Source: a virus (taxonomy: Duplodnaviria; Caudoviricetes). Taken from it: a stretch of DNA of 63,271 nt. The DNA is taken from positions 1 through 63,271 of the IMG/VR virus record IMGVR_UViG_3300008459_009572; one strand, 5' to 3'. Positions 1 to 63,271 of the stretch are shown piece by piece. Position numbers and translations under genes: made by a program. The notes under the pieces were generated by a model. The model was not told the origin of the DNA. It searched no databases and saw only the letters and a program-made list of their open reading frames with translations. The number at the start of each line of letters is the position of its first letter. The stretch's first letter is position 1.

Positions 1-1
1 T

Positions 2-265
2 GCAGCTATCAAGCGTATAATGGAGCATAAGAATTATCAATTTAAATTTGTTATATCCAATGAAGAAGATGTTCAAGAATTATTTCGTGACTTTGTTGTA
101 CCATTTAGCATACCGCTTAAAAATGTAGTTTGTATGCCTGGATTAGATGATGTTAAGGATTTTGAAGAACGTACTCAATTCTGTTTAGAAATGGCTAAAA
201 AATATAGATTTAGAGGATTAACTAGATTACATATTGCTGCTTGGAATAAAACATTAAATGTATAA
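2..265 (+). CDS. queE: 7-carboxy-7-deazaguanine synthase (radical SAM), C-terminal part, truncated by the window edge
   Basis: FKFVI...CMP...RLHIAAW C-terminal pattern typical of QueE; frame open from base 2; folE nearby. Confidence 0.75.
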   Translation, partial: AAIKRIMEHKNYQFKFVISNEEDVQELFRDFVVPFSIPLKNVVCMPGLDDVKDFEERTQFCLEMAKKYRFRGLTRLHIAAWNKTLNV

Positions 266-584
266 TATGAAAAAACTATTATTAATCTTATTATTTGTAC
301 CTTTATTTACTATAGGACAAGATAAAGTAAAATTTATAGCAGCAGGTGTAACTTGCTCAATGTGCTCTAATGCTATTCTTAAATCTATAACCACTGATAA
401 ATCAGTACAAAAAGTAGATCCTAATTTACAAACACAAGAATGGAATTTAGAATATCCTAAAGGTGAGTTTAAGTTAGAATTGCTAAAGAAAAGAGTTGAA
501 GATGCTGGCTTTAGTTTAGCTAAAGTATGGTTAAATAATGAGTTGATATTTGATAGTAAGAAAAAGAAACTTACTAAAAAGTGA
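258..584 (+). CDS. Secreted heavy-metal-associated (HMA) domain protein
   Basis: Signal peptide MKKLLLILLF, GVTCSMC metal-binding motif, VEDAGF end of HMA fold. Confidence 0.75.
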   Translation: MYNMKKLLLILLFVPLFTIGQDKVKFIAAGVTCSMCSNAILKSITTDKSVQKVDPNLQTQEWNLEYPKGEFKLELLKKRVEDAGFSLAKVWLNNELIFDSKKKKLTKK

Positions 585-688
585 GTATACTTTATCTTAT
601 ATTAGGATTAATAGTAACATTTGCTGTCCCTTTAGGTATGTTAAAGCTAGCTATTTGGTATTCTGATAAAATTAGTAAAAATAAATAA
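581..688 (+). CDS. Small membrane peptide (35 aa), not in ORF track
   Basis: GTGA overlap with upstream stop; MSILYLILGLIVTFAVPLGMLKLAIWYSDKISKNK fills the gap exactly. Confidence 0.5.
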   Translation: MSILYLILGLIVTFAVPLGMLKLAIWYSDKISKNK

Positions 689-694
689 TATAAT

Positions 695-943
695 ATGCCA
701 AAGTATAAAATAATGGGTGAACGTACTTTAGTTGAAGCATGGACCTATATTGTTACCGCTGACAGTGTTGATGAAGCAATTGAATTAGTTGAATATTGCC
801 CGGATGGAATGTGTGATGGAGTTCAACGCTTGCAAGATGATCAGTGTTATCAAGACGATACTGAATTTACATTATTAGAAGAAATTAAAGAACCAAAACC
901 AAAGAAAAAAGCAGTACCTAAAAAGAAATCTAAAAAGAAATAA
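695..943 (+). CDS. Hypothetical protein with acidic core and Lys-rich tail
   Basis: ORF; VxAxSxxEA motif shared with 61112..61291. Confidence 0.6.
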   Translation: MPKYKIMGERTLVEAWTYIVTADSVDEAIELVEYCPDGMCDGVQRLQDDQCYQDDTEFTLLEEIKEPKPKKKAVPKKKSKKK

Positions 944-944
944 T

Positions 945-1049
945 ATGGAAATACTTAATTTTCAAGACTGGGGTAATCCTAAATCCTTTTGGAAAGGATT
1001 AATTTGGGGATTGATAACTTTTTTCTTATTTTTAATTATAATAAAATAA
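945..1049 (+). CDS. Small membrane peptide (34 aa), not in ORF track
   Basis: MEILNFQDWGNPKSFWKGLIWGLITFFLFLIIIK fills the gap between neighbours. Confidence 0.5.
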   Translation: MEILNFQDWGNPKSFWKGLIWGLITFFLFLIIIK

Positions 1050-1052
1050 AAT

Positions 1053-1685
1053 ATGGAATTATTAAAAAAATCAAATGGTAGTCTTGCTCGTACACCAGAA
1101 CAAATCGAGCAAATGATAGATAAAGCAGCTGAAGCATATGGACATTTTCTTAATGCTGTTGGATTTGATTATACAGCTGATAGACAAACAGTAGATACGC
1201 CTCGTCGTGTAGCTAAAGCGTGGTTAAAAGATCTCATTGTAGGATCAATTACAAATGAACCAAATATTACAGTATTCCCTAATGATGAAGGGTATAATGG
1301 ATTAGTAATCCAATCAGGCATTCCTATTGTTAGTATGTGTGCACATCATAATTTAGCATTTACAGGGTATGCTACTGTAGCTTATGTTCCTGGTGAGAAT
1401 GTAATTGGTTTAAGTAAATTAAATCGTATTGTTGAATGGTTCTCTCGTAGACCACAAATGCAAGAATCATTAACACAACAAATCCACGATTATCTTGCAA
1501 CTAAAATGGATTGCCCATCAGTAGCAGTTAGTGTTGCTTGTAAACATACCTGTTGCTCACACAGAGGTATTAAACATCCATCTGTAATGACTACAAATAA
1601 ATTTAGTGGTGTATTTATGGAAAAAGATAATTTAATTAGAGAAGAATTCTTACACGCAATTGAAGTAAATGGAACAAAATTTTAG
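1053..1685 (+). CDS. folE: GTP cyclohydrolase I
   Basis: TPRRVAK, SMCAHH, GLSKLNR, RPQMQE, HTCCSHRG motifs. Confidence 0.95.
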   Translation: MELLKKSNGSLARTPEQIEQMIDKAAEAYGHFLNAVGFDYTADRQTVDTPRRVAKAWLKDLIVGSITNEPNITVFPNDEGYNGLVIQSGIPIVSMCAHHNLAFTGYATVAYVPGENVIGLSKLNRIVEWFSRRPQMQESLTQQIHDYLATKMDCPSVAVSVACKHTCCSHRGIKHPSVMTTNKFSGVFMEKDNLIREEFLHAIEVNGTKF

Positions 1686-2091
1686 TAAACGATTTTTAGA
1701 GTGGAGTGATATTGATAGAGCAGTCGAAAGACTTGCTCTTAATATTGAAGATAGTAAACAAAAAATAGGAGCTATAAAAGGAATTGCTCGTGGTGGTCTT
1801 ATTCCTGCTGTATTATTATCTCATAGATTAGGAATACCTTACATAACAGAAGATGATAATAGCACAGAAGACTATATTCTAGTAGTAGATGATATTTGTG
1901 ATACTGGAGAAACATTAAAAGAATATTCTAAATATGAATCAATTCTTATAGCAACTCTCCACTATAAAACATCAGCTATGATTGAACCAGATTTTTGGTG
2001 GAAAATAGCTCCTGAAAATGAATGGATAGTTTATCCATGGGAAAGAAAAGATTCAAAAATAATACCAGACTATGCAACAAAAAGAAAGTAA
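1669..2091 (+). CDS. Purine phosphoribosyltransferase (Gpt-like)
   Basis: ARGGLIPA, LVVDDICDTGETL PRPP-binding motif, WIVYPWE. Confidence 0.9.
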   Translation: MEQNFSKRFLEWSDIDRAVERLALNIEDSKQKIGAIKGIARGGLIPAVLLSHRLGIPYITEDDNSTEDYILVVDDICDTGETLKEYSKYESILIATLHYKTSAMIEPDFWWKIAPENEWIVYPWERKDSKIIPDYATKRK

Positions 2092-2233
2092 AACAAATTG
2101 GCATTTTTGGCTTAGTATGGTTAAGTCAGTTTTCAGAATATTTGCTGGCGTAGCGGTTGTATTTCAAGATTTTGAAATTGGAGGTTTTTTATTTATATTA
2201 GCTGAGGCAATTGGAATTGCCGAGGAATTTTAG
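2072..2233 (+). CDS. Small two-helix membrane protein (53 aa), not in ORF track
   Basis: MQQKESKTNWHFWLSMVKSVFRIFAGVAVV...FILAEAIGIAEEF; fills the gap. Confidence 0.6.
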   Translation: MQQKESKTNWHFWLSMVKSVFRIFAGVAVVFQDFEIGGFLFILAEAIGIAEEF

Positions 2234-2246
2234 TATATTTATCTAT

Positions 2247-2432
2247 ATGATTATAATAGATGCCAAAAGATGTAGTTCAATAGAACAAGCTTTAAAACAA
2301 TACAAAAATAAACATAATAAGCTTGGCATTATTAAAGAACTTCGCGAACGCCAAACATTTACAAAACCATCTGTAAAACGCAGAGGTGAAATATTAAAGG
2401 CACAATATATAGAATCTAAACGAGTAAAATAA
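2247..2432 (+). CDS. rpsU: 30S ribosomal protein bS21 (phage-encoded)
   Basis: IEQALKQYKNK...ELRERQTFTKPSVKRR...KAQY matches Bacteroidota-type bS21; start reassigned to ATG 2247. Confidence 0.9.
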   Translation: MIIIDAKRCSSIEQALKQYKNKHNKLGIIKELRERQTFTKPSVKRRGEILKAQYIESKRVK

Positions 2433-2436
2433 AGTT

Positions 2437-2973
2437 ATGTTAAACGCAAAACAAATAGTTGATGAAGGTTTACTTCTACTAGAAGAAACCAAAGGCAAAC
2501 CAGCACAAGTTGGTTATGATTTATCACTTAAAGCAGTACAAAAAATAGGCAATAAGATAAATGGTGCCTATAATTTATCCTCTTTTAGTAGTAAAATTGG
2601 TAAAGTACTAAAAGATAAAACCGAATTAACCACCTACACTCCAGTTGATTCTATTAATTTAGATGGAGTAAGAGGTTGGCTATTACATGAAGGTGTATAT
2701 GATATTACTTTTAATGAAGGGTGTAAAATCCCAGACAATAGAGTAGCATTCATTAAACAACGTTCTTCCTTGTACCGCAATGGTGCAATAATTAACAGTC
2801 CTGTATTTGACCCCGGTTTTGAAACACAAAATATGGGTACATTACTTTATGTTCATGAAACAATATTTATTGAACAAGATGCTAGAGTAGCACAAATTTA
2901 TTTTCATGAATGTTTATCTGCTGAAAAATATAATGGACAGTGGCAAAATGATAAGCAACGTAGTTCGCTATAA
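2437..2973 (+). CDS. dCTP deaminase / trimeric dUTPase family protein
   Basis: GYDL, RSSLYRNG, FDPGF, RVAQ, YNGQWQ motifs. Confidence 0.85.
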   Translation: MLNAKQIVDEGLLLLEETKGKPAQVGYDLSLKAVQKIGNKINGAYNLSSFSSKIGKVLKDKTELTTYTPVDSINLDGVRGWLLHEGVYDITFNEGCKIPDNRVAFIKQRSSLYRNGAIINSPVFDPGFETQNMGTLLYVHETIFIEQDARVAQIYFHECLSAEKYNGQWQNDKQRSSL

Positions 2974-2984
2974 TATTTATAGGT

Positions 2985-3866
2985 ATGCCTATAACATTAT
3001 CAAATAATAGCGGAACGGGTAACTTTTTACTGATAAACAATACTAATAGTGGTAACTTTGCTTTGAATTTTAGTAGTAGTGTAGTCCCTCCTGTTAGTGG
3101 ATCTGTTTTTTCTCTTATAAATACTATTATACCTTATTTAAGAGCAAACAGTGGTAGTTTAAGAAATCCAAATTTCTTTACTTATTTCTTAGATGGTGGT
3201 CCTTATTCTATAGCAGATGGTGGAAATGATATGTATGATATTGGTAACTTTACCGCTCCTTGGTTGCGTAATAATACTAGCTACTTAAATAGTACTTCTA
3301 TTCCTACCCCAACCCCAGCTTTAAACTATAGTTCTCAATCATCTACTTTAACTGACACTAACTTTTATTATGCTTCATTTGGATATAGTCAATCAACTGG
3401 TTCCTTCCCAGCAGGTTCACAAAATGGAAGATTTCATCCACTAACAATAATTGGAGCTAGAAGTGGATCAGGACCAATTGGATTCCAAAAAGCAGGTAAT
3501 ATTGGAGCAGATGGTGGTGGATCTTTAACTACAGCAAGTATATATTCTGGATCAGTAGTAAATGGATTTACAACTTATGCATTCTACCGTCAAACATTTG
3601 GACAGTCAGCAGATCCAGCTGTATGTGATGTTTATATACTACTAGGTCACCCTAATTGGGGATCTACATTTGGTACAGTAATATCTGGTTCAAATGCTAG
3701 TACAGATAATAATGGTGGTACTCTATATGCTACTGGGTCATCAAGTGAATTACTTGCAATAACTACTTTATTAAGTAGAACAGGATCAATAGCAATTACA
3801 CTTAATGAAGTTAAAACTGTAGTTGATAATTATACTACTTTAATAAAAACAGTACTTAATTATTAA
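2985..3866 (+). CDS. Hypothetical Ser/Thr/Gly/Asn-rich protein, possibly virion-associated
   Basis: Composition typical of beta-rich phage appendage proteins; ATATTTAT motif immediately upstream. Confidence 0.5.
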   Translation: MPITLSNNSGTGNFLLINNTNSGNFALNFSSSVVPPVSGSVFSLINTIIPYLRANSGSLRNPNFFTYFLDGGPYSIADGGNDMYDIGNFTAPWLRNNTSYLNSTSIPTPTPALNYSSQSSTLTDTNFYYASFGYSQSTGSFPAGSQNGRFHPLTIIGARSGSGPIGFQKAGNIGADGGGSLTTASIYSGSVVNGFTTYAFYRQTFGQSADPAVCDVYILLGHPNWGSTFGTVISGSNASTDNNGGTLYATGSSSELLAITTLLSRTGSIAITLNEVKTVVDNYTTLIKTVLNY

Positions 3867-3885
3867 TTTGACTTTGTCAAAATAA
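3864..3885. repeat. 22-bp direct repeat, copy 1 (TAATTTGACTTTGTCAAAATAA)
   Basis: Exact match to 8554..8575; contains inverted repeat TTTGAC-TTT-GTCAAA. Confidence 0.9.
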
Positions 3886-3898
3886 TTTTACATATTTA
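3867..3898 (+). promoter_or_regulatory. Putative promoter (TTTG-N20-CATATTTA with GTCAAA box)
   Basis: Matches the recurring intergenic motif. Confidence 0.55.
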
Positions 3899-3926
3899 GT
3901 TATATTTATAATAAATAAATCAGTTT

Positions 3927-5171
3927 ATGCAAAGAAATTACATTGAAAATAATAAAGATTTAACAATTTTTACAATTGACAATTTTATCTCAGATGAAGA
4001 TTGTAATTATCTATGTGATCTTATTGAAAAAAATAACTATAGGTCTCTAGTAACTGGAGAAGGCAACCAATATAGTGTTGCTAATGATAATAGAACTAGT
4101 TCAACTTCTACTTTAGAAAATACTGATTCTATAGTTAAAAAAATAAACGAAAATATTGCTAATGAACTTCAAGTTCCTACTAAAAATGGAGAAACTCTTC
4201 AAGGCCAATTATATGAGATTGGACAAGAATTTAAACATCACCATGATTATTTTTCAGGAGATGGATATATAAATCATTGTTTAGCTAGCGGACAAAGAAC
4301 ATGGACCTGTATGGCTTATCTAAATGATGTTGAAGAAGGAGGTGAAACTGATTTTCCTCAAATTGAGGTAAAATTTAAACCCAAAAAAGGAATGGCTGTA
4401 TTTTGGAGTCATTTTGATAGTAATGGTAAAGAAAATCCCGCTTCTCTTCATGCTGGTACTCCTGTTATTAAAGGTAAAAAAATAATTATAACAAAGTGGT
4501 TTAGAAAAAATGAATGGATAGCTGGGGCAGATAGTCAAGCCGCTCAAAAACATCATGATAATTTAAAACAACAACAATTGGAAAGTAAAACATTTAAAAA
4601 CCCTTTAGAACTTCCTAAATTAACTCCATTAGGTTTTAAAGTAGTAAAAGTACCTGCAGACACATGGCAATTAATTCAGGAATCTTATGGATTACTAAAA
4701 AATGTAATAAGACAAGAAAATTGGGAAGGCATTAAAAATATAATTCATGACAAAGATGGTAATGCCCCCGTTGAAATAATGTCAATGGATAACTGCCCTC
4801 GTATACGTCAGATCATCCATAATGAACTTAAACCAATTCATGAAGAATTTTCAGGGGAAAATTTAGAACCTACTTACATTTACGGGATAAGATCATATAA
4901 AAGAGGAGCTATTTTAGAATCCCATAAAGACAGGATAGCAACTCATCATATATCTGCTATTATTATAGTTGATAAACAAGTAGATAGAGATTGGCCACTT
5001 GATATTCAAGATCATGAAGGTAATTGGCACAAGATATATGCTGAAGTCGGGGATATGATTTTATACGAGTCTGCAATCTGTGAACATGGAAGAAAAGAAC
5101 CACTAGAAGGTGAATATTTTAGAAATTTCTTTGTACATTACAAACTAAAAGACTGGGTTTATAACGGATGA
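3927..5171 (+). CDS. Prolyl 4-hydroxylase-like protein with two tandem 2OG-Fe(II) domains
   Basis: Domain 1: HHDYF, GQRTWT, YLNDVEEGGETDFP, LHAGTPVIKGKKIIITKW (P4Hc pattern); domain 2: HKD...HGR. Confidence 0.85.
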   Translation: MQRNYIENNKDLTIFTIDNFISDEDCNYLCDLIEKNNYRSLVTGEGNQYSVANDNRTSSTSTLENTDSIVKKINENIANELQVPTKNGETLQGQLYEIGQEFKHHHDYFSGDGYINHCLASGQRTWTCMAYLNDVEEGGETDFPQIEVKFKPKKGMAVFWSHFDSNGKENPASLHAGTPVIKGKKIIITKWFRKNEWIAGADSQAAQKHHDNLKQQQLESKTFKNPLELPKLTPLGFKVVKVPADTWQLIQESYGLLKNVIRQENWEGIKNIIHDKDGNAPVEIMSMDNCPRIRQIIHNELKPIHEEFSGENLEPTYIYGIRSYKRGAILESHKDRIATHHISAIIIVDKQVDRDWPLDIQDHEGNWHKIYAEVGDMILYESAICEHGRKEPLEGEYFRNFFVHYKLKDWVYNG

Positions 5172-5995
5172 TTAGTATACCTGTAGCAGTTGCGACTCCT
5201 CATTTTAAATGGCAGATCTCTCTATTTGAATACCAGCATTTTAAAGTGTATGGGGAAGAAGCAGTAAATAAAGCCATTATTCCAATTGTTAAAAGAAATT
5301 TTAAAAACCAAGAAAAAATTGAAAATGTAGATTGGGGTATAAAACTTCCATATCGTATGGTAGAATCTGTATTAGATTTATATAATTTAGATGAAGAAAT
5401 TTATATTCCTTCTAATTGTTATGCCGCTATCAAACAAATAATACATGAAATTAATGATGAAGAATGTATTGAAATACTTGATGCTGATATGCCCCATATA
5501 AGACCATATAGTGGATATATTCCAAGTGATGATGAAATATTAGCAGATGATAGATATGAATCATGGCATATGTTTATATCAAAAGAAGATGGTATTAATA
5601 GAAATATTATACAGAAATATTTAAAACATAATGATAATCAATATATGAACGGTGGTTCTAATATAATTTGTAAAGCATCTACTATGAAAAAAATAATAGA
5701 TGAAGTTATTGAGGTTGGATTACAAATTGGATTAGAACATAAAGGTACAAAACATTCTTGGTGGCAATCTATGTATGCAATTAATGTAGCCTGTCATAAT
5801 AATAGAATAAAAATGATTTCAAGAGATGGATGTTATTTTCCAAACATAAATGAAATAGATTTATCTAAACACCATGTAGTACATTATAGTTGTGATCCTA
5901 TTTTTAATAAATCACAATTTCCTTTAATTAATATAAAAGATTTTCCCAATAATGCTTTTTATAATGCTGTTAAAAGTTGGATTTACGAAAAATAA
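5168..5995 (+). CDS. Putative hydroxyproline/peptidyl O-glycosyltransferase (HPAT/SERGT-like, GT95/96-like)
   Basis: FKWQ near N-terminus, ILDADM DxD motif, WWQSMYAINVAC (cf. WxxEMYAY), VVHYS. Confidence 0.55.
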   Translation: MISIPVAVATPHFKWQISLFEYQHFKVYGEEAVNKAIIPIVKRNFKNQEKIENVDWGIKLPYRMVESVLDLYNLDEEIYIPSNCYAAIKQIIHEINDEECIEILDADMPHIRPYSGYIPSDDEILADDRYESWHMFISKEDGINRNIIQKYLKHNDNQYMNGGSNIICKASTMKKIIDEVIEVGLQIGLEHKGTKHSWWQSMYAINVACHNNRIKMISRDGCYFPNINEIDLSKHHVVHYSCDPIFNKSQFPLINIKDFPNNAFYNAVKSWIYEK

Positions 5996-6861
5996 TGGAA
6001 ACAATATTAGTACAAATAGCATGTAGATTAGATAAAGAAGTTAAAAAAACAATAATTGATTTATACAAAAAAGCAGATAATCCTGATGCAATTGAGATTA
6101 TTGTAATAAATCAAGATTTTGAAAATGATATGTGGAAACAGTCTGATTTTCCTGATAAGGTAACCCTTATTAATATTGAAGAAAGTAAAACTAGAAATTT
6201 AGCACACACTCGTTCCTTTTGTAAATTATATATAAAGCCATCTCATAAATATTTTATGAATATTGATGCTCATAGTAGATTTGATGAGCATTGGGATACT
6301 ACACTTATAACAGCATACGAAAATTATGGGAAAAAATGTATGATAAGTGTTTATCCAAAAGGATATCAAGTAAAACCAAATGGGGAAGATTTTTTAATCT
6401 TAGATAATTCATTTGCTATAAATTATTTTAATACGGTACCCACTGGTATTTTTAGAATTGAAGCTATACCTGTACCTGTTGTAACAAAAGAAAAATACTA
6501 TAGAAGTTTAGCTGCTGGGGGATTTCATTTTACAATAATTGATTGGGTATGGGAAGTTGGATATGATCCGTATTGTGAATGGAATGAACATGAACTAAGT
6601 ATTTCACTTAGAACTTATTGCCATGGGTATGATGTAATTAGTTATCATGTTAGACCTATATATCATTTATATGACCATACTCAACGAAAATCATTAAAAT
6701 CACCTACATTTAATTATGGTATTAACTCATCTGAAAGAATGAAATCATTGATAAAAAAAGAAAATAAAACTTTTTTAGAAAATGTGTATCCACTAGGTGA
6801 CAAAAGAACTTTAGAAGACTTTGAAAAAGAATATAATTTTGAAATAAGCAAACATATATGA
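5995..6861 (+). CDS. Skp1-type hydroxyproline GlcNAc-transferase-like protein (GT60 / Gnt1-like)
   Basis: ILVQIACRLD, ADNP, YFMNIDAHSRFDEHWD, AAGGFHF, GYDP, ELSISLRTYCHGYD, IYHLY; start at TAATG overlap. Confidence 0.75.
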   Translation: METILVQIACRLDKEVKKTIIDLYKKADNPDAIEIIVINQDFENDMWKQSDFPDKVTLINIEESKTRNLAHTRSFCKLYIKPSHKYFMNIDAHSRFDEHWDTTLITAYENYGKKCMISVYPKGYQVKPNGEDFLILDNSFAINYFNTVPTGIFRIEAIPVPVVTKEKYYRSLAAGGFHFTIIDWVWEVGYDPYCEWNEHELSISLRTYCHGYDVISYHVRPIYHLYDHTQRKSLKSPTFNYGINSSERMKSLIKKENKTFLENVYPLGDKRTLEDFEKEYNFEISKHI

Positions 6862-6865
6862 TGCT

Positions 6866-8056
6866 ATGAAAAATATTAATAAACCTATTCAATTATTTAA
6901 AGTACACATGAATTCTAATGCTAAAATAGAAGTAGGAAAAGTACTAGATAGTGGATATATAGGACAAGGTTCTAAAGTAGAAGAATTTGAAAAAAAACTA
7001 AACGAATATTTTAATTCAGACAGAATAGTAACAGTAAATTCAGGAACATCAGGATTACACTTGGCTTTACATTTACTAAAAAAACCTTCAAGCATAGTAT
7101 CTGCTGATGGTTACAGTAAATATGAAAAAAATTGGCCAGGTATACAAGAAAACGATGAAGTTTTAGCAACAGCACTAACATGTACTGCCTCAAATTGGCC
7201 TATACTAGCAAATGGGTTAAAAATTAAATGGGTTGATATTGATGAGAAAACTCTTAATATGGATTTAGATGATTTAGAAAGAAAAATAACATCAAAAACA
7301 AAAGCAATTATAGTAGTACATTGGGGAGGATATCCTTTAGATTTAGATAGGCTTAAAAAAATCCAAGATAAAGCATTTGAATTATACGGATTCAAACCAG
7401 CAATTATTGAGGATGGAGCCCACTCATTTGGTTCTGAATATAAAGGAAAAAAACTAGGTAATCATGGAAATATAGTCATGTATTCTTTACAAGCTATTAA
7501 ACATATAACCTCTATCGATGGTGGATTATTAGTACTACCCTATCAGGATCTTTATAATAGAGCAAAATTAATTCGTTGGTATGGGATTGATAGAAATAGT
7601 AATAAAAAAGATTTTCGTTGTGAGGCAGATATTACTGAATGGGGATTTAAGTTTCATATGAATGATGTTTGTGCAACAGTTGGAATTGAAAATTTAAAAG
7701 ATGCAGATGCAATTATATCTAAACATAGAGATAATGCAAAATTTTATGATGAAAATTTAAAAGGAATCAATAATATTACTTTATTAGAAAGACATAAAGA
7801 TCACAATTCTGCTTTTTGGATTTATAGTTTATTAGTTGAAAATAGAGACGGATTTTATAAACACATGAAAGACTGTGGAATTATAGTATCACAAGTACAT
7901 GAAAGAAATGATAAACACACTGCTGTGAAGGAATTTAGAACTCCTCTTCCTACATTAGATAAAATACTACCAAAAGTAGTTTCCATACCAGTTGGATGGT
8001 GGGTCACAGAAGAAGAAAGACAGTACATTGTTGATTGTATTAAAAGTGGTTGGTAA
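6866..8056 (+). CDS. DegT/DnrJ/EryC1/StrS sugar aminotransferase
   Basis: NSGTSGLHLA, VVHWGG, IEDGAH, SLQAIKHITSIDGG with PLP lysine. Confidence 0.92.
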   Translation: MKNINKPIQLFKVHMNSNAKIEVGKVLDSGYIGQGSKVEEFEKKLNEYFNSDRIVTVNSGTSGLHLALHLLKKPSSIVSADGYSKYEKNWPGIQENDEVLATALTCTASNWPILANGLKIKWVDIDEKTLNMDLDDLERKITSKTKAIIVVHWGGYPLDLDRLKKIQDKAFELYGFKPAIIEDGAHSFGSEYKGKKLGNHGNIVMYSLQAIKHITSIDGGLLVLPYQDLYNRAKLIRWYGIDRNSNKKDFRCEADITEWGFKFHMNDVCATVGIENLKDADAIISKHRDNAKFYDENLKGINNITLLERHKDHNSAFWIYSLLVENRDGFYKHMKDCGIIVSQVHERNDKHTAVKEFRTPLPTLDKILPKVVSIPVGWWVTEEERQYIVDCIKSGW

Positions 8057-8058
8057 TA

Positions 8059-8556
8059 ATGAATTTAATTTTTACGAAGATAACAAAAGACGATTTGGTA
8101 TTTGTAAATAAAATTCGTAATGAATATGCTGTTGAATACTTACATAATAGTCAAACCTACTCATTAGAAGAAACACATGATTGGTTTAATAAGGCTAACC
8201 CTGATTTTTGGATTATATTAGATTCAGATTTGAAAATAAAAGTTGGATATTTTAGATTATCAAATTATTCAAAAGAAAATAAAAACATATATGTTGGGGC
8301 TGATATAGCACCTGAATATAAAGGGAAAGGATATGGTAGGAATGCTTACAAAATATTTATACCTTATTTGTTTGAACAATACGATTTACATAAAATAACA
8401 TTAGAAGTTCTTTCTACAAACATAATAGCTAAAAATCTATATGAAAGTTTAGGATTTACTTATGAAGGTAAAAAAAGAGAAGAAATTTATAAAAATGGAA
8501 AGTGGATTGATTCAATTATAATGTCACTACTAAAGTCAGAATACAAAAGTAAATAA
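8059..8556 (+). CDS. GNAT N-acetyltransferase (PseH/RimJ-like)
   Basis: YKGKGYG acetyl-CoA motif, LEVLSTN..A..LYESLGF..EG. Confidence 0.85.
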   Translation: MNLIFTKITKDDLVFVNKIRNEYAVEYLHNSQTYSLEETHDWFNKANPDFWIILDSDLKIKVGYFRLSNYSKENKNIYVGADIAPEYKGKGYGRNAYKIFIPYLFEQYDLHKITLEVLSTNIIAKNLYESLGFTYEGKKREEIYKNGKWIDSIIMSLLKSEYKSK

Positions 8557-8575
8557 TTTGACTTTGTCAAAATAA
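8554..8575. repeat. 22-bp direct repeat, copy 2
   Basis: Exact match to 3864..3885. Confidence 0.9.
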
Positions 8576-8588
8576 AATCTTATATTTA
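8557..8588 (+). promoter_or_regulatory. Putative promoter of DNA polymerase (TTTG-N20-TATATTTA)
   Basis: Bacteroidota -33/-7 type spacing plus GTCAAA box. Confidence 0.6.
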
Positions 8589-8594
8589 AGGGTT

Positions 8595-11171
8595 ATGTAT
8601 CAAGCAATCTACTACGACGGGAAACCGAATTACAAATTTCATGTGCGCGATGATAAGAAGGGATGGAGTGAATTTCAATACACTATTCCTCGCTATCAAA
8701 TAGATGATAATGGTCAATTTCCAACCTTAGATGGTAAACGTGCAAAAGCAGTTACCAAATATGAATGGAATGATAATCATCTATATGAATCAGATATTGA
8801 TCGCTTAACAGCAGTATTAATTGATAAGTATAAAGATAGCGATGACACTCCTGAATGGCACAATATAGTTTACTTTGATATTGAGTGTGAAATTGGTGGT
8901 GCATTAACTGCTGAATACATCAAATCAGCACCGATGAAAATCACCTCTATCTCAGTTTATGATGCTACAGGTAAAAAATATTACTGTTTAATATTAGATG
9001 AAAAAAAACAATTACAAGCAGTAAATGAAGCTGATAAGCAGGTAGTACCTTGCTCTAATGAAGAGGAATTATTATCATTGTTCCTTACATTATGGGAAAC
9101 AATTGATCCAACTATTATTACAGGATGGAATAGTGGATTCTTTGACGTTCCTTATCTATATTATAGGTTATGTAATGTATTAGGATCAAGTGAGGCAGCT
9201 CGTTTATCTCCACTTCGTAAATTTAAATTTACTGAATGGGATACAGCTCAGCCAATTGAAATAGCAGGTATTAATCATCTTGATTATTTACTATTATATA
9301 AAAAATACAATCCTAAAAACGAACCATCTTATAAACTAGGTGATATAGGAACCAAATACGTTAAATTAGGTAAGATAGAATATGAAGGTAATTTAGATCG
9401 TTTATTTAAAGAGGATGTAAGTAAGTATATTGAGTATAACCTTCGTGACGTAGAGATTATTATTGAATTAGAAAAGAAATTTAAATTTATTGAATTAACA
9501 GTTGCTATCTGTCATTTGTGTCATGTGCCTTATGAAATGATTTATTTATCAACTGTATTAAACGATGGAGCTATATTAACTTACCTAAAACGCAATAATA
9601 TAGTTTCACCAAATAAACCTACAACTACAAACCCATCACTTAAAGAAGCACATGAAGAATATGCTGGTGGTTATCTTAAAGATCCTGTTCCTGGGTTGTA
9701 TGAGTGGGTTATTGATTTAGACTTTACCTCACTATATCCTTCAATTATTAGATCACTTAATATTGGAATTGAAACATTTGTAGGTCGTGTTGTAAATAAA
9801 GATAAATATGATAATAATTGGACATTAGATGATTTAAAGCAAATGGATCCTAATGATACAATTACTATTGAAAAACTAACTGAAAAACGTACTACACAAC
9901 AAGCAGTAGTAAAAGTAGGAACATTAATTGCTCTTATTGAAGATAACAATTGGATGATTGCTGCTTCGGGTGCTATGTTTAGAACAGACCGCACCTCAGT
10001 AGTATGTGATGTATTAACTGATTGGTTTAATAAACGTGTTGAATATAAAAACCTGATGAAAAAAGCATACAAATCAGGTGATGCTGTTAAAGGTGAATTC
10101 TATAATCGTAGACAACATGCTTATAAAATTAAACTAAATGACGTTTATGGTTGTTATGCTATTAATGGTTGGAGATATACTGATGGACATAAAATGCTAT
10201 CTAAAGCAATCACATTAACAGGCCAACGATTAGACCAAGAATCAATTAAGTTTGTTAATAGATGGATGAATGAACAACTTAGTACCGAAGATAAAGATTA
10301 TGTTGTAACAGCAGATACTGATTCTCTTTTTATTCACGTTAAAGACCTAGTATTACAACGCCACCCAGAAACCAAAACTAAAGATGAATATATTAAAGCA
10401 GTATTAGAAATTGCTACTGAAATACAAAAAGCAGCAAATGATTACATTGATAACTTTACTAAAACTGCTTTTAATGTTAAAGAACGTTCTCATTACTTTG
10501 AATTAAAGCAAGAGGTAATTATTGAAAGGGGCTACTTTGCAGGTAAAAGACGTTATGCAATGTATATTGTAAATAAAGAAGGTGTTACTGTTGAAGAGCT
10601 AGATATGAAAGGACTAGATTTGATGAAATCAAATATGACTCCAATGTATTCTAAATTTGGAGAAAAATTACTTCAAGACATTATGTTTGGTAAATCTAAA
10701 GTAGAAATTGATCAACAAATAATTGATTTTAAGAAGCATATTAAAAATATTCCTATTGAAGAGGTAGCTAAACCAACAGGAGTAAAAAACATAGAATCAT
10801 ATATTGAACGTGCTCCTAAAGCAGGTGAAATATTTAGTACATTAAAATTAAAATGTCCTATTAATACTAAAGCAGCTATCTACTACAATGATCTACTTAA
10901 ATTTAGAAAGGTGGATAAGCAATATCCTCGTTTTACCGTCGGGGATAAAATGAAGTATATTCAATTAAAAACAAACCCATATGGAATTGATGTAATTGGA
11001 TTTACAGGTAATGATCCTGATTTTATAGTTAAGTTGATTGATGAATTTGCTGATAGAGAAGAGGGATTCGAATCAACACTACTAAATAAATTAAAAGGTA
11101 TTTATGAGGATTTAGGATGGAATTTTCCCTCATTAAATGATAAAGTTAATAAATTTTTTAAATTCGTATAA
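8595..11171 (+). CDS. Family B DNA polymerase (T4 gp43-like)
   Basis: Exo motifs FDIE, GWNSGFFD, YNLRDV; pol motifs DFTSLYPS, KxxxNDVYG, DTDS, KRRYA. Confidence 0.95.
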   Translation: MYQAIYYDGKPNYKFHVRDDKKGWSEFQYTIPRYQIDDNGQFPTLDGKRAKAVTKYEWNDNHLYESDIDRLTAVLIDKYKDSDDTPEWHNIVYFDIECEIGGALTAEYIKSAPMKITSISVYDATGKKYYCLILDEKKQLQAVNEADKQVVPCSNEEELLSLFLTLWETIDPTIITGWNSGFFDVPYLYYRLCNVLGSSEAARLSPLRKFKFTEWDTAQPIEIAGINHLDYLLLYKKYNPKNEPSYKLGDIGTKYVKLGKIEYEGNLDRLFKEDVSKYIEYNLRDVEIIIELEKKFKFIELTVAICHLCHVPYEMIYLSTVLNDGAILTYLKRNNIVSPNKPTTTNPSLKEAHEEYAGGYLKDPVPGLYEWVIDLDFTSLYPSIIRSLNIGIETFVGRVVNKDKYDNNWTLDDLKQMDPNDTITIEKLTEKRTTQQAVVKVGTLIALIEDNNWMIAASGAMFRTDRTSVVCDVLTDWFNKRVEYKNLMKKAYKSGDAVKGEFYNRRQHAYKIKLNDVYGCYAINGWRYTDGHKMLSKAITLTGQRLDQESIKFVNRWMNEQLSTEDKDYVVTADTDSLFIHVKDLVLQRHPETKTKDEYIKAVLEIATEIQKAANDYIDNFTKTAFNVKERSHYFELKQEVIIERGYFAGKRRYAMYIVNKEGVTVEELDMKGLDLMKSNMTPMYSKFGEKLLQDIMFGKSKVEIDQQIIDFKKHIKNIPIEEVAKPTGVKNIESYIERAPKAGEIFSTLKLKCPINTKAAIYYNDLLKFRKVDKQYPRFTVGDKMKYIQLKTNPYGIDVIGFTGNDPDFIVKLIDEFADREEGFESTLLNKLKGIYEDLGWNFPSLNDKVNKFFKFV

Positions 11172-11509
11172 TGTATATATTAAAAGGTTTTATATTTGGT
11201 TTACTTGCTCAAATACTTACATTTCTTCAACTACAAGGACAAATGAAGTATGAATGGTTTAAAAACAATACTCTTATAATAGCATGTTTAGGAATACCAA
11301 TATCATTACTATTCATGTATTCAGTAAAAAATCTTGTATTAGCATATGATGGTGCTATATGGCCATCTCGCTTAATTGGATTTGGAATAGGAGTAGTAAC
11401 ATTTGCTCTTATGTCACATTTTATGTTTAGAGAACCTATAACAACTAAAACTCTTATTTGTTTGGGCTTAGGAGTTTGCATAATTTTAGTACAACTATTT
11501 TGGAAATAA
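11171..11509 (+). CDS. Small multi-TM membrane protein (DMT/SMR-like topology)
   Basis: About four hydrophobic helices, FREP motif. Confidence 0.55.
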   Translation: MYILKGFIFGLLAQILTFLQLQGQMKYEWFKNNTLIIACLGIPISLLFMYSVKNLVLAYDGAIWPSRLIGFGIGVVTFALMSHFMFREPITTKTLICLGLGVCIILVQLFWK

Positions 11510-11510
11510 T

Positions 11511-12242
11511 ATGGAAAAACAATTATTAGTATCAGTTATTGAAAAGTATTACCTAAACGGAATACACGAGAAAGTAAAATGGACAATTAAAGATAAAAAA
11601 GTACAGATACTGTTTACATCTGCAACTAAAGATCTAGCAGGATCGGTTGAAGCAGATAATTTTGATCTTGAAGATTGTACATTGGGAATTTATGATACAA
11701 ATAAACTCCTTAAATTAATCGGTATTACAAATCAATTCGTTCAATTAAATGTTGAAACTAAAAATGGTACTTCAACTAAATTGAATATTGCTGATCAAGA
11801 ATATGATTTGACTTATCACCTTGCTGATTTGAGAATGATGCCTATGGAAACAATGGTGTTAGATGAATCTCAAATTACATTTAATTATTCATTCAATATT
11901 GATTCTGAATTTATTGAGCGATATAATAAAGCAAAGAAAGCATTAGGTAGTGATGAGGTAAGAATACAAGCATTATTTAATGATGAAGGTGATAAAGGTA
12001 TTTATTTTACATTAGGTGGTAAAACATCACATGATGATAAAATTAGTTTCCAAACACCAAATGCTGAAATGGAATTACCATCCCAAGAATATCAATATAA
12101 TGCTAATTACTTATTTGAGATATTTACAGAAAATAAGGGAGCAGAAGGAGTAGGTTATTTTGATGAGAATGGTATTTTAAAATTAGAATTCAACACAGAA
12201 GATTCTATCAAAAGCTTATATTATCTCCCACCGAAAAATTAA
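11511..12242 (+). CDS. Sliding clamp (gp45/PCNA-like)
   Basis: Size, acidic composition, GIYDTNKLL motif, position between PolB and clamp loaders. Confidence 0.65.
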   Translation: MEKQLLVSVIEKYYLNGIHEKVKWTIKDKKVQILFTSATKDLAGSVEADNFDLEDCTLGIYDTNKLLKLIGITNQFVQLNVETKNGTSTKLNIADQEYDLTYHLADLRMMPMETMVLDESQITFNYSFNIDSEFIERYNKAKKALGSDEVRIQALFNDEGDKGIYFTLGGKTSHDDKISFQTPNAEMELPSQEYQYNANYLFEIFTENKGAEGVGYFDENGILKLEFNTEDSIKSLYYLPPKN

Positions 12243-12259
12243 TCCGTATATATTTATGG

Positions 12260-12284
12260 TTGAAGATACATGACAGGTCTTCAA
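12260..12284. repeat. Inverted-repeat element upstream of hsp20
   Basis: TTGAAGA-N11-TCTTCAA; 12260..12282 is the reverse complement of 12758..12779 with a 1-nt indel. Confidence 0.85.
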
Positions 12285-12331
12285 ATTATTAATTAACCCG
12301 CTTACCTTCGGGAAGCACAAAAGTGAACATT

Positions 12332-12745
12332 ATGACACAATTAGCACATTGGGGCATTGATCCCTTCGACATTGTTTGGAAAAACTTTTTAAATTCCAAC
12401 TCAACATTTAACACATTCCAAGAAAAAATCAACTATCCAGTTGATATTTATGAAACAGAAACAGGTTTACGATTTGAACTTGCAGTAGTAGGACTTGACA
12501 AATCAGATATAGATATTTTAGTAGAGTCCGATGTATTAAGAATTACCCACGATAAACAAATAACAGAAGAAACAGAAAAGTCTTACCTACAAAGAGGTAT
12601 TGCTCGTCGTTCTTTTGATTTAGCATGGAAAATAGCTTCTAAATTTAATTTATCTAAATTAGATGCTAGATTAGATAAAGGCTTGCTTATTATAGATATT
12701 CCTTATGCAGAGGAAAAAGCACCAAAAAAAGTTACGATTAAATAA
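12332..12745 (+). CDS. Small heat-shock protein (Hsp20/IbpA family)
   Basis: YPVDIYE, ELAVVG, YLQRGIARRSF, LDKGLLIIDIP; alternative GTG start at 12323. Confidence 0.92.
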   Translation: MTQLAHWGIDPFDIVWKNFLNSNSTFNTFQEKINYPVDIYETETGLRFELAVVGLDKSDIDILVESDVLRITHDKQITEETEKSYLQRGIARRSFDLAWKIASKFNLSKLDARLDKGLLIIDIPYAEEKAPKKVTIK

Positions 12746-12747
12746 GT

Positions 12748-12779
12748 TTTGAAAATCGAAGACCTGTCATTATCTTCAA
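12748..12779 (+). promoter_or_regulatory. Putative groES-groEL promoter overlapping the inverted-repeat partner of 12260..12282
   Basis: TTTG-N19-TATCTTCA; contains GAAGACCTGTCATTATCTTCAA. Confidence 0.6.
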
Positions 12780-12802
12780 TTTTTAAATTTTAAAATTATA
12801 AT

Positions 12803-13093
12803 ATGAAGATAAAACCACTGCACAACCACGTTGTGATTAAACAACAAGACGAAACTGAAACAATGTATGGAAACATTGTAGTACCTGATATGGGTAAAGA
12901 AAAACCACTTATGGGAGAAGTAGTAGCTGTAGGACCTGGATTTTATTCGGTTACAGGAACCTTTATTGAAAATAAAATTCAAGTAGGTGAAACAGTAGTA
13001 TTTCCTGCCTTTGGTGGAACTAAAATGACTATTGATGGAGAAGAATATGTTGTAATGAAAGAATCTGATTTGTTGGCAATTTTAGAAAAATAA
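12803..13093 (+). CDS. groES: Co-chaperonin GroES
   Basis: IKPLHNHVV, GEVVAVGPG, ESDLLAIL. Confidence 0.95.
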   Translation: MKIKPLHNHVVIKQQDETETMYGNIVVPDMGKEKPLMGEVVAVGPGFYSVTGTFIENKIQVGETVVFPAFGGTKMTIDGEEYVVMKESDLLAILEK

Positions 13094-13096
13094 ACT

Positions 13097-14707
13097 ATGA
13101 GTAAAATAATAAAATTTGATCGCGACGCGAAAGAAAAATTACAAGTCGGTATTAAAAAAGTACACGATGCTGTAACAGTAACAATGGGTCCTTTTGGACG
13201 CAATGTACTAATTGAAAAAGAACATGGGCAAGTAGCATCAACCAAGGATGGTGTTACAGTTGCTAAAACTATCACATTAGAAGATCCAATTGAAAATATG
13301 GCTGCAACCGTAATTAAACAAGCAGCTCAAAAAACAGTTGATCAAGCAGGTGATGGTACAACAACCTCTACTTTGTTAGCATATAGTATTGCTAATCAAG
13401 CACTTGAGTTAACCTCTAAACCATCAGTTAATGTTACTCAAGTAAAAAAAGGTATTGAAGAAGCAGTTAAAAATGTAGTTGCTGAATTAAAATCAATGTC
13501 TGTAGATATTACTGATGAAAAGCAAATTAAACAAATTGCTACTCTATCAGCTAATGGTGATGAGGAAATTGGAGAATTAGTTGCTACAGCAATTGATAAA
13601 GTAGGAAGAGACGGAATTGTAACAGTAGAAGAATCACGTTCAGGTGAAACTGAACTTGAGGTAGTAGAAGGTCTTCAATTTGATCGTGGTTATAAATCAC
13701 CTTATATGGTGACAGATAACAACACAATGCAAGCTATTTTAAATGATGCCTTTGTATTATTGTATGATGGTCGTTTAAGTGCAGTAAAGGATTTACTTCC
13801 TGTACTTGAGCGTGTATCCTCTGATAATAAAGCATTATTAGTTGTAGCTGAAGATATTGATGGTGAGGCACTATCTACTCTTATTGTAAATAAAATGAGA
13901 GGTATCTTAAAAGTAGCTGCTGTTAAAGCACCTGATTTTGGTGATCGTAGAACATTAATTTTAGAAGACATTGCTACAGTTACAGGTGGTACTGTAATTT
14001 CACCTACTAAAGGAATGAAATTAGAACGCTTTAATATGGAGTGGTTAGGTAAAGCTAGAACAATTACTGTAGGTAAAGATACAACTACAATTGTAGATGG
14101 TAAAGGCAGTGAAGATAAAATTAATGATCGTATTTTAGAGCTCAAATCTCAGATTGAACAAGCAACTTCACCATATGAAATTGAACGTTTACAAGACCGT
14201 TTAGCTAAGATTGTTGGTGGTGTAGCTATTATTAATGTAGGTGGGGGAACTGAGGTTGAGATGAAAGAAAAGAAAGATCGCATTGATGATGCTTTACAAG
14301 CAACAAAAGCAGCACTTGAAGAAGGTATTCTACCAGGTGCTGGTATGGCTTTATTTAGAGCTAAAAATGCAATTAATGATAGAGATAATAGTGATACTGG
14401 ATTAGGAGGACAAATTGTATTTAAAGCTTGTTCAACCCCACTTAATAAAATCTTAACCAATGCTGGCGAAGATTATCATGAATGGTCTTCTATTCTAAAG
14501 GATAAAAATGCAGTTCCTGATATTAAAGGAGATAGAACAGTAGATGCTTTTAAATCAGGTATTATTGATCCAACTAAAGTAGTACGTTGTGCACTTGAAA
14601 ATGCGGCTCATGCTGCTGTTACACTTCTAATGACTGAATGTGTAATACATGATAAACCAACTGAAAAAAAGAAAGATGAGGTTGATTTGTCACAATTTGG
14701 AATGTAA
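13097..14707 (+). CDS. groEL: Chaperonin GroEL
   Basis: TMGPFGRNV, TKDGVTVAK, AGDGTTT, FDRGY, GIIDPTKV. Confidence 0.97.
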   Translation: MSKIIKFDRDAKEKLQVGIKKVHDAVTVTMGPFGRNVLIEKEHGQVASTKDGVTVAKTITLEDPIENMAATVIKQAAQKTVDQAGDGTTTSTLLAYSIANQALELTSKPSVNVTQVKKGIEEAVKNVVAELKSMSVDITDEKQIKQIATLSANGDEEIGELVATAIDKVGRDGIVTVEESRSGETELEVVEGLQFDRGYKSPYMVTDNNTMQAILNDAFVLLYDGRLSAVKDLLPVLERVSSDNKALLVVAEDIDGEALSTLIVNKMRGILKVAAVKAPDFGDRRTLILEDIATVTGGTVISPTKGMKLERFNMEWLGKARTITVGKDTTTIVDGKGSEDKINDRILELKSQIEQATSPYEIERLQDRLAKIVGGVAIINVGGGTEVEMKEKKDRIDDALQATKAALEEGILPGAGMALFRAKNAINDRDNSDTGLGGQIVFKACSTPLNKILTNAGEDYHEWSSILKDKNAVPDIKGDRTVDAFKSGIIDPTKVVRCALENAAHAAVTLLMTECVIHDKPTEKKKDEVDLSQFGM

Positions 14708-14727
14708 TTTGATACAAAATAATAGTT

Positions 14728-15648
14728 ATGAAGCAACACTCACTTTGGATCGAGAAATATAGATCACAAACATTAGAACAATACATAGGTAACGATGCGG
14801 TTAAAGACCGCATCGCTACTTGTATTGCATCAAACGATATACCCCATTTCTTATTTGCTGGCACTGCAGGCACCGGAAAGACTACCCTCGCGAAACTAAT
14901 TGTAAAGAACATCAAATGTGATTATCTTTACATTAATGCCAGCGATGAGAATGGGATTGATATTATCAGAGATAAAGTAAAAGGATTTGCATCTACATCA
15001 ACATTCCAACCTCTTAAGGTTGTTATTTTAGATGAGGCTGATTTTTTAACCCAACCAGCACAAGCAGCACTTCGTAATTTGATTGAGGAGTATTCAATTA
15101 CAACTCGATTTATACTTACTTGTAATTATATCGAGCGTTTAATTGATCCAATTCAATCACGTTGTGAAGTACATATTTTAAAACCACCATCTAAAGGTGA
15201 TGTAGCAAGACATATTTGCACTAGTATTTTAGATGTTGAAGGTGTAAAATATGATATGAAAGATATTGCTCAAGTAGTTAATAGTTTTTACCCTGATGTT
15301 AGATCAATTATAAAAACATTACAACAAAATACTAAGAGTAATGAATTAATAATTACTACTTTAGATGATAATTGGTGTAAACAATTAATCCAAATACTAA
15401 AAAAACGCGATAAAGACGCTTGGTATCAAGTTCGCCAACTTGTAGCAGACGCTCAAGTAGATGATTTTCAAGTAGCTTATAAGTATATGTTTGAGCAACT
15501 ACCTGAATTTAGCTACGGACACGATGCCGAATTATCAGTTGTACTAGATGAACATATTTGGAGAGCAGGTGTAGTGCCAGATAAAGAAATTAACTTTGCA
15601 GCTGCAATAGCAAAAATATTAGAAACAACTAAAAAACAAGTAATATGA
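14728..15648 (+). CDS. Clamp loader AAA+ subunit (RFC small / gp44-like)
   Basis: WIEKYR, GTAGTGKTT, INASDE, LDEAD, SRC motif. Confidence 0.95.
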   Translation: MKQHSLWIEKYRSQTLEQYIGNDAVKDRIATCIASNDIPHFLFAGTAGTGKTTLAKLIVKNIKCDYLYINASDENGIDIIRDKVKGFASTSTFQPLKVVILDEADFLTQPAQAALRNLIEEYSITTRFILTCNYIERLIDPIQSRCEVHILKPPSKGDVARHICTSILDVEGVKYDMKDIAQVVNSFYPDVRSIIKTLQQNTKSNELIITTLDDNWCKQLIQILKKRDKDAWYQVRQLVADAQVDDFQVAYKYMFEQLPEFSYGHDAELSVVLDEHIWRAGVVPDKEINFAAAIAKILETTKKQVI

Positions 15649-15884
15649 GTCAAGAACAAATGAATTTAAATATCACATTAGACAAAACTACAGCTGTAAT
15701 TTGTAGTGGGTGTGAAGGAGAAGTATTCACAGATAGTGTTATGCTTAGAAAAGCATCCCGTTTTATTACAGGTACAGCCCAAGATGCCCTTATCCCTATC
15801 CAGGTATTTTCTTGTGTTAAATGTGGTCATGTAAATGAAGAATTTCTTCCTTCCCAATTAAGAAACAATGCTGAAAATATTTAA
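15645..15884 (+). CDS. Hypothetical Zn-ribbon protein
   Basis: CSGC...CVKC. Confidence 0.65.
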   Translation: MSQEQMNLNITLDKTTAVICSGCEGEVFTDSVMLRKASRFITGTAQDALIPIQVFSCVKCGHVNEEFLPSQLRNNAENI

Positions 15885-16113
15885 TCGATATAAAATGAAA
15901 TCACAAGAACTACAAGCTGAAAATGATGCTTTAAAAGCACAAGTAATGGGTTTAGCATTTAATCTTAAAGTAGCAGAGGAAAAACTACAGGCTGCACAAA
16001 TGCAAATACAAAATCTAGCTGCTAAAAACGACAGTTTGGCTAGCGAAGTAAGACATCTTAATATGTTGGCTATGACTTCTAATAATAATAAAAACGACTC
16101 AAGATATTACTAA
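15868..16113 (+). CDS. Hypothetical coiled-coil protein (start may be 15895)
   Basis: Heptad-rich ORF filling the gap. Confidence 0.55.
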   Translation: MLKIFNRYKMKSQELQAENDALKAQVMGLAFNLKVAEEKLQAAQMQIQNLAAKNDSLASEVRHLNMLAMTSNNNKNDSRYY

Positions 16114-16484
16114 TGAATATATTTGATCATCTTAAAAATATTACTACTAATAAGGGATCATACTTAGGAGATGAAGGATGGAACAACTGGATGATTAATC
16201 GTTATCTTAGTATGGATCCTGATTATTGTGAAGTAGTTAATTATGTTCAAAAGAATACTTGGCAAATGAAAGGAGAGTATTTATATAACCTATATAAGGA
16301 TCTTATTCCTAAACAATATAAATTTCTTAAATACATTAAAGCTAAGAATAAAAAGGAATATAAAGTTGATCAAGTAGAAGCAGTAGCTACTTATTTTGAA
16401 ATTAGTAAAAAGGAAGCTAAACAGTATATTGATATGCTTTCTAAAGATGAATTAGAAAATATAATACTACAAATCAATGGATAA
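16113..16484 (+). CDS. Clamp loader subunit A (gp62-like)
   Basis: FDHLKNI, WMINRYLS, IPKQYKFLKYIK, YFEISKKEA. Confidence 0.75.
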   Translation: MNIFDHLKNITTNKGSYLGDEGWNNWMINRYLSMDPDYCEVVNYVQKNTWQMKGEYLYNLYKDLIPKQYKFLKYIKAKNKKEYKVDQVEAVATYFEISKKEAKQYIDMLSKDELENIILQING

Positions 16485-16698
16485 AAAATTAGATTCAATA
16501 GTAACTTCAATCATTAGACAGTTTGAAGAACGTTCTGCTAAAGGTAAAGCAAAATATGGTGTTGATTTAGATCGTACTGATTTAGATTTACTAGATTGGA
16601 TTGAGCATGCTAAACAAGAACATATGGATGCTATTTTATATTTAGAAAAAATTAAACAAGAATATATAGCAAGTGGCAGCCAAGAAAAAATTATCTGA
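16477..16698 (+). CDS. Conserved phage protein (KYG..LDRTDL family, all-alpha NTP-PPase-like)
   Basis: GKAKYGVDLDRTDL..DWIEHAKQEHMDAILY. Confidence 0.6.
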   Translation: MDKKLDSIVTSIIRQFEERSAKGKAKYGVDLDRTDLDLLDWIEHAKQEHMDAILYLEKIKQEYIASGSQEKII

Positions 16699-17620
16699 TA
16701 TTGAGTTAAAAATTAAAAACTATCAGCCTCCCGAAATAAATCATGCTTTTCAAAGAAGCATTTCTTATTCTCAATATTCAATGTGGGCATCTTGTCCTCA
16801 TAAGTGGTATCTTACTTATGTAGAGAATAAACAACCATATCAAGCTAGTATTCATACTGTGTTTGGTACTGCATTTCATGAAACACTACAATCATATATT
16901 ACTACAATGTATGAAGAAAGTGGAGCAGCAGCTGATAAAATGGATTTAGAAGTATTATTTCAATCCAAATTCTCAGAAATATATTCTAAAGAATACAAAG
17001 CAGCAGGTGCACATTTTAGTAATGCTGAGGAATTAGGTGGATTTTTTGATGATGGAATCGCTATACTAAATTGGATAAAGAAAAATCGTAATAAAATCTT
17101 TACCATACGTAGGATGCGCTTATTAGGGATAGAATTGCCCCTATTATTAAAAGTACAAAATAATTTATTCTACAAAGCATTCATTGATTTTGCTTTATAT
17201 GATGAAGACCTAGATAAAATTTATATATATGACATCAAAACATCAACCAGAGGTTGGACAGACAATGACAAAAGAGACGATGCTAAAATTGCTCAAGTCT
17301 TGTTATACAAGCAGTACTTTGCGAACCAATTTAATGTTGACGTGGAAAAGATCGAAGTTGAATTCTTCATTGTTAAACGTAAAATCTACGAACAATCAGA
17401 ATATCCAATCCCAAGAGTTCAATCCTTCAAACCAGCAAGTGGAAAAAATAAACGAAAACAAGTAATAGATAGCTTTCAAGCTTTTATTAGTGATTGTTTT
17501 GATGATATTGGTAAGCCAAAAATAAAGTCGTATCTTAAAAATGTAGGTGAAAAATCATGCAAATGGTGTCCCTACAACGAAAAACAAGATCTTTGTAATA
17601 AAATGCATTCTTCTATATAA
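16673..17620 (+). CDS. PD-(D/E)XK exonuclease, Cas4/RecB-like with Fe-S cysteines
   Basis: SYSQ..CPHKW, FGTAFH, FIDF...YDIKTS, Q..LY, CKWCPY...C. Confidence 0.85.
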   Translation: MAAKKKLSDIELKIKNYQPPEINHAFQRSISYSQYSMWASCPHKWYLTYVENKQPYQASIHTVFGTAFHETLQSYITTMYEESGAAADKMDLEVLFQSKFSEIYSKEYKAAGAHFSNAEELGGFFDDGIAILNWIKKNRNKIFTIRRMRLLGIELPLLLKVQNNLFYKAFIDFALYDEDLDKIYIYDIKTSTRGWTDNDKRDDAKIAQVLLYKQYFANQFNVDVEKIEVEFFIVKRKIYEQSEYPIPRVQSFKPASGKNKRKQVIDSFQAFISDCFDDIGKPKIKSYLKNVGEKSCKWCPYNEKQDLCNKMHSSI

Positions 17621-17650
17621 TCGTATATATTTATATTCAAATATATTATT

Positions 17651-17845
17651 ATGGGAAACAAAATGCAATTAACAAGCGTGAAAGTTCCTGAAGATTTGTT
17701 TGAGCAATTTAAAATTGCTTGTGTTAAATATAAATTTAGTGTTCAAAAATTAACAGAGCGCTCTATGTACTTATATTTAACTAGCGAAGAATTCAGAAAA
17801 AATATTCACAATCAATTAGACACACAATTTACAGGAAGTATTTAA
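17651..17845 (+). CDS. Small ribbon-helix-helix-like DNA-binding protein
   Basis: LTSVKVPEDLFEQFKIAC strand-helix pattern. Confidence 0.55.
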   Translation: MGNKMQLTSVKVPEDLFEQFKIACVKYKFSVQKLTERSMYLYLTSEEFRKNIHNQLDTQFTGSI

Positions 17846-17855
17846 AAACAGTTAC

Positions 17856-19316
17856 ATGAAAGAAGGTTATATTCCGCAAGCTCAACGCAAAAAGATTCTT
17901 TTACTTTGTGACGATATCCGAATGACAAGTGGTATTTCTACTATGGCTAGAGAAATTGTTATCGGTACTGCCCATCATTATAATTGGGTAAATGTAGGGG
18001 GCGCTATTAGCCATCCTGATAAAGGCAAAAGATTTGATCTAAGTGCAGATACAGGAAACAATGCTGGTATTGATGATGCTAGTGTATTTCTTTATCCTAC
18101 TGATGGGTATGGTTCTCCTGAACTGATTCGACAACTTATTCAAATAGAAACCCCAGATGCAATTATGTTTTTTACAGATCCAAGATATTGGGTTTGGTTG
18201 TTTCAAATAGAACATGAGATTAGGAAAAAAATACCAATGATTTATCTTAATATTTGGGATGATTTGCCTTATCCAATGTATAACAAATCATTTTATGAAT
18301 CATGTGATACATTATTTGCTATTTCTAAACAAACAGAAAACATTAATAGAGTAGTATTAGGACCAGAAATAGCAGCTGAAAAAGTAATTAAATATGTTCC
18401 ACATGGAATTAATGAAAAATTCTTTTTTCCTATTAAACCAGAGCATCCTGAATATTTAACATTACAAGAATATAAAAAGCATCTTTATGGTGAAAAAGAG
18501 TATGATTTTAATTTATTATACAATGCTAGAAATATTCGCCGTAAATCGGTTCCTGATTTAATGTTGGCTTGGAAAATATTCATTGATACACTACCAGTAG
18601 AAAAAGCTAAAAAATGTGTATTTACACTTCATACTCAACCAATTGATGAAAATGGAACTGATTTGCTTGCTGTAAAGGATATGTTATTTGGAAGAAATCC
18701 TCAATATAACATCGTATTTTCTCAAGCAAGAAATCCATCAAACATCATGAATCTACTCTATAACACAGCAGATGTTGTAGCTTTAATTAGTAGTAACGAA
18801 GGATGGGGATTATCTCTTACAGAAGCAATGATTTGTGGAAAACCAATTATAGCTACAGTAACAGGTGGTATGCAAGATCAAATGCGTTTTGAAGATGAAA
18901 ATGGTAATTGGATTAAATTTATAGAAGAATTTGGTTCAAATCATAAAGGAAAATATAAAAAGCATGGAAAATGGGCTTTTCCCGTATTTCCATCAAATCA
19001 AAGTATTGTAGGTTCTGTTCCAACACCTTATATATTTGATGATAGAGCCCAACCAGAACATGTAGCTGAACAAATTGGAAAAATATATGATATTAAGACA
19101 AATCAACCTGAATACTATGCTGAAATTAGTCAAGCCGCTCATGATTGGGTCCATTCAGATGAAGCAATGATGACAGCTAGAATGATGTCTAAAAACATAA
19201 TTGATGGTATTGATGAAACTTTTAATAAGTGGGAACCAAGACATGCTTTTGAAATGATTAAAGTAGAACCACTTGAACAACCAAAACATTTTGTAAAACA
19301 CGTTATCGCTAAATAA
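17856..19316 (+). CDS. Glycosyltransferase, GT4 (GT-B)
   Basis: VPHG, RNIRRK, NEGWGLSLTEAMICGKPII. Confidence 0.9.
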   Translation: MKEGYIPQAQRKKILLLCDDIRMTSGISTMAREIVIGTAHHYNWVNVGGAISHPDKGKRFDLSADTGNNAGIDDASVFLYPTDGYGSPELIRQLIQIETPDAIMFFTDPRYWVWLFQIEHEIRKKIPMIYLNIWDDLPYPMYNKSFYESCDTLFAISKQTENINRVVLGPEIAAEKVIKYVPHGINEKFFFPIKPEHPEYLTLQEYKKHLYGEKEYDFNLLYNARNIRRKSVPDLMLAWKIFIDTLPVEKAKKCVFTLHTQPIDENGTDLLAVKDMLFGRNPQYNIVFSQARNPSNIMNLLYNTADVVALISSNEGWGLSLTEAMICGKPIIATVTGGMQDQMRFEDENGNWIKFIEEFGSNHKGKYKKHGKWAFPVFPSNQSIVGSVPTPYIFDDRAQPEHVAEQIGKIYDIKTNQPEYYAEISQAAHDWVHSDEAMMTARMMSKNIIDGIDETFNKWEPRHAFEMIKVEPLEQPKHFVKHVIAK

Positions 19317-19317
19317 T

Positions 19318-20616
19318 ATGAAACCTTTAGTTTTTATAAGTTGCCCTATTGATACATTTTCTGGTTATGGTGCTAGGTCTAGAGATGTTGCTTTGTCTAT
19401 TATTAAATCTGGAAAGTATGAGGTAAAAATACTACCTCAAAGATGGGGAGCTACCCCCTTTGGATTTCTACAGCCAGATAATCCTGATCATAAATTAATG
19501 ATAGAATGTATATGGCCTAACCCCCAACTTCCTAAACAACCAGACTGCTGGATTCAGATTACTGTACCAAATGAATTCCAACCTATAGGAAAATTTAACA
19601 TTGGTATTACAGCAGGTATTGAAACTACATTATGTGCTTCTTCTTGGATTGAAGGAATTAATAGAATGAATTTAACACTTGTATCTTCAAATCATGCTAA
19701 AACTGTATTTGAAAATAGTAAATATGAAAAGCGAGATCAAAATACAAATCAGATATTAGAAAATATAGAAGTAAAATCACCTATAGAAGTATTATTTGAA
19801 GGTGTAAATAATGATATTTACAAAAAATTAGATGCTTTTAATGGAGAAGTAAATGATACTTTAGAAGATTTAGTAAAAGAAGATTTTAATTTCTTGTTTG
19901 TAGGTCATTGGTTACAAGGAGAAATTGGACAAGATAGAAAAGATGTTGGAATGCTTATAAAAACTTTTCTTGAAACATTTAAAGACAAAAAACAAAAACC
20001 AGGACTTATTCTTAAAGTATCATGTGGTAACTATTCTATAATGGATAGAGATGAAATATTAGATAGAATTAGACGAATTGAAGAAAGTATAGAAGGCGAT
20101 CTACCTAGTATTTACTTACTTCATGGTGAATTAAGTGATGATGAAATAAATGAGCTATACAATCATTCTAAAGTAAAAGCACACGTATCATTTACCAAAG
20201 GAGAAGGATTTGGAAGACCATTATTAGAAGCCTCCATTAGCCAAAAACCAGTAATTGCTTCAAATTATAGTGGGCATTTAGATTTTCTTGATTCTGAACT
20301 ATCAATTTTACTCCCAGGAGAAATAAAACAAATTCACCCCTCAGCAGCCGTACAAGATATGCTCATTCCAGAATCTGGATGGTTTACTGTTGATTATAAA
20401 AAAGCTTCTGAGATATTTGAAGATGTTTATAAAAATTATAAAAAGTATGTTGATAGAGCAAAGAAACAATCTTACCGTTCACGTACTGAATTTAGTTTAG
20501 AAAAAATGTCTGAAAAATTAGTAGGAATACTAGATGAAAAGATACCTAAACCCGTAGAACTTAAACTTCCTCAATTGAAAAAAATTGAATTACCTAAACT
20601 TAAAAAAGTAGACTAA
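19318..20616 (+). CDS. Glycosyltransferase, GT4 (GT-B)
   Basis: SGYG, DRK, GEGFGRPLLEA, SGHLDF. Confidence 0.9.
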   Translation: MKPLVFISCPIDTFSGYGARSRDVALSIIKSGKYEVKILPQRWGATPFGFLQPDNPDHKLMIECIWPNPQLPKQPDCWIQITVPNEFQPIGKFNIGITAGIETTLCASSWIEGINRMNLTLVSSNHAKTVFENSKYEKRDQNTNQILENIEVKSPIEVLFEGVNNDIYKKLDAFNGEVNDTLEDLVKEDFNFLFVGHWLQGEIGQDRKDVGMLIKTFLETFKDKKQKPGLILKVSCGNYSIMDRDEILDRIRRIEESIEGDLPSIYLLHGELSDDEINELYNHSKVKAHVSFTKGEGFGRPLLEASISQKPVIASNYSGHLDFLDSELSILLPGEIKQIHPSAAVQDMLIPESGWFTVDYKKASEIFEDVYKNYKKYVDRAKKQSYRSRTEFSLEKMSEKLVGILDEKIPKPVELKLPQLKKIELPKLKKVD

Positions 20617-21011
20617 TGCAAGAATCACTTATAATATGTTCTAGGTGTGGGGGTAATGCTTGTCATGAAGCATCTAACGGTCAACTTACTATTTGGAGTT
20701 GTTTTGGGTGTGGATTTACAACTAATTCTACTTTAACAGATGATAAATTAGAAGAAGTAGAAGTAGTAATTCCTCAATTATATAAAGATCTTAAATTTAA
20801 AGATGAAAATGGATTATACTGGTATCCAAATAGTGTAATGTTAGAAGATAGATCAATGGTGTTTGCTGATGGTAAATCTATTGATGAATGGAAGTGGGCA
20901 GGAGTTAAATCTGATGGTGAAAAAGCAGATATGACAACAATAAAACATTTTGAAGAAAAAGACTTTATGGAAGCCCTTGATTATATAGGCTTCTTTGAAA
21001 AACAAAAATAA
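20616..21011 (+). CDS. Hypothetical Zn-finger protein
   Basis: CSRC...CFGC. Confidence 0.6.
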   Translation: MQESLIICSRCGGNACHEASNGQLTIWSCFGCGFTTNSTLTDDKLEEVEVVIPQLYKDLKFKDENGLYWYPNSVMLEDRSMVFADGKSIDEWKWAGVKSDGEKADMTTIKHFEEKDFMEALDYIGFFEKQK

Positions 21012-21015
21012 CGTT

Positions 21016-21636
21016 ATGTTAAGAATTAGTTATGCTATTACTGCTTGGAATGAACACCAAGAATTGGATCGCTTACTTGAAATGCTAACAAACAACATTC
21101 GTCCTGAAGATGAAATAGTAGTTCAATTAGATAAAACAGCGACTGCAGAAGTTAGATCTGTTTGTTTTGATTTTGGTAGACCTAATCTTAGGGTAGTTGA
21201 ATTTCCTTTAAATAATGATTTTGCTACTTTTAAAAATAATCTAAAAAAAGAATGCCTTAAAGAATTTATATTTCAGATTGATGCTGACGAATATCCTCAT
21301 CCTCATTTATTAGCTTCATTACCTTCAATTTTAGATTATAATTACAATATAGATGTATTTTTAGTTCCCAGAATAAACACTGTAGAAGGATTAACTGAAC
21401 AACATATTCAACAGTGGGGATGGAATGTAAATGATAAAGGATGGGTTAACTTTCCTGATTACCAATGGCGTATTTGGAAAAATAGTTCTAAAATTAAATG
21501 GATAAATAAAGTACATGAGCGTTTAGATGGATTTAATGAATATTCAGCCTTTCCACAAATGGAAGAATATTGTTTATTTCATCCTAAAGATATTAAAAGA
21601 CAAGAAAAACAAAACCAATTTTATAATACATTATGA
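21016..21636 (+). CDS. Glycosyltransferase, GT2
   Basis: ISYAITAWNE, FQIDADE, PDYQWR, KVHE. Confidence 0.9.
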   Translation: MLRISYAITAWNEHQELDRLLEMLTNNIRPEDEIVVQLDKTATAEVRSVCFDFGRPNLRVVEFPLNNDFATFKNNLKKECLKEFIFQIDADEYPHPHLLASLPSILDYNYNIDVFLVPRINTVEGLTEQHIQQWGWNVNDKGWVNFPDYQWRIWKNSSKIKWINKVHERLDGFNEYSAFPQMEEYCLFHPKDIKRQEKQNQFYNTL

Positions 21637-22037
21637 GTGACAGAAAATATCTACCAACATTAAGTGAATTAATAGATAGACTATCAATTGTACAGCTAAA
21701 AGAAGTATTCATCCCAGAACATAAAAATGAATATGCTAAAGAAATAGCTGACATAGTTCATGATATTCAATTATATTTAAAAGAAAGTAAAGAACCAATT
21801 ACGGCTGATACAATTAGAGCAATTGTTGTTCTTTCACAAATGAATTTACATATTTGGCATAATGAATCTAATTATCGTAAGGGTATTAAAGATGGAAATA
21901 ATTTAGAATTAACTCATGGATTAAATGGTATTCGCAATGTAGCTAAAAATAAAATCCAGGAAATTATGGGTGGTAGAAAAGATTATAAAATTGACTGCTT
22001 AGCAGCTGAATTTAAAGATTGGGATATATCATGGTAA
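21633..22037 (+). CDS. Hypothetical helical protein common in glycan clusters
   Basis: ELIDRLSIVQLK...IWH.E...NGIR...KNKI. Confidence 0.6.
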   Translation: MSDRKYLPTLSELIDRLSIVQLKEVFIPEHKNEYAKEIADIVHDIQLYLKESKEPITADTIRAIVVLSQMNLHIWHNESNYRKGIKDGNNLELTHGLNGIRNVAKNKIQEIMGGRKDYKIDCLAAEFKDWDISW

Positions 22038-22435
22038 AAAAAGTATGGGTAAATGGCGCTTTTGATATCCTTCATATAGGACATCTTAGACTACTTGAAT
22101 ATGCTGCTTTATTTGGCAGTGTTCGAGTTGGTATTGATACTGATAATCGCATTAAAGAAAAAAAAGGAGCTGATCGTCCATACAATACTTTAGAAGATAG
22201 AGTAGAATTTCTATATGGGATTAAATATGTAACAGATGTTGTTACATTTGGATCAAATGAGGAGCTAGTTGAAAGTATTAGAGAATATGACCCTGATTTA
22301 ATGGTTATAGGAGATGATTACAATTATCATACTATTATTGGAATTGAATATATTCCTCAAGTTAAATTCTTTGAGAAAATACCTGGTAAATCAACAACTA
22401 AAATTTTAAATTATGGAAAAACCAATAGTTTGTGA
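22031..22435 (+). CDS. Cytidylyl/adenylyltransferase (RfaE domain II / TagD-like)
   Basis: NGAFDILHIGH, RPYN, GDDY, STTKI. Confidence 0.9.
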   Translation: MVKKVWVNGAFDILHIGHLRLLEYAALFGSVRVGIDTDNRIKEKKGADRPYNTLEDRVEFLYGIKYVTDVVTFGSNEELVESIREYDPDLMVIGDDYNYHTIIGIEYIPQVKFFEKIPGKSTTKILNYGKTNSL

Positions 22436-22784
22436 GGGTTGTAAAGTACCTAAAGGTTGGGGTGAAGAATTAATTATTGAAAATAATGATAAATACTGTG
22501 GCAAGCTCCTTATATTTAAAGCAGGTTGTAAATTCAGTATGCATTATCATATGATTAAAGATGAAACATGGTATGTTGATAAAGGAGAATTCATATATAG
22601 ATGGATTGACACTGAAACAGCTGAAATACATGAAGAATACCTTAAACCAGGAAACGTAGTAAGACAAAGACCAGGCCAACCTCATCAGTTGGAAGCTAAA
22701 ACAGAAGGTATTATATTTGAAGTATCAACAACTCACTTTGATTCTGACTCATATCGTGTTTGGAAAGGTGATTCACAAAAATAA
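22413..22784 (+). CDS. Cupin sugar isomerase-like protein
   Basis: KGWGEE, SMHYH..KDETW, PH, EVST. Confidence 0.8.
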   Translation: MEKPIVCEGCKVPKGWGEELIIENNDKYCGKLLIFKAGCKFSMHYHMIKDETWYVDKGEFIYRWIDTETAEIHEEYLKPGNVVRQRPGQPHQLEAKTEGIIFEVSTTHFDSDSYRVWKGDSQK

Positions 22785-22788
22785 AAAT

Positions 22789-23718
22789 ATGAAAAAAGTT
22801 TTAATTATAGGAGGTAATGGATATGTAGGTAGTAGACTATATAAAGATTACTCTACAGAATATAAAGTTACAATAGTAGATGGATGTTGGTTTGATAAAC
22901 CACTAGTTCCAACAATAGAAAGAGATATTACTGAATTAACAGTTGATTTCTTATCTTCGTTTGATGTTGTTATTTTATTAGCTGCCCATTCAAGTGTTAA
23001 AATGTGTGAAGGGCCTTTATTAAGTGCCTATGACAATAATATTAGAAATTTCGTTCAGCTAGCATCTAAGTTAAAACCGCATCAGAAATTTATATATGCT
23101 AGCTCATCTAGTGTTTATGGTAATGCTGGTGAATTAGTAGTGGATGAAACCTATAACGGGTTTGTACCTCATAATCATTATGATATTACAAAACATGTTA
23201 TTGACCTATATGCTCCTAAATTCGATACTCAGTATTATGGTTTAAGATTTGGTACTGTAAATGGTTATTCTCCTATTGTTAGAAATGATGTTATGATTAA
23301 CTCAATGGTTTATAATGCTGTTAAAAACGGAGAAATAAAACTATACATTAAAGATATTCTTAGACCAATTTTAGGTATAAGTGATTTAAGTCGTGCTATA
23401 AAAGCTATTATTGATGTAGAAGGTGATCATAGAGGAATTTATAATTTAGCTTCATTCAATAGCACAGCTGAGGAGATAGCTTATGGTGTTAGCAAAGTAG
23501 TAGGTGTTAAAGTAACTGAGTACGAAACAGATCCTAATAATATTGTTAATTCAAAATTACAAACTAAAAGTTATAATTTTTCTATTGATTGTACTAAATT
23601 TAAAAATACATTTGGATTTGAATTTAAAGAAACAGTAGAGAGTATTACAAAAGGATTAGTAGACAATTTTGATAATATAATTTTCACATCAAGAAATCAA
23701 TTTAAGGAATATGAATAA
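22789..23718 (+). CDS. NAD-dependent epimerase/dehydratase
   Basis: GGNGYVG, YASSSSVYG, YDITK; start reassigned to 22789. Confidence 0.9.
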   Translation: MKKVLIIGGNGYVGSRLYKDYSTEYKVTIVDGCWFDKPLVPTIERDITELTVDFLSSFDVVILLAAHSSVKMCEGPLLSAYDNNIRNFVQLASKLKPHQKFIYASSSSVYGNAGELVVDETYNGFVPHNHYDITKHVIDLYAPKFDTQYYGLRFGTVNGYSPIVRNDVMINSMVYNAVKNGEIKLYIKDILRPILGISDLSRAIKAIIDVEGDHRGIYNLASFNSTAEEIAYGVSKVVGVKVTEYETDPNNIVNSKLQTKSYNFSIDCTKFKNTFGFEFKETVESITKGLVDNFDNIIFTSRNQFKEYE

Positions 23719-24940
23719 TGAATTTCAAATATCACACATTGAAAATAAAAAATGTTTTTGTTGTGGTAATAATAATTTAAAAACAGTATTGGATTTAGGT
23801 AATCAACCCTTAGCAAATGATTATCATAATAATTTAGTGTTACAAGAAGAATATCCGTTAAAATTAAATTTATGTGATAAATGTTTCCATTTACAACTAA
23901 GTCATACAGTTAATCCTGATTTAATGTTTAAACATTATCTTTATGTAAGTGGTACAACACAAACCTTAAGGGATTATTTTGATGTATTTGCTAAAAAAAC
24001 ACTAGAATATAATCCTAAAGCTAAAAATATATTAGACATTGCTTCTAATGACGGAACTCAACTTGATTCTTATAAAAAACTAGGACTAAATACCTATGGA
24101 ATAGACCCAGCGGAGAATTTGTATGGTGATGCTGTAACTAAAGGTCATAATATAGTATGTGATTATTTCAATATTAATACTATTGATAAATTTGGTGATA
24201 CTAAGTTTGATATCATTACTGCTCAAAATGTATTTGCCCATAACAAGTATACTGTTGATTTTCTTTTATCCTGTAATGAATTAATGACCGATCAATCAGT
24301 ATTATTTATTCAAACATCACAAGCAAATATGGTATTAAATAACGAATTTGATACTATTTACCATGAGCATTTATCTTTCTTTAATACTAAATCAATGAAA
24401 ACGTTAGTTGAAAGATGTGGTTTAGTATTAAGTGACGTATTTAAAACAGACATTCATGGTACTAGTTATGTGTTTGTAATTACTAAAAAAGATTTAGGAT
24501 TAAAAGGAACACAAGAAATGCTTGATTTTGAAGAAAGTAAAGGTTTGTATGATGTTTTAACTTATCCTGAATATGCTTTAAAATGTTATAAGGCAACTTA
24601 CGATTTAAAAAATAAATTAGAACAACTTAAAAAAGAAGGATATACTTTAGTTGGATATGGAGCTGCTGCTAAAGGTAATACATTACTTAATTTTGGAAAA
24701 ATTAAATTAGATATTATTATAGATGATAATCCTTTAAAACAAAATCTATTCACTCCTGGAATGAATATCCCAATTTATAGTTCTGATTATATATCAAACA
24801 TGCTTAAGGATAAAGTAGTTTTCATACCTTTAGCTTGGAATTTCTATACTGAAATTAAATCACGTATTAAAGCAAAAAGAGATAATCCAAATAATTTATT
24901 TATTAAATATTTCCCAACATTAGAAATAAATGAAGGTTAA
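23711..24940 (+). CDS. NDP-sugar C-methyltransferase (Zn-binding)
   Basis: CFCC...LDLGNQPLAN...CDKC, IASNDG, YHEH, GYGAAAKG. Confidence 0.88.
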   Translation: MNNEFQISHIENKKCFCCGNNNLKTVLDLGNQPLANDYHNNLVLQEEYPLKLNLCDKCFHLQLSHTVNPDLMFKHYLYVSGTTQTLRDYFDVFAKKTLEYNPKAKNILDIASNDGTQLDSYKKLGLNTYGIDPAENLYGDAVTKGHNIVCDYFNINTIDKFGDTKFDIITAQNVFAHNKYTVDFLLSCNELMTDQSVLFIQTSQANMVLNNEFDTIYHEHLSFFNTKSMKTLVERCGLVLSDVFKTDIHGTSYVFVITKKDLGLKGTQEMLDFEESKGLYDVLTYPEYALKCYKATYDLKNKLEQLKKEGYTLVGYGAAAKGNTLLNFGKIKLDIIIDDNPLKQNLFTPGMNIPIYSSDYISNMLKDKVVFIPLAWNFYTEIKSRIKAKRDNPNNLFIKYFPTLEINEG

Positions 24941-25847
24941 AATATCATATCATATAATGCCATATGAAATAGACTATGCTTTATTATCATATACTCAATT
25001 AAAAAAATCTAGATATCACATTCCTGATAATATAGATATTGAAATTGATACGGTAATGAATTGTTCTAATTATTTAATTGATTGGGACAAAACTATTTTA
25101 CCTAAACAGTTCTTCATCCAAAAATTTAATGATTTAAGTATATTACTAAAAGATTATACTGTTAACTCTAAAATATATGAAGGAGATGAATGTTACGGTC
25201 TTCTAGATATCCAACGAGAATCCTACTGTGGAGCTGATTATTACATTAATATCACCCCAGATATGTACTTTAGTGAACATCTATTAGCATTAATGCTTGA
25301 ATCAACTAAAGTAATTAAAAATGAATATTATGTAGTTACTCCTGAAATTCATAAAATGTGGGATTATACTTGGGATGAAATTACTAATCAAAGGTATATG
25401 GATGTTCCTTATGAAAAATGGAATGATACAGATGTATTTGATATTAGACATAATATGAAAATGGATAACGATGAAGTAAGATTAGAGCCAACAACAAGAA
25501 GTAAATGGGCTTGGTGGTTAGATTTATATAACAGAGCATTTTATGAAGATTTTGCCCCTGTACAAGATGATTGGTATGGATACGGACCTTGGGATTGGTG
25601 GTCGTTAATGTTAACAGAATATGCTAAAAATCAAGGTGCTGATTTTCAAGAGTATGTTTTAAGAGGACAAACTATATTTGAATATCCTATTGGTTCTTTA
25701 AAAGGTAAGGGATTTGTTTCCTATCATAAAGACTTTATGCATATGAGAGGAAATGCCCCTCAACAAAGACAACGATTTGAAGCAAACATGCAATTATATC
25801 TAGAAAGAGGAATCAAACATTTAAAACAAAAAGGAATTATAAAATGA
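24930..25847 (+). CDS. Hypothetical, possibly GT-A glycosyltransferase
   Basis: ITPDMYF, GYGPWD; cluster context. Confidence 0.45.
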   Translation: MKVKISYHIMPYEIDYALLSYTQLKKSRYHIPDNIDIEIDTVMNCSNYLIDWDKTILPKQFFIQKFNDLSILLKDYTVNSKIYEGDECYGLLDIQRESYCGADYYINITPDMYFSEHLLALMLESTKVIKNEYYVVTPEIHKMWDYTWDEITNQRYMDVPYEKWNDTDVFDIRHNMKMDNDEVRLEPTTRSKWAWWLDLYNRAFYEDFAPVQDDWYGYGPWDWWSLMLTEYAKNQGADFQEYVLRGQTIFEYPIGSLKGKGFVSYHKDFMHMRGNAPQQRQRFEANMQLYLERGIKHLKQKGIIK

Positions 25848-26761
25848 AAATAACAGTACAAGATATTGAACAAGTAGTTGGATTTTCAATTAGTAATAGT
25901 TGTAAAACATTAATTGATGAATTTGATCTTACTTATAGAGAATTAACAAAACAAGAACGTGATGATGTTATACTTAACATTATTAATACTTTAAATGATG
26001 ATATTGAATATGTAGGTAAGCATAGATTAGAAAAGTGGGAAAAGGGATGGTATGAGAATTTAGAATTATTAAAGCAAGAGAAGAAAGTAAATAGTTTAGT
26101 TCCTAAATATTTTGGTAAATATGATGTTGCTCGTTGGAAGGGTGATTTTATTAAATGTGAAACTGAATATTTTGATTACAAACTTCATATTATACTAGTT
26201 GATGCTATATTACATCAATATGTAGGTAGTAATTATTCTAATTTATATGAATTTGGTTGTGGTCCCGCTTATCATTTATTACGTTTTGGAAATTTTAACT
26301 CTAATATTAACTTAATAGGTCTAGATTGGGCCGAAGCCTCTCAGAATATTATTAAAGAAATAAACAAATTAAAAATTAATAATAAAATAACAGGATATAA
26401 TTTTGATTATTTTAACCCAAATTACAACATAGATATAGCAGAAAATTCAGCTATATTTACTTGTGCTTCATTAGAACAAATTGGGGAAAATTATAAAGAA
26501 TTCGTAGATTATCTAATCTCAAAACAACCTGATCTTTGTATTCATTTTGAACCTTCTTCAGAGTTGTTAAATGAAAATAGTTTGGTAGATAAACTTTCTA
26601 TATTATATTTCAATAAAAGAAAATATTTGAAAGGATATTTAACTTATTTAAGACAACTAGAACAAGAAAATAAAATTGAAATTATAAATACTCAACGATT
26701 ACAAGGTGGTTCTTATTTTATAGAAGGATATCCTGTAATTGTTTGGAAAATAAAAAAATAA
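25844..26761 (+). CDS. Class I SAM-dependent methyltransferase
   Basis: YEFGCGPAYHL, IGLDW, SLEQI. Confidence 0.75.
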   Translation: MKITVQDIEQVVGFSISNSCKTLIDEFDLTYRELTKQERDDVILNIINTLNDDIEYVGKHRLEKWEKGWYENLELLKQEKKVNSLVPKYFGKYDVARWKGDFIKCETEYFDYKLHIILVDAILHQYVGSNYSNLYEFGCGPAYHLLRFGNFNSNINLIGLDWAEASQNIIKEINKLKINNKITGYNFDYFNPNYNIDIAENSAIFTCASLEQIGENYKEFVDYLISKQPDLCIHFEPSSELLNENSLVDKLSILYFNKRKYLKGYLTYLRQLEQENKIEIINTQRLQGGSYFIEGYPVIVWKIKK

Positions 26762-26765
26762 ACAC

Positions 26766-27647
26766 ATGAATAACTTAATTGAAACAAGAAAAAAAGTATA
26801 CAAAAATTTCCCTGCAGAAAACCTAAATGCTGATTCTTCGGGTATTGTTTTATTTTATGATATTAATAATGATGATTATAATACTTTAATTAAAGCAACA
26901 CAAAATTTTATATGTAAGTCTTTGTCTTTAGTACATGAAAAAGAATTTACCTGGACTAATAGTTTCTTAGAAGATAATGATGAATTAATTCAAAAACTAC
27001 CAAATAAAACACCAAACGGTGTCTTAAATCCTAAAAAAGAAACAACAGCTGAATTTGTAGAAATTCAAAAAGCGGTAAATAAAATATTTGAAAATTTAGG
27101 GGTATATAAACATATTAAAAAACTAGCAGTACCAAATATTAGATATAAAAGCACACTCGAACCAGATGGAGCTAAAGATCGTCCCTACTACACTAGTAAA
27201 ATCCATTCAGATGCTTGGGTTGGTCATAAAGGTGATTCTATATTTTTAATTGGTATTTTAGGTGATATTAATAATAATACTGTTGAGTTTAACGAACCAA
27301 TTAATCCACACGACAACTATTTACACAAAGCTGATAACTTTGATGAAGGTAACACCAGATATGAATCATTAAAATATTTAGGTCAATTATCAAAACAAAT
27401 TTTAGGAGTAATGGATCATGCTTGTGCTCATAGAACTCTAGTTAAAGCAGGAAGTGGTCCTAGAGTATCATTAGATATAGCTGTTTTAGTTGATAGTGAA
27501 TATTCTCATTCTAATGATGAAGGATTTGACGAAACAGCATATGCTTATTATGATGCTGATACAATTAAATCAATTGGTGTATCTAAAAAATATGAAGTTG
27601 ATGAATCAATATTTAATTCAACAACAACTAAAATAAAAATTGCCTAA
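26766..27647 (+). CDS. Hypothetical, possible 2OG-Fe(II)/DSBH oxygenase
   Basis: HSDAW...H.T...RVSLD pattern. Confidence 0.45.
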   Translation: MNNLIETRKKVYKNFPAENLNADSSGIVLFYDINNDDYNTLIKATQNFICKSLSLVHEKEFTWTNSFLEDNDELIQKLPNKTPNGVLNPKKETTAEFVEIQKAVNKIFENLGVYKHIKKLAVPNIRYKSTLEPDGAKDRPYYTSKIHSDAWVGHKGDSIFLIGILGDINNNTVEFNEPINPHDNYLHKADNFDEGNTRYESLKYLGQLSKQILGVMDHACAHRTLVKAGSGPRVSLDIAVLVDSEYSHSNDEGFDETAYAYYDADTIKSIGVSKKYEVDESIFNSTTTKIKIA

Positions 27648-28540
27648 TGCCTTTACAAATATTTTCTAATTTTAGAGATCCAAAGACAGATCCTTTATTT
27701 GAGTATTTAAGAGAAAAATACAGTGATAAGCCTATTAGCATTCATTATGAATATTTTCCTTCTTTACAAGAAATAAACATAAATCCTTATAATTTTTCAA
27801 TTATAATGGAACCAAATGAGTTCTTTAGATACCATGATATAGCTGTGGAGAGACATCATATATTTACTGCTATATTAACTTGGAGTCCTATAATATTAGA
27901 TAAATGTCCTAATGCTGTTAGTTTTACTTTTAATGGTAGAGTATTAGATAAAGACTTTTGTCAAGAAATAGAAAACAGAGAAAAGAAATTTGAAGTATCT
28001 TTTTTATGTGGAGATAAAAATTTAGTAGAAGGACATAAATTAAGACATGAAGTTCATAAATTAGAAAATAATATTAAAATACCTAAAAAATGGTATTACG
28101 TTTTAGAAGATTATGATTTAGAAAATAAAGTACGTCCTGGTTATTCTACATATTCTAAAGACTTATCTCATATTCCTAAAAATGTAGATATTATAGGTTA
28201 TGGAAAACGAATATTATTTGAAGAATCTATGTTTAATGTTGTTATAGAAAATGTTAAATATAAAAATTGGTACAATAAAATAGGAGACAATTTTTTATCT
28301 AAAACAGTTCCTATTTACTGGGGATGTGATAACATTGAGGAATTTGGATATGATGAAAGGGGAATTATTAGGTTTAACAACGAAAAAGATTTATTAGAAA
28401 TAATAAATTCATTGACACCCGAACTATACTATCAGATGAAACCCTACATAGATTACAATTGTGAGGTAGCTAAACTAGATGATCTAGAAGACAGATTAAG
28501 TGAAGTACTTGACCAATTTATACAACTAAACAATATATGA
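27647..28540 (+). CDS. GT10 (alpha-1,3-fucosyltransferase-like) glycosyltransferase
   Basis: FNVVIEN...KIGDNFLSKTVPIYWG motif. Confidence 0.7.
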   Translation: MPLQIFSNFRDPKTDPLFEYLREKYSDKPISIHYEYFPSLQEININPYNFSIIMEPNEFFRYHDIAVERHHIFTAILTWSPIILDKCPNAVSFTFNGRVLDKDFCQEIENREKKFEVSFLCGDKNLVEGHKLRHEVHKLENNIKIPKKWYYVLEDYDLENKVRPGYSTYSKDLSHIPKNVDIIGYGKRILFEESMFNVVIENVKYKNWYNKIGDNFLSKTVPIYWGCDNIEEFGYDERGIIRFNNEKDLLEIINSLTPELYYQMKPYIDYNCEVAKLDDLEDRLSEVLDQFIQLNNI

Positions 28541-29013
28541 TATTTCCAGAAGTAAAAATATTCCAACCAGATTCATTTGAAGATTTTAGGGGAGAACTAT
28601 ATACATTGTTTAAACAAGAAGAACATGAATTAGTTTTTAATCATGATAAAGTATCTGTTTCTAGACAAAATGTTTTAAGAGGATTACACGGTGATTCTAA
28701 ATCATGGAAATTGATTACTTGTTTAAGCGGTGTTATATACCTTGTTGTTGTAGATAATAGACCTGAATCTCCAAATTATTTAAAGTGGGATAGTGTAGTT
28801 TTAAGTGAAACTAATAGAAAACAAGTATTAGTACCCCCTATGTTTGCCAATGGTCATTTAATATTAAGTAATACAGGAGTATTCTTTTATAAATGGTCAT
28901 ATCCAGGCGAATACCCAGATGTTAAAGATCAATTTACATTAAAATGGAATGATCCTAAAATCAATATACATTGGCCTGTAGATAACCCTATATTATCTAG
29001 ACGTGATAAATAG
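28537..29013 (+). CDS. rmlC: dTDP-4-dehydrorhamnose 3,5-epimerase family
   Basis: DFRG, VLRGLH, VVDNR, PPMFANG, WNDP. Confidence 0.88.
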   Translation: MIFPEVKIFQPDSFEDFRGELYTLFKQEEHELVFNHDKVSVSRQNVLRGLHGDSKSWKLITCLSGVIYLVVVDNRPESPNYLKWDSVVLSETNRKQVLVPPMFANGHLILSNTGVFFYKWSYPGEYPDVKDQFTLKWNDPKINIHWPVDNPILSRRDK

Positions 29014-29045
29014 TTTGGATATTCAAAATAATTTAATTATATTTA
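29014..29045 (+). promoter_or_regulatory. Putative promoter (TTTG-N20-TATATTTA)
   Basis: Recurring motif in the main intergenic gap of the glycan region. Confidence 0.55.
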
Positions 29046-29057
29046 CAAAAACAAGAT

Positions 29058-29615
29058 ATGAAAAAAGCAAAAGCACTTATTATTACTTGGGAAAAATTCC
29101 AAGACCATGAATTAATTTACCCTTACTATAGTTTAAAAGAAAATGGTTACGAGGTAACTCTAATGGCTAACAAAGTAGGTAAAATTTGGGGTTCATTAGG
29201 TACCCATATGCCTTGTGATGTTGAAACTTCAATATTTGAAGATGAAACAACAAGACAACAATATCTAAATGAATATGAAATTCTATTAGTACCGGGAGGT
29301 GTTAAAGCACTTGAAAAAGTAAGACAAGAAAAAGGAGTACTTAAATTTATTCAAGAATGGAATACTGCTAATAAAACAATATTCTCAGTATGTAATGGAG
29401 CTCAATTATTAATATCTGCTAAAATATTACAAGGACGAACAATTTCTGGCTATTATTCAATTGATGTTGATATTGAAAATGCAGGAGCAACTTATGATAG
29501 AGGCCCTGTAGTAGTAGATGGTAATATTATATCTTGTCCCCATTATGATTTTATGGGTGATTGGATGAGAATAGCTTACGAAGTACATGAAAAAAGAGAA
29601 AATGAGCAATTATAA
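29058..29615 (+). CDS. DJ-1/PfpI family protein
   Basis: FQDHE, LVPGG, SVCNGAQLL nucleophile elbow, VVVDGNII. Confidence 0.9.
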   Translation: MKKAKALIITWEKFQDHELIYPYYSLKENGYEVTLMANKVGKIWGSLGTHMPCDVETSIFEDETTRQQYLNEYEILLVPGGVKALEKVRQEKGVLKFIQEWNTANKTIFSVCNGAQLLISAKILQGRTISGYYSIDVDIENAGATYDRGPVVVDGNIISCPHYDFMGDWMRIAYEVHEKRENEQL

Positions 29616-30270
29616 TAATAATATAGTTAGGAAACCATGGGGGTATGAATATTTAGCATACCAAAATAAAGATGTAGCCTTATGGTTTCTTTATATAGCT
29701 CCTAAACAAAGAACCTCATTACATTGTCATCCTAATAAAACAACAGGATTGATATTATTAGATGGTGAGGCTGAAGTATCGTTTTTAAATAATAAAACTA
29801 AACTTAGCCCTACTAATAAAGTAATGATCCGTAAAGGATTATTTCATTCTACAGAAGCAATAAGTGAAAAAGGAGCTTATGTGTTTGAAATTGAAACCCC
29901 TGTTGATAAACAAGATTTAGTTCGCTTTAAAGACAGTTATGGTAGAGAAGGTAAACCTTACGAAGATGAAAGCTTTGAGATACCTAAAGCAGAAGATTGT
30001 TTATGGATATATGAACCAAAACTAAATGAATCTAAATCATATAATTTTGTTGATTGCTTGCTTGAAGTAAAAAGTATTATTAACATAGATAAATTTAATG
30101 ATATAGATGATTCATTAAATATAATGTTTTTAAAAGGTGGTATATTAGCCGAATATGGTCAAAAAGTGGCAGGACCCGGAGATATAGTAATAGCAAGTAC
30201 TATTAAGCAACTAATTGAAGTATTTCCTAAAGTAGATCCTGAAACAATAATAATGATTTTTAAAAAATAA
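29602..30270 (+). CDS. Cupin-domain protein
   Basis: KPWGYEY, SLHCHPNK, FHS, DLVRFKDSYGR. Confidence 0.75.
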   Translation: MSNYNNNIVRKPWGYEYLAYQNKDVALWFLYIAPKQRTSLHCHPNKTTGLILLDGEAEVSFLNNKTKLSPTNKVMIRKGLFHSTEAISEKGAYVFEIETPVDKQDLVRFKDSYGREGKPYEDESFEIPKAEDCLWIYEPKLNESKSYNFVDCLLEVKSIINIDKFNDIDDSLNIMFLKGGILAEYGQKVAGPGDIVIASTIKQLIEVFPKVDPETIIMIFKK

Positions 30271-30273
30271 ATA

Positions 30274-30660
30274 ATGGCTAATTTTTATCCTCCTGGATTT
30301 GAAAGTAAAAGAAAATGTGTTGCTATTGACTTTGATGGTGTAATACATAATGCTTATCAAGGATGGGGAGATGGTACTTGCTATGGAGATCCTTTACCTG
30401 GTTCTATAGATTCAATTAAAAAACTAGCTGAAAAATATGATATTGTTATCTTTACAGCTAAAGCAAAACCAGATCGTCCTTTAGTAGATGGAAAAACAGG
30501 ACCTACATTAGTAAGAGAATGGTTTGTAAAACATGGTATTGATGAATATATTAAAGATATTACTAGTGAAAAACCAAGAGCAGAATTATATATCGATGAT
30601 AATGGTTATCGTTTTAAAAATTGGGATGATACTTTAAAATTTGTAGAAAATGAGTTATAG
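30274..30660 (+). CDS. HAD-superfamily phosphatase
   Basis: IDFDGVI, FTA, KP..ELYIDD. Confidence 0.8.
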   Translation: MANFYPPGFESKRKCVAIDFDGVIHNAYQGWGDGTCYGDPLPGSIDSIKKLAEKYDIVIFTAKAKPDRPLVDGKTGPTLVREWFVKHGIDEYIKDITSEKPRAELYIDDNGYRFKNWDDTLKFVENEL

Positions 30661-31480
30661 ATTAAACGTTTTTAAAAAAGCATCGTTTTGTAGACACTTT
30701 GAAAATGCCGTTTACAAAAATGTACAAGATAAAAATATTAAGTTTCCTGTTTATCTATCTGCAGGTCAAGAATATATTCCTGCAAGCATATCAACTATGG
30801 TAGAAGATAAAAATATTGAACCTAATATATTCATTCAACATAGAGGACATTCAACTTATCTCTCATTTGGAGCAGATCCAATTGCTTTAATTGATGAATT
30901 GCTAGGTAGAAAAACAGGATGCGCTAATGGAATGGGAGGATCAGCTTCAATTCAATCATTAGAAAAAAATATATACGGACATGATGGTTTAATGGGTAGT
31001 CAAGTCCCTATTGCTGTAGGCCACTGTTATGCTACTCGTAAACCAACTATCGTAACAATGGGAGATGCATCAGCAGAAGAAGATTATGTATTAGGAGCTA
31101 TGGGTTGGGCATCAACTAAAAATTTACCTATTTTGTTTGTAGTTGAAGATAATAACTTATCTATACTAACAGAGAAAAAAGTAAGACGCAATTGGGAAAT
31201 GGACAGTGTAGCAAAAGCCTTTAATATGGAAGCTCATAACATAAATGATAATCCTATTTCTATTTGGACTACATTATGTAACTATAATTTTGACAGACCA
31301 ATGCTTCTAAATATAAACACTACTAGAAAATATTGGCATTCAGGAGCAGGACAAGATGGAGATAATTTTGATCAGTATGAAAGTGAAATGAAATTATTAG
31401 GAGAAGAAGCAATTCAAATAGATATTGAAAATAAACAATTAGTAGAAAAGTTATGGCAACAACAGTTAGAGAAACAATAA
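30650..31480 (+). CDS. TPP-dependent dehydrogenase E1 alpha-like
   Basis: SAGQE, HRGH, GMGGS, GDA...EDNN TPP motif. Confidence 0.88.
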   Translation: MSYRLNVFKKASFCRHFENAVYKNVQDKNIKFPVYLSAGQEYIPASISTMVEDKNIEPNIFIQHRGHSTYLSFGADPIALIDELLGRKTGCANGMGGSASIQSLEKNIYGHDGLMGSQVPIAVGHCYATRKPTIVTMGDASAEEDYVLGAMGWASTKNLPILFVVEDNNLSILTEKKVRRNWEMDSVAKAFNMEAHNINDNPISIWTTLCNYNFDRPMLLNINTTRKYWHSGAGQDGDNFDQYESEMKLLGEEAIQIDIENKQLVEKLWQQQLEKQ

Positions 31481-32382
31481 AAGAAATAACTCGTAAACAT
31501 CTTACTGAAGGCAAAGGTAAATGTTATGGACAGTGTCTTACAGCTGTTGGGTGGGTAGGTGGTACTTTACCTGAGTTATATGAAAAAGATGGAATGGTAG
31601 AATTATCTATGGCTGATGTGGCTGGAGGAGCAATAGTAACAGGAGCTGCTTTATCAGGCGAAAGATCAATTTATGTAGTTCGCTACCAAGGATTTCAATG
31701 GTATAATGCTGCATCAGTAGTTAATTATGCTGCTAAATCAAAAGAAATATGGGGTAGACCTTGTCCTATACTTGTAAGAAGCATAGCAATGGAAGGAGGA
31801 ATAGGACCTGTAGCTGGTTCGTCTCATCATTCTCTAATTCAGCGTATGCCTGGTATTAAGGTATTATCACCGATGACTCCAAAAGAATATCAACTAGCCT
31901 ATGATCTGTATATGGCTGATGATGATCCATACTACATCTCAGAACATAGAAAATCATATGACAATACTGAAGAACTAAATGATATAATTAGTAAAGATGA
32001 AGTTGATTTTACAATATTTCCTATTTCAATTACTCGTTTAGAAATGGATAAACTATTAAAATTAGCTGAACAAGAAGGAATTAAATTAAATATAGCTCAT
32101 CAGTTGTGGATTAGACCTTTCTATGTAATGGATAATTGGATTACATCTTTACAAAATTCTAAATATGGTGGTTTAGTAACAGATGATGATTATGTAGAAG
32201 GTGTAGCTAGTAGTATAGCTAATGAATTAAGTGTGGCTACTGGAAAAATAGTTCGTACATTAGGCTTAGAATCAAGAACAGCTGGATTCCATCCATCTGT
32301 AGATAATCTACCCCCAACAGCCGAAAAAATACTTGAAAAACTAAAACAAATAAAAAATGAGTTTCAGTTGGCCTCTAATTAA
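31453..32382 (+). CDS. TPP-dependent dehydrogenase E1 beta / transketolase-like
   Basis: Follows E1 alpha; GSSHH, MPGIKV..PMTP, ISEHR. Confidence 0.8.
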   Translation: MATTVRETIKEITRKHLTEGKGKCYGQCLTAVGWVGGTLPELYEKDGMVELSMADVAGGAIVTGAALSGERSIYVVRYQGFQWYNAASVVNYAAKSKEIWGRPCPILVRSIAMEGGIGPVAGSSHHSLIQRMPGIKVLSPMTPKEYQLAYDLYMADDDPYYISEHRKSYDNTEELNDIISKDEVDFTIFPISITRLEMDKLLKLAEQEGIKLNIAHQLWIRPFYVMDNWITSLQNSKYGGLVTDDDYVEGVASSIANELSVATGKIVRTLGLESRTAGFHPSVDNLPPTAEKILEKLKQIKNEFQLASN

Positions 32383-33520
32383 TGATAATATTACTCAACA
32401 TGATAGAGAAGTATTAGCCGATTTCTGTTTAAATGGAAAACGCTTTACTAATGGTGAAAAAGTAAAAGAATTTGAAAAAGTATGGTCTGAATGGCTTGGA
32501 GTTAAACACTCAGTAATGGTTAATTCAGGAGCATCTGCTAATTTTATTTCCATTGCAATGGTAAAGGAATTAAAAGGAATAGGAGAAATAATTGTTCCTC
32601 CAATTGGATGGGTTTCAGACATATCTTCAGTAGCACAGTTAGGAATGAAACCAGTATTTGTAGATATTAATATGAAAGATTTTAATATCACTGCTGAAAA
32701 TATTAAACGTGCTATTACTAAAGATACTAAAGCAATTGTACTAGTTCATACGTTAGGATTTAATGCTATGACTGATGAAATTGTTAAAATAGCAAAAGAA
32801 AATAATCTTATATTAATTGAAGACTGTTGTGAAGCACATGGTGCTACATTTGAAGATAAGAAGGTAGGATCAATAGGTGATATTAGTTTATTCTCATTTT
32901 ATTTCGGACATCACATTACTACAATTGAAGGAGGTACTGTATGTGTTAATGATGATAAATTATATGACCTAGCTAAGTTATTCCGTTCGCATGGTATGAC
33001 TAGAGAAGCATCTTCTGAACTACAAGAAAGATATAAACTAACAAATCCAGATTTAAATCCATTATTTACATTTGCTGTAGCTGGGTTTAATATGAGATCA
33101 ACTGAATTGAATGCTGTATTAGGTTTAGAACAGATGAAACGTTTAGATTATAATATTGAGTGTCGTAGAAATAATCTTGATACTTGGTTGAAAAATCTTG
33201 ATCCATCTAAATTTATTACTGGTTTTAAAACACAAGGTAATAGTAACTTTGCTTTACCTCTTGTAATGCAAGGTGCTACTAGAGATAAATTAAAAGATGT
33301 ATGTAATGTATTAGCTGAAAACAGGGTTGAATATAGATTAGGAACAGCTGGAGGAGGAAATCAAGCCCGTCAACCTTATCTTAAAAACTTTTCTTACGAA
33401 GTAAGTGGAGTGTTAGCTCAAGCTGATTATATTCACGAAAATGCTCTTTATATAGGTAATCATCCTGAATTAACAGAGGAACAGATTATTAATCTTTGCA
33501 AAAAATTAAATAATGTTTAA
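32357..33520 (+). CDS. NDP-4-keto-6-deoxyhexose 3-dehydratase (ColD/RfbH-type DegT family)
   Basis: VNSGASAN, IEDCCEAHG, SFYFGHHITTIEGG with His replacing the PLP lysine. Confidence 0.82.
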   Translation: MSFSWPLINDNITQHDREVLADFCLNGKRFTNGEKVKEFEKVWSEWLGVKHSVMVNSGASANFISIAMVKELKGIGEIIVPPIGWVSDISSVAQLGMKPVFVDINMKDFNITAENIKRAITKDTKAIVLVHTLGFNAMTDEIVKIAKENNLILIEDCCEAHGATFEDKKVGSIGDISLFSFYFGHHITTIEGGTVCVNDDKLYDLAKLFRSHGMTREASSELQERYKLTNPDLNPLFTFAVAGFNMRSTELNAVLGLEQMKRLDYNIECRRNNLDTWLKNLDPSKFITGFKTQGNSNFALPLVMQGATRDKLKDVCNVLAENRVEYRLGTAGGGNQARQPYLKNFSYEVSGVLAQADYIHENALYIGNHPELTEEQIINLCKKLNNV

Positions 33521-34478
33521 AAATCAAAACGTACTAGTAACAGGTGGTAGTGGAATGATAGGCCGCCAATTGGTAGATCTACTACTTAAAGAAGAAGCTA
33601 TAGTATATGTAGCTGATCTTAACGAACCTGTTAACATGCCTAAAGAAATTAAATTTATAAGAATAGATTTAAGAAACTTTAATGCATGCAAAATGGCTTG
33701 CCAAGATATGGATTATGTATTTAATCTAGTTGGCATTAAAGCATCTCCTAAAGTAACCTTGGAACAACCATTTGATATTATAGGTCCGATGCTTCAATTT
33801 AATACTAATATGATTGAAGCTGCTTTAACAACCCCAAGTGTAAAGTGGTTCCTATATACTAGTACAGTAGGAGTTTATCCTCCTGCTGAGGTATTTTACG
33901 AAGATGATGTTTGGAACGGCTTTCCATCTAGAAATGATTGGTATGGTGGTTGGGCTAAAAGAATGGGTGAGTTACAATGTGAAGCCTATGAAAAACAATT
34001 TGGCGAAGGTAAATGCTCAATTATTAGACCAGCTAATGTTTATGGTCCTTATGATAATTTTGATCCTAAAAACTCAATGGTAGTTCCTTCATTAATTAGA
34101 AAGGCAGTTGAGAATGATATTATTGAAGTTTGGGGAGATGGATCATCTATTAGAGACTTTGTTCATGCTAAAGATGTAGCTCGTGGAATGATGTTTGCTG
34201 TTAAAAATCAAATAACTAAACCTCTTAATATTGGAAGTGGAACAGGAGTTACTATTAAACAATTAGCAGAAATAGTATCTGAATACTTTAACAAACCAAT
34301 TAAATGGCTAACAGACAAACCCTCAGGAGATGCTAAACGTATCTTTAGTATGGAAAGAGCTAGTTCATACGGTTTTGAAAATGAAGTATCACTTAAAGAA
34401 GGAGTAATAGATGCTATCGAATGGTTTATAGCAAATAAAGATATAGTAGATAAAAGATTTAATATTTTAAATAAATAA
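33513..34478 (+). CDS. NAD-dependent epimerase/reductase (GDP-fucose synthase-like)
   Basis: GGSGMIG, WAKR, RPANVYGPYDNF, VWGDGS..RDF. Confidence 0.85.
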   Translation: MFKNQNVLVTGGSGMIGRQLVDLLLKEEAIVYVADLNEPVNMPKEIKFIRIDLRNFNACKMACQDMDYVFNLVGIKASPKVTLEQPFDIIGPMLQFNTNMIEAALTTPSVKWFLYTSTVGVYPPAEVFYEDDVWNGFPSRNDWYGGWAKRMGELQCEAYEKQFGEGKCSIIRPANVYGPYDNFDPKNSMVVPSLIRKAVENDIIEVWGDGSSIRDFVHAKDVARGMMFAVKNQITKPLNIGSGTGVTIKQLAEIVSEYFNKPIKWLTDKPSGDAKRIFSMERASSYGFENEVSLKEGVIDAIEWFIANKDIVDKRFNILNK

Positions 34479-34480
34479 AA

Positions 34481-35440
34481 ATGGGATTTTATACTGGTAA
34501 AAATGTATTAGTAACAGGTGCGGCCGGAATTACAGGACACGCTGCTGTTAAAAGATTATTAGCTGAAGGAGCTAATGTTAGAGCTACAGTTTATAGCAAC
34601 AGAGCATTAAAAATTGATCCACATCAAAATCTTGAAGTAGTTAAATGCGATCTTATGAAACATGAAGATTGTATGGATGTGTTAAAAGGTATTGATGTAG
34701 TATTTAACTTTGTAGCATTTATTAGAGGTGCTAAAGGTCAAACTGAATATGGAAATGCTTTAGACTTGGTAAGGAATAACTTATTTACTTCAATTAATAT
34801 GATTGATGCTGCTGTTAGAAGTAAAACCCCATTATTTGGATTTATTGGCAGCTCAACTATGTACCCAGATGTTTCTCACCCAGTAAATGAAGATGAAGCA
34901 TATGACTCTGAACCTCATAAACTATATAGAGGTGTAGGTTGGATGAAACGATATGTAGAACAAGTAATTCGCTACTATCAAGACATTTCAGAAACTAAAT
35001 TTGGAGTTGTTCGTACAACAGCAATCTATGGTCCACACGATGCATTTAACGAAAACGGACATGCTATTCCTCAATTAATTCTAAAAGCAGATTCAGGAAT
35101 GAATCCATTTGAAGTATGGGGTGATGGAAGTCAAACACGTGATTTCATTTATGTAGATGATGTTGTTGATGCTGTTATGACTGTAGTTGAAAAAGTACCT
35201 ACTGGAAGACCATATAATGCTTCTACAGGTAAAGGAACAACTGTAACTGAATTAGTAGAAACTATCACTGACATTTATGGTTATAAACCTAAATTTAACT
35301 ACGATATAACCAAACCAACTATGATACCAGTACGTTTAGTAGATGTATCTAGAATTAAAAATGAAGTTGGATGGGAAGCTAAAACATCATTAAGAGAAGG
35401 ATTAGAAAAAACTATTGAGTGGTATAAAAATAATAAATAA
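34481..35440 (+). CDS. NAD-dependent epimerase/reductase (GDP-fucose synthase-like)
   Basis: GAAGITG, WMKR, IYGPHD, VWGDGSQTRDFIY. Confidence 0.85.
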   Translation: MGFYTGKNVLVTGAAGITGHAAVKRLLAEGANVRATVYSNRALKIDPHQNLEVVKCDLMKHEDCMDVLKGIDVVFNFVAFIRGAKGQTEYGNALDLVRNNLFTSINMIDAAVRSKTPLFGFIGSSTMYPDVSHPVNEDEAYDSEPHKLYRGVGWMKRYVEQVIRYYQDISETKFGVVRTTAIYGPHDAFNENGHAIPQLILKADSGMNPFEVWGDGSQTRDFIYVDDVVDAVMTVVEKVPTGRPYNASTGKGTTVTELVETITDIYGYKPKFNYDITKPTMIPVRLVDVSRIKNEVGWEAKTSLREGLEKTIEWYKNNK

Positions 35441-36450
35441 TGACTAATGTTCTTATTACAGGCATTACAGGAATGGTAGGTTCTCATTTAGCCGATTTTC
35501 TATTGGCTAATACGGATTGGAAAATATATGGTTTAGCTCGTTGGAATGATTCATTAGAAAATATTGAGCATCTGTCTTCTGAAATTAATAGTAAAGAACG
35601 TATTGAACTTATATATGGTGACTTAAATGATCTAGCTTCATTATTAGTTGCTGTAGACAAATCAAAACCAAATTATGTATTTCATTTAGCTGCTCAATCT
35701 TATCCTCAAACTAGTTTTGATGCTCCTATTGAAACACTTCAAACTAACATTCTAGGAACAGCCAATCTACTTGAAGCATTAAGACGCTCAGAATATAAAA
35801 ATGCTATTATTCATATTTGTGCTTCAAGTGAAGTATTTGGACGTGTACCTAAAGATAAACTTCCAATTAACGAAGAATGTTCTTTCCACCCAGCTTCACC
35901 TTATGCAATATCTAAAGTTGGAACTGATTTAGTAGGTCGTTATTACGCTGAAGCATACGGAATGACAATTATGACTACACGTATGTTTACTCATACTGGT
36001 CCTAGACGTGGAGATGTATTTTCAGAATCAACATTTGCTAAACAAATAGCAATGATTGAAGCCGGATTACAAGAACCAAAAATATACGTTGGTAATTTAG
36101 AATCACTTAGAACGTATGCTGATGTTAGAGATGCTGTTAAAGCATATTATATGCTTACAACAATTAATCCTCAACCAGGAGCTTATTATAACATTGGGGG
36201 TACTTATACTTGTAAGATTGCTGATATGCTAAATTACCTAATAAGTAAATCAACAGTACCTAACATTGAAATTATAACCGATCCTGAACGTTTAAGACCA
36301 ATTGATGCTGATTTACAAGTACCAGATACAACTAAGTTCCAAAAGCATACAGGATGGAAACCAGAAATACCATTTGAAAAAACAATGGACGATTTATTAG
36401 AATATTGGAGAAATAAAGTTAAATCTGGACGTAAATTTTTAAGGCGATGA
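35440..36450 (+). CDS. gmd: GDP-mannose 4,6-dehydratase family
   Basis: ITGITGMVG, HLAAQS, SSEVFG, SPYAISK, RLRPID. Confidence 0.8.
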   Translation: MTNVLITGITGMVGSHLADFLLANTDWKIYGLARWNDSLENIEHLSSEINSKERIELIYGDLNDLASLLVAVDKSKPNYVFHLAAQSYPQTSFDAPIETLQTNILGTANLLEALRRSEYKNAIIHICASSEVFGRVPKDKLPINEECSFHPASPYAISKVGTDLVGRYYAEAYGMTIMTTRMFTHTGPRRGDVFSESTFAKQIAMIEAGLQEPKIYVGNLESLRTYADVRDAVKAYYMLTTINPQPGAYYNIGGTYTCKIADMLNYLISKSTVPNIEIITDPERLRPIDADLQVPDTTKFQKHTGWKPEIPFEKTMDDLLEYWRNKVKSGRKFLRR

Positions 36451-37175
36451 AAATACTAGTAATAGGGGATAGCTGTACTGATATATTCAGATACGGTAAA
36501 GTAGAAAGACTAGCACCTGAAGCACCTGTTCCTGTTATTGTCCCTGAAAGAGAAGAATCAACACCAGGTATGGCAGGGAATGTAGTTAGGAATCTTGAAG
36601 TATTAGGAGCTAAAGTTGAATTTATTACTAATATAGCTGAAATTAAAAAAATAAGATATATTTGTTCTAAATATAACCATTTACTTTTAAGAGTAGATGA
36701 AAATGATAAATGTGAAAGAATAGTACTAGGAAATATACATTGGAATGAATTTGATGCTGTTGTAATTAGTGATTATAATAAAGGATTCTTAGATGAATTA
36801 GACATAAAATACATCTCAGAACAACATCCATTAGTATTTTTAGATACTAAAAAAATATTAGGAAAATGGGCTCATAAAATTAGTTATATTAAAATTAACT
36901 ATCAAGAATATTTAAATAACCGCTCAGTATTAGAATATGATTCTATTCTAAATAATAAAACAATAGTAACAAGAGGTAAATATGGATGTGATTTTAAAGG
37001 AATAAATTATCCAACTAAAGAAGTACCTGTAAAAGATGTTTCAGGAGCTGGAGATACATTCTTAGCTGGTTTAGTAGTGGAATGTTTAAGAACAAAAGAT
37101 TATAAAAAAGCAATTGCATTTGCTCAAGAATGTACAACAATAGTAGTTCAAAAATCAGGAGTATCAACAATATAA
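36447..37175 (+). CDS. PfkB-family sugar kinase (RfaE/HldE domain I-like)
   Basis: ERLAPEAPVP, GMAGNV, ISDYNKG, DVSGAGDTF. Confidence 0.9.
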   Translation: MKILVIGDSCTDIFRYGKVERLAPEAPVPVIVPEREESTPGMAGNVVRNLEVLGAKVEFITNIAEIKKIRYICSKYNHLLLRVDENDKCERIVLGNIHWNEFDAVVISDYNKGFLDELDIKYISEQHPLVFLDTKKILGKWAHKISYIKINYQEYLNNRSVLEYDSILNNKTIVTRGKYGCDFKGINYPTKEVPVKDVSGAGDTFLAGLVVECLRTKDYKKAIAFAQECTTIVVQKSGVSTI

Positions 37176-37176
37176 T

Positions 37177-38031
37177 ATGGAAACAAAAGGAGTAGTTTTA
37201 GGTTGTAGAAATGATGGATATAAGGAAGATGAGAGAATAATAGCTTGTCTTAATTCAATGGTGGATACATTTGATGAAGTTTGGTTTTGTGATTGGAACT
37301 CACCAAAAGAAAATGGTCCGTTGTTATGGAGATTAAAAGATAAAATTACTAAAGTAGGTAAAATTAGACATTTTATTATTTCTGAAGATGTAGTTGAAGT
37401 AATAACAGGTGGAGACCCTAAGATTAGTCCTTATGCTTTTATATTAGCTCAAAATATACTATTAAGAAGATGCCAAACAGATTGGATTACTAGTACGGCA
37501 ATGGACATTATAGCACCTAAGAAAGAATACTTAGATGAATTTATATCTAAGGCAGATAAAAATACATTTTATTCTATCTCAAGAAGAGATGTAGAATATT
37601 CTGAATTAGAAACCAGAAACTTTGATTGGAAGAAACTCAGAGATGACATGGATAAAATAAGTGAACCTAGACGTTTCCCAGCTAAAGTAACTCCTAATGA
37701 TGAATATAGTTTAATTAATTGTTGTGGTGATTTTCAAACAACAACTAAAGAAATTTGGCATAATATAAAAGGATTTGAAGAACAAATGCTTTATGCTTGC
37801 TTTGGAGATACTAATGTACAGAAAAAAGCAGTACTGAATGGATATAAATTAGAAGCATATTATGATCTACCACTATATCATTTGTCACATAGAGGAATGG
37901 GAAATGATGGTTCATCACCTTCTAAACAATATTATAATGATGCCTGGGATTGGGTAGAATGGTTTACTGAATCAAATAACACCAGTTCATGGGGATTTGG
38001 GGATACAGAGATTGAATTCGAAATTTTCTAA
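37177..38031 (+). CDS. Hypothetical GT-A-like protein
   Basis: RNDGY, CDWNS, CGDFQ, GFEE, LYHL. Confidence 0.5.
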   Translation: METKGVVLGCRNDGYKEDERIIACLNSMVDTFDEVWFCDWNSPKENGPLLWRLKDKITKVGKIRHFIISEDVVEVITGGDPKISPYAFILAQNILLRRCQTDWITSTAMDIIAPKKEYLDEFISKADKNTFYSISRRDVEYSELETRNFDWKKLRDDMDKISEPRRFPAKVTPNDEYSLINCCGDFQTTTKEIWHNIKGFEEQMLYACFGDTNVQKKAVLNGYKLEAYYDLPLYHLSHRGMGNDGSSPSKQYYNDAWDWVEWFTESNNTSSWGFGDTEIEFEIF

Positions 38032-38058
38032 CTTATATTTATAGGAAATTTTCAGTTT

Positions 38059-38598
38059 ATGATGAAGACTCGTCGCTCTAAATTAGATCCACTTAGCCGA
38101 ATAATAACACTAGGATACATTGATGATGAATCAGTAAACGAAATTATTCAACTAATATATGAGGTTAATGATGAGGACGCTAAAAAAACGCAAGTAGAGC
38201 CAATTAAACTAATAATTAATTCATTTGGAGGAGAAGTATATAGTGGATTAGCTTTAATTGATGTAATTGATAATTCATTAGTTCCTATTCATACTATATG
38301 TCATGGCACAGCAATGTCCATGGGTTTGATAGTATACGCTTCGGGGCACCACAGAATGGCAAGTAAATATGCTACATTTATGTACCATGAAGCTCATTAT
38401 GAATTAAATGGTAAAGTAGCAACCCATAAACAAGAAATAGAAGAAGTAGATCGTACTGAAAAAATATGTGATGATTATATATTATCCAAAACAAAACTCA
38501 CCAGGAAAATATTAAAAGGTGTTAAAGATAAACAAAAAGAATGGTATTTTGATGTAAAAACAGCACATCAATATGGAATAGTAGATGAAATTTTATAA
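38059..38598 (+). CDS. clpP: ClpP-like protease
   Basis: INSFGGEV, AMSMG (catalytic Ser), FMYHE (His), YGIVDEIL. Confidence 0.85.
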   Translation: MMKTRRSKLDPLSRIITLGYIDDESVNEIIQLIYEVNDEDAKKTQVEPIKLIINSFGGEVYSGLALIDVIDNSLVPIHTICHGTAMSMGLIVYASGHHRMASKYATFMYHEAHYELNGKVATHKQEIEEVDRTEKICDDYILSKTKLTRKILKGVKDKQKEWYFDVKTAHQYGIVDEIL

Positions 38599-38620
38599 TA
38601 TTTATACATAAACGAATATA

Positions 38621-38917
38621 ATGGCTGAAGTAAAACCTAAATTAAGAGTAGATGTAAACCATAATCCAACTAAAAAAGGAATTAAGGTACAGTTTGTATT
38701 GCCACAAGCAATTGAAGGTGATGCTAAAGCAGAAGCTACTCAAAAATTACAAACTAAATTAAATCAAGGATTATCTCAATATAATTTAACTGTATCCCAA
38801 GACACAGATGTACCTTATTCTAATGTTATTGGATTCTTAATCCCTATAGCTGATTTTAAGCTGTTCATTAAGAACGCAATCGGCGGAGGAGGATCAGAAA
38901 CACCCCCACAAGTTTAA
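38621..38917 (+). CDS. Hypothetical protein
   Basis: ORF with upstream ATATTTAT motif. Confidence 0.6.
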   Translation: MAEVKPKLRVDVNHNPTKKGIKVQFVLPQAIEGDAKAEATQKLQTKLNQGLSQYNLTVSQDTDVPYSNVIGFLIPIADFKLFIKNAIGGGGSETPPQV

Positions 38918-38926
38918 ATTTAATAA

Positions 38927-39226
38927 ATGAAGAGAAAAGTACCTGTATTTAGAGTAAGTATAAAACCGGGTGCTTCATTCCGTCCACTTACGGAAATACC
39001 CGAGGTAAAAGAAGTAGTAATAGAAGAAACAATAGTTGCGATTAAAGAAGGGATTAAAAAAAAGAAAAAATCAATCTCTTTATTTGAAATAGCAGGTTCT
39101 GATTATTACGTAGAATTAGAAAAAGATAATTGGAAATTATCTCTTGAAAATGCTATTGAATATTATTTAGAGAAAGAAGACTATAATAAATGTATTGAGT
39201 GTAGAGATTTAATTTGTAAGTTATGA
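38927..39226 (+). CDS. Hypothetical protein with C-terminal UVR-like motif
   Basis: EKEDYNKCIECRDLI; paralogous to 41424..41729. Confidence 0.6.
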   Translation: MKRKVPVFRVSIKPGASFRPLTEIPEVKEVVIEETIVAIKEGIKKKKKSISLFEIAGSDYYVELEKDNWKLSLENAIEYYLEKEDYNKCIECRDLICKL

Positions 39227-39645
39227 GTGAAGAACACACACAAGGTATAAAACAATCGATTGAAGACATAATTGGAACTGATACAGTTTTAAGACGTAAA
39301 CGCAAAACAGAAGAAGATATTAGTAGAGAATCATTTGAAAAAATAATACTACTAATGGACGAAATTCAAGTTAGATCAGCTTTACTACATTCTGAATTAG
39401 GATTAGACTATTCTAATTATGATGAAAAATTCTTTGAAATAATAGATAGAATGTTTACTCTTCATTTTGGAAGAGAAGCAGCTGAAATTATTTTCTTTTA
39501 TGTGTATGAAAGAATAAACCCAGATGGCTCTGTAAACGAGTTAATAGATCAAAATAATGAAACAGTTCCGATTAATAGTCCATCTGATTTGTGGTATTTA
39601 GTTAACCACATTAAAAATAAGACTAAGAAGATAGTTAAAAAATAA
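39223..39645 (+). CDS. Hypothetical protein
   Basis: ORF with ATGA overlap. Confidence 0.6.
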   Translation: MSEEHTQGIKQSIEDIIGTDTVLRRKRKTEEDISRESFEKIILLMDEIQVRSALLHSELGLDYSNYDEKFFEIIDRMFTLHFGREAAEIIFFYVYERINPDGSVNELIDQNNETVPINSPSDLWYLVNHIKNKTKKIVKK

Positions 39646-39648
39646 GTT

Positions 39649-40251
39649 ATGCCTGCTGCTAAAATATATAGTAAGGAAGATATCCTACGTGCGATGCGCT
39701 TCACAAAATCAAATCGTGCTGCTGCTCGTTATTTAGGATGTTCCTATCAACATTATAAACCATATGCTAAATTATTTAGAATAGATGAATCAGACCCAAC
39801 TTCTCCTACTCTATTTGATGCTCACAAAAACCAAAGCGGAAAAGGAATCCCAAAATTCCTCCCTAACAGAAGAAAAGAACCAAATGTCAAAAACATTGTT
39901 GAAAACGGAACAGGATGGGAATCCTTCACCCCAGACAAAATCAAAACAAGATTAATTGCTGAAGGTTATTTAAAGGATGAATGTTATCATTGCGGGTTTT
40001 GTGAACGTAGAGTAACTGATTATAAAATACCTTTACTATTACATTTTAAAGATGGAAATAAATTTAATTATCTTATTGATAACCTTGAGTTACTTTGTTA
40101 TAATGACTACTTCCTATTGGTTGCAGACCCACTTACCCCTGATCAAATCAGACATATTGAGGATAGCTCTACTGTTAAGGCAGTTTCCCACGATTGGGAT
40201 TTAGATGAGACTCATCTTGAAAATATGAAAGCATTGGGACTTTTGGATTAG
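39649..40251 (+). CDS. HTH plus degenerate HNH-like domain protein
   Basis: SNRAAARYLG helix-turn-helix; CYHCG...HFKDGN...NLELLCYN. Confidence 0.65.
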   Translation: MPAAKIYSKEDILRAMRFTKSNRAAARYLGCSYQHYKPYAKLFRIDESDPTSPTLFDAHKNQSGKGIPKFLPNRRKEPNVKNIVENGTGWESFTPDKIKTRLIAEGYLKDECYHCGFCERRVTDYKIPLLLHFKDGNKFNYLIDNLELLCYNDYFLLVADPLTPDQIRHIEDSSTVKAVSHDWDLDETHLENMKALGLLD

Positions 40252-40273
40252 GCAAAATAAGGTTGTATATTCA
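40242..40273 (+). promoter_or_regulatory. Putative promoter (TTTG-N20-TATATTCA, GGCAAA box)
   Basis: Recurring motif. Confidence 0.55.
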
Positions 40274-40289
40274 ATTATAAATAAAGATT

Positions 40290-40583
40290 ATGATAAACAG
40301 ACCAGAATTAGCACAACAATTTGCTGAGTTTAATTTGCCTGCAGAGATAAAACAAGCTTGGAAAGCAGGAATGCAGTTAATAGGTTCACTCGGATTTACT
40401 AAAATGATGATGTTTGCAAATGAAGTTCAATTAACTAATGATGATATTGATTATTTTGTAAGTTGCCCTCCACGTAGAATGGAAGATGAATCTTTTGAAG
40501 ATATGAAATTAAGAACAGCATTTACTAAAAAACTAAACAAATACAGAGCACATCTGTATGATTATTCAGTATATAATAAATAA
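40290..40583 (+). CDS. Hypothetical protein
   Basis: ORF. Confidence 0.6.
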   Translation: MINRPELAQQFAEFNLPAEIKQAWKAGMQLIGSLGFTKMMMFANEVQLTNDDIDYFVSCPPRRMEDESFEDMKLRTAFTKKLNKYRAHLYDYSVYNK

Positions 40584-40588
40584 ATAAT

Positions 40589-40810
40589 ATGGCACAATAT
40601 TTTCAAGTTAAAGTACAATTCACAGTAGAAGTGAACGGCAAACTAAAAAAGCAAAGCGTAAATTATCTAGTAGACGCAATGTCAGTTACTGAAGCAGAAG
40701 CTAAAACAGTAGAATATCTTACCGCTCAAGGTGAGAATGAATTTGAAGTTAAAGCAGCTTCTGAATCTAAAATTGCAGGGATAATTCTTCAAGAAGAAGT
40801 AGCAGAATAA
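40589..40810 (+). CDS. DUF4494-like protein (Bacteroidota and their phages)
   Basis: YFQVKV...YLVDAMSVTEAEAK...ESKI. Confidence 0.7.
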   Translation: MAQYFQVKVQFTVEVNGKLKKQSVNYLVDAMSVTEAEAKTVEYLTAQGENEFEVKAASESKIAGIILQEEVAE

Positions 40811-40839
40811 AAATTATATATTTAAAACAAAAATAAGTT

Positions 40840-41061
40840 ATGATTTGGTACATTTACATTGTTAGCGTTATTTACTGCATTTGGAGAATGACTAGAGGTT
40901 ATAAAAGAACTTTTGGTTCTGGCAATCCAATAGGTCCAACTCCAGGATTGGAAACTATATTCATTATAGTGTTTGCTCCCGTACTTGCAGTAGTAGATAT
41001 CACTTTAACCTGGATTAGAAAGGTTAAAGAAGCTAACAACGATAATGAATCAATCATTTAA
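40840..41061 (+). CDS. Small membrane protein
   Basis: Two hydrophobic segments. Confidence 0.6.
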   Translation: MIWYIYIVSVIYCIWRMTRGYKRTFGSGNPIGPTPGLETIFIIVFAPVLAVVDITLTWIRKVKEANNDNESII

Positions 41062-41062
41062 T

Positions 41063-41219
41063 TGTCAGGTGGTGAAAGAGCCTAGGCTATGGCATACACA
41101 CCCACTCGTCTCGTGGGCGCTGAGTTCGAAATAGGTAATTGGATATGGGTTGACCACAAAGCCGGCTATTTTGTTCATTACCGAATCGCAGCATGGAGGT
41201 TCAAATCCTCCCCTGACAG
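41063..41219 (+). ncRNA. tRNA-like RNA with GTC at the anticodon position, enlarged D-loop and 77-nt variable region
   Basis: Acceptor TGTCAGG/CCTGACA+G; anticodon arm CCCAC-TCGTCTC-GTGGG; T arm GGAGG-TTCAAAT-CCTCC. Confidence 0.75.
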
Positions 41220-41300
41220 CGGAGTAAGCAGCTCGCTCCCACATGGCATCCAGTCCGTTAAGCTGGAGAATCTGCTTGACAGCTCGGAAAGACGGGCTAT

Positions 41301-41387
41301 GCCCTTGTGGTGAAATTGGTAGACACGCAGGACTTAAAATCCTGTTCGCCGAAAAAGCGAGTGCGGGTTCAAGTCCCGCTGGGGGCA
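41301..41387 (+). tRNA. tRNA-Leu(TAA), CCA not encoded
   Basis: GCCCTTG/TGGGGGC+A acceptor, D-loop TGGTAGAC, CAGGA-CTTAAAA-TCCTG, long variable arm, GCGGG-TTCAAGT-CCCGC. Confidence 0.93.
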
Positions 41388-41423
41388 CAGATAGTTATAT
41401 GTATGGCATGCCATTATTTATCA

Positions 41424-41729
41424 ATGAAAAACAGTGATGAGTTCTACCTCAAATTAAAAGGTAGAGACCCAGATATTGTTTTAAAAATGGTGAAATGCGT
41501 TTTAAGTGCTTATAAAAGAGGTAAAGATCAAATTGATATATTTGATATTACTTTTAAAAATATGGATCAACTTACATTTACTATTGATAAATCACAATAT
41601 AAAGAATTACTCAGTAATTGTATGAATGATTTGATTGGAATGGAAGAATATGAGTTGTGTGCTGAGATAAAAAAGATATTAGAGGGGAAAAAAAAACGAG
41701 GCAGAAAACCAAAAGAAGAAGTTCTTTAA
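41424..41729 (+). CDS. Hypothetical protein with C-terminal UVR-like motif
   Basis: MEEYELCAEIKKIL; start reassigned because the longer ORF runs through tRNA-Leu. Confidence 0.65.
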   Translation: MKNSDEFYLKLKGRDPDIVLKMVKCVLSAYKRGKDQIDIFDITFKNMDQLTFTIDKSQYKELLSNCMNDLIGMEEYELCAEIKKILEGKKKRGRKPKEEVL

Positions 41730-41734
41730 CATAT

Positions 41735-42192
41735 GGGGCATACCGGTATCGATTCGGATGATGAGGTAATACTACATGCAGGCGTTTGGTAGAGTCGCCT
41801 TAGAAAACTGCAAACAATAACTGACGAAATGTCAACTATGACCTTCGACGACCTTATGGCGTTCGTAGGCGCCGACTACGCTTTAGCAGCCTAGTCCGCA
41901 AACAGGTGGGTAACCTAGGAACAGAACTACTCCGAGCGCTCACGATCGACTCGTTAAATAAGGACCGTGTGGTAGTCTCTTAACGGGGCCAAGTTTCCTG
42001 ATGTCATAAAATCAGGTGGTGGAAACGACCATAAAGGTCAGTCCCTTACAGTACAGAGTTGGTCGCAAGACTGATGGAGCAAAGAAGAGATAAAAGCTAC
42101 TACCCACATCTCTTACAACTTAGTACTAAGCATGTGAGACGTTAGTATTATTGTCACTTTCGAAGACCTGGGTTCGAATCCCAGATGCTCCA
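41735..42192 (+). ncRNA. ssrA: tmRNA; tag reading frame 41823..41894 (DEMSTMTFDDLMAFVGADYALAA*)
   Basis: GGGGCAT/ATGCTCC+A acceptor with G3-U70; 5' GGTATCGA; T arm CTGGG-TTCGAAT-CCCAG; ATAACT before resume codon; tag ends YALAA. Confidence 0.93.
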
Positions 42193-42202
42193 CAATTTCT
42201 CT

Positions 42203-42260
42203 ATATTTATAGATGTAGAAAAAATAAGGTTGTATATGAAGATATACAGCCTTTTTCTAT
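42203..42260 (+). promoter_or_regulatory. ATATTTAT motif followed by leader hairpin, copy 1
   Basis: AAGGTTGTATAT-GAAG-ATATACAGCCTT stem; similar element at 50655..50716. Confidence 0.6.
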
Positions 42261-42275
42261 TTAAAAATTAAAAGT

Positions 42276-42917
42276 ATGAAATCATTATTGGTTAGTGCAA
42301 AGGAAAGATTACTGCTTGTTTTTCTTTATTTAGTAGGAATTTTAGTTACGTGTGCTTTAGCCACACAACTTTTCTTTGTATTTCTAGATATGACTGGTAA
42401 AAGTGAGTATGCTACTCAATTAGCAAGAGAATTTAGTTGGAAGTTTGATGATGCATTTAAAAATCATCCTAACAATATAAATTATGTTGCTGAAGATCAT
42501 ATTTATGTTCAAAGTGTAACTAATCTAGTTAAAGTAGGCAAATTAGCAGGTAATCGCAATTTAGAATTTGGTGTTAAAAATGTCTTAGAAGAATTTCTTC
42601 AAGAAAAAGGATATGATTTAACACCAACAGCATCTTATTATTTAGATGTTGATATTATTTATTTAGATGTATTAACAACTAAAAAAAGTTTATCCGTATT
42701 CAGTAAAACTGAAAACGAAGTAGTTATAAGACTAAAAGGTACTCTCTACAACGAAGGAAAAAAAGAAAAAGAGGTGTTAGTAGAGGAATCATCGTCTGAA
42801 ATTTCAATGGCTACCCTCATAGTAGATACTGGGGGTAAGTTTAATCAGGCCTCTTTAAGTTCTGCGCTTAAAAAGGGTTGTGACAAACTTATCACCAAAT
42901 TATTTACTAAAGAATGA
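42276..42917 (+). CDS. Membrane-anchored envelope protein (possibly CsgG/LptE-like alpha-beta domain)
   Basis: N-terminal TM; C-terminal FNQASLSSALKKGC resembles FNQSTVSIATKKAL of 48266..48985. Confidence 0.5.
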   Translation: MKSLLVSAKERLLLVFLYLVGILVTCALATQLFFVFLDMTGKSEYATQLAREFSWKFDDAFKNHPNNINYVAEDHIYVQSVTNLVKVGKLAGNRNLEFGVKNVLEEFLQEKGYDLTPTASYYLDVDIIYLDVLTTKKSLSVFSKTENEVVIRLKGTLYNEGKKEKEVLVEESSSEISMATLIVDTGGKFNQASLSSALKKGCDKLITKLFTKE

Positions 42918-44545
42918 AAAAATTAATTATTGTTTTAGGGATATTATTAGTATCTTTAACCTCATTAGGACAATTAACAATTAGTCAATCACTTACACCA
43001 ACAACTGGATTAAAAGTTGGTGATACAATTACTGTTAAGTATAATCTAACAAAAGGACAGGTAATTAAAAACCCTCGATATCTCTGGTTTAGATATCAGT
43101 ATAATAACAAAGCATTTAGCCATATTTCTACTGAATTCAATCAGGGAAGCTCTGCACAAATATTTTACACAAATTGGAATAACTATAAGTTTATTCCAAA
43201 CGGTGGTGCAAGTGATAATGATTTAAATGTTCAATATGGATTAAGTCCTTGGAATTATTCCGTAAATGCAGATTGGAATGTTGGACAATTAACAGTTCAA
43301 AGAGCAGATCAATCTATTAATGGGCTAATAGCAACACAAAAATATTTACTAAAAGATTTAACAGATTACTCAAACATTTTTAAAATAGATTTAGCGACTG
43401 GTACTGACACAACGGGTGCAAATGTTGGAACTATATATGGTGGTGGTTGGTCATCTTTACAAGGTGTATTAGGTAATATATCACAATTCAAAGTAAAAGT
43501 TTTATTTCCACAAGGATATGCAATAAATAATCATAGTGTTCAATTAATGCGATTGAAACCAGATAATTCAATTGATTGGACACAACAACCTATTGCACAA
43601 TTACCATTAGACGCAAGTGGTGAAGCACTATTTACAACTCAAATTAGACAACGTGACTCCGTTGGTGTTTTTATTACACCTGCATCACAAAAAAGTTGGA
43701 TGAACAATATATTAACAGTGTCAGATGCTTATAAAGCATTTTTAGGACACTCACAAACTAATATTGGTGGAACTCCAAGCTTCTTTACATATCCTAATTT
43801 AGAAACTAAAATTGGTAATGTATCAAAAAATGACAATATATTTGATGAAACAGATTCATACTACTTACTTTCACATGTAATTGGCCAAAATGTATCATCA
43901 GTTGCATATATACCTTCTGATACCGCAACATCATTTAGATGGCAAAGTGGATTATTGAATCAAAGTTGGTTAGATGGTGTACCTAAAAATAAAGTAGTAA
44001 TCACACAAGCAAATCAAGAAGTTTATGCAGTATTTGCTTGGGGTGGTGATTTAGATTGGTCACACTCATCAGACCCATCAGTTATTGCTAGTAGAATAGC
44101 TAGTGGAATGTTTACAAATTCAGTAAATAATAAGATGGTAGCCTCTTCAAAATCAATGTCGTACACACAATCTCAATTAGAAAAAGCAACATTAGGTATA
44201 ACATCCACGTTAGAAAATGGTAAAGTAATTTTAACAGCAAAATTAACAAAAGAGGGATTAGCTGGGTTACAAGTAATAATGAATTATGATGATAGCAAAT
44301 TAGTATTAGATAATGTAATATTTGATACAGGAAGTTCAATGACAAACTTTTCAACACATAAAGATGGTAGATTAACATTTGGTTCTATTGACCAACTTAA
44401 AACTGCAAGAATAAAAACAGGTACACCTTATAAGTTAATATTTACTCCTAAAGAAACTTTAAACAATACTGCTGGATTATTCTACTTTGTTCTTTCAGAT
44501 GCAGTTGATGCAGCCGGTAACAAAGTTAACTTAATAATTGAGTAA
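42914..44545 (+). CDS. Secreted protein with dockerin-like and cohesin-like domains
   Basis: Signal peptide; TVSDAYKAF...NDNIFDETDSYYLL; GLQVIMNYDDSKL; DAVDAAG. Confidence 0.55.
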   Translation: MKKLIIVLGILLVSLTSLGQLTISQSLTPTTGLKVGDTITVKYNLTKGQVIKNPRYLWFRYQYNNKAFSHISTEFNQGSSAQIFYTNWNNYKFIPNGGASDNDLNVQYGLSPWNYSVNADWNVGQLTVQRADQSINGLIATQKYLLKDLTDYSNIFKIDLATGTDTTGANVGTIYGGGWSSLQGVLGNISQFKVKVLFPQGYAINNHSVQLMRLKPDNSIDWTQQPIAQLPLDASGEALFTTQIRQRDSVGVFITPASQKSWMNNILTVSDAYKAFLGHSQTNIGGTPSFFTYPNLETKIGNVSKNDNIFDETDSYYLLSHVIGQNVSSVAYIPSDTATSFRWQSGLLNQSWLDGVPKNKVVITQANQEVYAVFAWGGDLDWSHSSDPSVIASRIASGMFTNSVNNKMVASSKSMSYTQSQLEKATLGITSTLENGKVILTAKLTKEGLAGLQVIMNYDDSKLVLDNVIFDTGSSMTNFSTHKDGRLTFGSIDQLKTARIKTGTPYKLIFTPKETLNNTAGLFYFVLSDAVDAAGNKVNLIIE

Positions 44546-46428
44546 TGAAAAAATTAGTTACGTTTTTATTTATCCTAATATATAATATATCTCTGGCTCA
44601 ATCGGGTTGGGGATATATTAATTATACGTCATATAAAACTCACAACGGAAATGGAAGCCAAACCCAATACGGGCAATTTGCAAACACGGCAGCTGAGTTT
44701 GATAATATGCTGAATACGGCAAACTCCAACACAACAATAACACATACAGGTGAAGTTCCAATTTCCTATTTATATAATGGATCATCACAAGTTCCACGTT
44801 GGTCAAATGATTACTTTGCTTATAAGTTTGAGTTTTGGTTCGTACCACAACAAACTGGAACATATTATTTTGGAACTAATTCAGATGATGCGTCAGATAT
44901 TTTTATAGATGGTATAGCAATAGCAACTTATTATGGTGGACATGGTGCTAGTGGATATCAAACTGGAAGTATTAGTATGGTTGCAGGAAAACGATATAGA
45001 GTGGTTTATAGAGGACAGGAATTTGGTGGAGGTGAAGCTTTCTATTTTCAATGGTATAGACCTGTTGGTGGTTGGGGATATTGGGCAAACGAAGTAACAA
45101 ATATAAATAGTGAACCAACTAAAAAAGTTATGATGAATTTTAATTTTGGAAACACATTAAACAAAACAACATTTTCAGTAGGTTCTACTTTAAGTTCAAC
45201 GGGTTGGGTGGATATAACAAATTTATTAGATAGTGTTAAAATAGCCAGTGGTAATAAAGTAATTTTAAATGGTGGACAAGTTGAATATGCTTATGTAACA
45301 AATTATACTGGTGGGAATATGTTACTAAATATAGATTTAAGAACATTTGGAAATGTAACACCATCATCTATAAATAATATTAAATTATTAGATGTTTATG
45401 AAGGTCCTATTACATATGTAAATAGTAATGCTTATTGGGCAGTTTATACAATTCCTACACAAACATATACTCCTGGAACCTATATTAGAGATATGGGGTC
45501 AGGTAGTTATGCTTTTAAATGTGATGTAACGTATGCTGAAAATATGGTTTATAAACCTCAGTCTGTGACAATGACAACAACTAATACATTATCTACATTA
45601 TATAATAGTATTATTACTGTAACAGATGTTTATTTGGCATTTAAAGAATTTAATAATAGGGGAATATTAAGTAATCAAAGTGGAAATGAATTTGGATATG
45701 GTATCCAATATAAAAATGCTGATATAGATGATAATAATATATTTGATGAATCTGATTGTTTTAGATTATTACAGCATTTAACTGGTGTTAAAAATATAGT
45801 AGATACATTCAATTTAAATAAAACAATAAAATTAATTCCACAAGCTATATATAATACAATTGGAAAATCAAATTGGAATACCTTTTCATCTTATTTAGGT
45901 AATACCTATAATTTTAATATTAATACAAGTAAAGCAACAGATACATTTTATATATCAGCAACTTGGAAAGGTGATATTAACTTATCACATTCATCAATTC
46001 CACCTTCAAACGGTATAACTAACACCAGTGTAGTAAAATTAGGGGTTAAATCTATATCAAATACAATTAATGCTTCAATTATTACTGAGTTAGATAATAA
46101 AGTGTATGCTTATATTACCTTAGATCCACTACAACAAGAATTAGTTGGAACCCAATTTCAATTAAATTACGACAACACAGTATTAAAATTTGAATCAGTA
46201 GAATTTAAAACTAAAGGTAATCCAATAAATTATAGTACAAATAAAAGTAATTATATAAATTTAGGTTCATTAATTAATAATGGTAATACCACATTAGATA
46301 ATACTACTGAATATAAAGTAATATTTACACCAATTATAAATCTAGATAATGTATTAGGTTTAATATCAATAGGTTCTACTGATGCTGTAAATAAAGCAGG
46401 TGTACAATTAAAATTTAAAATAAACTAA
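44545..46428 (+). CDS. Secreted PA14-domain protein with dockerin-like and cohesin-like domains
   Basis: Signal peptide; TGTYYFGTNSDDASDIFIDG...QEFGGG (PA14); ADIDDNNIFDESD; GTQFQLNYDNTVLKF. Confidence 0.65.
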   Translation: MKKLVTFLFILIYNISLAQSGWGYINYTSYKTHNGNGSQTQYGQFANTAAEFDNMLNTANSNTTITHTGEVPISYLYNGSSQVPRWSNDYFAYKFEFWFVPQQTGTYYFGTNSDDASDIFIDGIAIATYYGGHGASGYQTGSISMVAGKRYRVVYRGQEFGGGEAFYFQWYRPVGGWGYWANEVTNINSEPTKKVMMNFNFGNTLNKTTFSVGSTLSSTGWVDITNLLDSVKIASGNKVILNGGQVEYAYVTNYTGGNMLLNIDLRTFGNVTPSSINNIKLLDVYEGPITYVNSNAYWAVYTIPTQTYTPGTYIRDMGSGSYAFKCDVTYAENMVYKPQSVTMTTTNTLSTLYNSIITVTDVYLAFKEFNNRGILSNQSGNEFGYGIQYKNADIDDNNIFDESDCFRLLQHLTGVKNIVDTFNLNKTIKLIPQAIYNTIGKSNWNTFSSYLGNTYNFNINTSKATDTFYISATWKGDINLSHSSIPPSNGITNTSVVKLGVKSISNTINASIITELDNKVYAYITLDPLQQELVGTQFQLNYDNTVLKFESVEFKTKGNPINYSTNKSNYINLGSLINNGNTTLDNTTEYKVIFTPIINLDNVLGLISIGSTDAVNKAGVQLKFKIN

Positions 46429-46757
46429 TGAAAAAATTACTTCTAATATTATTTTTAATTGGATGTAAAAAATCAGATATACCACCACCACAAGTTGTAG
46501 ATATATTTAACATTACTCAATCAACAGTTACTAATAATAGCAATTTAGAATTTAAATTAGATAAAGCAGGAGTATATACAATTAAATTAATTGATAAAAA
46601 TACAGAACAGGTCATAACTAGAGAGAGAATTAATGGCAAAGTTGGTGTAAATATTATAAAAATTTATACTAGGACATTACCTGTTAAATATTTATATCTG
46701 GTTTTAGATGATGAAAGTGGCAACCAAGTCAATAAAACAACCATTATAATAAATTAA
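46428..46757 (+). CDS. Lipoprotein with T9SS C-terminal-domain-like Ig fold
   Basis: Lipobox LIGC; AGVYTIKLID...G.NIIKIYT..LP. Confidence 0.55.
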   Translation: MKKLLLILFLIGCKKSDIPPPQVVDIFNITQSTVTNNSNLEFKLDKAGVYTIKLIDKNTEQVITRERINGKVGVNIIKIYTRTLPVKYLYLVLDDESGNQVNKTTIIIN

Positions 46758-46760
46758 AAG

Positions 46761-47135
46761 ATGAAAAAAACACTATTAGTATTATTAGGAATAATATTAT
46801 TATTCGCTTGTCGTAAATTCGACACCCCAATTCCTTCACAACCAACCGTAATTGATGAAAGCCTACAAATAAAAAATTCAGTAGGAATTAAATTACAAAG
46901 TCCTTTTGTAACTAATGAAGTATTAATGAATGTAAAATTAGAAACAGCAGGTACAATTACAATTAAAATATTTGATATCTCTAATAGAGTAGTATCTAAA
47001 GAAACTGTAAGTGTAGTTGAAGGCGATAATATATTAAAAGTATATACAACTGCTCTACCTCAATCAGCTTATAGAATTGCTTTATTCAATGCAAATAACA
47101 TCCAATTAGGGATAACCGATTTTAATAAATTATAA
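46761..47135 (+). CDS. Lipoprotein with T9SS C-terminal-domain-like Ig fold
   Basis: Lipobox LFAC; SPFVTN, TIKIFDISNRVV, G.NILKV..LPQSAY, FNKL. Confidence 0.6.
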   Translation: MKKTLLVLLGIILLFACRKFDTPIPSQPTVIDESLQIKNSVGIKLQSPFVTNEVLMNVKLETAGTITIKIFDISNRVVSKETVSVVEGDNILKVYTTALPQSAYRIALFNANNIQLGITDFNKL

Positions 47136-47146
47136 AAATTAAAAAT

Positions 47147-47446
47147 ATGTCAGAAGAACAACAAGAACAATCAACAGGTGGTTCAATTAAGAATATTCTT
47201 ATTGGACTTGTATCTACAATTACCCTCGGTGTAGGTGGTTGGGTTACTACTAAATTAACTGGTGGAGACAAAGAAGAAGATAAACCAGCAGCTACAACTC
47301 CAATTATTATCAACAATAATAATCAACAACAACAAGCAGTAGGTGGTAAAACTGTGATTGTAAAAGAAAAAACAGTAGAAAAACCAGCAGCTCCAGTTAA
47401 GAAAAAAGAAGGTGATGAATTTAAAGAAAAAGAACCAGTATGGTAA
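47147..47446 (+). CDS. Single-TM membrane protein
   Basis: N-terminal TM, low-complexity tail. Confidence 0.6.
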   Translation: MSEEQQEQSTGGSIKNILIGLVSTITLGVGGWVTTKLTGGDKEEDKPAATTPIIINNNNQQQQAVGGKTVIVKEKTVEKPAAPVKKKEGDEFKEKEPVW

Positions 47447-48000
47447 ATAATAATCAACCAAGTGGATTTAAAGATCTACTAAATAAAATGATGGCTAGAC
47501 GCTGGTATATTACAGCGTTAGTATTGGGTGGCTTTATATTAATAATAGGGGGTATATTTGCTTCCATTACAGGTAATGTTGTTATTAGAGGTGAATGGAA
47601 AGAACTATTAATGTTATTATTAGGAGCCTTTATTGGTAGCTATGGTAAAATTATAGATTATTGGTTTAGTGATACTGATAAGGATAAAATGTTAGTTCAA
47701 AAAATGGATGAAGAAGATGGTGTTAGTATGGGTAGTGTAAATGATATAAAAGAATCCAATAAACCAGTAACACCACTTATCCCAGATGCCTTTGTAACAG
47801 CAGCAGCTCATGCTCATCAAATTAATTTAGCTGAAAATCAGCAAGAATTTGAACTAAGAAAAGATCAACAAGAACATGAGCAAGAAATGGAAAAATTAGA
47901 ATTTGAATATCAAACTCATCGTCAATGCGAACATGTTTGGGTTGATAGTGATTATGATGGTGATTTAGAATGTGATAAGTGTGGTAAAATAAAAGATTAA
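47440..48000 (+). CDS. Two-TM membrane protein with C-terminal Zn-ribbon (holin-like?)
   Basis: Two TM, LLLGAFIGSYGKIIDYWF; CEH...CDKC. Confidence 0.5.
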   Translation: MVNNNQPSGFKDLLNKMMARRWYITALVLGGFILIIGGIFASITGNVVIRGEWKELLMLLLGAFIGSYGKIIDYWFSDTDKDKMLVQKMDEEDGVSMGSVNDIKESNKPVTPLIPDAFVTAAAHAHQINLAENQQEFELRKDQQEHEQEMEKLEFEYQTHRQCEHVWVDSDYDGDLECDKCGKIKD

Positions 48001-48018
48001 TAATTAAAAACTAAAAGT

Positions 48019-48258
48019 ATGAAATGGTTAAAATCGCTATTTGATGATAGCAACACAGTCAATGAAAAATCAGTAGTTGGATTTACAGCTTTCTTAATGA
48101 TGGTAGTAACATTAATTGCTGATATTGCAACTGGTGTAATGGGTAAAACAATGCCTATTCACGAGTTTGTATTTGACGGCTTTATGGTGATTGTTTTAGG
48201 TGCATTCGGTATTGCATCTGTAGATAAGTTTATTAATAAGAGAAAAGGTAACGAATAA
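48019..48258 (+). CDS. Small two-TM membrane protein (holin-like?)
   Basis: Two TM helices, charged C-terminus, near endolysin. Confidence 0.5.
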   Translation: MKWLKSLFDDSNTVNEKSVVGFTAFLMMVVTLIADIATGVMGKTMPIHEFVFDGFMVIVLGAFGIASVDKFINKRKGNE

Positions 48259-48265
48259 ATAATGT

Positions 48266-48985
48266 ATGAAAAATTTATTCATATTATTAAGTTGCTTTTT
48301 ATTAAGCAACATAGTGACTGCTCAAACTATTGGCAGCACAAAAACCGAACAGTACAAAGCGTCTTTCGAAACCAAAGTTGATATATCTCAATTCTTAGAC
48401 TATGACGGTCCAACTATCCCAATACAAATTCTCAAATGCGGTATTGGTGATGAAGTTTATGACCAATATCCTGAACTCAAAGAAAAGAAAGTGGGTTTGG
48501 GTGTGGCTAACATCACGTTGGAATATCTTGAAAATCTTAATCGATTTACATTTACAGAAGACAAAACTGAGATCAAAAACAGAATGGTTAAACAGTTCCA
48601 AGCATCTCAAGCTGGCATTAGTCAAGATAAACTTGATGGTCGTGGTAAAATACGCCTTGCTCACTATTTTGTGGAAATTGAGGTATATGACTGGAGTGTA
48701 AGTGACGATGAAGAAGTAAATTTAAAAGACGGAGTTAAAAATACAATGGTAACTCGTTTAGGATTACAAGTACGCTTTACAAATGCTGAAACAGGAGAAA
48801 TAATAGCAGCTTCAGGTTTAGGTGAAGCTAAAACAACTCGTGAATTAACTCTATTATCAGATGCAACTGTTGATCCTGTTAAATTTAATCAATCAACTGT
48901 ATCAATCGCTACTAAAAAAGCACTCGATATAGCTTGTGCTCGTATCTTAAAACGTATGGTTAGTAAAGGAGTATTTACTAAGTAA
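48266..48985 (+). CDS. CsgG/HfaB-family (curli transport-like) secreted protein
   Basis: Signal peptide; GLGVANI..EYL...RF, AHYFV, LQVRFTNAETGEIIAASG.GEA. Confidence 0.65.
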   Translation: MKNLFILLSCFLLSNIVTAQTIGSTKTEQYKASFETKVDISQFLDYDGPTIPIQILKCGIGDEVYDQYPELKEKKVGLGVANITLEYLENLNRFTFTEDKTEIKNRMVKQFQASQAGISQDKLDGRGKIRLAHYFVEIEVYDWSVSDDEEVNLKDGVKNTMVTRLGLQVRFTNAETGEIIAASGLGEAKTTRELTLLSDATVDPVKFNQSTVSIATKKALDIACARILKRMVSKGVFTK

Positions 48986-50403
48986 TGAAATGGCTATTAG
49001 TATTATTAGTAACATTATTGTTAGCTACTAGTGCTAATAGCCAAACTTATACTCAAACCTTCACTGATAGATGTACTGGGGAAATTAGAGTTGCAACCAC
49101 AACAATTATAAATGGTAATGCAACTGTATCATTCTATAACCAAGTCAAAACATTTACCCCTGTAGAAGTACAAAGTGGAGCTGTTCAAACGTGGCTACAA
49201 ACAACATATGCCACTTACAATTCATTAGCATGTCCAACAAATACAGCCGTACAACAAGCAGTAACCAATACTGTAAGTCAAGCAGCAGCCCAAGCAGCAT
49301 CAGCGGCCGCAAACGCAGCCTCATCCGCTGCTTCAAGTGCAGCAAGTTCTGCAGCGTCATCAGCAGCGTCAAGTGCAAGCTCAAGCGCTTCATCAGCAGC
49401 GTCATCAGCAGCGTCAAGTGCAAGCTCAAGCGCTTCAACTCCTACTTCGAGTACCTCAACTTCACCACCATCATCATCTTCTTCATCATCATCCTCTTCC
49501 TCCCAATCGTCATCCTCTTCTGGATCTTCCTCTTCATCAGGATCAAGCTCGGAGAGCAAACCAGAAAGTTCAAGTTCAAGCAGCGAGCAAAAATCAGAAC
49601 AAAAATCAGAGCAGAAATCGGAACAAAAACAAGAAGAAAAAAAAGAGGAAAGTAAATCTGAGTCTAAAGAAGAAAAAAAAGAGGAGAAGAAAGAAGAAAA
49701 AAAATCAGATAAAAAAGACGATAAAAAGAAAGATGAAAAAAAACAATTAAGATTAAATCCAATATTAATCAACTCAGATTTAACTACAGCACAAACACCA
49801 AATGGTAAATTTGTACCTATTATTTCATTAGGTATGTCTCAATCCTCAGCTACAGGTGAATCAAGTTGGGGCGCTAACACTATGATATTTGCTGATTTAA
49901 AATCATTTGCTCTATCAGCTAATAAAAGTAATTTAGTACTTAAAAACGGACAATTAAAGGCTATTAAAGCATATTCACATACTTATGCTTGGATGAATGG
50001 TATTCCAATGATATTTAGTGGTTATACTTATGTTAAACCCCATCCACAATATGGGACAATTGGATATAATTTATCATTAATTACTATTAAATTAAAAAGT
50101 GAAAATAAAAGCTACTCATACCAATTAGCATCCTCGATAACTACATTTTGGACTAAACCATATAAAATCACCCCAAGATCAAATATATCACCAGGTGTAT
50201 TTTTAATGGCTTCTCCTTATTCATATAATAATAAAAATGGTAGCACCTGGAGTTATAATATAGGTGGGTTAGTAGGAGCAGGGTATAATTATCAGATATC
50301 AAAACGATTCGCATTTGCAATTGATTATAAATTAAATGCATCAACTGCTAAGGGAGCTCCATTATTAAATTTTGTAATGATTGGAGCAAAATCTATGTTT
50401 TAA
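48985..50403 (+). CDS. Secreted protein with Ala/Ser and Glu/Lys low-complexity linker and putative outer-membrane beta-barrel
   Basis: Signal peptide; alternating aromatic strands in C-terminal half; terminal Phe. Confidence 0.6.
   Translation: MKWLLVLLVTLLLATSANSQTYTQTFTDRCTGEIRVATTTIINGNATVSFYNQVKTFTPVEVQSGAVQTWLQTTYATYNSLACPTNTAVQQAVTNTVSQAAAQAASAAANAASSAASSAASSAASSAASSASSSASSAASSAASSASSSASTPTSSTSTSPPSSSSSSSSSSSQSSSSSGSSSSSGSSSESKPESSSSSSEQKSEQKSEQKSEQKQEEKKEESKSESKEEKKEEKKEEKKSDKKDDKKKDEKKQLRLNPILINSDLTTAQTPNGKFVPIISLGMSQSSATGESSWGANTMIFADLKSFALSANKSNLVLKNGQLKAIKAYSHTYAWMNGIPMIFSGYTYVKPHPQYGTIGYNLSLITIKLKSENKSYSYQLASSITTFWTKPYKITPRSNISPGVFLMASPYSYNNKNGSTWSYNIGGLVGAGYNYQISKRFAFAIDYKLNASTAKGAPLLNFVMIGAKSMF
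49351..49437 (+). repeat. Tandem in-frame repeat (42-nt unit, 45-nt period)
   Basis: GCAGCGTCATCAGCAGCGTCAAGTGCAAGCTCAAGCGCTTCA at 49351 and 49396. Confidence 0.85.
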
Positions 50404-50404
50404 A

Positions 50405-50436
50405 CTTGGTTTGGTCAAAATGTTATCTTATATTTA
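50405..50436 (+). promoter_or_regulatory. Putative promoter (CTTG-N20-TATATTTA, GTCAAA box)
   Basis: Recurring motif. Confidence 0.55.
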
Positions 50437-50457
50437 AGTAAATAAATAAATAAAAAT

Positions 50458-50646
50458 ATGAAAAAAGTAATTTTTACATTTGCACTAGGTTTAGTTCTAG
50501 CGTCTTGCGGTTCAAACAACACAACTGTAATCAATACATCTGATTCTACAGTTATTGATAGTACTGCTGTTGCTGATTCAGCTGTTACTGCTGTTGATTC
50601 AAGTGTAGCTGAAATTAAGGCTGCTGGAGACTCTGTAGCAAAGTAA
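50458..50646 (+). CDS. Small lipoprotein rich in D-S motifs
   Basis: Lipobox LASC; DST, DST, DSA, DSS, DSV. Confidence 0.75.
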   Translation: MKKVIFTFALGLVLASCGSNNTTVINTSDSTVIDSTAVADSAVTAVDSSVAEIKAAGDSVAK

Positions 50647-50654
50647 GTCTAGCA

Positions 50655-50716
50655 ATATTTATTGCTGTAAAAAATTCAAGGTTGTATATGTAAAGGTATA
50701 CAACCTTTTTTATACA
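50655..50716 (+). promoter_or_regulatory. ATATTTAT motif followed by leader hairpin, copy 2
   Basis: AAGGTTGTATA-TGTAAAGG-TATACAACCTT stem. Confidence 0.6.
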
Positions 50717-50738
50717 TGTTAATAAATAAAATCTAAAT

Positions 50739-51332
50739 ATGGACTTAAACAAATTAAAAGGACACATCCCAGATGGTGTAATTGCACAAATTCCTGATGT
50801 AATGAAAACATTCGGAATTGACACAGCAGTTGAATTATCTCATTTTTTATCTCAATGTGGTCATGAATCTGCTGGTTTTAAAGTTGTAAATGAAAACCTA
50901 AATTACAGTGCTAAGGGTTTATTAGGTATATTTAAAAAATACTTCCCAACCCAAGCATTAGCCGAGTCATATCAACGCAAACCAGAAAAGATTGCAAATA
51001 AAGTATATGCATCTAGAATGGGTAATGGTGATGAGGCATCAGGTGAGGGTTTTAAATATCGTGGACGTGGTTATATTCAATTAACAGGTAAATCAAATTA
51101 TACTGCTTTTGGTAAAGCAATTGGTGTTGATATAGCTGCTAATCCTGATTTAGTAGCGACTAAATATCCTTTACTATCTGCTGCTTGGTTCTTTTCTAAA
51201 AATTGTTTACCTAAATGTAAAGATGCTTCTGACGCTACTGTAACAGCTGTTACTAAATGTGTTAATGGTGGTACAATTGGTTTACCGGACCGCCTTAAGC
51301 ATTTTAAAGAATATTATAATTTACTTAAGTAA
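50739..51332 (+). CDS. Glycoside hydrolase family 19 endolysin
   Basis: HFLSQCGHES, ENLNYS, YRGRGYIQLTG..NY, VNGG..GL.DR. Confidence 0.92.
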   Translation: MDLNKLKGHIPDGVIAQIPDVMKTFGIDTAVELSHFLSQCGHESAGFKVVNENLNYSAKGLLGIFKKYFPTQALAESYQRKPEKIANKVYASRMGNGDEASGEGFKYRGRGYIQLTGKSNYTAFGKAIGVDIAANPDLVATKYPLLSAAWFFSKNCLPKCKDASDATVTAVTKCVNGGTIGLPDRLKHFKEYYNLLK

Positions 51333-51364
51333 TTTGGTTATCAAAATAATAAGTTTTATATTTA
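51333..51364 (+). promoter_or_regulatory. Putative promoter (TTTG-N20-TATATTTA)
   Basis: Recurring motif. Confidence 0.5.
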
Positions 51365-51370
51365 ATGGTT

Positions 51371-51733
51371 ATGTGGAGAATAAAAAAATTTTTTAAAGGC
51401 ATTAATAATTTAATAAGGTGGTTCCCAATTATCTGGAAAGATAGAGATTGGGACCACTATTATATTTTTGAGATACTCAAATATAAACTCATATTCATGT
51501 CTAATCATATTCGCAAAAATGGCAATCATGTTTCAGCTGAGTATGATGCTAATAAAATGATGTTGTGTGTTAGATTAATTGATAAGATTCAAAATGAAAA
51601 GTATATGGAAGATCTTATCAACAAAGAAAAATTAACAATGGAAGATCTGAATAAAGGAATAGCTAAACAGAATAAAGCAAGAAAATTATTATTTAAATCA
51701 TTAGAACAAAATATAGAAAGATGGTGGGATTAA
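51371..51733 (+). CDS. Conserved phage hypothetical protein
   Basis: WFPIIWKDRDWD...WWD pattern. Confidence 0.65.
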   Translation: MWRIKKFFKGINNLIRWFPIIWKDRDWDHYYIFEILKYKLIFMSNHIRKNGNHVSAEYDANKMMLCVRLIDKIQNEKYMEDLINKEKLTMEDLNKGIAKQNKARKLLFKSLEQNIERWWD

Positions 51734-51879
51734 TTTTACTTATGATAGCAATAACAGCTACAATTTCCTGGTTATGGGCGGGAGGTATTACTTATATGCA
51801 TAAACATCATAAAGATTATAAAGGTGAAGATTTCCTAAATTGGAAAACAGACAAAGAAGATGAAGAACAAGTACTTTGA
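51721..51879 (+). CDS. Small membrane protein (52 aa), not in ORF track
   Basis: MVGLILLMIAITATISWLWAGGITYMHKHHKDYKGEDFL... Confidence 0.55.
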   Translation: MVGLILLMIAITATISWLWAGGITYMHKHHKDYKGEDFLNWKTDKEDEEQVL

Positions 51880-52033
51880 TCCTCGAATTAGTAGAATAAT
51901 CCAATTAGAATTAATCATTACAGAAGCATTATCTAAAGGTCATAAAGCTAAAGATGATGATGAATTTGAGGAGTATAGAAAGGAATTAAAGCAATTAAGA
52001 AAAGAATTAGATATAAAACGCCAAGCCCAATGA
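51860..52033 (+). CDS. Small helical protein (57 aa), not in ORF track
   Basis: MKNKYFDPRISRIIQLE...; stop overlaps thyA ATG (ATGA). Confidence 0.55.
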   Translation: MKNKYFDPRISRIIQLELIITEALSKGHKAKDDDEFEEYRKELKQLRKELDIKRQAQ

Positions 52034-53031
52034 ATAATATAGATCGCCAATATAAAGAATTACTACTTCAGATTATACATTTTGGAGTAGAAAAGAAAGA
52101 TCGTACAGGAACAGGAACTAAATCAATCTTCGGTTGGCAAATCAGACATAATATGAAGGAAGGATTTCCATTGCTCACAACAAAGAAGATGGCTTGGAAA
52201 TCAATTGTAACAGAATTGTTATGGTTCTTAAGAGGTGATACTAATATTAAATTTTTACATGACAATAATTGCCATATATGGGATGGTGATTATGCTAAAT
52301 CAGGTAGAACAGATGGTGAATTAGGACCAATATATGGTAAGCAATGGAGAAAATGGAAAACAGACAAAACATGGAAGGAACATACAGATTTGGGACCAGG
52401 ATATTTAATTACGACTGAACATCCTATCTATATAGATCAAATCCAAAACCTAATCAACGAACTCAAAACAAACCCCGATAGTAGAAGATTAATGGTTAGT
52501 GCTTGGAATGTAGGTGAATTAGATCAAATGGTATTACCACCTTGTCATTATGGATTTCAAGTTTATACAAGAGAGCTAACAACCAAAGAAAGACTAGCCT
52601 ACTATCCAGCAAACAATGCTGCACCGACTAGAGCAATCTCTTTAATGTGGAATCAACGCTCAGTAGATACATTTTTAGGATTACCATTCAATATTGCTTC
52701 ATACGCTTTATTACTTGAAATAATAGCTAAAACAGTAAATATGGTACCTGATGAATTGATTGGTAACTTAGGTGATGTTCATTTATATAATAATCATTTA
52801 GAACAAGCAGCCGAGCAATGTTCAAGACATCCTTATGAATTACCTAAATTAAATATTAATACTGAATTTTGGCCTACTGAAGGTGGTTCATGTGGAGAAG
52901 GACCCTTAGATGCTACTGCAATATTTGAATCATTTAAGAATGATCGTTTTTGTAAATGCCTATTAGAAGATGATATACAATTAGAAAACTACCAGTCACA
53001 TCCATCTATTAAGGCACCACTTTCAAACTAA
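52030..53031 (+). CDS. thyA: Thymidylate synthase
   Basis: DRTGTGT, FPLLTTKK, ELLWF, LPPCH, QRSVD..LGLPFNIASY. Confidence 0.96.
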   Translation: MNNIDRQYKELLLQIIHFGVEKKDRTGTGTKSIFGWQIRHNMKEGFPLLTTKKMAWKSIVTELLWFLRGDTNIKFLHDNNCHIWDGDYAKSGRTDGELGPIYGKQWRKWKTDKTWKEHTDLGPGYLITTEHPIYIDQIQNLINELKTNPDSRRLMVSAWNVGELDQMVLPPCHYGFQVYTRELTTKERLAYYPANNAAPTRAISLMWNQRSVDTFLGLPFNIASYALLLEIIAKTVNMVPDELIGNLGDVHLYNNHLEQAAEQCSRHPYELPKLNINTEFWPTEGGSCGEGPLDATAIFESFKNDRFCKCLLEDDIQLENYQSHPSIKAPLSN

Positions 53032-53045
53032 ATATATTTATAAAC

Positions 53046-53270
53046 ATGATACGTACAGTCTTCGTAAAAGGAAAAGAATATCATGTTATAACAACATCCA
53101 TTGAAGCAAATGGTATTGTAGCTCCTGTACAAATTCATGTTAACGTTAGTGGTTTAGAGTATTCTGAGAAGTTATTAATTCAAAAACATGCTAATTTGTT
53201 GATGAATAAGGTATTTAAAATGCCTAAACCAAAACAACAACCAAAAAAAGCATGGTATAAATTTTGGTAG
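53046..53270 (+). CDS. Hypothetical protein ending KKAWYKFW
   Basis: ORF with upstream ATATTTAT. Confidence 0.6.
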   Translation: MIRTVFVKGKEYHVITTSIEANGIVAPVQIHVNVSGLEYSEKLLIQKHANLLMNKVFKMPKPKQQPKKAWYKFW

Positions 53271-53293
53271 GCATAAAATAATAACTTAAATTT

Positions 53294-53560
53294 ATGACAG
53301 TTAAGGAATTAATTGAACAACTACAAGCGTTAGATCCTGAATCTAGAGTATTTGTTCGTGGATATGAAGCAGGTTATGATGATATTAATATGGTTAAACC
53401 AAATAAAATGGTTTTGAATGTTAATAATGTTTGGTATTATGGTAAACATGATACATTAGAAAGAGAACATAAACGAGATAAGATATTAAATAAAGATACA
53501 ACCCGAGAATCAATTGACGGGGTAATAATAGGTTATGATGAAGACACTAATATTAGGTGA
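53294..53560 (+). CDS. Hypothetical protein (MTVKELIEQL family)
   Basis: Common phage N-terminal motif. Confidence 0.65.
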   Translation: MTVKELIEQLQALDPESRVFVRGYEAGYDDINMVKPNKMVLNVNNVWYYGKHDTLEREHKRDKILNKDTTRESIDGVIIGYDEDTNIR

Positions 53561-54275
53561 TACACACGGTCGCTCTAACTGGAAATTAGCAATATATCAA
53601 GAACAACCTGACAGAATTATTTTTATAGGTGATTACTTTGACTCATTTGAAATATCAGGTATAGAACAAATTGATAATTTCAAACAAATTATTCAGTATA
53701 AAAACGATAACCCACAAGTTGAAGTTGTATTATTAATTGGTAATCATGATCATCATTATTTTCCTGAAGTTGGTTATACTGGAACTAGTGGTTATCAAGC
53801 AGGAGTTGGTCATTCAATTACTCAAGTCATAGATGAAAATAGGCATCATCTACAAATGGCTTATGGTTTTGGTGAATATCTATTTACTCATGCTGGTGTA
53901 AGTCCCGTTTGGATGGATAAAGTATTTGGGCCTGATGGTTGGAGTAAAGACACTGTTGTAGTTGATTTAAATGAATTGTTTAGATATAAACCTAAAATAT
54001 TTGAGTTTACTGGATTAGAACCAACAGGAGATAATGCAATTCAAACTCCTATATGGATTAGACCTAGATCATTAATGTATGCTAACAAGAAACATGAGAA
54101 AGGATTAAAAAATGATTATATCCAAATTGTAGGCCATACTGTAATGAAAAAACTTAATCTAGAAGGATCAGATAAAAACACAGGTGGCAGATACTATTTT
54201 ATTGACACAATGGAAACATCAGGAGAATATTTGGTTATTCAAAATAATAATCTTACCGTTAACTCAGTAAAATAA
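53538..54275 (+). CDS. Calcineurin-like metallophosphoesterase
   Basis: GDTHG, GDYFD, GNHD, THAG, GHT. Confidence 0.92.
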   Translation: MKTLILGDTHGRSNWKLAIYQEQPDRIIFIGDYFDSFEISGIEQIDNFKQIIQYKNDNPQVEVVLLIGNHDHHYFPEVGYTGTSGYQAGVGHSITQVIDENRHHLQMAYGFGEYLFTHAGVSPVWMDKVFGPDGWSKDTVVVDLNELFRYKPKIFEFTGLEPTGDNAIQTPIWIRPRSLMYANKKHEKGLKNDYIQIVGHTVMKKLNLEGSDKNTGGRYYFIDTMETSGEYLVIQNNNLTVNSVK

Positions 54276-54280
54276 AAGTT

Positions 54281-54514
54281 ATGAAAGCAACATTAAAATT
54301 TAACTTACCCGATGATGATCAGGAATTTGTATTAGCAACTAATGCATCTAATTTTTGGAGTGTTCTTTGGGAATTAGATCAAGATTTAAGAGCAAAAACC
54401 AAATATGCTTCCGATGATCTTCCTCAAGACAAATATGATGCATACCAAGAAGTTAGAGATAAACTTTATGAACTAATGTCGGAAAGTAATATTAGTTTTG
54501 ATATGGTCAGATAA
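54281..54514 (+). CDS. Hypothetical protein
   Basis: MKATLKFNLPDD phage family pattern. Confidence 0.65.
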   Translation: MKATLKFNLPDDDQEFVLATNASNFWSVLWELDQDLRAKTKYASDDLPQDKYDAYQEVRDKLYELMSESNISFDMVR

Positions 54515-54521
54515 ATGGTTG

Positions 54522-54731
54522 ATGAAGAAAAAAAGAGCACAACAAACTAAACGTGAGTGGTTTATTGTTATGAACTCACAATTAGAATACTTTAGTGGAA
54601 TGATGTACGGTGGTGAACTAGTATGGTGTAATGACTATAACGAAGCTAAACCATTAGATGATGAACGTAAATTTAAAATGTTACAATCTCTTTGCTATGG
54701 CGAAGAATTAGTCTTAGATTATATTTCATGA
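54522..54731 (+). CDS. Hypothetical protein
   Basis: ORF; start uncertain (54498 in track). Confidence 0.55.
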   Translation: MKKKRAQQTKREWFIVMNSQLEYFSGMMYGGELVWCNDYNEAKPLDDERKFKMLQSLCYGEELVLDYIS

Positions 54732-54934
54732 GAACAGAAGAAGAACGTTTAGCGCATTATAGAGAATTATTTCTTGAAAAAGTAAAAAAATGGAAATGGG
54801 ATGACTATGAGGAGTGTGTCTACAAAAAACGTGGTCGTAAAGCAAAACAAACTGAACGTATTGAATCTAAACCACGTACAGCAGGTGAACGTAAAGTAGC
54901 ACTTAAACAATCTAAATATAATTGGATAAAATAA
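54728..54934 (+). CDS. Hypothetical basic protein
   Basis: ATGA overlap start. Confidence 0.55.
   Translation: MRTEEERLAHYRELFLEKVKKWKWDDYEECVYKKRGRKAKQTERIESKPRTAGERKVALKQSKYNWIK
54900..54925. repeat. 26-bp direct repeat, copy 1 (CACTTAAACAATCTAAATATAATTGG)
   Basis: Exact match to 55502..55527. Confidence 0.9.
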
Positions 54935-54939
54935 ATAGT

Positions 54940-55500
54940 ATGGAAAATTTAATCAGAATAATAGAAGGGTGGGATTACTCAACTGTTGATAATAGATGTT
55001 TTGAAAACGAAGGGTGTATTGTTGATTTAGGATGTAGAGGTTGGGATTGGTCAAAAATATTTATTGGTAAAAAAAGAGTTATTGGGGTTGATCCTTTTGA
55101 AAAACAAATTCCTAATACTGAATTTTTTAAAGGTATTATAGATACATATGATGGACAAACTAAATTGTTAGATGTAGGTTTTGGTACTAATAGTAAATTT
55201 AATTCTTCTGGGGAAATTGTAGAAGTAAAGACATGGAATACTTTTATTAAGGAATATAATATAGATAAAATAGCAGTATTAAAGCTTAATATTGAAGGAA
55301 CTGAATACGATATAATTGATAATTTTAATGACAATGATTTTAATAATATAGATCAAATTGCAGTAAGTTTTCATGAAAATATAGTACCTGAGCTAAAAGG
55401 GAGAACAGAAAAAACTTTAAAACTTTTAGAATCAAAAAACTATAAAATAATAAAAATTAATGAAGCATGGAATTGGTATCTAGCGATAAAAAATAAATAA
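54940..55500 (+). CDS. FkbM-family methyltransferase
   Basis: IVDLG, IGVDP, LKLNIEGTEY, QIAVSFH. Confidence 0.75.
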   Translation: MENLIRIIEGWDYSTVDNRCFENEGCIVDLGCRGWDWSKIFIGKKRVIGVDPFEKQIPNTEFFKGIIDTYDGQTKLLDVGFGTNSKFNSSGEIVEVKTWNTFIKEYNIDKIAVLKLNIEGTEYDIIDNFNDNDFNNIDQIAVSFHENIVPELKGRTEKTLKLLESKNYKIIKINEAWNWYLAIKNK

Positions 55501-55501
55501 A

Positions 55502-55527
55502 CACTTAAACAATCTAAATATAATTGG
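55502..55527. repeat. 26-bp direct repeat, copy 2
   Basis: Exact match to 54900..54925. Confidence 0.9.
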
Positions 55528-55529
55528 TT

Positions 55530-55733
55530 ATGATAAACAACAAGTACGAAGCATTAGGTAGTAATTTATTTGGTTTTGAATTATTTGAAGAAGTATTTAA
55601 AGTAATTAACGAACGTGGTTACTCAAATGAGGATAATATGTTTAAAGCAGGTGTAGCAAGTGCTGAGGCTGCTGTTAGACGTTTGAGGGAAGAATATTAT
55701 GAAGCCATATCTAAGATGGCGAATGATGAGTAG
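55530..55733 (+). CDS. Hypothetical protein
   Basis: ORF. Confidence 0.55.
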   Translation: MINNKYEALGSNLFGFELFEEVFKVINERGYSNEDNMFKAGVASAEAAVRRLREEYYEAISKMANDE

Positions 55734-55747
55734 TGATATTTATAGGT

Positions 55748-56374
55748 ATGAAATACCTATTATTCCTTCTTATGTTCATTACTGTTACGACTTATAGTCA
55801 AGATACAGTTACATTACATCATAAAGCATATTCAACTACATTTAGTAAGTCTAAACATTATCCTGTAAAGGTAGAATGGTGGGTTACTAAAGCATCACTA
55901 AATTGTCCTGTTAAAGTAAAACGTGGAGATAAATTCATCCCTGATCCTAAATTAGCAACTGAAACAGATTTACAGGCAGCCTATACAGGACAAGGATTTG
56001 ATCGTGGTCATAATTTCCCAGCAGCAGATGCTGCTTGTGATCAAGTAGCAAACGACGAATCATTTTACTTCAGTAATATGACAGCTCAATACCCAGCATT
56101 AAATAGGGGTGATTGGAAGGTATTAGAAATAATGATACGTGATGAAGCACTTAAATATGATTCAATTCACGTTTGGTGTGGTTCAGTTGGTGAAATTAAA
56201 AAAATAGGTAAAGTATCTATTCCTTCCCAATGTTGGAAGGTAACTTACAATAAACATAAAAATGAATGGGATGCTTTTCTATTTGACAATAATACAAGCA
56301 AAGCAGATGGACTTAAAAACAATCAAGTTGATGTAAAGTTGATTGAGCAAATTACAGGTTTTAAATTTAAATAA
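55748..56374 (+). CDS. Secreted DNA/RNA non-specific endonuclease (NucA/EndoG family)
   Basis: Signal peptide; FDRGH..PAAD, FYFSNMTAQ...NRGDW..LE. Confidence 0.9.
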   Translation: MKYLLFLLMFITVTTYSQDTVTLHHKAYSTTFSKSKHYPVKVEWWVTKASLNCPVKVKRGDKFIPDPKLATETDLQAAYTGQGFDRGHNFPAADAACDQVANDESFYFSNMTAQYPALNRGDWKVLEIMIRDEALKYDSIHVWCGSVGEIKKIGKVSIPSQCWKVTYNKHKNEWDAFLFDNNTSKADGLKNNQVDVKLIEQITGFKFK

Positions 56375-56385
56375 ATAAATAACAA

Positions 56386-56580
56386 ATGCCAATTATCACA
56401 AAAGATCAATCCCAAGACAAAGCGAGTAGAAAATTAGATAAAGCATTACACAAGAAAACAAAACGAAAACCATTACACGAAGAAACTTGGAGTGAATTAA
56501 ATCAAAGAGGAGCAAGTTTGGCTGATCAATTTGAATGGATTAAATTGAAGAAACAACAAAAAGATAGATATGGCAACTAA
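56386..56580 (+). CDS. Hypothetical basic protein
   Basis: ORF. Confidence 0.55.
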   Translation: MPIITKDQSQDKASRKLDKALHKKTKRKPLHEETWSELNQRGASLADQFEWIKLKKQQKDRYGN

Positions 56581-56764
56581 TGCTGAGATGTATCAAAAAT
56601 GTATGGAAATTGAAGCTATGATTACCACAATGGTAATATGTGGTATTACAGATAATCGCAAATTAGTAGAAGCAGTAAATGCCAAATATCCCCCAGCAAC
56701 AGAATGGGAACAAGAGATATATAGTGAAGCTATTATCTATGCTAAACACGCAGTCCTAAATTAG
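56570..56764 (+). CDS. Hypothetical protein
   Basis: ORF. Confidence 0.55.
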   Translation: MATNAEMYQKCMEIEAMITTMVICGITDNRKLVEAVNAKYPPATEWEQEIYSEAIIYAKHAVLN

Positions 56765-56792
56765 GATGGGCAAAATAGTAAGTGTAAATTCA
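56761..56792 (+). promoter_or_regulatory. Putative early promoter (GGCAAA-N10-TAAATTCA)
   Basis: Recurring motif. Confidence 0.55.
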
Positions 56793-56819
56793 ATCATTAA
56801 ATAATTAAAATCAAAGGTT

Positions 56820-57605
56820 ATGTCAAACGAATTAAACACAAACTCAATGATGACCAATGTAAGTTACACATTGGATCAAATCAAACAAATGGCTCCATCA
56901 GTATTTACAACTGATAAAGCACCTCACCTAACAGATAAATATATTCAAACTCCAACATCACGTGTTGTAGAGGATTTGATGAGTTTAGGTTGGGAAGTAA
57001 CTAAAGCACAAGAAGTTAAATCCCGTAAGTACAAAGGATTTCAAAAACACATGGTTGTGTTTCGTAACCCAAATATTACCATTAAGGGTAAAGATGGTGA
57101 TGATGCATTTCCACAAATCCTACTTACCAATTCACATGATGGTAAAGCAGCATTCAATTTTAGAGTAGGTATCTTTAGGTTAGTATGTAGTAATGGATTA
57201 GTAGTTGCAGATGCTGATTTTAATAATGTATCAATTAGGCATACTAATTATACGTTTGAATCACTACAAACCAAAATTCAGGAAATCATTGCCAAACTAC
57301 CTAATCTAGTTCAGAAGATTAATTTGTTTAAATCAACTGAATTAACTGAAACTCAAATGCAAGATTTCGCTACTAAAGCAATGCAATTGAGAACTAAACA
57401 GAGAGTAAACATTATGGATGTACTTACTGCTGATCGTCCTCAAGATGCAGGTAACGATTTGTGGGTTGTGTTTAATAGAATACAAGAGAAATTAATTGGT
57501 GGTTCATATAGAGCTGGTACTCGTAAAGCACGCTCAGTTAAGAACTTCCAAAAAGATATAGAGTTGAATGAACAACTATTTGAACTCGCTGAGTCATACC
57601 TTTGA
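56820..57605 (+). CDS. DUF932 (DUF945) family protein
   Basis: APSVF, KHMVVFR, LLTNSHDG, GIFRLVCSNG, DLWVVFNRIQE. Confidence 0.88.
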   Translation: MSNELNTNSMMTNVSYTLDQIKQMAPSVFTTDKAPHLTDKYIQTPTSRVVEDLMSLGWEVTKAQEVKSRKYKGFQKHMVVFRNPNITIKGKDGDDAFPQILLTNSHDGKAAFNFRVGIFRLVCSNGLVVADADFNNVSIRHTNYTFESLQTKIQEIIAKLPNLVQKINLFKSTELTETQMQDFATKAMQLRTKQRVNIMDVLTADRPQDAGNDLWVVFNRIQEKLIGGSYRAGTRKARSVKNFQKDIELNEQLFELAESYL

Positions 57606-57617
57606 TTAAAGTAAAGT

Positions 57618-57648
57618 TGGGGGTGTCAAAGCCCCCATTTTACATTCA
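57618..57648 (+). terminator. Hairpin (terminator-like) superimposed on promoter GTCAAA-N10-TACATTCA
   Basis: TGGGGG-TGTCAAAG-CCCCCA followed by TTTT. Confidence 0.6.
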
Positions 57649-57662
57649 TTTAAATTAAAGAT

Positions 57663-57962
57663 ATGAAGAAAAAGCAACCACAACAAGAATTACTTATAGG
57701 TTACGGTACACATATAAATGTACAAACAGCTCAATTAGTAACATTACTTGATACTCTAACAGTAATGGATGGAAATACTCCTATAGAATTAAATATTAAG
57801 ATAGAAGCTGATTTTACTGACATCCCTGAAAAATATCATGAGATATTCTTTAATGTAATGTCATCCAGATATTATGGAAAAGTAGCATTTACAAATAATC
57901 CATTTTCAGAGTGCGTTCCTCCATCAAAGAAACGTTGGTGGCAATTTTGGAAGTCAAAGTAG
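57663..57962 (+). CDS. Hypothetical protein ending KKRWWQFWKSK
   Basis: ORF. Confidence 0.6.
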   Translation: MKKKQPQQELLIGYGTHINVQTAQLVTLLDTLTVMDGNTPIELNIKIEADFTDIPEKYHEIFFNVMSSRYYGKVAFTNNPFSECVPPSKKRWWQFWKSK

Positions 57963-57976
57963 TAATCGTATCTTTA
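57946..57976 (+). promoter_or_regulatory. Putative early promoter (TTTG...GTCAAA-N10-TATCTTTA)
   Basis: Recurring motif. Confidence 0.55.
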
Positions 57977-57992
57977 TTTCAAATCAAAGGTT

Positions 57993-58355
57993 ATGTCAGT
58001 TATTATTGGTGGAGACAAATTAATTATTCACAGTTGGCGAGCGCCCGTATTATTCGATTCAATTCAGGAACCCGGTAAAAAATATGCTATTACATCTGAA
58101 GATGGATGGGTTGAGGTTCCAAATCATTTCACATATAAAAACCTTATATGGTTTAGAAAAGGAGATAGAAATGGTAAAAATGAAGCGTTTAAAATTCAAC
58201 CTGAATGGGAAGTAGATGGTTCTAAAGGTAAAAAATACATTGTAAAAGTAGATAATGATACTTGGAGTTGTAGTTGTCCCGCTTATGGATGGTCAGGTAA
58301 TTCTAGAACTTGCAAACACATTCAGCAAGTTAAAACTGAAAACGGATGGAATTAA
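57993..58355 (+). CDS. SWIM zinc-finger protein
   Basis: GSKG..Y.V...WSCSCP...CKHI. Confidence 0.8.
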   Translation: MSVIIGGDKLIIHSWRAPVLFDSIQEPGKKYAITSEDGWVEVPNHFTYKNLIWFRKGDRNGKNEAFKIQPEWEVDGSKGKKYIVKVDNDTWSCSCPAYGWSGNSRTCKHIQQVKTENGWN

Positions 58356-58795
58356 AAGAACGAATAGAAACTTATCAAAAACAGAATTATAATCCTTACT
58401 ATTGGTGGAGGCGTTTTAAAAGCAGAAGTATGCTTCATAAATACCAACCACTTGAAGCCAAAGTTAAAAATGGTGATTTTGAAGTAAGTGATTATCATTG
58501 GTGGATACTTTGGGAAAATAAATTAGAAGAAAAAGCATTAGCTGATATATCTGAACCTGATAAACAACATGAGACAAGGTGTTTATTTGGAGAACGTAGA
58601 CGTAGATTAACAGCTGACTTTGAAAAGGATGAAGCTAAAATATTAGAGGCAATGTATAAGGATTTCTGGGTTGAGTTTAGAATGAATCAAACAGAAGTAG
58701 AAGACGAAATGCTTCAGTTTGATGGTACGCTTTCAGAATTCTATTATTATATTTATAACAAAAAGAAAAACAATGGAAATCAAAGACATTCTTAG
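58346..58795 (+). CDS. Hypothetical protein
   Basis: ORF. Confidence 0.6.
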   Translation: MELKERIETYQKQNYNPYYWWRRFKSRSMLHKYQPLEAKVKNGDFEVSDYHWWILWENKLEEKALADISEPDKQHETRCLFGERRRRLTADFEKDEAKILEAMYKDFWVEFRMNQTEVEDEMLQFDGTLSEFYYYIYNKKKNNGNQRHS

Positions 58796-58970
58796 TGAAT
58801 TAATTACAGTAGCAACCAATGTATTAAATGAAAAGGGTCAACCTGATAATTTTGATTTGGAAGATTTTATTTCAAATATGGAAAGTTACTATGAAGAATT
58901 AGATGATTTGGGTGAGTTTTATTTTGAATCTGATGAATATGATTTTGATGATGATGAAGATGATTATTAA
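58773..58970 (+). CDS. Small highly acidic protein
   Basis: C-terminus ESDEYDFDDDEDDY; start reassigned to ATG 58773. Confidence 0.6.
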   Translation: MEIKDILSELITVATNVLNEKGQPDNFDLEDFISNMESYYEELDDLGEFYFESDEYDFDDDEDDY

Positions 58971-58972
58971 TT

Positions 58973-58996
58973 GTCAAAGTTAAGGTATTATATTTA
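58973..58996 (+). promoter_or_regulatory. Putative early promoter (GTCAAA-N10-TATATTTA)
   Basis: Recurring motif. Confidence 0.55.
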
Positions 58997-59010
58997 TTTA
59001 AATAAAGGTT

Positions 59011-59274
59011 ATGAATAGAAATCACAAACGCGTATTAAGCGAAGATCAAATTGAAAGTATTTCAAAACAAGTAGCACTTGATTTGATGGAATATGCTCAA
59101 GAAACAGCAGATACATTAGTTGATCATTACCTTCGTGATGATGCTGAGGGGTTAATGGTATTAGTTAGTAGTTGGATTGAATCAGCAGAAGACACAATAA
59201 TTGATCAATTGAATCATGACTTAAACGAAGATTCATTTAATAATGATCAGTTCATTCCTCATTACGGATTTTAA
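59011..59274 (+). CDS. Small acidic protein
   Basis: ORF. Confidence 0.6.
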   Translation: MNRNHKRVLSEDQIESISKQVALDLMEYAQETADTLVDHYLRDDAEGLMVLVSSWIESAEDTIIDQLNHDLNEDSFNNDQFIPHYGF

Positions 59275-59283
59275 AATTAAGTT

Positions 59284-59817
59284 ATGAGAACATTAGTAAT
59301 ACACCCACACGATAAGTCAACACATTTTTTAAGACCAATATATGAGAAGATACCTCATAAAACAGTTGTTACTGGTGGTTTGTCTATTGCTGAAGTGGAA
59401 AATCTAATATTAATGCATAATCGAATTATAATGTTAGGTCATGGTTCACCTTATGGTTTATTTGGTATTAATTTTAATCGCAGTCATGTTATAGATGAGA
59501 GTGTAGTAAATTTACTTAAATATAAAGAATGTATATTCATCTGGTGTCATGCTGATCAATTTGTAAAGAAACATAGCTTAAAAGGATTCCACAGTGGTAT
59601 GTTTATAAGTGAAGTAGGTGAAGCATTATTTTATGGTTTAAAGGATGATAAACAATTAATAAATGAATCCAATGACGCGTTTGCTGAGATATTAGGTGAA
59701 GCAGCTGATAAGCCACTAAACGAATTACATGAATATGTTACTTCAAATTACAGTTGGTACACAGAAACAAATGAAATAGCTAAATATAATTATGAAAGAT
59801 TAGCTTTGGCAGAGTAA
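59284..59817 (+). CDS. Hypothetical protein with possible caspase/gingipain-like His-Cys dyad
   Basis: IIMLGHGS...FIWCHAD. Confidence 0.45.
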   Translation: MRTLVIHPHDKSTHFLRPIYEKIPHKTVVTGGLSIAEVENLILMHNRIIMLGHGSPYGLFGINFNRSHVIDESVVNLLKYKECIFIWCHADQFVKKHSLKGFHSGMFISEVGEALFYGLKDDKQLINESNDAFAEILGEAADKPLNELHEYVTSNYSWYTETNEIAKYNYERLALAE

Positions 59818-59831
59818 TATTCATATATTTA
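59808..59831 (+). promoter_or_regulatory. Putative early promoter (GGCAGA-N10-TATATTTA)
   Basis: Recurring motif. Confidence 0.55.
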
Positions 59832-59851
59832 GTTAAATAAAAATAAAAGTT

Positions 59852-60040
59852 ATGAGAATTAAAGTAGAAAGAGAAACAAAATGGCAGGACAACGAAATGA
59901 AAACATGCTACTACATTTGGGTAGATGGTAAATGTACTGCACTAACACACAGCTTTGATAAGGCTATGGGTATAGTAAAGCAAATCGAAACAAGTGAAGA
60001 AAAAATTGGTACAGAAATAGTTTATGAAAACGAAATCTAA
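59852..60040 (+). CDS. Hypothetical protein
   Basis: ORF. Confidence 0.55.
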   Translation: MRIKVERETKWQDNEMKTCYYIWVDGKCTALTHSFDKAMGIVKQIETSEEKIGTEIVYENEI

Positions 60041-60051
60041 AATAAACAAAT

Positions 60052-60333
60052 ATGGCAAAAGCAAAATCAACTCCAGTAGTTAAAAAAGAAAAACCAATTA
60101 CACTTACTAAAGAACAATATAGTAAGTTGTGTGAAATTAAAGATTCTATAGATAATGTTACAGATTATCTTAAAGAGATAGCAGATGATACAGATAAGGA
60201 AGACACTATTAAAATTGGATTCCTAATAGGTAGAGCATATAATGTAGCTATAAATAGTTGGGATGATTTGAAAGATATAGTATGGAATATACAACCCGAC
60301 AATGACGATAATGAAGATGAATTTGAATTTTAA
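60052..60333 (+). CDS. Hypothetical protein with acidic tail
   Basis: ORF. Confidence 0.55.
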   Translation: MAKAKSTPVVKKEKPITLTKEQYSKLCEIKDSIDNVTDYLKEIADDTDKEDTIKIGFLIGRAYNVAINSWDDLKDIVWNIQPDNDDNEDEFEF

Positions 60334-60340
60334 ATTAGGA

Positions 60341-60366
60341 TGGGCAGGGTAACCTGCCTATCTTTA
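60341..60366 (+). terminator. GTAA-loop hairpin superimposed on promoter GGCAGG-N10-TATCTTTA
   Basis: TGGGCAGG-GTAA-CCTGCCTA. Confidence 0.6.
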
Positions 60367-60399
60367 ATTCATTAATAATAAAAATAAAAATCAAAGGTT

Positions 60400-60780
60400 A
60401 TGACAAAAACAACACTTACAGCAGCATTCAGCCAAATGGTACACACAGTAGACAAAGCATTTCCTTCATTATTCACTAAGGAAGATGTAATTGTAGTCCT
60501 TAAAGATCTTGAAGAGCAACTTGAAGCAGCAATGAATGGTAATGAAGAAGAAACCACAACTAAAATCAGCATTACTGAAGATCAGATTAAAGAAATAGCA
60601 GATAACGCAGCATCATCTGTTTCATCTGAAGGAGTAGATTTAGTTGATGATTATGATCTGACTATGAATTATAGAGAAGTAGAGTTAGATAGTATTACAT
60701 TAGATGAAAGTAAAATTTCTAGTGAAATAGAAAGAGCCATTGTTGATTGGTTTGAAAGTAATGGAATAGAAATTAACTAA
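60400..60780 (+). CDS. Acidic hypothetical protein
   Basis: ORF with AAATCAAAGGTTATG start context. Confidence 0.65.
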   Translation: MTKTTLTAAFSQMVHTVDKAFPSLFTKEDVIVVLKDLEEQLEAAMNGNEEETTTKISITEDQIKEIADNAASSVSSEGVDLVDDYDLTMNYREVELDSITLDESKISSEIERAIVDWFESNGIEIN

Positions 60781-60788
60781 ATTAAATT

Positions 60789-60818
60789 AGGGTAGGCGAC
60801 GCAAGTCGCCTACCTTTA
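60789..60818 (+). terminator. GCAA-loop hairpin superimposed on promoter GGCGAC-N10-TACCTTTA
   Basis: AGGGTAGGCGAC-GCAA-GTCGCCTACCTT. Confidence 0.65.
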
Positions 60819-60840
60819 CTTTACAATTAACAAATTACAT

Positions 60841-61026
60841 ATGGATATTAGTAGAAACAATACAGAACAAATGTATGATATACTAACTGTATTCGGTAGT
60901 ACAGTAGTTAAGGAAGTATTAGATATGATTAGGTGTTGTGATATTATGGTTATACGTGATACATTAGTTGATATGAATATGAATGATCATGTTGAATGTA
61001 TCGATGCCTTATTAAATATCAAATAG
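60841..61026 (+). CDS. Hypothetical protein
   Basis: ORF. Confidence 0.55.
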   Translation: MDISRNNTEQMYDILTVFGSTVVKEVLDMIRCCDIMVIRDTLVDMNMNDHVECIDALLNIK

Positions 61027-61072
61027 CTTGTGGCTCACACACCACCCCACTTAATCCGTATATACGTTTAGT

Positions 61073-61096
61073 GGCAGAATTTAGGTCGTATATTCA
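61073..61096 (+). promoter_or_regulatory. Putative early promoter (GGCAGA-N10-TATATTCA)
   Basis: Recurring motif. Confidence 0.55.
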
Positions 61097-61111
61097 TCAA
61101 AATTAAAAAAT

Positions 61112-61291
61112 ATGCAATACAGAATCATTGAGTCACGTCCAGCAACTTATTATTGGGAGTTCATTGTTGAAGCGGAAAGCGAAACCGAAGCGCTAAACAA
61201 AGTATTAGAAGGTGAACTTGAAGCCGAGGAAACGTGGGTGGAAGAGAGTGAGGATGAAGAAAGTGATTACGAAATTGAACAAGTTGATTAA
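61112..61291 (+). CDS. Very acidic 59-aa protein, not in ORF track
   Basis: MQYRIIESRPATYYWEFIVEAESETEALNKVLEGELEAEETWVEESEDEESDYEIEQVD; directly behind a promoter motif. Confidence 0.7.
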   Translation: MQYRIIESRPATYYWEFIVEAESETEALNKVLEGELEAEETWVEESEDEESDYEIEQVD

Positions 61292-61292
61292 T

Positions 61293-61433
61293 ATGAGGAA
61301 AATAACATTAGCGTTATTGGTTATGGTACTGTTCAGTAGTTGTTATACATCAGTAGTAACAGTAGGTAATTGTAAGTATTATTATAGAAGACCAATTGGA
61401 TCACTTCACCGCGTAAATGCACCAAGATTTTAA
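61293..61433 (+). CDS. Small lipoprotein
   Basis: MRKITLALLVMVLFSSC lipobox; start reassigned. Confidence 0.6.
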   Translation: MRKITLALLVMVLFSSCYTSVVTVGNCKYYYRRPIGSLHRVNAPRF

Positions 61434-61435
61434 TT

Positions 61436-61651
61436 ATGGCACAATCAGCAGTAGAATGGTTGAGAAAGAATTTAAAAGATTTCCCTCATATAAAGCATTC
61501 TCAGCATTTTAAAGATCTAATAGAGCAAGCAATGCAAATCGAAATGGAGAAATGCATTAGTGATTATAATGCGGGTTATGATGATGCGAAATGCAATCAT
61601 ATTAACGATGCGGAAAATTACGCTAATGAGATTAGATACAATTTAGATTAG
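61436..61651 (+). CDS. Hypothetical protein (QxAVEW family)
   Basis: QSAVEWL...EQA..E pattern common in Bacteroidota phages. Confidence 0.6.
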   Translation: MAQSAVEWLRKNLKDFPHIKHSQHFKDLIEQAMQIEMEKCISDYNAGYDDAKCNHINDAENYANEIRYNLD

Positions 61652-61657
61652 GTAATT

Positions 61658-61681
61658 GTCAGAGTTAGAGTCGTACATTCA
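61658..61681 (+). promoter_or_regulatory. Putative early promoter (GTCAGA-N10-TACATTCA)
   Basis: Recurring motif. Confidence 0.55.
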
Positions 61682-61696
61682 TACAAATAAAAAGTT

Positions 61697-61990
61697 ATGA
61701 CGTACAAACAAAAATTACAGACAGTTATTGGTTGGAGAGAACAAATTAAACAAGCAGTACCCGATTTAAAGTATAAACGTGTATATACACGTAAAACCAA
61801 AGATGGCGAATGCGAAACCACATATTGGGGAATAAGTAGGAATAGTTGGAATAAAGTAAGTGAATTTGTCGTTGGTGATGATTTTAAACATGATGGTGTT
61901 AGATTAGGTAAATTTAGACGTATCAAGAATACCCCAGCAGGAATGAGGTATTTAGGTAAGTTAAGTGTAACTTTGGCAACATTTAGTTAG
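61697..61990 (+). CDS. Basic hypothetical protein
   Basis: ORF. Confidence 0.6.
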   Translation: MTYKQKLQTVIGWREQIKQAVPDLKYKRVYTRKTKDGECETTYWGISRNSWNKVSEFVVGDDFKHDGVRLGKFRRIKNTPAGMRYLGKLSVTLATFS

Positions 61991-61998
61991 TATATTTA
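61975..61998 (+). promoter_or_regulatory. Putative early promoter (GGCAAC-N10-TATATTTA)
   Basis: Recurring motif. Confidence 0.55.
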
Positions 61999-62021
61999 AT
62001 CAAATAAAAAAATCAAAGGTT

Positions 62022-62309
62022 ATGAAATTATTCGAAAAAAATTACCCATTCGGGTTTGAAGTCAACAAGTACGAAGGAGACAGAAGTTACACTATCACAG
62101 GTAATCTTACAAGAGAGTATTGCTTTAAAAAGTATAGTAGCAACTATGACGTTGAGGAGCATATACAGGAACATGTTAACTGTGATGGAATTAAGTTTGA
62201 TTCAGAATATAGTCAATTCTTCGCTCATGCTGATACCGAAGAGAGAGCAGTACAGTTCTGTGAGGATATACAGGCTTGGTTCAATAACATAAAGGAATTA
62301 GTAGGTTAA
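62022..62309 (+). CDS. Hypothetical protein
   Basis: ORF with AAATCAAAGGTTATG start context. Confidence 0.6.
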   Translation: MKLFEKNYPFGFEVNKYEGDRSYTITGNLTREYCFKKYSSNYDVEEHIQEHVNCDGIKFDSEYSQFFAHADTEERAVQFCEDIQAWFNNIKELVG

Positions 62310-62335
62310 TTTATAAAGAAACTAAATAAATAATC

Positions 62336-62581
62336 ATGGCAGACTTCAGCAAACAATGGTGTGAAATAAACGATCCGGAAATGCCTCATGACTTTGACAT
62401 CATGGAGGAACACAGCAAATTGAAACCGGGACACTACGTTCCGTATATTTGTGAGGGTTTTGGATTCATTGCAATAGGAAAATCGGATGATCAAAATGAA
62501 GAGTGTATGTTAGCAATGCCGATTGAAGGTGAAGGATATGGAGTAGTAATGTGGAAACCATATAATGAAGTAGTAAAATGA
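62336..62581 (+). CDS. Hypothetical protein (MADFSKQ...ICEG family)
   Basis: ORF. Confidence 0.6.
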   Translation: MADFSKQWCEINDPEMPHDFDIMEEHSKLKPGHYVPYICEGFGFIAIGKSDDQNEECMLAMPIEGEGYGVVMWKPYNEVVK

Positions 62582-62784
62582 TGACAGTGAATATTGGTGA
62601 TATAATAGAAACAAAGGTGGGTGGGCCATATAAAGTCATTAGCGTTAAGGATAATTTAATAACGTTTCAAATGAAATTAGGTATTGGAATGACACTGTTA
62701 GAATATGTAACTAATGTGATTAGTAAAGCAGTAGATACGTGTGAGTATAGTGGATTACCATCAGTTAAATCATATGACAAATAA
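62578..62784 (+). CDS. Hypothetical protein
   Basis: ORF ending CEYSGLPS. Confidence 0.55.
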   Translation: MMTVNIGDIIETKVGGPYKVISVKDNLITFQMKLGIGMTLLEYVTNVISKAVDTCEYSGLPSVKSYDK

Positions 62785-62790
62785 TTAAAC

Positions 62791-62994
62791 ATGGATCAAT
62801 TAGATAAAATATTTGAATTGTGTGCTCGCATCGAAACCAAAATCAACGAGATACACGATGAGTTAGATAAACTGGGTGTACCCAAGGTAGATAGAGAGAC
62901 GGGTGAAGATATAGATAAGGATGATAAGGATAGTAACTCAGGTGATAACACGAATGTAACGTACGACGTGGAAGTAAAATATGATACTAAATAA
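62791..62994 (+). CDS. Acidic hypothetical protein
   Basis: ORF. Confidence 0.55.
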   Translation: MDQLDKIFELCARIETKINEIHDELDKLGVPKVDRETGEDIDKDDKDSNSGDNTNVTYDVEVKYDTK

Positions 62995-62995
62995 T

Positions 62996-63109
62996 ATGAA
63001 CAAATATAACGATAAGGAAACTTTTGCAGTAGCAGTGGCGTTCGGTATATTGTGTATAACGTTAGGATTAATGGCTATTTTGTTTAAAATAGTTATGAGT
63101 ATAGGGTAA
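62996..63109 (+). CDS. Small membrane peptide (37 aa), not in ORF track
   Basis: MNKYNDKETFAVAVAFGILCITLGLMAILFKIVMSIG. Confidence 0.45.
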   Translation: MNKYNDKETFAVAVAFGILCITLGLMAILFKIVMSIG

Positions 63110-63121
63110 TTTTTGCGCGAG

Positions 63122-63147
63122 AAAAGCGCGGTGGTGCGCGTTTTTTT
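63122..63147 (+). terminator. Putative intrinsic terminator
   Basis: AAAAGCGCG-GTGGTG-CGCGTTTTTTT. Confidence 0.55.
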
Positions 63148-63207
63148 ATATAGACATGAAACGATTTTTTTCTAAGTAGGTGTGGAAAACAAATACGACA
63201 TGTCAAA

Positions 63208-63246
63208 ACGGAACTCTACAGCGATGTAGGGTTTCGTTCTTTTTTT
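63208..63246 (+). terminator. Intrinsic terminator-like hairpin
   Basis: ACGGAACTCTACA-GCGA-TGTAGGGTTTCGT (13 bp including G-U pairs) then T-tract. Confidence 0.7.
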
Positions 63247-63271
63247 GTTAATGTATGTGGAATGAAGTGGT

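Follow-up and report, generated by a model that had tools for sequence, protein, structure and literature searches.

In plants and green algae, hydroxyproline (Hyp) O-glycosylation proceeds through a prolyl 4-hydroxylase (P4H) and then HPAT (GT95), and yields extensins and arabinogalactan proteins. S-P, T-P and A-P are the motifs hydroxylated by plant and algal P4Hs, and plant HPAT is a Golgi enzyme with a type II membrane anchor. The Skp1 pathway of Dictyostelium and Toxoplasma employs the hydroxylase PhyA, followed by Gnt1 (GT60), PgtA and AgtA. Among viruses, Mimivirus L230 is a bifunctional collagen lysyl hydroxylase and glucosyltransferase, and Chlorovirus PBCV-1 encodes a single-domain collagen-type P4H (vCPH, 5c5t), for which we know of no dedicated Hyp glycosyltransferase partner. 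2OG oxygenases of the TET/JBP type are coupled to glycosyltransferases in phage DNA hypermodification and base J systems. The PBCV-1 P4H targets proline-rich repeats in viral proteins, as stated in a published study (PMC9301287).

The window, by which we mean the whole 63-kb stretch of phage DNA that was analysed, is part of a genome only. Five coupled plus-strand genes span 3927-8556, all at the positions listed in an earlier note made from the sequence, and Pfam matches agree with the families named there. Together with the gene directly upstream, the features are:

2985-3866, plus strand: S/T/G/N-rich conserved protein P0004 (293 aa), directly upstream of the oxygenase gene
3927-5171, plus strand: two-domain 2OG oxygenase (414 aa)
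3927-4541, plus strand: oxygenase N-domain (residues about 1-205), predicted collagen-type prolyl 4-hydroxylase
4599-5171, plus strand: oxygenase C-domain (residues about 225-414), predicted second 2OG/Fe(II) oxygenase
5168-5995, plus strand: HPAT-like (GT95-like) glycosyltransferase with a weak PF23452 match and a predicted GT-A fold
5995-6861, plus strand: GT60-family glycosyltransferase (PF11397 match)
6866-8056, plus strand: DegT/DnrJ/EryC1-type sugar aminotransferase (PF01041 match)
8050-8556, plus strand: GNAT N-acetyltransferase (GNAT Pfam families)

The oxygenase and HPAT-like genes overlap by 4 nt, the HPAT-like and GT60 genes meet at TAATG (5993-5997) with one base common to stop and start, a 4-nt gap separates GT60 from DegT, and DegT and GNAT overlap by 7 nt; the GT60 ORF starts with the ATG at 5995, and its frame can also be read from a TTG at 5977. 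These five ORFs are strong family matches in a co-directional run and not chance ORFs. According to the Pfam search of the window, the module sits between dCTP-deaminase-like and DNA polymerase B genes, with GTP cyclohydrolase I and phosphoribosyltransferase genes also nearby, and nucleotide-sugar and transferase genes form a 20-kb cluster elsewhere (17856-37175). The earlier note knew of no phage operon with this combination, and our literature search for a phage hydroxylase and glycosyltransferase system of this type likewise found no description.

By family and modelled fold, the oxygenase N-domain is predicted to be a true collagen-type P4H carrying out prolyl C4 hydroxylation, given that all nine solved-structure sequences matched by the family profile are P4Hs (E 5e-38 to 4e-10; B. 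anthracis 5e-38, Chlamydomonas 7e-32, human C-P4H-II 3e-28, PBCV-1 7.5e-28), that the best fold match is the algal Cr-P4H-1 (2jij; Z 25.3, rmsd 1.7, 179 residues, 34% identity), and that the catalytic residues and the R-T-S motif are invariant. PF13640 (2OG-FeII_Oxy_3) covers residues 92-193 (E 7.7e-17; 62.5 bits, cut-off 27), and the domain is 34-36% identical to peptidyl-prolyl hydroxylases. H105, D107 and H175 of the HxD...H iron triad and the 2OG-binding K185 are invariant in 36 homologues, as is R56-T57-S58 among the aligned homologues; triad, lysine and R-T-S motif all align with the Chlamydomonas and Bacillus enzymes. In the algal P4H structure the R-T-S motif has a peptide-binding role. 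Other collagen-type folds scored Z 22.2 (human C-P4H-II, 7zsc), 22.1 (5iax) and 20.9 (PBCV-1, 5c5t), whereas non-collagen-type oxygenases reached at most 18.9, the value for a bacterial P4H that hydroxylates EF-Tu; PHD2 scored 16.0, Dictyostelium PhyA (6t8m) 15.9, Mimivirus L230 more weakly at 14.3 (6ax6, which we take to be its hydroxylase domain) and NgTET1 at 11.9. Profile, fold and residues thus agree with the P4Hc-type hydroxylase that the earlier note had proposed.

The note had also proposed two 2OG domains, and the HxD...H triad is indeed kept in both halves and invariant in 36 homologues, so that the phage enzyme differs from both the single-domain PBCV-1 P4H and the plant and algal system in having a second oxygenase domain. 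In the C-domain the invariant residues are H333, D335 and H387, together with R389. This family has no Pfam model of its own; PF13661 matches residues 322-356 weakly (E 0.0043), and phrog_2954 is matched with E 2.4e-25. The predicted structure (pLDDT 92) resembles 6n1f (Z 15.6), HalB 7u6i (Z 15.2) and 2rg4 (Z 14.2) over residues 230-414. We predict from sequence and model that the C-domain is a second, intact 2OG/Fe(II) oxygenase. It also exists as a stand-alone protein of 185-219 aa in viruses and bacteria, and in L017-L025 an oxygenase of this type alone separates the array protein from the HPAT-like transferase.

The product of the 5168-5995 gene matches PF23452 (HPAT) with E 6.5e-5 and 22.9 bits, just below the cut-off of 23.9. 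Among 24 members of its family, 11 match PF23452 at E <= 0.01 (best 2.1e-7) and none matches any other Pfam family, while scores of 37-58 bits are reached by forms that are fused or related; the family profile recovers one bona fide HPAT with 17% probability (E 0.0014), and its 99.5% profile match to HPAT is partly circular. The AF2 model (pLDDT 94.9) has LgtC (Z 15.2), glycogenin (14.4) and the Skp1 alpha-GalT AgtA (6mw8; 14.0) among its top five fold neighbours. E102, D105-x-D107 (DxD), H110 and H239 are invariant in the family, and the motifs quoted earlier (FKWQ, DADM, WWQSMYA, HYS) are all in the translation. Sequence and model point to a GT-A enzyme with HPAT as its sole family match, in line with the HPAT part of the HPAT/SERGT-like motifs named earlier; the similarity itself is borderline. 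The protein has no membrane anchor, its first beta-strand beginning at residue 2 without an N-terminal hydrophobic segment, and we identified no gene for UDP-Araf synthesis in the window. Only one locus of this family was found in 185,579 prokaryote species genomes, and therefore the family looks virus-specific.

The next gene product is GT60/Gnt1-like, as the note had it, matching PF11397 with E 1.7e-28 (100.5 bits, cut-off 21; positions 97-306 of the 352 in the profile) and carrying the motifs quoted earlier (IDAHSRF..HWD, GYDP, HGYD); no solved structure was matched by sequence. In the module GT60 is a second transferase that varies between loci, and fusions of it with HPAT-like domains occur in P0170, P0173, P0174, P0177 and the large transferases of L071 and L078. 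Since GT60 adjoins X-Pro arrays in loci without any hydroxylase, it may act on Thr or Ser, and the family includes trypanosome enzymes that act on Thr. The DegT protein matches PF01041 (E 1.5e-71), and its nearest DNA relative is an aminotransferase in the transferase cluster of the Flavobacterium phage Immutovirus (68% DNA identity); the GNAT protein matches GNAT families at about E 3e-16. Their best NCBIfam matches, PseC (205.1 bits, cut-off 423.5) and PseH (59 bits, cut-off 93.1), both fall under the equivalog cut-offs, and we therefore treat them as generic DegT and GNAT enzymes, the PseH likeness suggested earlier surviving as a best match below threshold. Together they probably make an acetamido-deoxy nucleotide sugar.

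Across viral loci, the oxygenase ORF directly adjoins the HPAT-like gene in 44 of 67, although these loci are related, some being near-duplicates, and the counts overstate independence. The 44 adjacent oxygenases comprise 27 fused two-domain, 9 C-domain only, 3 split and 5 N-type forms; 19 of the 67 loci lack an oxygenase, and in 7 of these the sequence ends no more than about 1 kb upstream. GT60 is found with the pair in 5/67 loci, and DegT and GNAT in two (L004 and L005), downstream of the HPAT-like gene and among three array proteins. The conserved core is thus the oxygenase and the HPAT-like transferase, the gene most tightly linked to it, with GT60 and DegT plus GNAT as variable add-ons. 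Fusions repeat this pairing: in L063 the HPAT-like domain is joined to a PF13640 oxygenase, in P0169 to a JmjC/Cupin_8 hydroxylase; in the closest relatives of the window phage, the gene after the P4H encodes one protein of up to 1039 aa that contains HPAT, O-FucT and GT60, with the HPAT domain over its cut-off (41.9 bits). The gene-neighbourhood survey that had been suggested therefore revealed an oxygenase-transferase pairing that recurs widely in viral contigs, but not five genes conserved as a unit. Because nine loci pair the HPAT-like gene with a C-domain oxygenase only, the sugar acceptor may not be 4-hydroxyproline.

Related phages carry the pair within clusters of tail or virion genes, where it adjoins proteins containing long (T/S/A/V-P)n arrays. 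In L003, with transferases 88% (HPAT-like) and 80% (GT60) identical to those of the window, the order is tail fibre, X-Pro-array protein, P4H, HPAT-like, GT60. ORFs with (XP)>=4 or (GXY)>=6 repeats were present in 38 of 68 loci, most arrays being tens to more than 100 residues long in an ORF that ends just before the oxygenase, and 23 of 78 loci found by the P4H profile had an array ORF within 300 nt of the P4H. The arrays are mostly T-P and S-P, and many are V-P, A-P or Q-P without a hydroxyl amino acid. Among 78 loci picked by an unrelated tail (muzzle C-domain) protein, the oxygenase marker was present in 19 of 24 with an array versus 8 of 54 without (both 19, marker only 8, array only 5, neither 46), which by our own arithmetic gives an odds ratio of about 22 and a chi-square of about 30 for loci that are related; in six of the eight loci that show the marker alone, the sequence breaks off just before it on the upstream side. 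Arrays and transferases also occur without a hydroxylase, in four loci: in L180 and L167 the genes after the array protein encode GT60 (253 and 257 bits, respectively) and a GT32-type enzyme, and in L150 and L200 they are O-FucT-like and carbamoyltransferase genes. Given these four loci, array glycosylation need not pass through hydroxyproline. In L010, L011, L014 and L015 the module has recombinase, helicase, RNR and QueC genes for neighbours, and the surrounding 9 kb contain no array.

The earlier note had left the target as either virion proteins or a host target. Since the pair often adjoins virion proteins with long X-Pro arrays, the first option is favoured, but no such substrate was found in the window: (XP)4 had no match on either strand of the 63-kb stretch, and no Pro-rich ORF was found. 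The PxPxP DNA pattern had nine matches, two on the plus strand and one of them codon-aligned, I-P-T-P-T-P at nt 3303-3316, the only in-frame P-x-P-x-P placed in a window gene. This gene encodes P0004, a weak candidate substrate without a Pfam, PHROG or NCBIfam match, whose homologues form 337 clusters (59-86% identity). Among 17 aligned sequences I106 and P107 are invariant, five carry a T/S/P-rich array of roughly 60-120 residues at window residues about 33-36, and one has a short (TP)n at the same insertion site. The gene also occurs in the DCD-PolB island of L071, and the N-terminus of its product showed no significant similarity to an X-Pro-array protein (E 1.4). In two of five relatives' whole records, one of these two being the only complete record of the five, Pro/Thr/Ala/Ser-array proteins (at least 671 and at least 728 aa, each ORF running off the end of the analysed sequence) are encoded far from the P4H.

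We consider it probable, on balance, that the cluster modifies phage proteins by hydroxylation and then O-glycosylation of proline-rich arrays in a plant-like manner, so that the module would work like eukaryotic Hyp O-glycosylation as a phage protein-modification system. Judging by family and fold, the N-domain would convert peptidyl proline to 4-hydroxyproline with O2, Fe(II) and 2-oxoglutarate, and gene linkage and fusions suggest that the HPAT-like enzyme would add the first sugar to the hydroxylated residue. More tentatively, GT60 might add a further sugar or glycosylate neighbouring Thr/Ser, and DegT, GNAT and dehydratases encoded elsewhere in the phage might supply an acetamido-deoxy nucleotide sugar donor; the C-domain possibly performs another oxidation on a substrate shared with the N-domain. 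Substrates in related phages would be the virion or tail proteins with arrays encoded beside the enzymes, and in the window phage a Pro-rich protein encoded outside the window or, less likely, the ORF at 2985-3866 with its single P-T-P-T-P. A collagen-type P4H with Cr-P4H-1 as top structure, an HPAT-like GT-A transferase of borderline similarity and likely S-P, T-P and A-P array substrates are common to this module and the plant and algal system, from which it differs in being bacteriophage-encoded and soluble, without a membrane anchor, and in having its genes in an operon or fused. The Skp1 pathway shares a cytoplasmic hydroxylase followed by GT60 and soluble, sometimes multi-domain transferases, as well as AgtA among the HPAT-like fold neighbours. 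However, the analogy drawn earlier holds for the GT60 family member and not for the hydroxylase, which is of the collagen and not the PHD/PhyA type (Z 25.3 versus 15.9 for 6t8m); moreover, GT60 is optional in phage loci and long repeat arrays take the place of a single regulatory proline. Skp1 itself would hardly be expected in a bacterial virus. PBCV-1 shares a virus-encoded collagen-type P4H, that of an algal virus, and Mimivirus L230 a viral 2OG hydroxylase joined, like the fusions in L063 and P0169, to the transferase that puts a sugar on the newly made hydroxyl of a repetitive structural protein, but on lysine instead of proline, in collagen G-X-Y substrates and in a giant virus of amoebae.

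Could the transferases instead glycosylate Thr/Ser of T/S-Pro arrays directly, in a mucin-like manner, with a separate role for the oxygenase (e.g., stiffening polyproline-II linkers) and no sugar on Hyp? The four hydroxylase-free array loci, the Thr-directed trypanosome GT60 enzymes and the prevalence of T-P and S-P would suit this explanation, but independent steps are hard to square with adjacency in 44/67 loci and fusions to two oxygenase families, and many arrays offer no hydroxyl amino acid, which leaves it unlikely in our view. We regard as improbable, too, that the transferases, DegT and GNAT join the sugar cluster at 17856-37175 in remodelling host polysaccharide or protein (e.g., for phage exclusion) while the hydroxylase targets a host protein. 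That cluster is large, the window has no array protein, the nearest DegT relative lies in the Immutovirus transferase cluster and the EF-Tu-hydroxylating P4H is a fold neighbour; yet collagen-type P4Hs outscore that enzyme (Z 20.9-25.3 versus 18.9), the same enzyme pair adjoins phage array proteins in many other phages, the HPAT-like family looks virus-specific and the window covers only part of the genome.

Hypermodification of phage DNA, in which a base would be hydroxylated and then glycosylated as in TET/JBP systems, appears very improbable. Those systems also place a 2OG oxygenase beside a GT-A transferase in phages, sometimes among nucleotide-metabolism genes, and here GTP cyclohydrolase I, phosphoribosyltransferase, dCTP-deaminase-like and DNA polymerase B genes are nearby, RNR and QueC-like genes adjoin the module in L015, and the large transferases of L117 and L131 match TAGT weakly (E 1.5e-4, under the cut-off). 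However, the window oxygenase belongs to another family, with no Pfam match to Tet_JBP (PF12851) at E <= 0.01, 34-36% N-domain identity to peptidyl-prolyl hydroxylases and Z 11.9 for NgTET1 versus 25.3 for Cr-P4H-1; the GT60 and HPAT families act on proteins, other phages have X-Pro arrays beside the enzymes, and the likely substrate is a protein.

A bolder reading, which we hold to be unlikely, is that extensin- or mucin-like virion glycoproteins are widespread in aquatic phages, that the two-domain hydroxylase and the HPAT-like transferase modify (T/S/A/V-P)n arrays on their tail and fibre proteins, and that the C-domain and not the P4H makes the sugar-bearing residue. If this were true, the acceptor might be, for example, 3-hydroxyproline or dihydroxyproline, and the protein-sugar linkage would be new to description. 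The P4H, an abundant "auxiliary metabolic gene" in virome surveys, would then be an oxygen-dependent virion-maturation enzyme.

The window is a 63-kb piece of a large phage rich in A+T (about 30% G+C), and virtually all of its genes lie on the + strand. It spans the full extent of its record, which holds no further sequence. Its closest isolated relative by DNA is the Flavobacterium phage Immutovirus, at 68% identity and over the DegT gene only. Five ORFs that an earlier note had proposed as a phage hydroxyproline O-glycosylation pathway were found to be real and tightly packed, and every motif quoted for them was present in the translations. The module and its flanks are as follows.

1053-2973: GTP cyclohydrolase I (GCH1), phosphoribosyltransferase, and dCTP-deaminase/dUTPase-like gene, just upstream of the module
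2985-3866: S/T/G-rich ORF without family match, directly upstream of the oxygenase
3927-5171, + strand: oxygenase (PF13640)
5168-5995, + strand: HPAT-like transferase (PF23452, HPAT)
5995-6861, + strand: GT60 transferase (PF11397)
6866-8056, + strand: DegT aminotransferase (PF01041, DegT)
8050-8556, + strand: GNAT acetyltransferase (GNAT families)
directly downstream of the module: DNA polymerase B

GCH1 in phages is a frequent marker of 7-deazaguanine DNA modification; no QueC, QueD, QueE, or DpdA was identified in the Pfam scan of the window ORFs examined. Promoter and terminator patterns matched the window no more often than shuffled sequence.

The N-domain of the 414-aa oxygenase is of prolyl 4-hydroxylase (P4H) type. 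When a profile of 36 homologues was compared to the sequences of solved structures, all nine matches were prolyl 4-hydroxylases, including those of Bacillus anthracis (E 5e-38), Chlamydomonas (7e-32), human C-P4H-II (3e-28), and PBCV-1 (7.5e-28), and all nine were confined to oxygenase residues 12-200. In the AlphaFold model (pLDDT 92.1), this domain matched the algal P4H with a Z of 25.3 (rmsd 1.7 Å, 179 residues, 34% identity), while other 2OG enzymes scored lower (PHD-type, Z 16-18; mimivirus lysyl hydroxylase, 14.3; TET enzyme, 11.9). No variation was seen at H105, D107, H175, K185, or R56-T57-S58, all of which line up with the characterised enzymes. A further oxygenase domain, complete in itself, occupies residues 225-414 (window 4599-5171); it has its own invariant H333, D335, H387, and R389, no Pfam family was found to cover it, and its nearest folds are uncharacterised or small-molecule oxygenases (Z 14-15.6). 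This C-domain also occurs as a stand-alone protein in viruses and bacteria. It matches PHROG families phrog_2954 and phrog_3531, both annotated as 'ferrochelatase', which looks wrong given that the fold is that of a 2OG oxygenase. Structural look-alikes of the C-domain include diatom proteins, some with an ankyrin-repeat fusion, which we note as a lead only. In metagenomes, the two-domain protein is frequent, with 1036 clusters at E <= 1e-5 (55-84% identity for the 120 clusters listed), and the family has 240 matching stretches in IMG/VR. The two-domain form was absent from the 50,697 phage records searched, of which 10 matched, each across a single domain. A complex prediction for the C-domain with the HPAT-like protein returned a score of 0.00, a 'no answer' that counts neither way.

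The HPAT-like transferase belongs to a family with 33 homologues in a large protein collection, 80 in an all-against-all representative library, and gene copies in 68 IMG/VR loci. Among 185,579 prokaryotic species genomes it was found at one locus, a 2.7-kb MAG contig, and tblastn against the 50,697 phage records gave no match in isolated phages. Its model has a GT-A fold (pLDDT 94.9) nearest to retaining GT8/GT77-type enzymes, namely LgtC (Z 15.2), glycogenin (14.4), and AgtA, the alpha-galactosyltransferase of the Skp1 pathway (14.0), and residues E102, D105-x-D107, H110, and H239 are invariant. HPAT is the sole Pfam family matched by any member (11 of 24 at E <= 0.01), and relatives and fused forms reach 37-58 bits, the cut-off being 23.9. 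Given that the window protein falls slightly under this cut-off, and that the family profile reached an E of only 0.0014 against one bona fide HPAT, its sequence marks it as a divergent relative of the HPAT family and not a member. A profile comparison giving 99.5% probability was discounted: of its four target sequences, the query profile had itself hit three. Foldseek of the model placed GT6 enzymes on top in the PDB (TM about 0.5) and found only generic viral GT-A proteins in BFVD, model-based results that do not discriminate between transferase families; no solved HPAT or GT60 structure was matched by sequence.

Gene context ties these two proteins together. Across the 67 viral loci in which the HPAT-like gene was located, an oxygenase ORF directly adjoins it in 44, comprising 27 fused two-domain forms, nine with the C-domain only, three with split domains, and five of N-type (~385 aa); seven of the 19 loci without an oxygenase end within about 1 kb upstream of the HPAT-like gene. 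GT60, by contrast, accompanies the HPAT-like gene in only 5/67 loci and DegT plus GNAT in 2/67, and the five genes as first described may not form one unit. Fusions were found of GT60 with HPAT-like domains (P0170, P0173, P0174, P0177), of an HPAT-like domain with a JmjC/Cupin_8 hydroxylase (P0169), and of an HPAT-like domain with a PF13640 oxygenase (locus L063). The nearest relatives of the window oxygenase (55-63% identity) share the same synteny, from GCH1, DCD, P4H, and further genes to a homologue of ORF 2985-3866 and then PolB. The gene after their P4H combines HPAT, O-FucT, and GT60 domains in a single protein, which reaches up to 1039 aa. Between the window and locus L003, the HPAT-like proteins are 88% and the GT60 proteins 80% identical but the oxygenases only 44%, indicating that the module is a mosaic. 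In isolated phages, GT60 matched four jumbo Xanthomonas/Stenotrophomonas phages at 23-24% identity (50,697 phage records).

The neighbouring genes point to a likely substrate. ORFs with (XP)>=4 or collagen-like repeats occur in 38 of 68 loci, usually as arrays of T-P, S-P, A-P, V-P, or Q-P that extend over tens to more than a hundred residues with small Cys-containing domains between, and the array ORF usually ends just 5' of the oxygenase. Locus L003 runs from a tail fibre through an array protein (6485-7792) to P4H, HPAT-like, and GT60 genes. Downstream of the module, 17 loci encode a tail protein that has a crAss muzzle C-terminal domain and often T-P linkers; it follows the module immediately in about half of these and lies within about 4 kb in the others. 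Among loci gathered with the P4H profile, an array ORF lies <=300 nt from the P4H in 23 of 78. As a control on this association, 78 new loci were selected by the muzzle-domain protein alone and scored by two DNA patterns, an (XP)7 array and, as marker, the oxygenase C-domain motif, which has exactly one match each in 77 of the 78 P4H-selected loci. The marker was present with an array in 19 control loci and without one in eight, six of which are cut just upstream of the marker; where the marker was absent, five loci had an array and 46 had none. Hand arithmetic over these 78 loci gives an odds ratio near 22 with a chi-square near 30, values that do not amount to a proper probability since the control loci are related to one another. 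In L063, a collagen-like ORF adjoins an N-type oxygenase. The same viral contig, which also holds the HPAT-like-oxygenase fusion, carries two small PF13640 oxygenases, a tryptophan halogenase (E 3.5e-98), and a collagen-like G-X-Y protein together at 13696-18818 (minus strand).

Two sets of loci complicate the assignment of hydroxyproline as the acceptor. In four of the five array-only control loci, no hydroxylase is present and the array protein is followed by transferases, GT60 with a GT32-type enzyme in some and an O-FucT-like enzyme with a carbamoyltransferase in others, so that arrays are apparently open to glycosylation in the absence of hydroxyproline; Thr or Ser may be what GT60 acts on. 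The O-FucT-like and carbamoyltransferase arrangement (L150, 4757-7370; L200, 4589-7149) hints at carbamoylated glycans on phage proteins. In L017-L025, the stretch from the array protein to the HPAT-like gene contains no oxygenase other than one of C-domain type, and the sugar-accepting residue may therefore be produced by that domain. In the same loci, the DNA marker 'GGETxF' was tried for a separate N-type P4H and dropped; the matching L024 ORF is unrelated to the oxygenase. Overall, the core of the original proposal, a hydroxylase with an HPAT-like transferase predicted to act on proteins, is supported, and the predicted substrates are probably virion proteins with X-Pro arrays.

The target in this particular phage is less clear. 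The setting of the module in this phage is a further complication: in the window, as in L010, L011, L014, and L015, its neighbours are genes of replication and nucleotide metabolism and no array lies close by. No Pro-rich ORF was found within the 63 kb of the window. Nine PxPxP DNA-pattern matches occur in the window, two of them on the coding strand, one being a codon-aligned P-T-P-T-P in ORF 2985-3866. The family of this ORF is abundant and conserved (337 clusters), and five of 17 aligned members have a T/S/P-rich array of roughly 60-120 residues inserted at one N-terminal site, where a sixth has a short (TP)n. The site is hypervariable, holding nothing, poly-Thr, (TP)n, or a T/S/P-rich array (ORF 2985-3866 and homologues P0294, P0299, P0325, P0328, P0329). 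Given that the window copy has almost no array, ORF 2985-3866 is only a weak candidate for the target of the module. Its kinship with the L078 array protein was rejected (N-terminal likeness, E 1.4), and a protein atlas search gave no usable hit. In the whole records of relatives, two of five, including the sole complete one (171,916 nt), encode Pro/Thr/Ala/Ser-array proteins (>=671 and >=728 aa) far from the P4H, and the real substrate may thus lie outside the window.

The DegT and GNAT proteins read from sequence as generic enzymes that would make an amino-then-acetamido sugar. In NCBIfam, PseC and PseH match them best, with both scores far under the curated cut-offs, and the earlier description of the GNAT as PseH-like reflects a sub-threshold best match. 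No 4,6-dehydratase is present in the module, and SDR-type dehydratase-like genes lie at 33.5-36.4 kb, in a region whose content points to an unusual sugar, branched or dideoxy, as the product.

17856-37175: sugar cluster of about 20 kb, with two GT1 and one GT2 transferases, SDR epimerases/dehydratases, a C-methyltransferase with zinc domain, a dTDP-sugar 3,5-epimerase, a cupin, a two-gene TPP-dependent E1-like pair, an RfbH-like DegT, and a PfkB kinase
24930-28540: inside the sugar cluster, four consecutive ORFs of 293-305 aa without Pfam match, whose similar sizes suggest paralogues

Elsewhere, the window encodes Hsp20, a full-length GroEL-type chaperonin, and ClpP protease (12323-14707 and 38059-38598). 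Its thymidylate synthase (52030-53031) has 333 aa and matches a 266-position profile end to end, and must therefore hold an insertion of ~60 residues.

In the main text of freely accessible papers, we found no description of a phage prolyl hydroxylase and glycosyltransferase system or of phage hydroxyproline glycosylation. One study reports prolyl 4-hydroxylase (KEGG P4HA) as one of the most abundant viral 'auxiliary metabolic genes' of Baltic Sea water, and its authors write that the viral use of the enzyme 'remains cryptic' (PMC9301287); other papers list viral P4H as an oxidative-stress gene (PMC11706807) or a proline-metabolism gene (PMC9611531). Gene context offers a testable answer to what viruses use P4H for: with partner transferases encoded beside it, P4H would be half of a predicted protein-modification system, and its likely substrates would be the proline-rich arrays of tail and virion proteins of phages. 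Hydroxyproline-type O-glycosylation is known from plants, algae, and protists. The evidence on the phage module is computational throughout. If this reading is true, soluble enzymes would be on hand for Hyp-glycopeptide production in bacteria, and the phage transferases would be tied to the eukaryotic GT95 and GT60 families. Hydroxyproline-type O-glycosylation would then extend to viruses of bacteria, and oxygen and 2-oxoglutarate would be needed for virion maturation.

Follow-up and report, generated by a model that had tools for sequence, protein, structure and literature searches.

A conserved tRNA-Asp-shaped RNA with a long structured variable arm in tRNA clusters of uncultured freshwater phages

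Described tRNA-like RNAs and the phage locus

Bacterial tRNA-Asp is recognized through the strong determinants G73, G34, U35, C36 and C38, together with the bacterial determinant G10 and the minor determinant G2-C71, and its G1-C72 pair is strictly conserved, according to the identity sets given in PMC9976931. Among the most conserved positions of tRNA are U8, A14, G18, G19, A21, G53, U54, U55, C56, A58, C61 and U33, and a purine at position 37 (R37) is semiconserved, by the account of conservation in PMC10424219. A helical variable arm, placed after the anticodon arm and before the T arm, characterizes class II tRNAs (Ser, Leu, Tyr, and Sec), and the described "allo-tRNAs" have long ones too (PMC5389517). 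A tRNA-like module fused to a large extra domain is found in tmRNA and in the tRNA mimics of bacterial Y-RNA-like YrlA RNAs (PMC4201824). The T4 RNAs rnaC and rnaD ("species 1 and 2") are small stable RNAs that lie inside a phage tRNA cluster and adjoin a tRNA. Finally, DNAVirus_1850 is one of the csRNAs in a catalogue that lists 10,006 candidate structured RNAs of viruses; it is reported to occur 27 times in IMG/VR, with only one site overlapping an ARAGORN tRNA-Asp call, and is given no anatomy or function there (PMC10690425).

The window, the whole 63,271-nt stretch of viral DNA analyzed here, encodes at 41063-41220 on the + strand a real, conserved phage RNA that is shaped like tRNA-Asp and has an extra arm of about 77 nt. 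It belongs to a large family of uncultured freshwater phages that is absent from Rfam. With canonical tRNA-Asp(GUC) (RF00005) the family shares the 7-bp acceptor and 5-bp T stems, the anticodon arm, the core, the elements GUC, C38, G73 and G2-C71, and a setting in tRNA arrays. The canonical molecule, in contrast, has a variable region of 4-5 nt rather than 69-80 nt, lacks the optional D-loop hairpin, and begins with G1-C72 where the family has U1-A72; position 33 of the family is not a fixed U, position 37 is a pyrimidine, and where these phages have a canonical tRNA-Asp it is encoded by a different gene. Compared with class II tRNAs and allo-tRNAs, the arm is several times longer, internal loops interrupt it and its apex is conserved, and the anticodon is that of Asp. 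The acceptor/T configuration is 7/5, as opposed to 8/4 or 9/3. Where tmRNA has a tag ORF and no anticodon arm, this RNA keeps an intact anticodon arm. An AUG-GGN-stop mini-ORF can be read in most apexes but fails in about 7/73, which read GGGGUUGACC (alignment read by eye), and it was discarded. Rfam at E up to 10 gave no match to tmRNA or YrlA families except an 8.3-bit T-arm fragment. T4 rnaC has a T-arm-like hairpin but the predicted folds of rnaC and rnaD contain no GUC anticodon arm, and homology to them was rejected, as the family model reached 14.3 bits on rnaC and did not hit rnaD, against 11-40 bits on ordinary T4 tRNAs (highest on tRNA-Leu at 40 bits, with tRNA-Ser at 30 bits). The occurrence pattern of DNAVirus_1850 is what this family would show, and it may be the same RNA.

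Standard annotation passes over the RNA. Neither ARAGORN nor RF00005 called it in the window or in seven related loci, and across 40800-42400 Rfam gave it no meaningful family even at E up to 10. A blastn search against 50,697 GenBank phage records left the RNA unmatched, with only the neighboring tRNA-Leu finding matches (17 records), and a clade-2 member of the family matched nothing in the same set.

Anatomy, covariation and genomic setting

The features of the RNA, all within the window, are as follows.

41063-41069, + strand: 5' strand of the acceptor stem, TGTCAGG, pairing with CCTGACA at 41212-41218
41072-41099, + strand: D arm, with a 3-bp stem (GTG 41072-74 / CAC 41097-99) and an enlarged D loop
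41079-41088, + strand: D-loop insert AGCC-TA-GGCT, a perfect 10-nt palindrome
41091-92, + strand: G18G19 of the D loop
41101-41117, + strand: anticodon arm, with a 5-bp stem (CCCAC 41101-05 / GTGGG 41113-17)
41106-12, + strand: 7-nt anticodon loop UCGUCUC, with C33, U37 and C38; GUC is 41108-41110
41118-41194, + strand: variable region, 77 nt
41119-22 / 41189-92, + strand: V1 helix of the variable region
41123-26, + strand: 5' bulge of the variable region
41127-29 / 41186-88, + strand: covarying 3-bp helix of the variable region, CGA/TCG
41130-33 and 41183-85, + strand: internal loop of the variable region, AAUA/GAA
41134-45 / 41172-82, + strand: long helix of the variable region, leading to the apex
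41147-41157, + strand: apex motif GGGUUGACCAC, predicted to be mostly unpaired; contains GAC, the complement of the anticodon
41160-41167, + strand: apex palindrome AGCCGGCU
41195-41211, + strand: T arm GGAGG/TTCAAAT/CCTCC, with a 5-bp stem and the loop UUCAAAU
41212-41220, + strand: 3' strand of the acceptor stem, G73 (41219) and C74 (41220); CCA is not encoded

An earlier note on this DNA had described perfect acceptor, anticodon and T stems, a 10-nt hairpin in the D loop and a TCGTCTC loop with C33 and U37; all of these can be read directly in the sequence, and the stem pairs covary in the family. Its pairing scheme for the variable arm held in part: GCTG/CAGC and GGTAAT/ATTACC covary, but GTTCG/CGAAT is specific to the window and unconserved, its place being taken by the covarying CGA/TCG helix, and TGGATA/TGTTCA as written overlaps GGTAAT/ATTACC at A41177, a conflict that one bulged T41140 settles. 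The stems of the RNA (acceptor 7 bp, anticodon 5 bp, T 5 bp) and its 7-nt anticodon loop are those of an elongator-tRNA cloverleaf. The minimum free energy fold of the single sequence gives this same cloverleaf, yet it is weakly better than chance (z = -1.76, with 11/200 shuffles folding equally well), and the structural support therefore comes from covariation among homologues.

IMG/VR contigs yielded 145 complete homologues (120 distinct) in 233 viral loci, some on phages of up to 321 kb; roughly 20/118 viral pattern matches are chance matches inside coding sequence. In 73 distinct aligned sequences, compensatory changes occur in 32/40 base pairs and 97.6% of pairing cells are paired, against 40.8-53.4% when the partners are slid; none of 500 shuffles attained these values. 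Changes on both sides affect 7/7 acceptor pairs, 2/3 pairs of the D stem, 5/5 of the anticodon stem, 4/5 of the T stem, and 3/4, 3/3 and 8/11 pairs in the helices of the variable arm. At the end of the acceptor stem, U1-A72 (72/73), G2-C71 (72/73) and U3-A70 (71/73) are near-invariant. The arm measures 69-80 nt in these sequences, the D loop ranges from 11 to 34 nt with its insert optional, and the whole RNA from 109 to 176 nt. The earlier note's view that the locus is not simply decaying is thus borne out: homologues keep both expansions, and contigs from RNA libraries contain the RNA. Four true members were found among the at least 120 stretches listed in a scan of genome contigs; two of them lie on short contigs in bins of Chitinophagales and Cytophagales MAGs and therefore give no sign of a cellular copy.

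The conserved core positions listed above for tRNA, apart from U33, are all invariant (73/73). The Asp identity elements that the earlier note pointed out are conserved as well, with GUC present in 120/120 distinct members (53 of them gathered with a pattern that left the anticodon unconstrained), C38 in 69/73 and G73 in 73/73. C74 is also invariant in the 73 sequences, which were gathered with a pattern that left out the 3' end, and the conserved unit is for this reason taken as 41063-41220. The anticodon loop is always 7 nt long, and its flanks vary: position 33 is U in 64, C in 46 and A in 10 of 120 members, and position 37 is U in 109, C in 8 and A in 3. Among 522 distinct ordinary tRNAs of the same loci, 521 have U33 and 518 have a purine at 37. 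The elongator rule of U33 with a purine at 37 is thus broken both in the window RNA and in the family. U37 also occurs in two phage tRNA-Asp genes of normal size (L057 and L310), so that U37 alone is not proof of lost decoding.

The apex of the arm has the core U(U/A)GAC(C/A)AC in 116/120 distinct members, an invariance that is partly ascertainment because the first collection pattern contained the motif, and the loop at the base of the arm is conserved across the 120 distinct sequences. The family includes short-arm variants (the second copies at L194 and L267, and L314, L324 and L347), which lack the apex motif and, by eye, any apex GAC. Pairing of the apex GAC with the RNA's own GUC, extended to position 37, was considered and rejected, since it showed no consistent covariation (N37/apex combinations UU 35, UA 35, AU 2 and CA 1 of 73; the A33/C37 clade carries UAGAC in the apex). 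A search of the window for antisense targets of the apex returned three matches at no more than two mismatches, including the motif itself, where 4.45 would be expected.

The RNA sits within phage tRNA operons, in the window as part of a tRNA-tmRNA gene cluster, and is often found directly 3' of a phage tRNA-Ser. Its neighbors in the window are the following.

40840-41061, + strand: 73-aa ORF resembling a two-helix membrane protein, ending 1 nt before the RNA
41301-41388, + strand: tRNA-Leu(UAA), called by ARAGORN and by Rfam RF00005 (55.8 bits), 80 nt downstream of the RNA
41735-42195, + strand: phage tmRNA (Rfam RF00023, 61.8 bits), 515 nt downstream of the RNA
42226-42253, + strand: predicted terminator-like hairpin (consensus match), the sole one on the + strand of 40840-42300

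When 1,068 ORFs lying within 5 kb of the 73 loci were clustered, no protein partner was consistently linked to the RNA; in 29/73 distinct loci a homologue of the 73-aa ORF closely precedes the RNA on its strand, spurious ORFs cover the RNA genes, and other clusters occur in at most 12 loci. These minor clusters include a metallophosphoesterase-like protein and an HNH endonuclease. A PHROGs search found no family for the 73-aa ORF, and its Atlas neighbors are unnamed viral clusters. Pfam searches of 75 window ORFs gave no synthetase, tRNA-repair protein or amidotransferase among the matches listed (25 of 36 families in the first batch).

Readings of the altered loop and the long arm

Several readings have to be weighed against the view of the RNA as a non-decoding mimic of tRNA-Asp, which we prefer. 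An intron-containing or decaying tRNA-Asp gene, in which the 77 nt would be an intervening, selfish or neutral insertion, is very unlikely. Without the arm, the variable loop would be of class I size, and the intron mode of ARAGORN labels 9/89 homologues "tRNA-Asp with intron", but the arm helices covary, its base loop is conserved, and the insert lies in the variable region, outside the anticodon loop that holds self-splicing group I introns, and Rfam at E up to 10 shows neither an intron nor a ribozyme in it. Contigs from four metatranscriptome runs (four studies) cover 41063-41213 unspliced and with the arm included; they cross both junctions and none has a joint that skips the arm. The unusual intron suggested by the earlier note is accordingly not borne out. 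These are Logan contigs of 90-100% identity, which may represent relatives with differing flanks or DNA carry-over; their depth, zero over 40840-41035 and 41232-41280, cannot rank expression, and an uncovered part proves nothing. The main rival is a working elongator tRNA-Asp whose loop flanks and additions would be adaptations against a host anticodon nuclease or a modification-dependent toxin, and which would sustain GAC/GAU decoding once the host and canonical phage tRNA-Asp are cut; we regard it as less likely than the mimic. The invariant GUC, the constant 7-nt loop and the complete core and Asp determinants all fit it, and variation at 33 and 37 around a fixed 34-36 is the pattern of an arms race at the loop flanks. 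Evasion of anticodon nucleases, colicin E5 being named, through anticodon-loop mutations of phage tRNAs has been put forward in an eLife paper (PMC10264068). The U37 of the two normal-size genes points the same way, as does retention of the RNA by phages with very few tRNAs and no canonical tRNA-Asp (G005, G006, G012, G013, G014, and G015). Against decoding stand the frequencies at the loop flanks themselves, with C33 or A33 in 56/120 and a pyrimidine at 37 in 117/120 members, compared with 1 and 4 exceptions among the 522 ordinary tRNAs. An arm of 70-80 nt, together with a D-loop hairpin that varies freely between 0 and about 23 nt, would also be hard to fit through the A, P and E sites, and the loose sizes of the D loop and of the whole RNA argue against tight ribosomal constraints. 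Moreover, canonical tRNA-Asp (loop CUGUCAC, G1-C72) stands alongside the RNA in 9/16 carrier records searched whole (9/10 of those with 17 or more tRNA-model matches, 4/6 of those at least 90% complete). A role in which SerRS, rather than AspRS, charges the RNA because of its long arm, making it a missense or non-translational seryl carrier, appears highly improbable. The bacterial Ser determinants, as set out in PMC9976931, are G73, C72, G2-C71, R4-Y69, C11-G24, G30-C40 and a large variable region. Of these, the family conserves G73 and G2-C71, the arm is very long, and the RNA is a frequent 3' neighbor of tRNA-Ser; yet position 72 is A and not C in 72/73 and C11-G24 is present in 28/73. SerRS does not read the anticodon, so charging by it would leave the absolute conservation of GUC and the conservation of C38 unexplained.

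A further possibility concerns the form in which the RNA acts and is compatible with either a mimic or an elongator. In this doubtful reading, palindromes at the apex, and often in the D insert, pair between molecules, and the active form is a dimer or oligomer. A perfect 8-12-nt palindrome lies at the apex site in 106/116 members, in at least 25 different sequences, whereas about 7.5% of shuffles have one of 8 nt or more, and D-loop inserts contain perfect palindromes of at least 8 nt in 28/76 cases, against about 5.6% of shuffles. A hairpin needs no self-complementarity in its central four bases, and the 10-nt and 8-nt sites of the window would give stems of a mere 2-3 bp as hairpins. On the other hand, 48/76 D inserts form plain hairpins that lack a palindrome of this kind. 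The energy that RNAcofold predicts to be gained on dimerization, -9 to -20 kcal/mol in 20 members and -13.4 for the window RNA, is not better than that of 15 shuffles of the window RNA (-4 to -18). Template-switch correction of quasi-palindromes at the level of DNA could also keep them perfect without selection on the RNA. A more elaborate form of the idea, which we hold to be more doubtful still, is a tRNA-shaped assembly, acting as such and not as an adaptor, in which the apex and D-insert sites join copies so that several GUC loops and GAC triplets are displayed, and which might trap dimeric AspRS, a nuclease that reads GUC, or tRNA-Asp itself; the unpaired apex may present a GAC "codon" beside the joint.

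A proposed mimic of tRNA-Asp and its meaning for phages

Judged by its sequence, the molecule is a tRNA-derived RNA that has kept the whole L-shaped core and the Asp recognition set, has lost U33 and purine 37, the loop rules needed for ordinary decoding, and has gained a structured arm and often a D-loop hairpin. We tentatively favor, at a probability of about 0.45, a mimic that is matured like a tRNA, is probably recognized by AspRS and does not decode in the ordinary way, the arm being a module for docking or self-pairing. Such an RNA would be co-transcribed with the tRNA/tmRNA cluster, cut by RNase P at U1, trimmed at its 3' end and given CCA as its neighboring tRNAs are, and would then adopt a tRNA fold with an extra helix of about 18 bp projecting from the core. 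AspRS would recognize and probably charge it through G34-U35-C36, C38, G73 and G2-C71, and it would not serve as the ordinary Asp decoder of the phage. U1-A72 in place of G1-C72, and G10 in 44/73 members, speak against recognition by AspRS. Class II AspRS approaches tRNA from the side of the variable loop, and the long arm might therefore hinder it. With its conserved base loop and apex, the arm may be the module at which a protein, or another copy of the RNA, docks. The least certain step is the role itself, which would likely lie in a contest between phage and host over tRNA-Asp, for example in tying up a nuclease or other enzyme that recognizes GUC loops; the RNA may likewise be the anticodon-nuclease decoy or synthetase sponge that the earlier note suggested.

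It is now recognized that phage tRNAs act in defense and counter-defense; they reportedly neutralize PARIS and are said to help phages evade retron-based defense. The family described here is a different and far more elaborate remodeling of tRNA, seen in at least 120 distinct sequences and kept even by phages that are nearly devoid of tRNAs. Because tRNA finders and Rfam miss the family, inventories of phage tRNAs are incomplete. If the RNA is a non-decoding mimic, it would represent a new class of phage tRNA-like effector, to which the invariant GUC, the acceptor end and the modular arm offer handles. If instead it decodes, its arm would go far beyond the known lengths of variable arms in translated tRNAs, all of which are, to our knowledge, far shorter. 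Were the multimeric assembly real, the family would be a natural multimer that consists of RNA alone and uses tRNA as its scaffold.

Anatomy of the tRNA-like RNA

The window record is about 38% complete by CheckV (63,271 bases, an IMG/VR virus), holds nearly all of its long ORFs on the + strand, and includes among its Pfam families family B DNA polymerase, GroEL/GroES, GTP cyclohydrolase I, thymidylate synthase, ClpP and many sugar-nucleotide enzymes. The tRNA-like structure that the earlier note described in this record was accurately drawn: the cloverleaf parts are present as read, and the minimum-energy fold of 41063-41219 is exactly the cloverleaf read by eye.

Features of the RNA and its neighbourhood (cloverleaf parts read from the sequence)
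39649-40251, +, HNH endonuclease gene, 0.8 kb upstream of the RNA (PHROGs, E = 2.9e-8)
40840-41061, +, 73-aa ORF with a two-helix membrane-protein look; stop codon 1 nt before the RNA
41063-69 with 41212-18, +, acceptor stem, 7 bp
41072-74 with 41097-99, +, D stem, 3 bp
41079-88, +, 10-nt palindrome AGCCTAGGCT inside the enlarged D loop
41091-92, +, GG, positions 18 and 19, D loop
41101-05 with 41113-17, +, anticodon stem, 5 bp
41108-10, +, GUC of the 7-nt anticodon loop UCGUCUC (C33, U37, C38)
41118-41194, +, variable region, 77 nt
41147-57, +, apex motif GGGUUGACCAC (family core U(U/A)GAC(C/A)AC)
41195-41211, +, standard T arm
41219, +, discriminator G
41735-42195, +, phage-encoded tmRNA, 461 nt (Rfam, 61.8 bits), without an ARAGORN call in the window

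The gene sequence lacks CCA. The fold energy is mildly better than that of shuffles (z = -1.76), 11 of 200 of which fold equally well, and a single window sequence is no proof of a real RNA. ARAGORN makes no call at this RNA, its sole call in the window being tRNA-Leu(UAA) at 41301-41388, and Rfam at E values up to 10 finds the tRNA-Leu and the tmRNA and no family for the RNA itself.

Homologues, covariation and conserved positions

Comparison with homologues from viral contigs settles that the RNA is real. A first collection of loci, anchored on two neighbouring proteins, contained a full-length match in 14 of 56 loci, and a 13-sequence alignment shows compensatory changes in every stem. Scanning viral contigs for the apex motif yielded at least 118 stretches, the non-matching ones being chance matches in coding sequence; together with the protein-anchored loci, at least 95 loci had a match. 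Because such a pattern biases the apex, a second scan drew its pattern from the 3' part only, leaving anticodon, D loop and apex unconstrained, and yielded at least 119 stretches, with 59 new ones among the matches listed. The 233 viral loci collected hold at least 145 complete copies and at least 120 distinct sequences; the 120 collected measure 117-176 nt (median 160), and short variants are as small as 109 nt.

RNAalifold predicts 40 pairs for an alignment of 73 distinct sequences, and 32 of them show changes on both sides, which bears out the earlier view of a tRNA-like RNA that is not simple decay. In this structure 97.6% of cells pair, versus 40.8-53.4% with partners slid by 1-3 columns, and 500 shuffles all fall short of the observed values. 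The expanded variable arm is itself conserved, both-side changes occurring in 3/4, 3/3 and 8/11 pairs of its helices. One detail of the earlier drawing fell away: the GTTCG/CGAAT pairing is not conserved, and the covarying helix is CGA 41127-29 with TCG 41186-88.

The arm (69-80 nt in the 73 sequences) consists of a 4-bp base helix, a 5'-side bulge of 4-5 nt, a second helix of 3 bp, an internal loop that is conserved (in the window AAUA facing GAA) and a long helix of about 11 bp leading to the apex, where an unpaired motif with the family core (116/120 members) is followed by a perfect palindrome of 8-12 nt. Short-arm variants keep the arm base and carry a plain hairpin in place of the apex, which makes the base module apparently the more universal part. 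Two short MAG-binned contigs carry tandem pairs, one copy with the apex motif and the other short-armed (L194:4269-4628 and L267:3832-4161, numbered loci of the homologue search; the MAG of the former is assigned to Chitinophagales). Not all members need carry the D-loop insert: across the 73 sequences the D loop measures 11 to 34 nt.

A self-complementary centre is no requirement of a hairpin. Palindromes nevertheless occupy 106 of 116 apexes, in at least 25 different sequences (about 7.5% of shuffles), and 28 of 76 D-loop inserts (about 5.6% of shuffles), pointing either to intermolecular pairing at these sites or to a DNA-level process that keeps palindromes perfect. By cofold calculation the family could not be told apart from shuffles.

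Across the 73 sequences U8, A14, G18, G19, A21, G53, U54, U55, C56, A58, C61, G73 and C74 are invariant, U1-A72 and G2-C71 each occur in 72 and U3-A70 in 71, whereas bacterial tRNA-Asp has G1-C72. The GUC anticodon is present in 120/120 distinct members, including 53 collected without anticodon constraint (automatic parsing handled 52; the remaining one shows a single stem mismatch and the same loop), and C38 in 69/73. Strong aspartate determinants, as set out in PMC9976931, are G73, G34, U35, C36 and C38, with G2-C71 minor. The RNA thus retains these strong determinants and all that tRNA folding and, presumably, maturation call for. Counts over 120 members are U64/C46/A10 at position 33 and U109/C8/A3 at position 37; among 522 distinct ordinary tRNAs called by ARAGORN at the same loci, 521 have U33 and 518 a purine at 37. 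According to PMC10424219, U33 belongs to the most conserved nucleotides of tRNA and R37 is semiconserved; the family drops both of these positions, which are tied to decoding geometry. Two of the four ordinary tRNAs without purine 37 are normal-size phage tRNA-Asp genes whose loop reads CUGUCUA (U37, A38), at L057:588-662 and L310:1781-1854.

Genomic setting and RNA libraries

Family members are part of tRNA arrays of phages, where many lie immediately 3' of tRNA-Ser or near tRNA-Leu(UAA) and phage tmRNA. Homologues of the 73-aa ORF, for which PHROGs has no family and which, among named Atlas clusters, comes nearest to a GhoT/OrtT-like one at only 0.81, form the 5' neighbour in 29/73 distinct loci, sometimes with tRNA-Ser between; no enzyme is consistently linked to the RNA among the neighbours at these 73 loci. 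The sole + strand terminator-like hairpin in 40840-42300 follows the tmRNA, a position that weakly fits one transcription unit. ARAGORN-called tmRNAs of relatives have either long tags ending in GADYALAA/GADYAVAA or short ones ending in ANEYALAA. In relatives (L048, L049) copies related to the HNH gene lie to either side of the RNA, a pattern suggestive of mobile insertion into this cluster of RNA genes. GC-rich non-coding stretches, shared among L043, L048, L077 and L123, recur there 100-300 nt 3' of the RNA, and Rfam at gathering score has no family for them.

A model derived from 17 canonical tRNA-Asp genes of phages was run over the full length of 16 carrier records. In 9/16 the family RNA is accompanied by a canonical tRNA-Asp (loop CUGUCAC, G1-C72), these nine being 9/10 of the records with at least 17 tRNA-model matches, and both RNAs occur in 4/6 records at least 90% complete; in six records, each with 0 to 6 matches, the canonical gene is missing and the family RNA is kept. 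The family RNA is therefore something other than just the phage's tRNA-Asp, and by this survey it is one of the last tRNA-like genes that a phage loses.

Other unusual tRNA-like genes occur at the homologue loci. L149:12799-12937 (+), about 450 nt downstream of a family member, has that member's acceptor stem and a D-loop hairpin without a normal anticodon arm, and is called 'tRNA-Gln with intron' in ARAGORN intron mode. L307 encodes, on the locus minus strand, a tRNA-Asn(GUU) of about 86 nt with an extended variable arm and a family-like UGU...ACA-G-C acceptor end, and 19 of 28 phage tRNA-Gln genes start with UGU; both may bear on the family's origin. The same mode splits tRNA-Gly(UCC) by about 2.6 kb at L102:1279-4028 and L157:5505-8159, which may reflect a large intron or inserted element.

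Sequence words of the RNA's region recur in six metatranscriptome runs, and four of these, from four studies, were compared to the window, with contigs at 90-100% identity. The contigs cover 41063-41213 in pieces running from the anticodon arm through the variable arm (for example 41063-41168, 41070-41160, 41097-41172 and 41143-41213), and one piece matches the window identically over 64 nt; tRNA-Leu and tmRNA are likewise covered, and 40840-41035 and 41232-41280 have zero depth. As contigs that show neither ends nor strand, some clearly from relatives with other flanks and with DNA carry-over possible, they give moderate evidence for a stable RNA with its arm retained. The earlier suggestion of an unusual intron finds no echo in them: contigs of all four runs cross the arm in unspliced form, and none contains a joint skipping it, which is evidence against splicing.

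Relation to known RNAs and proposed working

The family resembles tRNA in fold and probably in maturation, and we do not file it as ordinary tRNA-Asp because it departs from elongator tRNAs at U33/R37 and in variable-region size or tool detectability. The nearest analogues are T4 stable RNAs C and D, also in a tRNA cluster and of unknown function; homology to them was rejected, since rnaC scores 14.3 bits and ordinary T4 tRNAs range from 11 to 40 bits. A tmRNA or YrlA-type mimic was ruled out by Rfam. DNAVirus_1850, listed in a catalogue of candidate structured RNAs of viruses published in 2023, may be the same family, compared by description only; the sections of the paper at hand report it 27 times in IMG/VR, with an ARAGORN tRNA-Asp overlap at one site only, and give neither anatomy nor function (PMC10690425).

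We infer, at a probability of about 0.45, that tRNA machinery would mature the family RNA and add CCA, that AspRS would recognise and probably aspartylate it through GUC, C38, G73 and G2-C71, that N33, Y37 and the unconstrained bulky additions would exclude it from ordinary decoding or make it a poor decoder, and that the arm would serve as a docking or self-pairing module. The main competitor, which we hold less likely, is a tRNA-Asp that does decode and that escapes a host anticodon nuclease by its loop flanks and bulk; loop mutations have been proposed as a phage-tRNA escape from such nucleases (PMC10264068), and the two normal-size tRNA-Asp genes with U37 fit it. That self-association is the key property of the RNA, a notion compatible with either of these readings, seems improbable. 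Charging by SerRS we regard as very improbable, and an intron or decaying gene, set against the arm-crossing contigs and covarying stems, is scarcely credible.

The finding is real and, to our knowledge, so far without any detailed description: blastn against GenBank phage records gave no match to the RNA, and our literature search found no account of a giant variable arm on a tRNA-Asp-like RNA from a phage. The RNA represents a widespread phage family, supported by covariation and probably expressed, that joins a tRNA-Asp-like body to a very large structured variable arm, and its invariant GUC with free flanks, invariant acceptor end, conserved arm base and perfect palindromes offer direct experimental handles.
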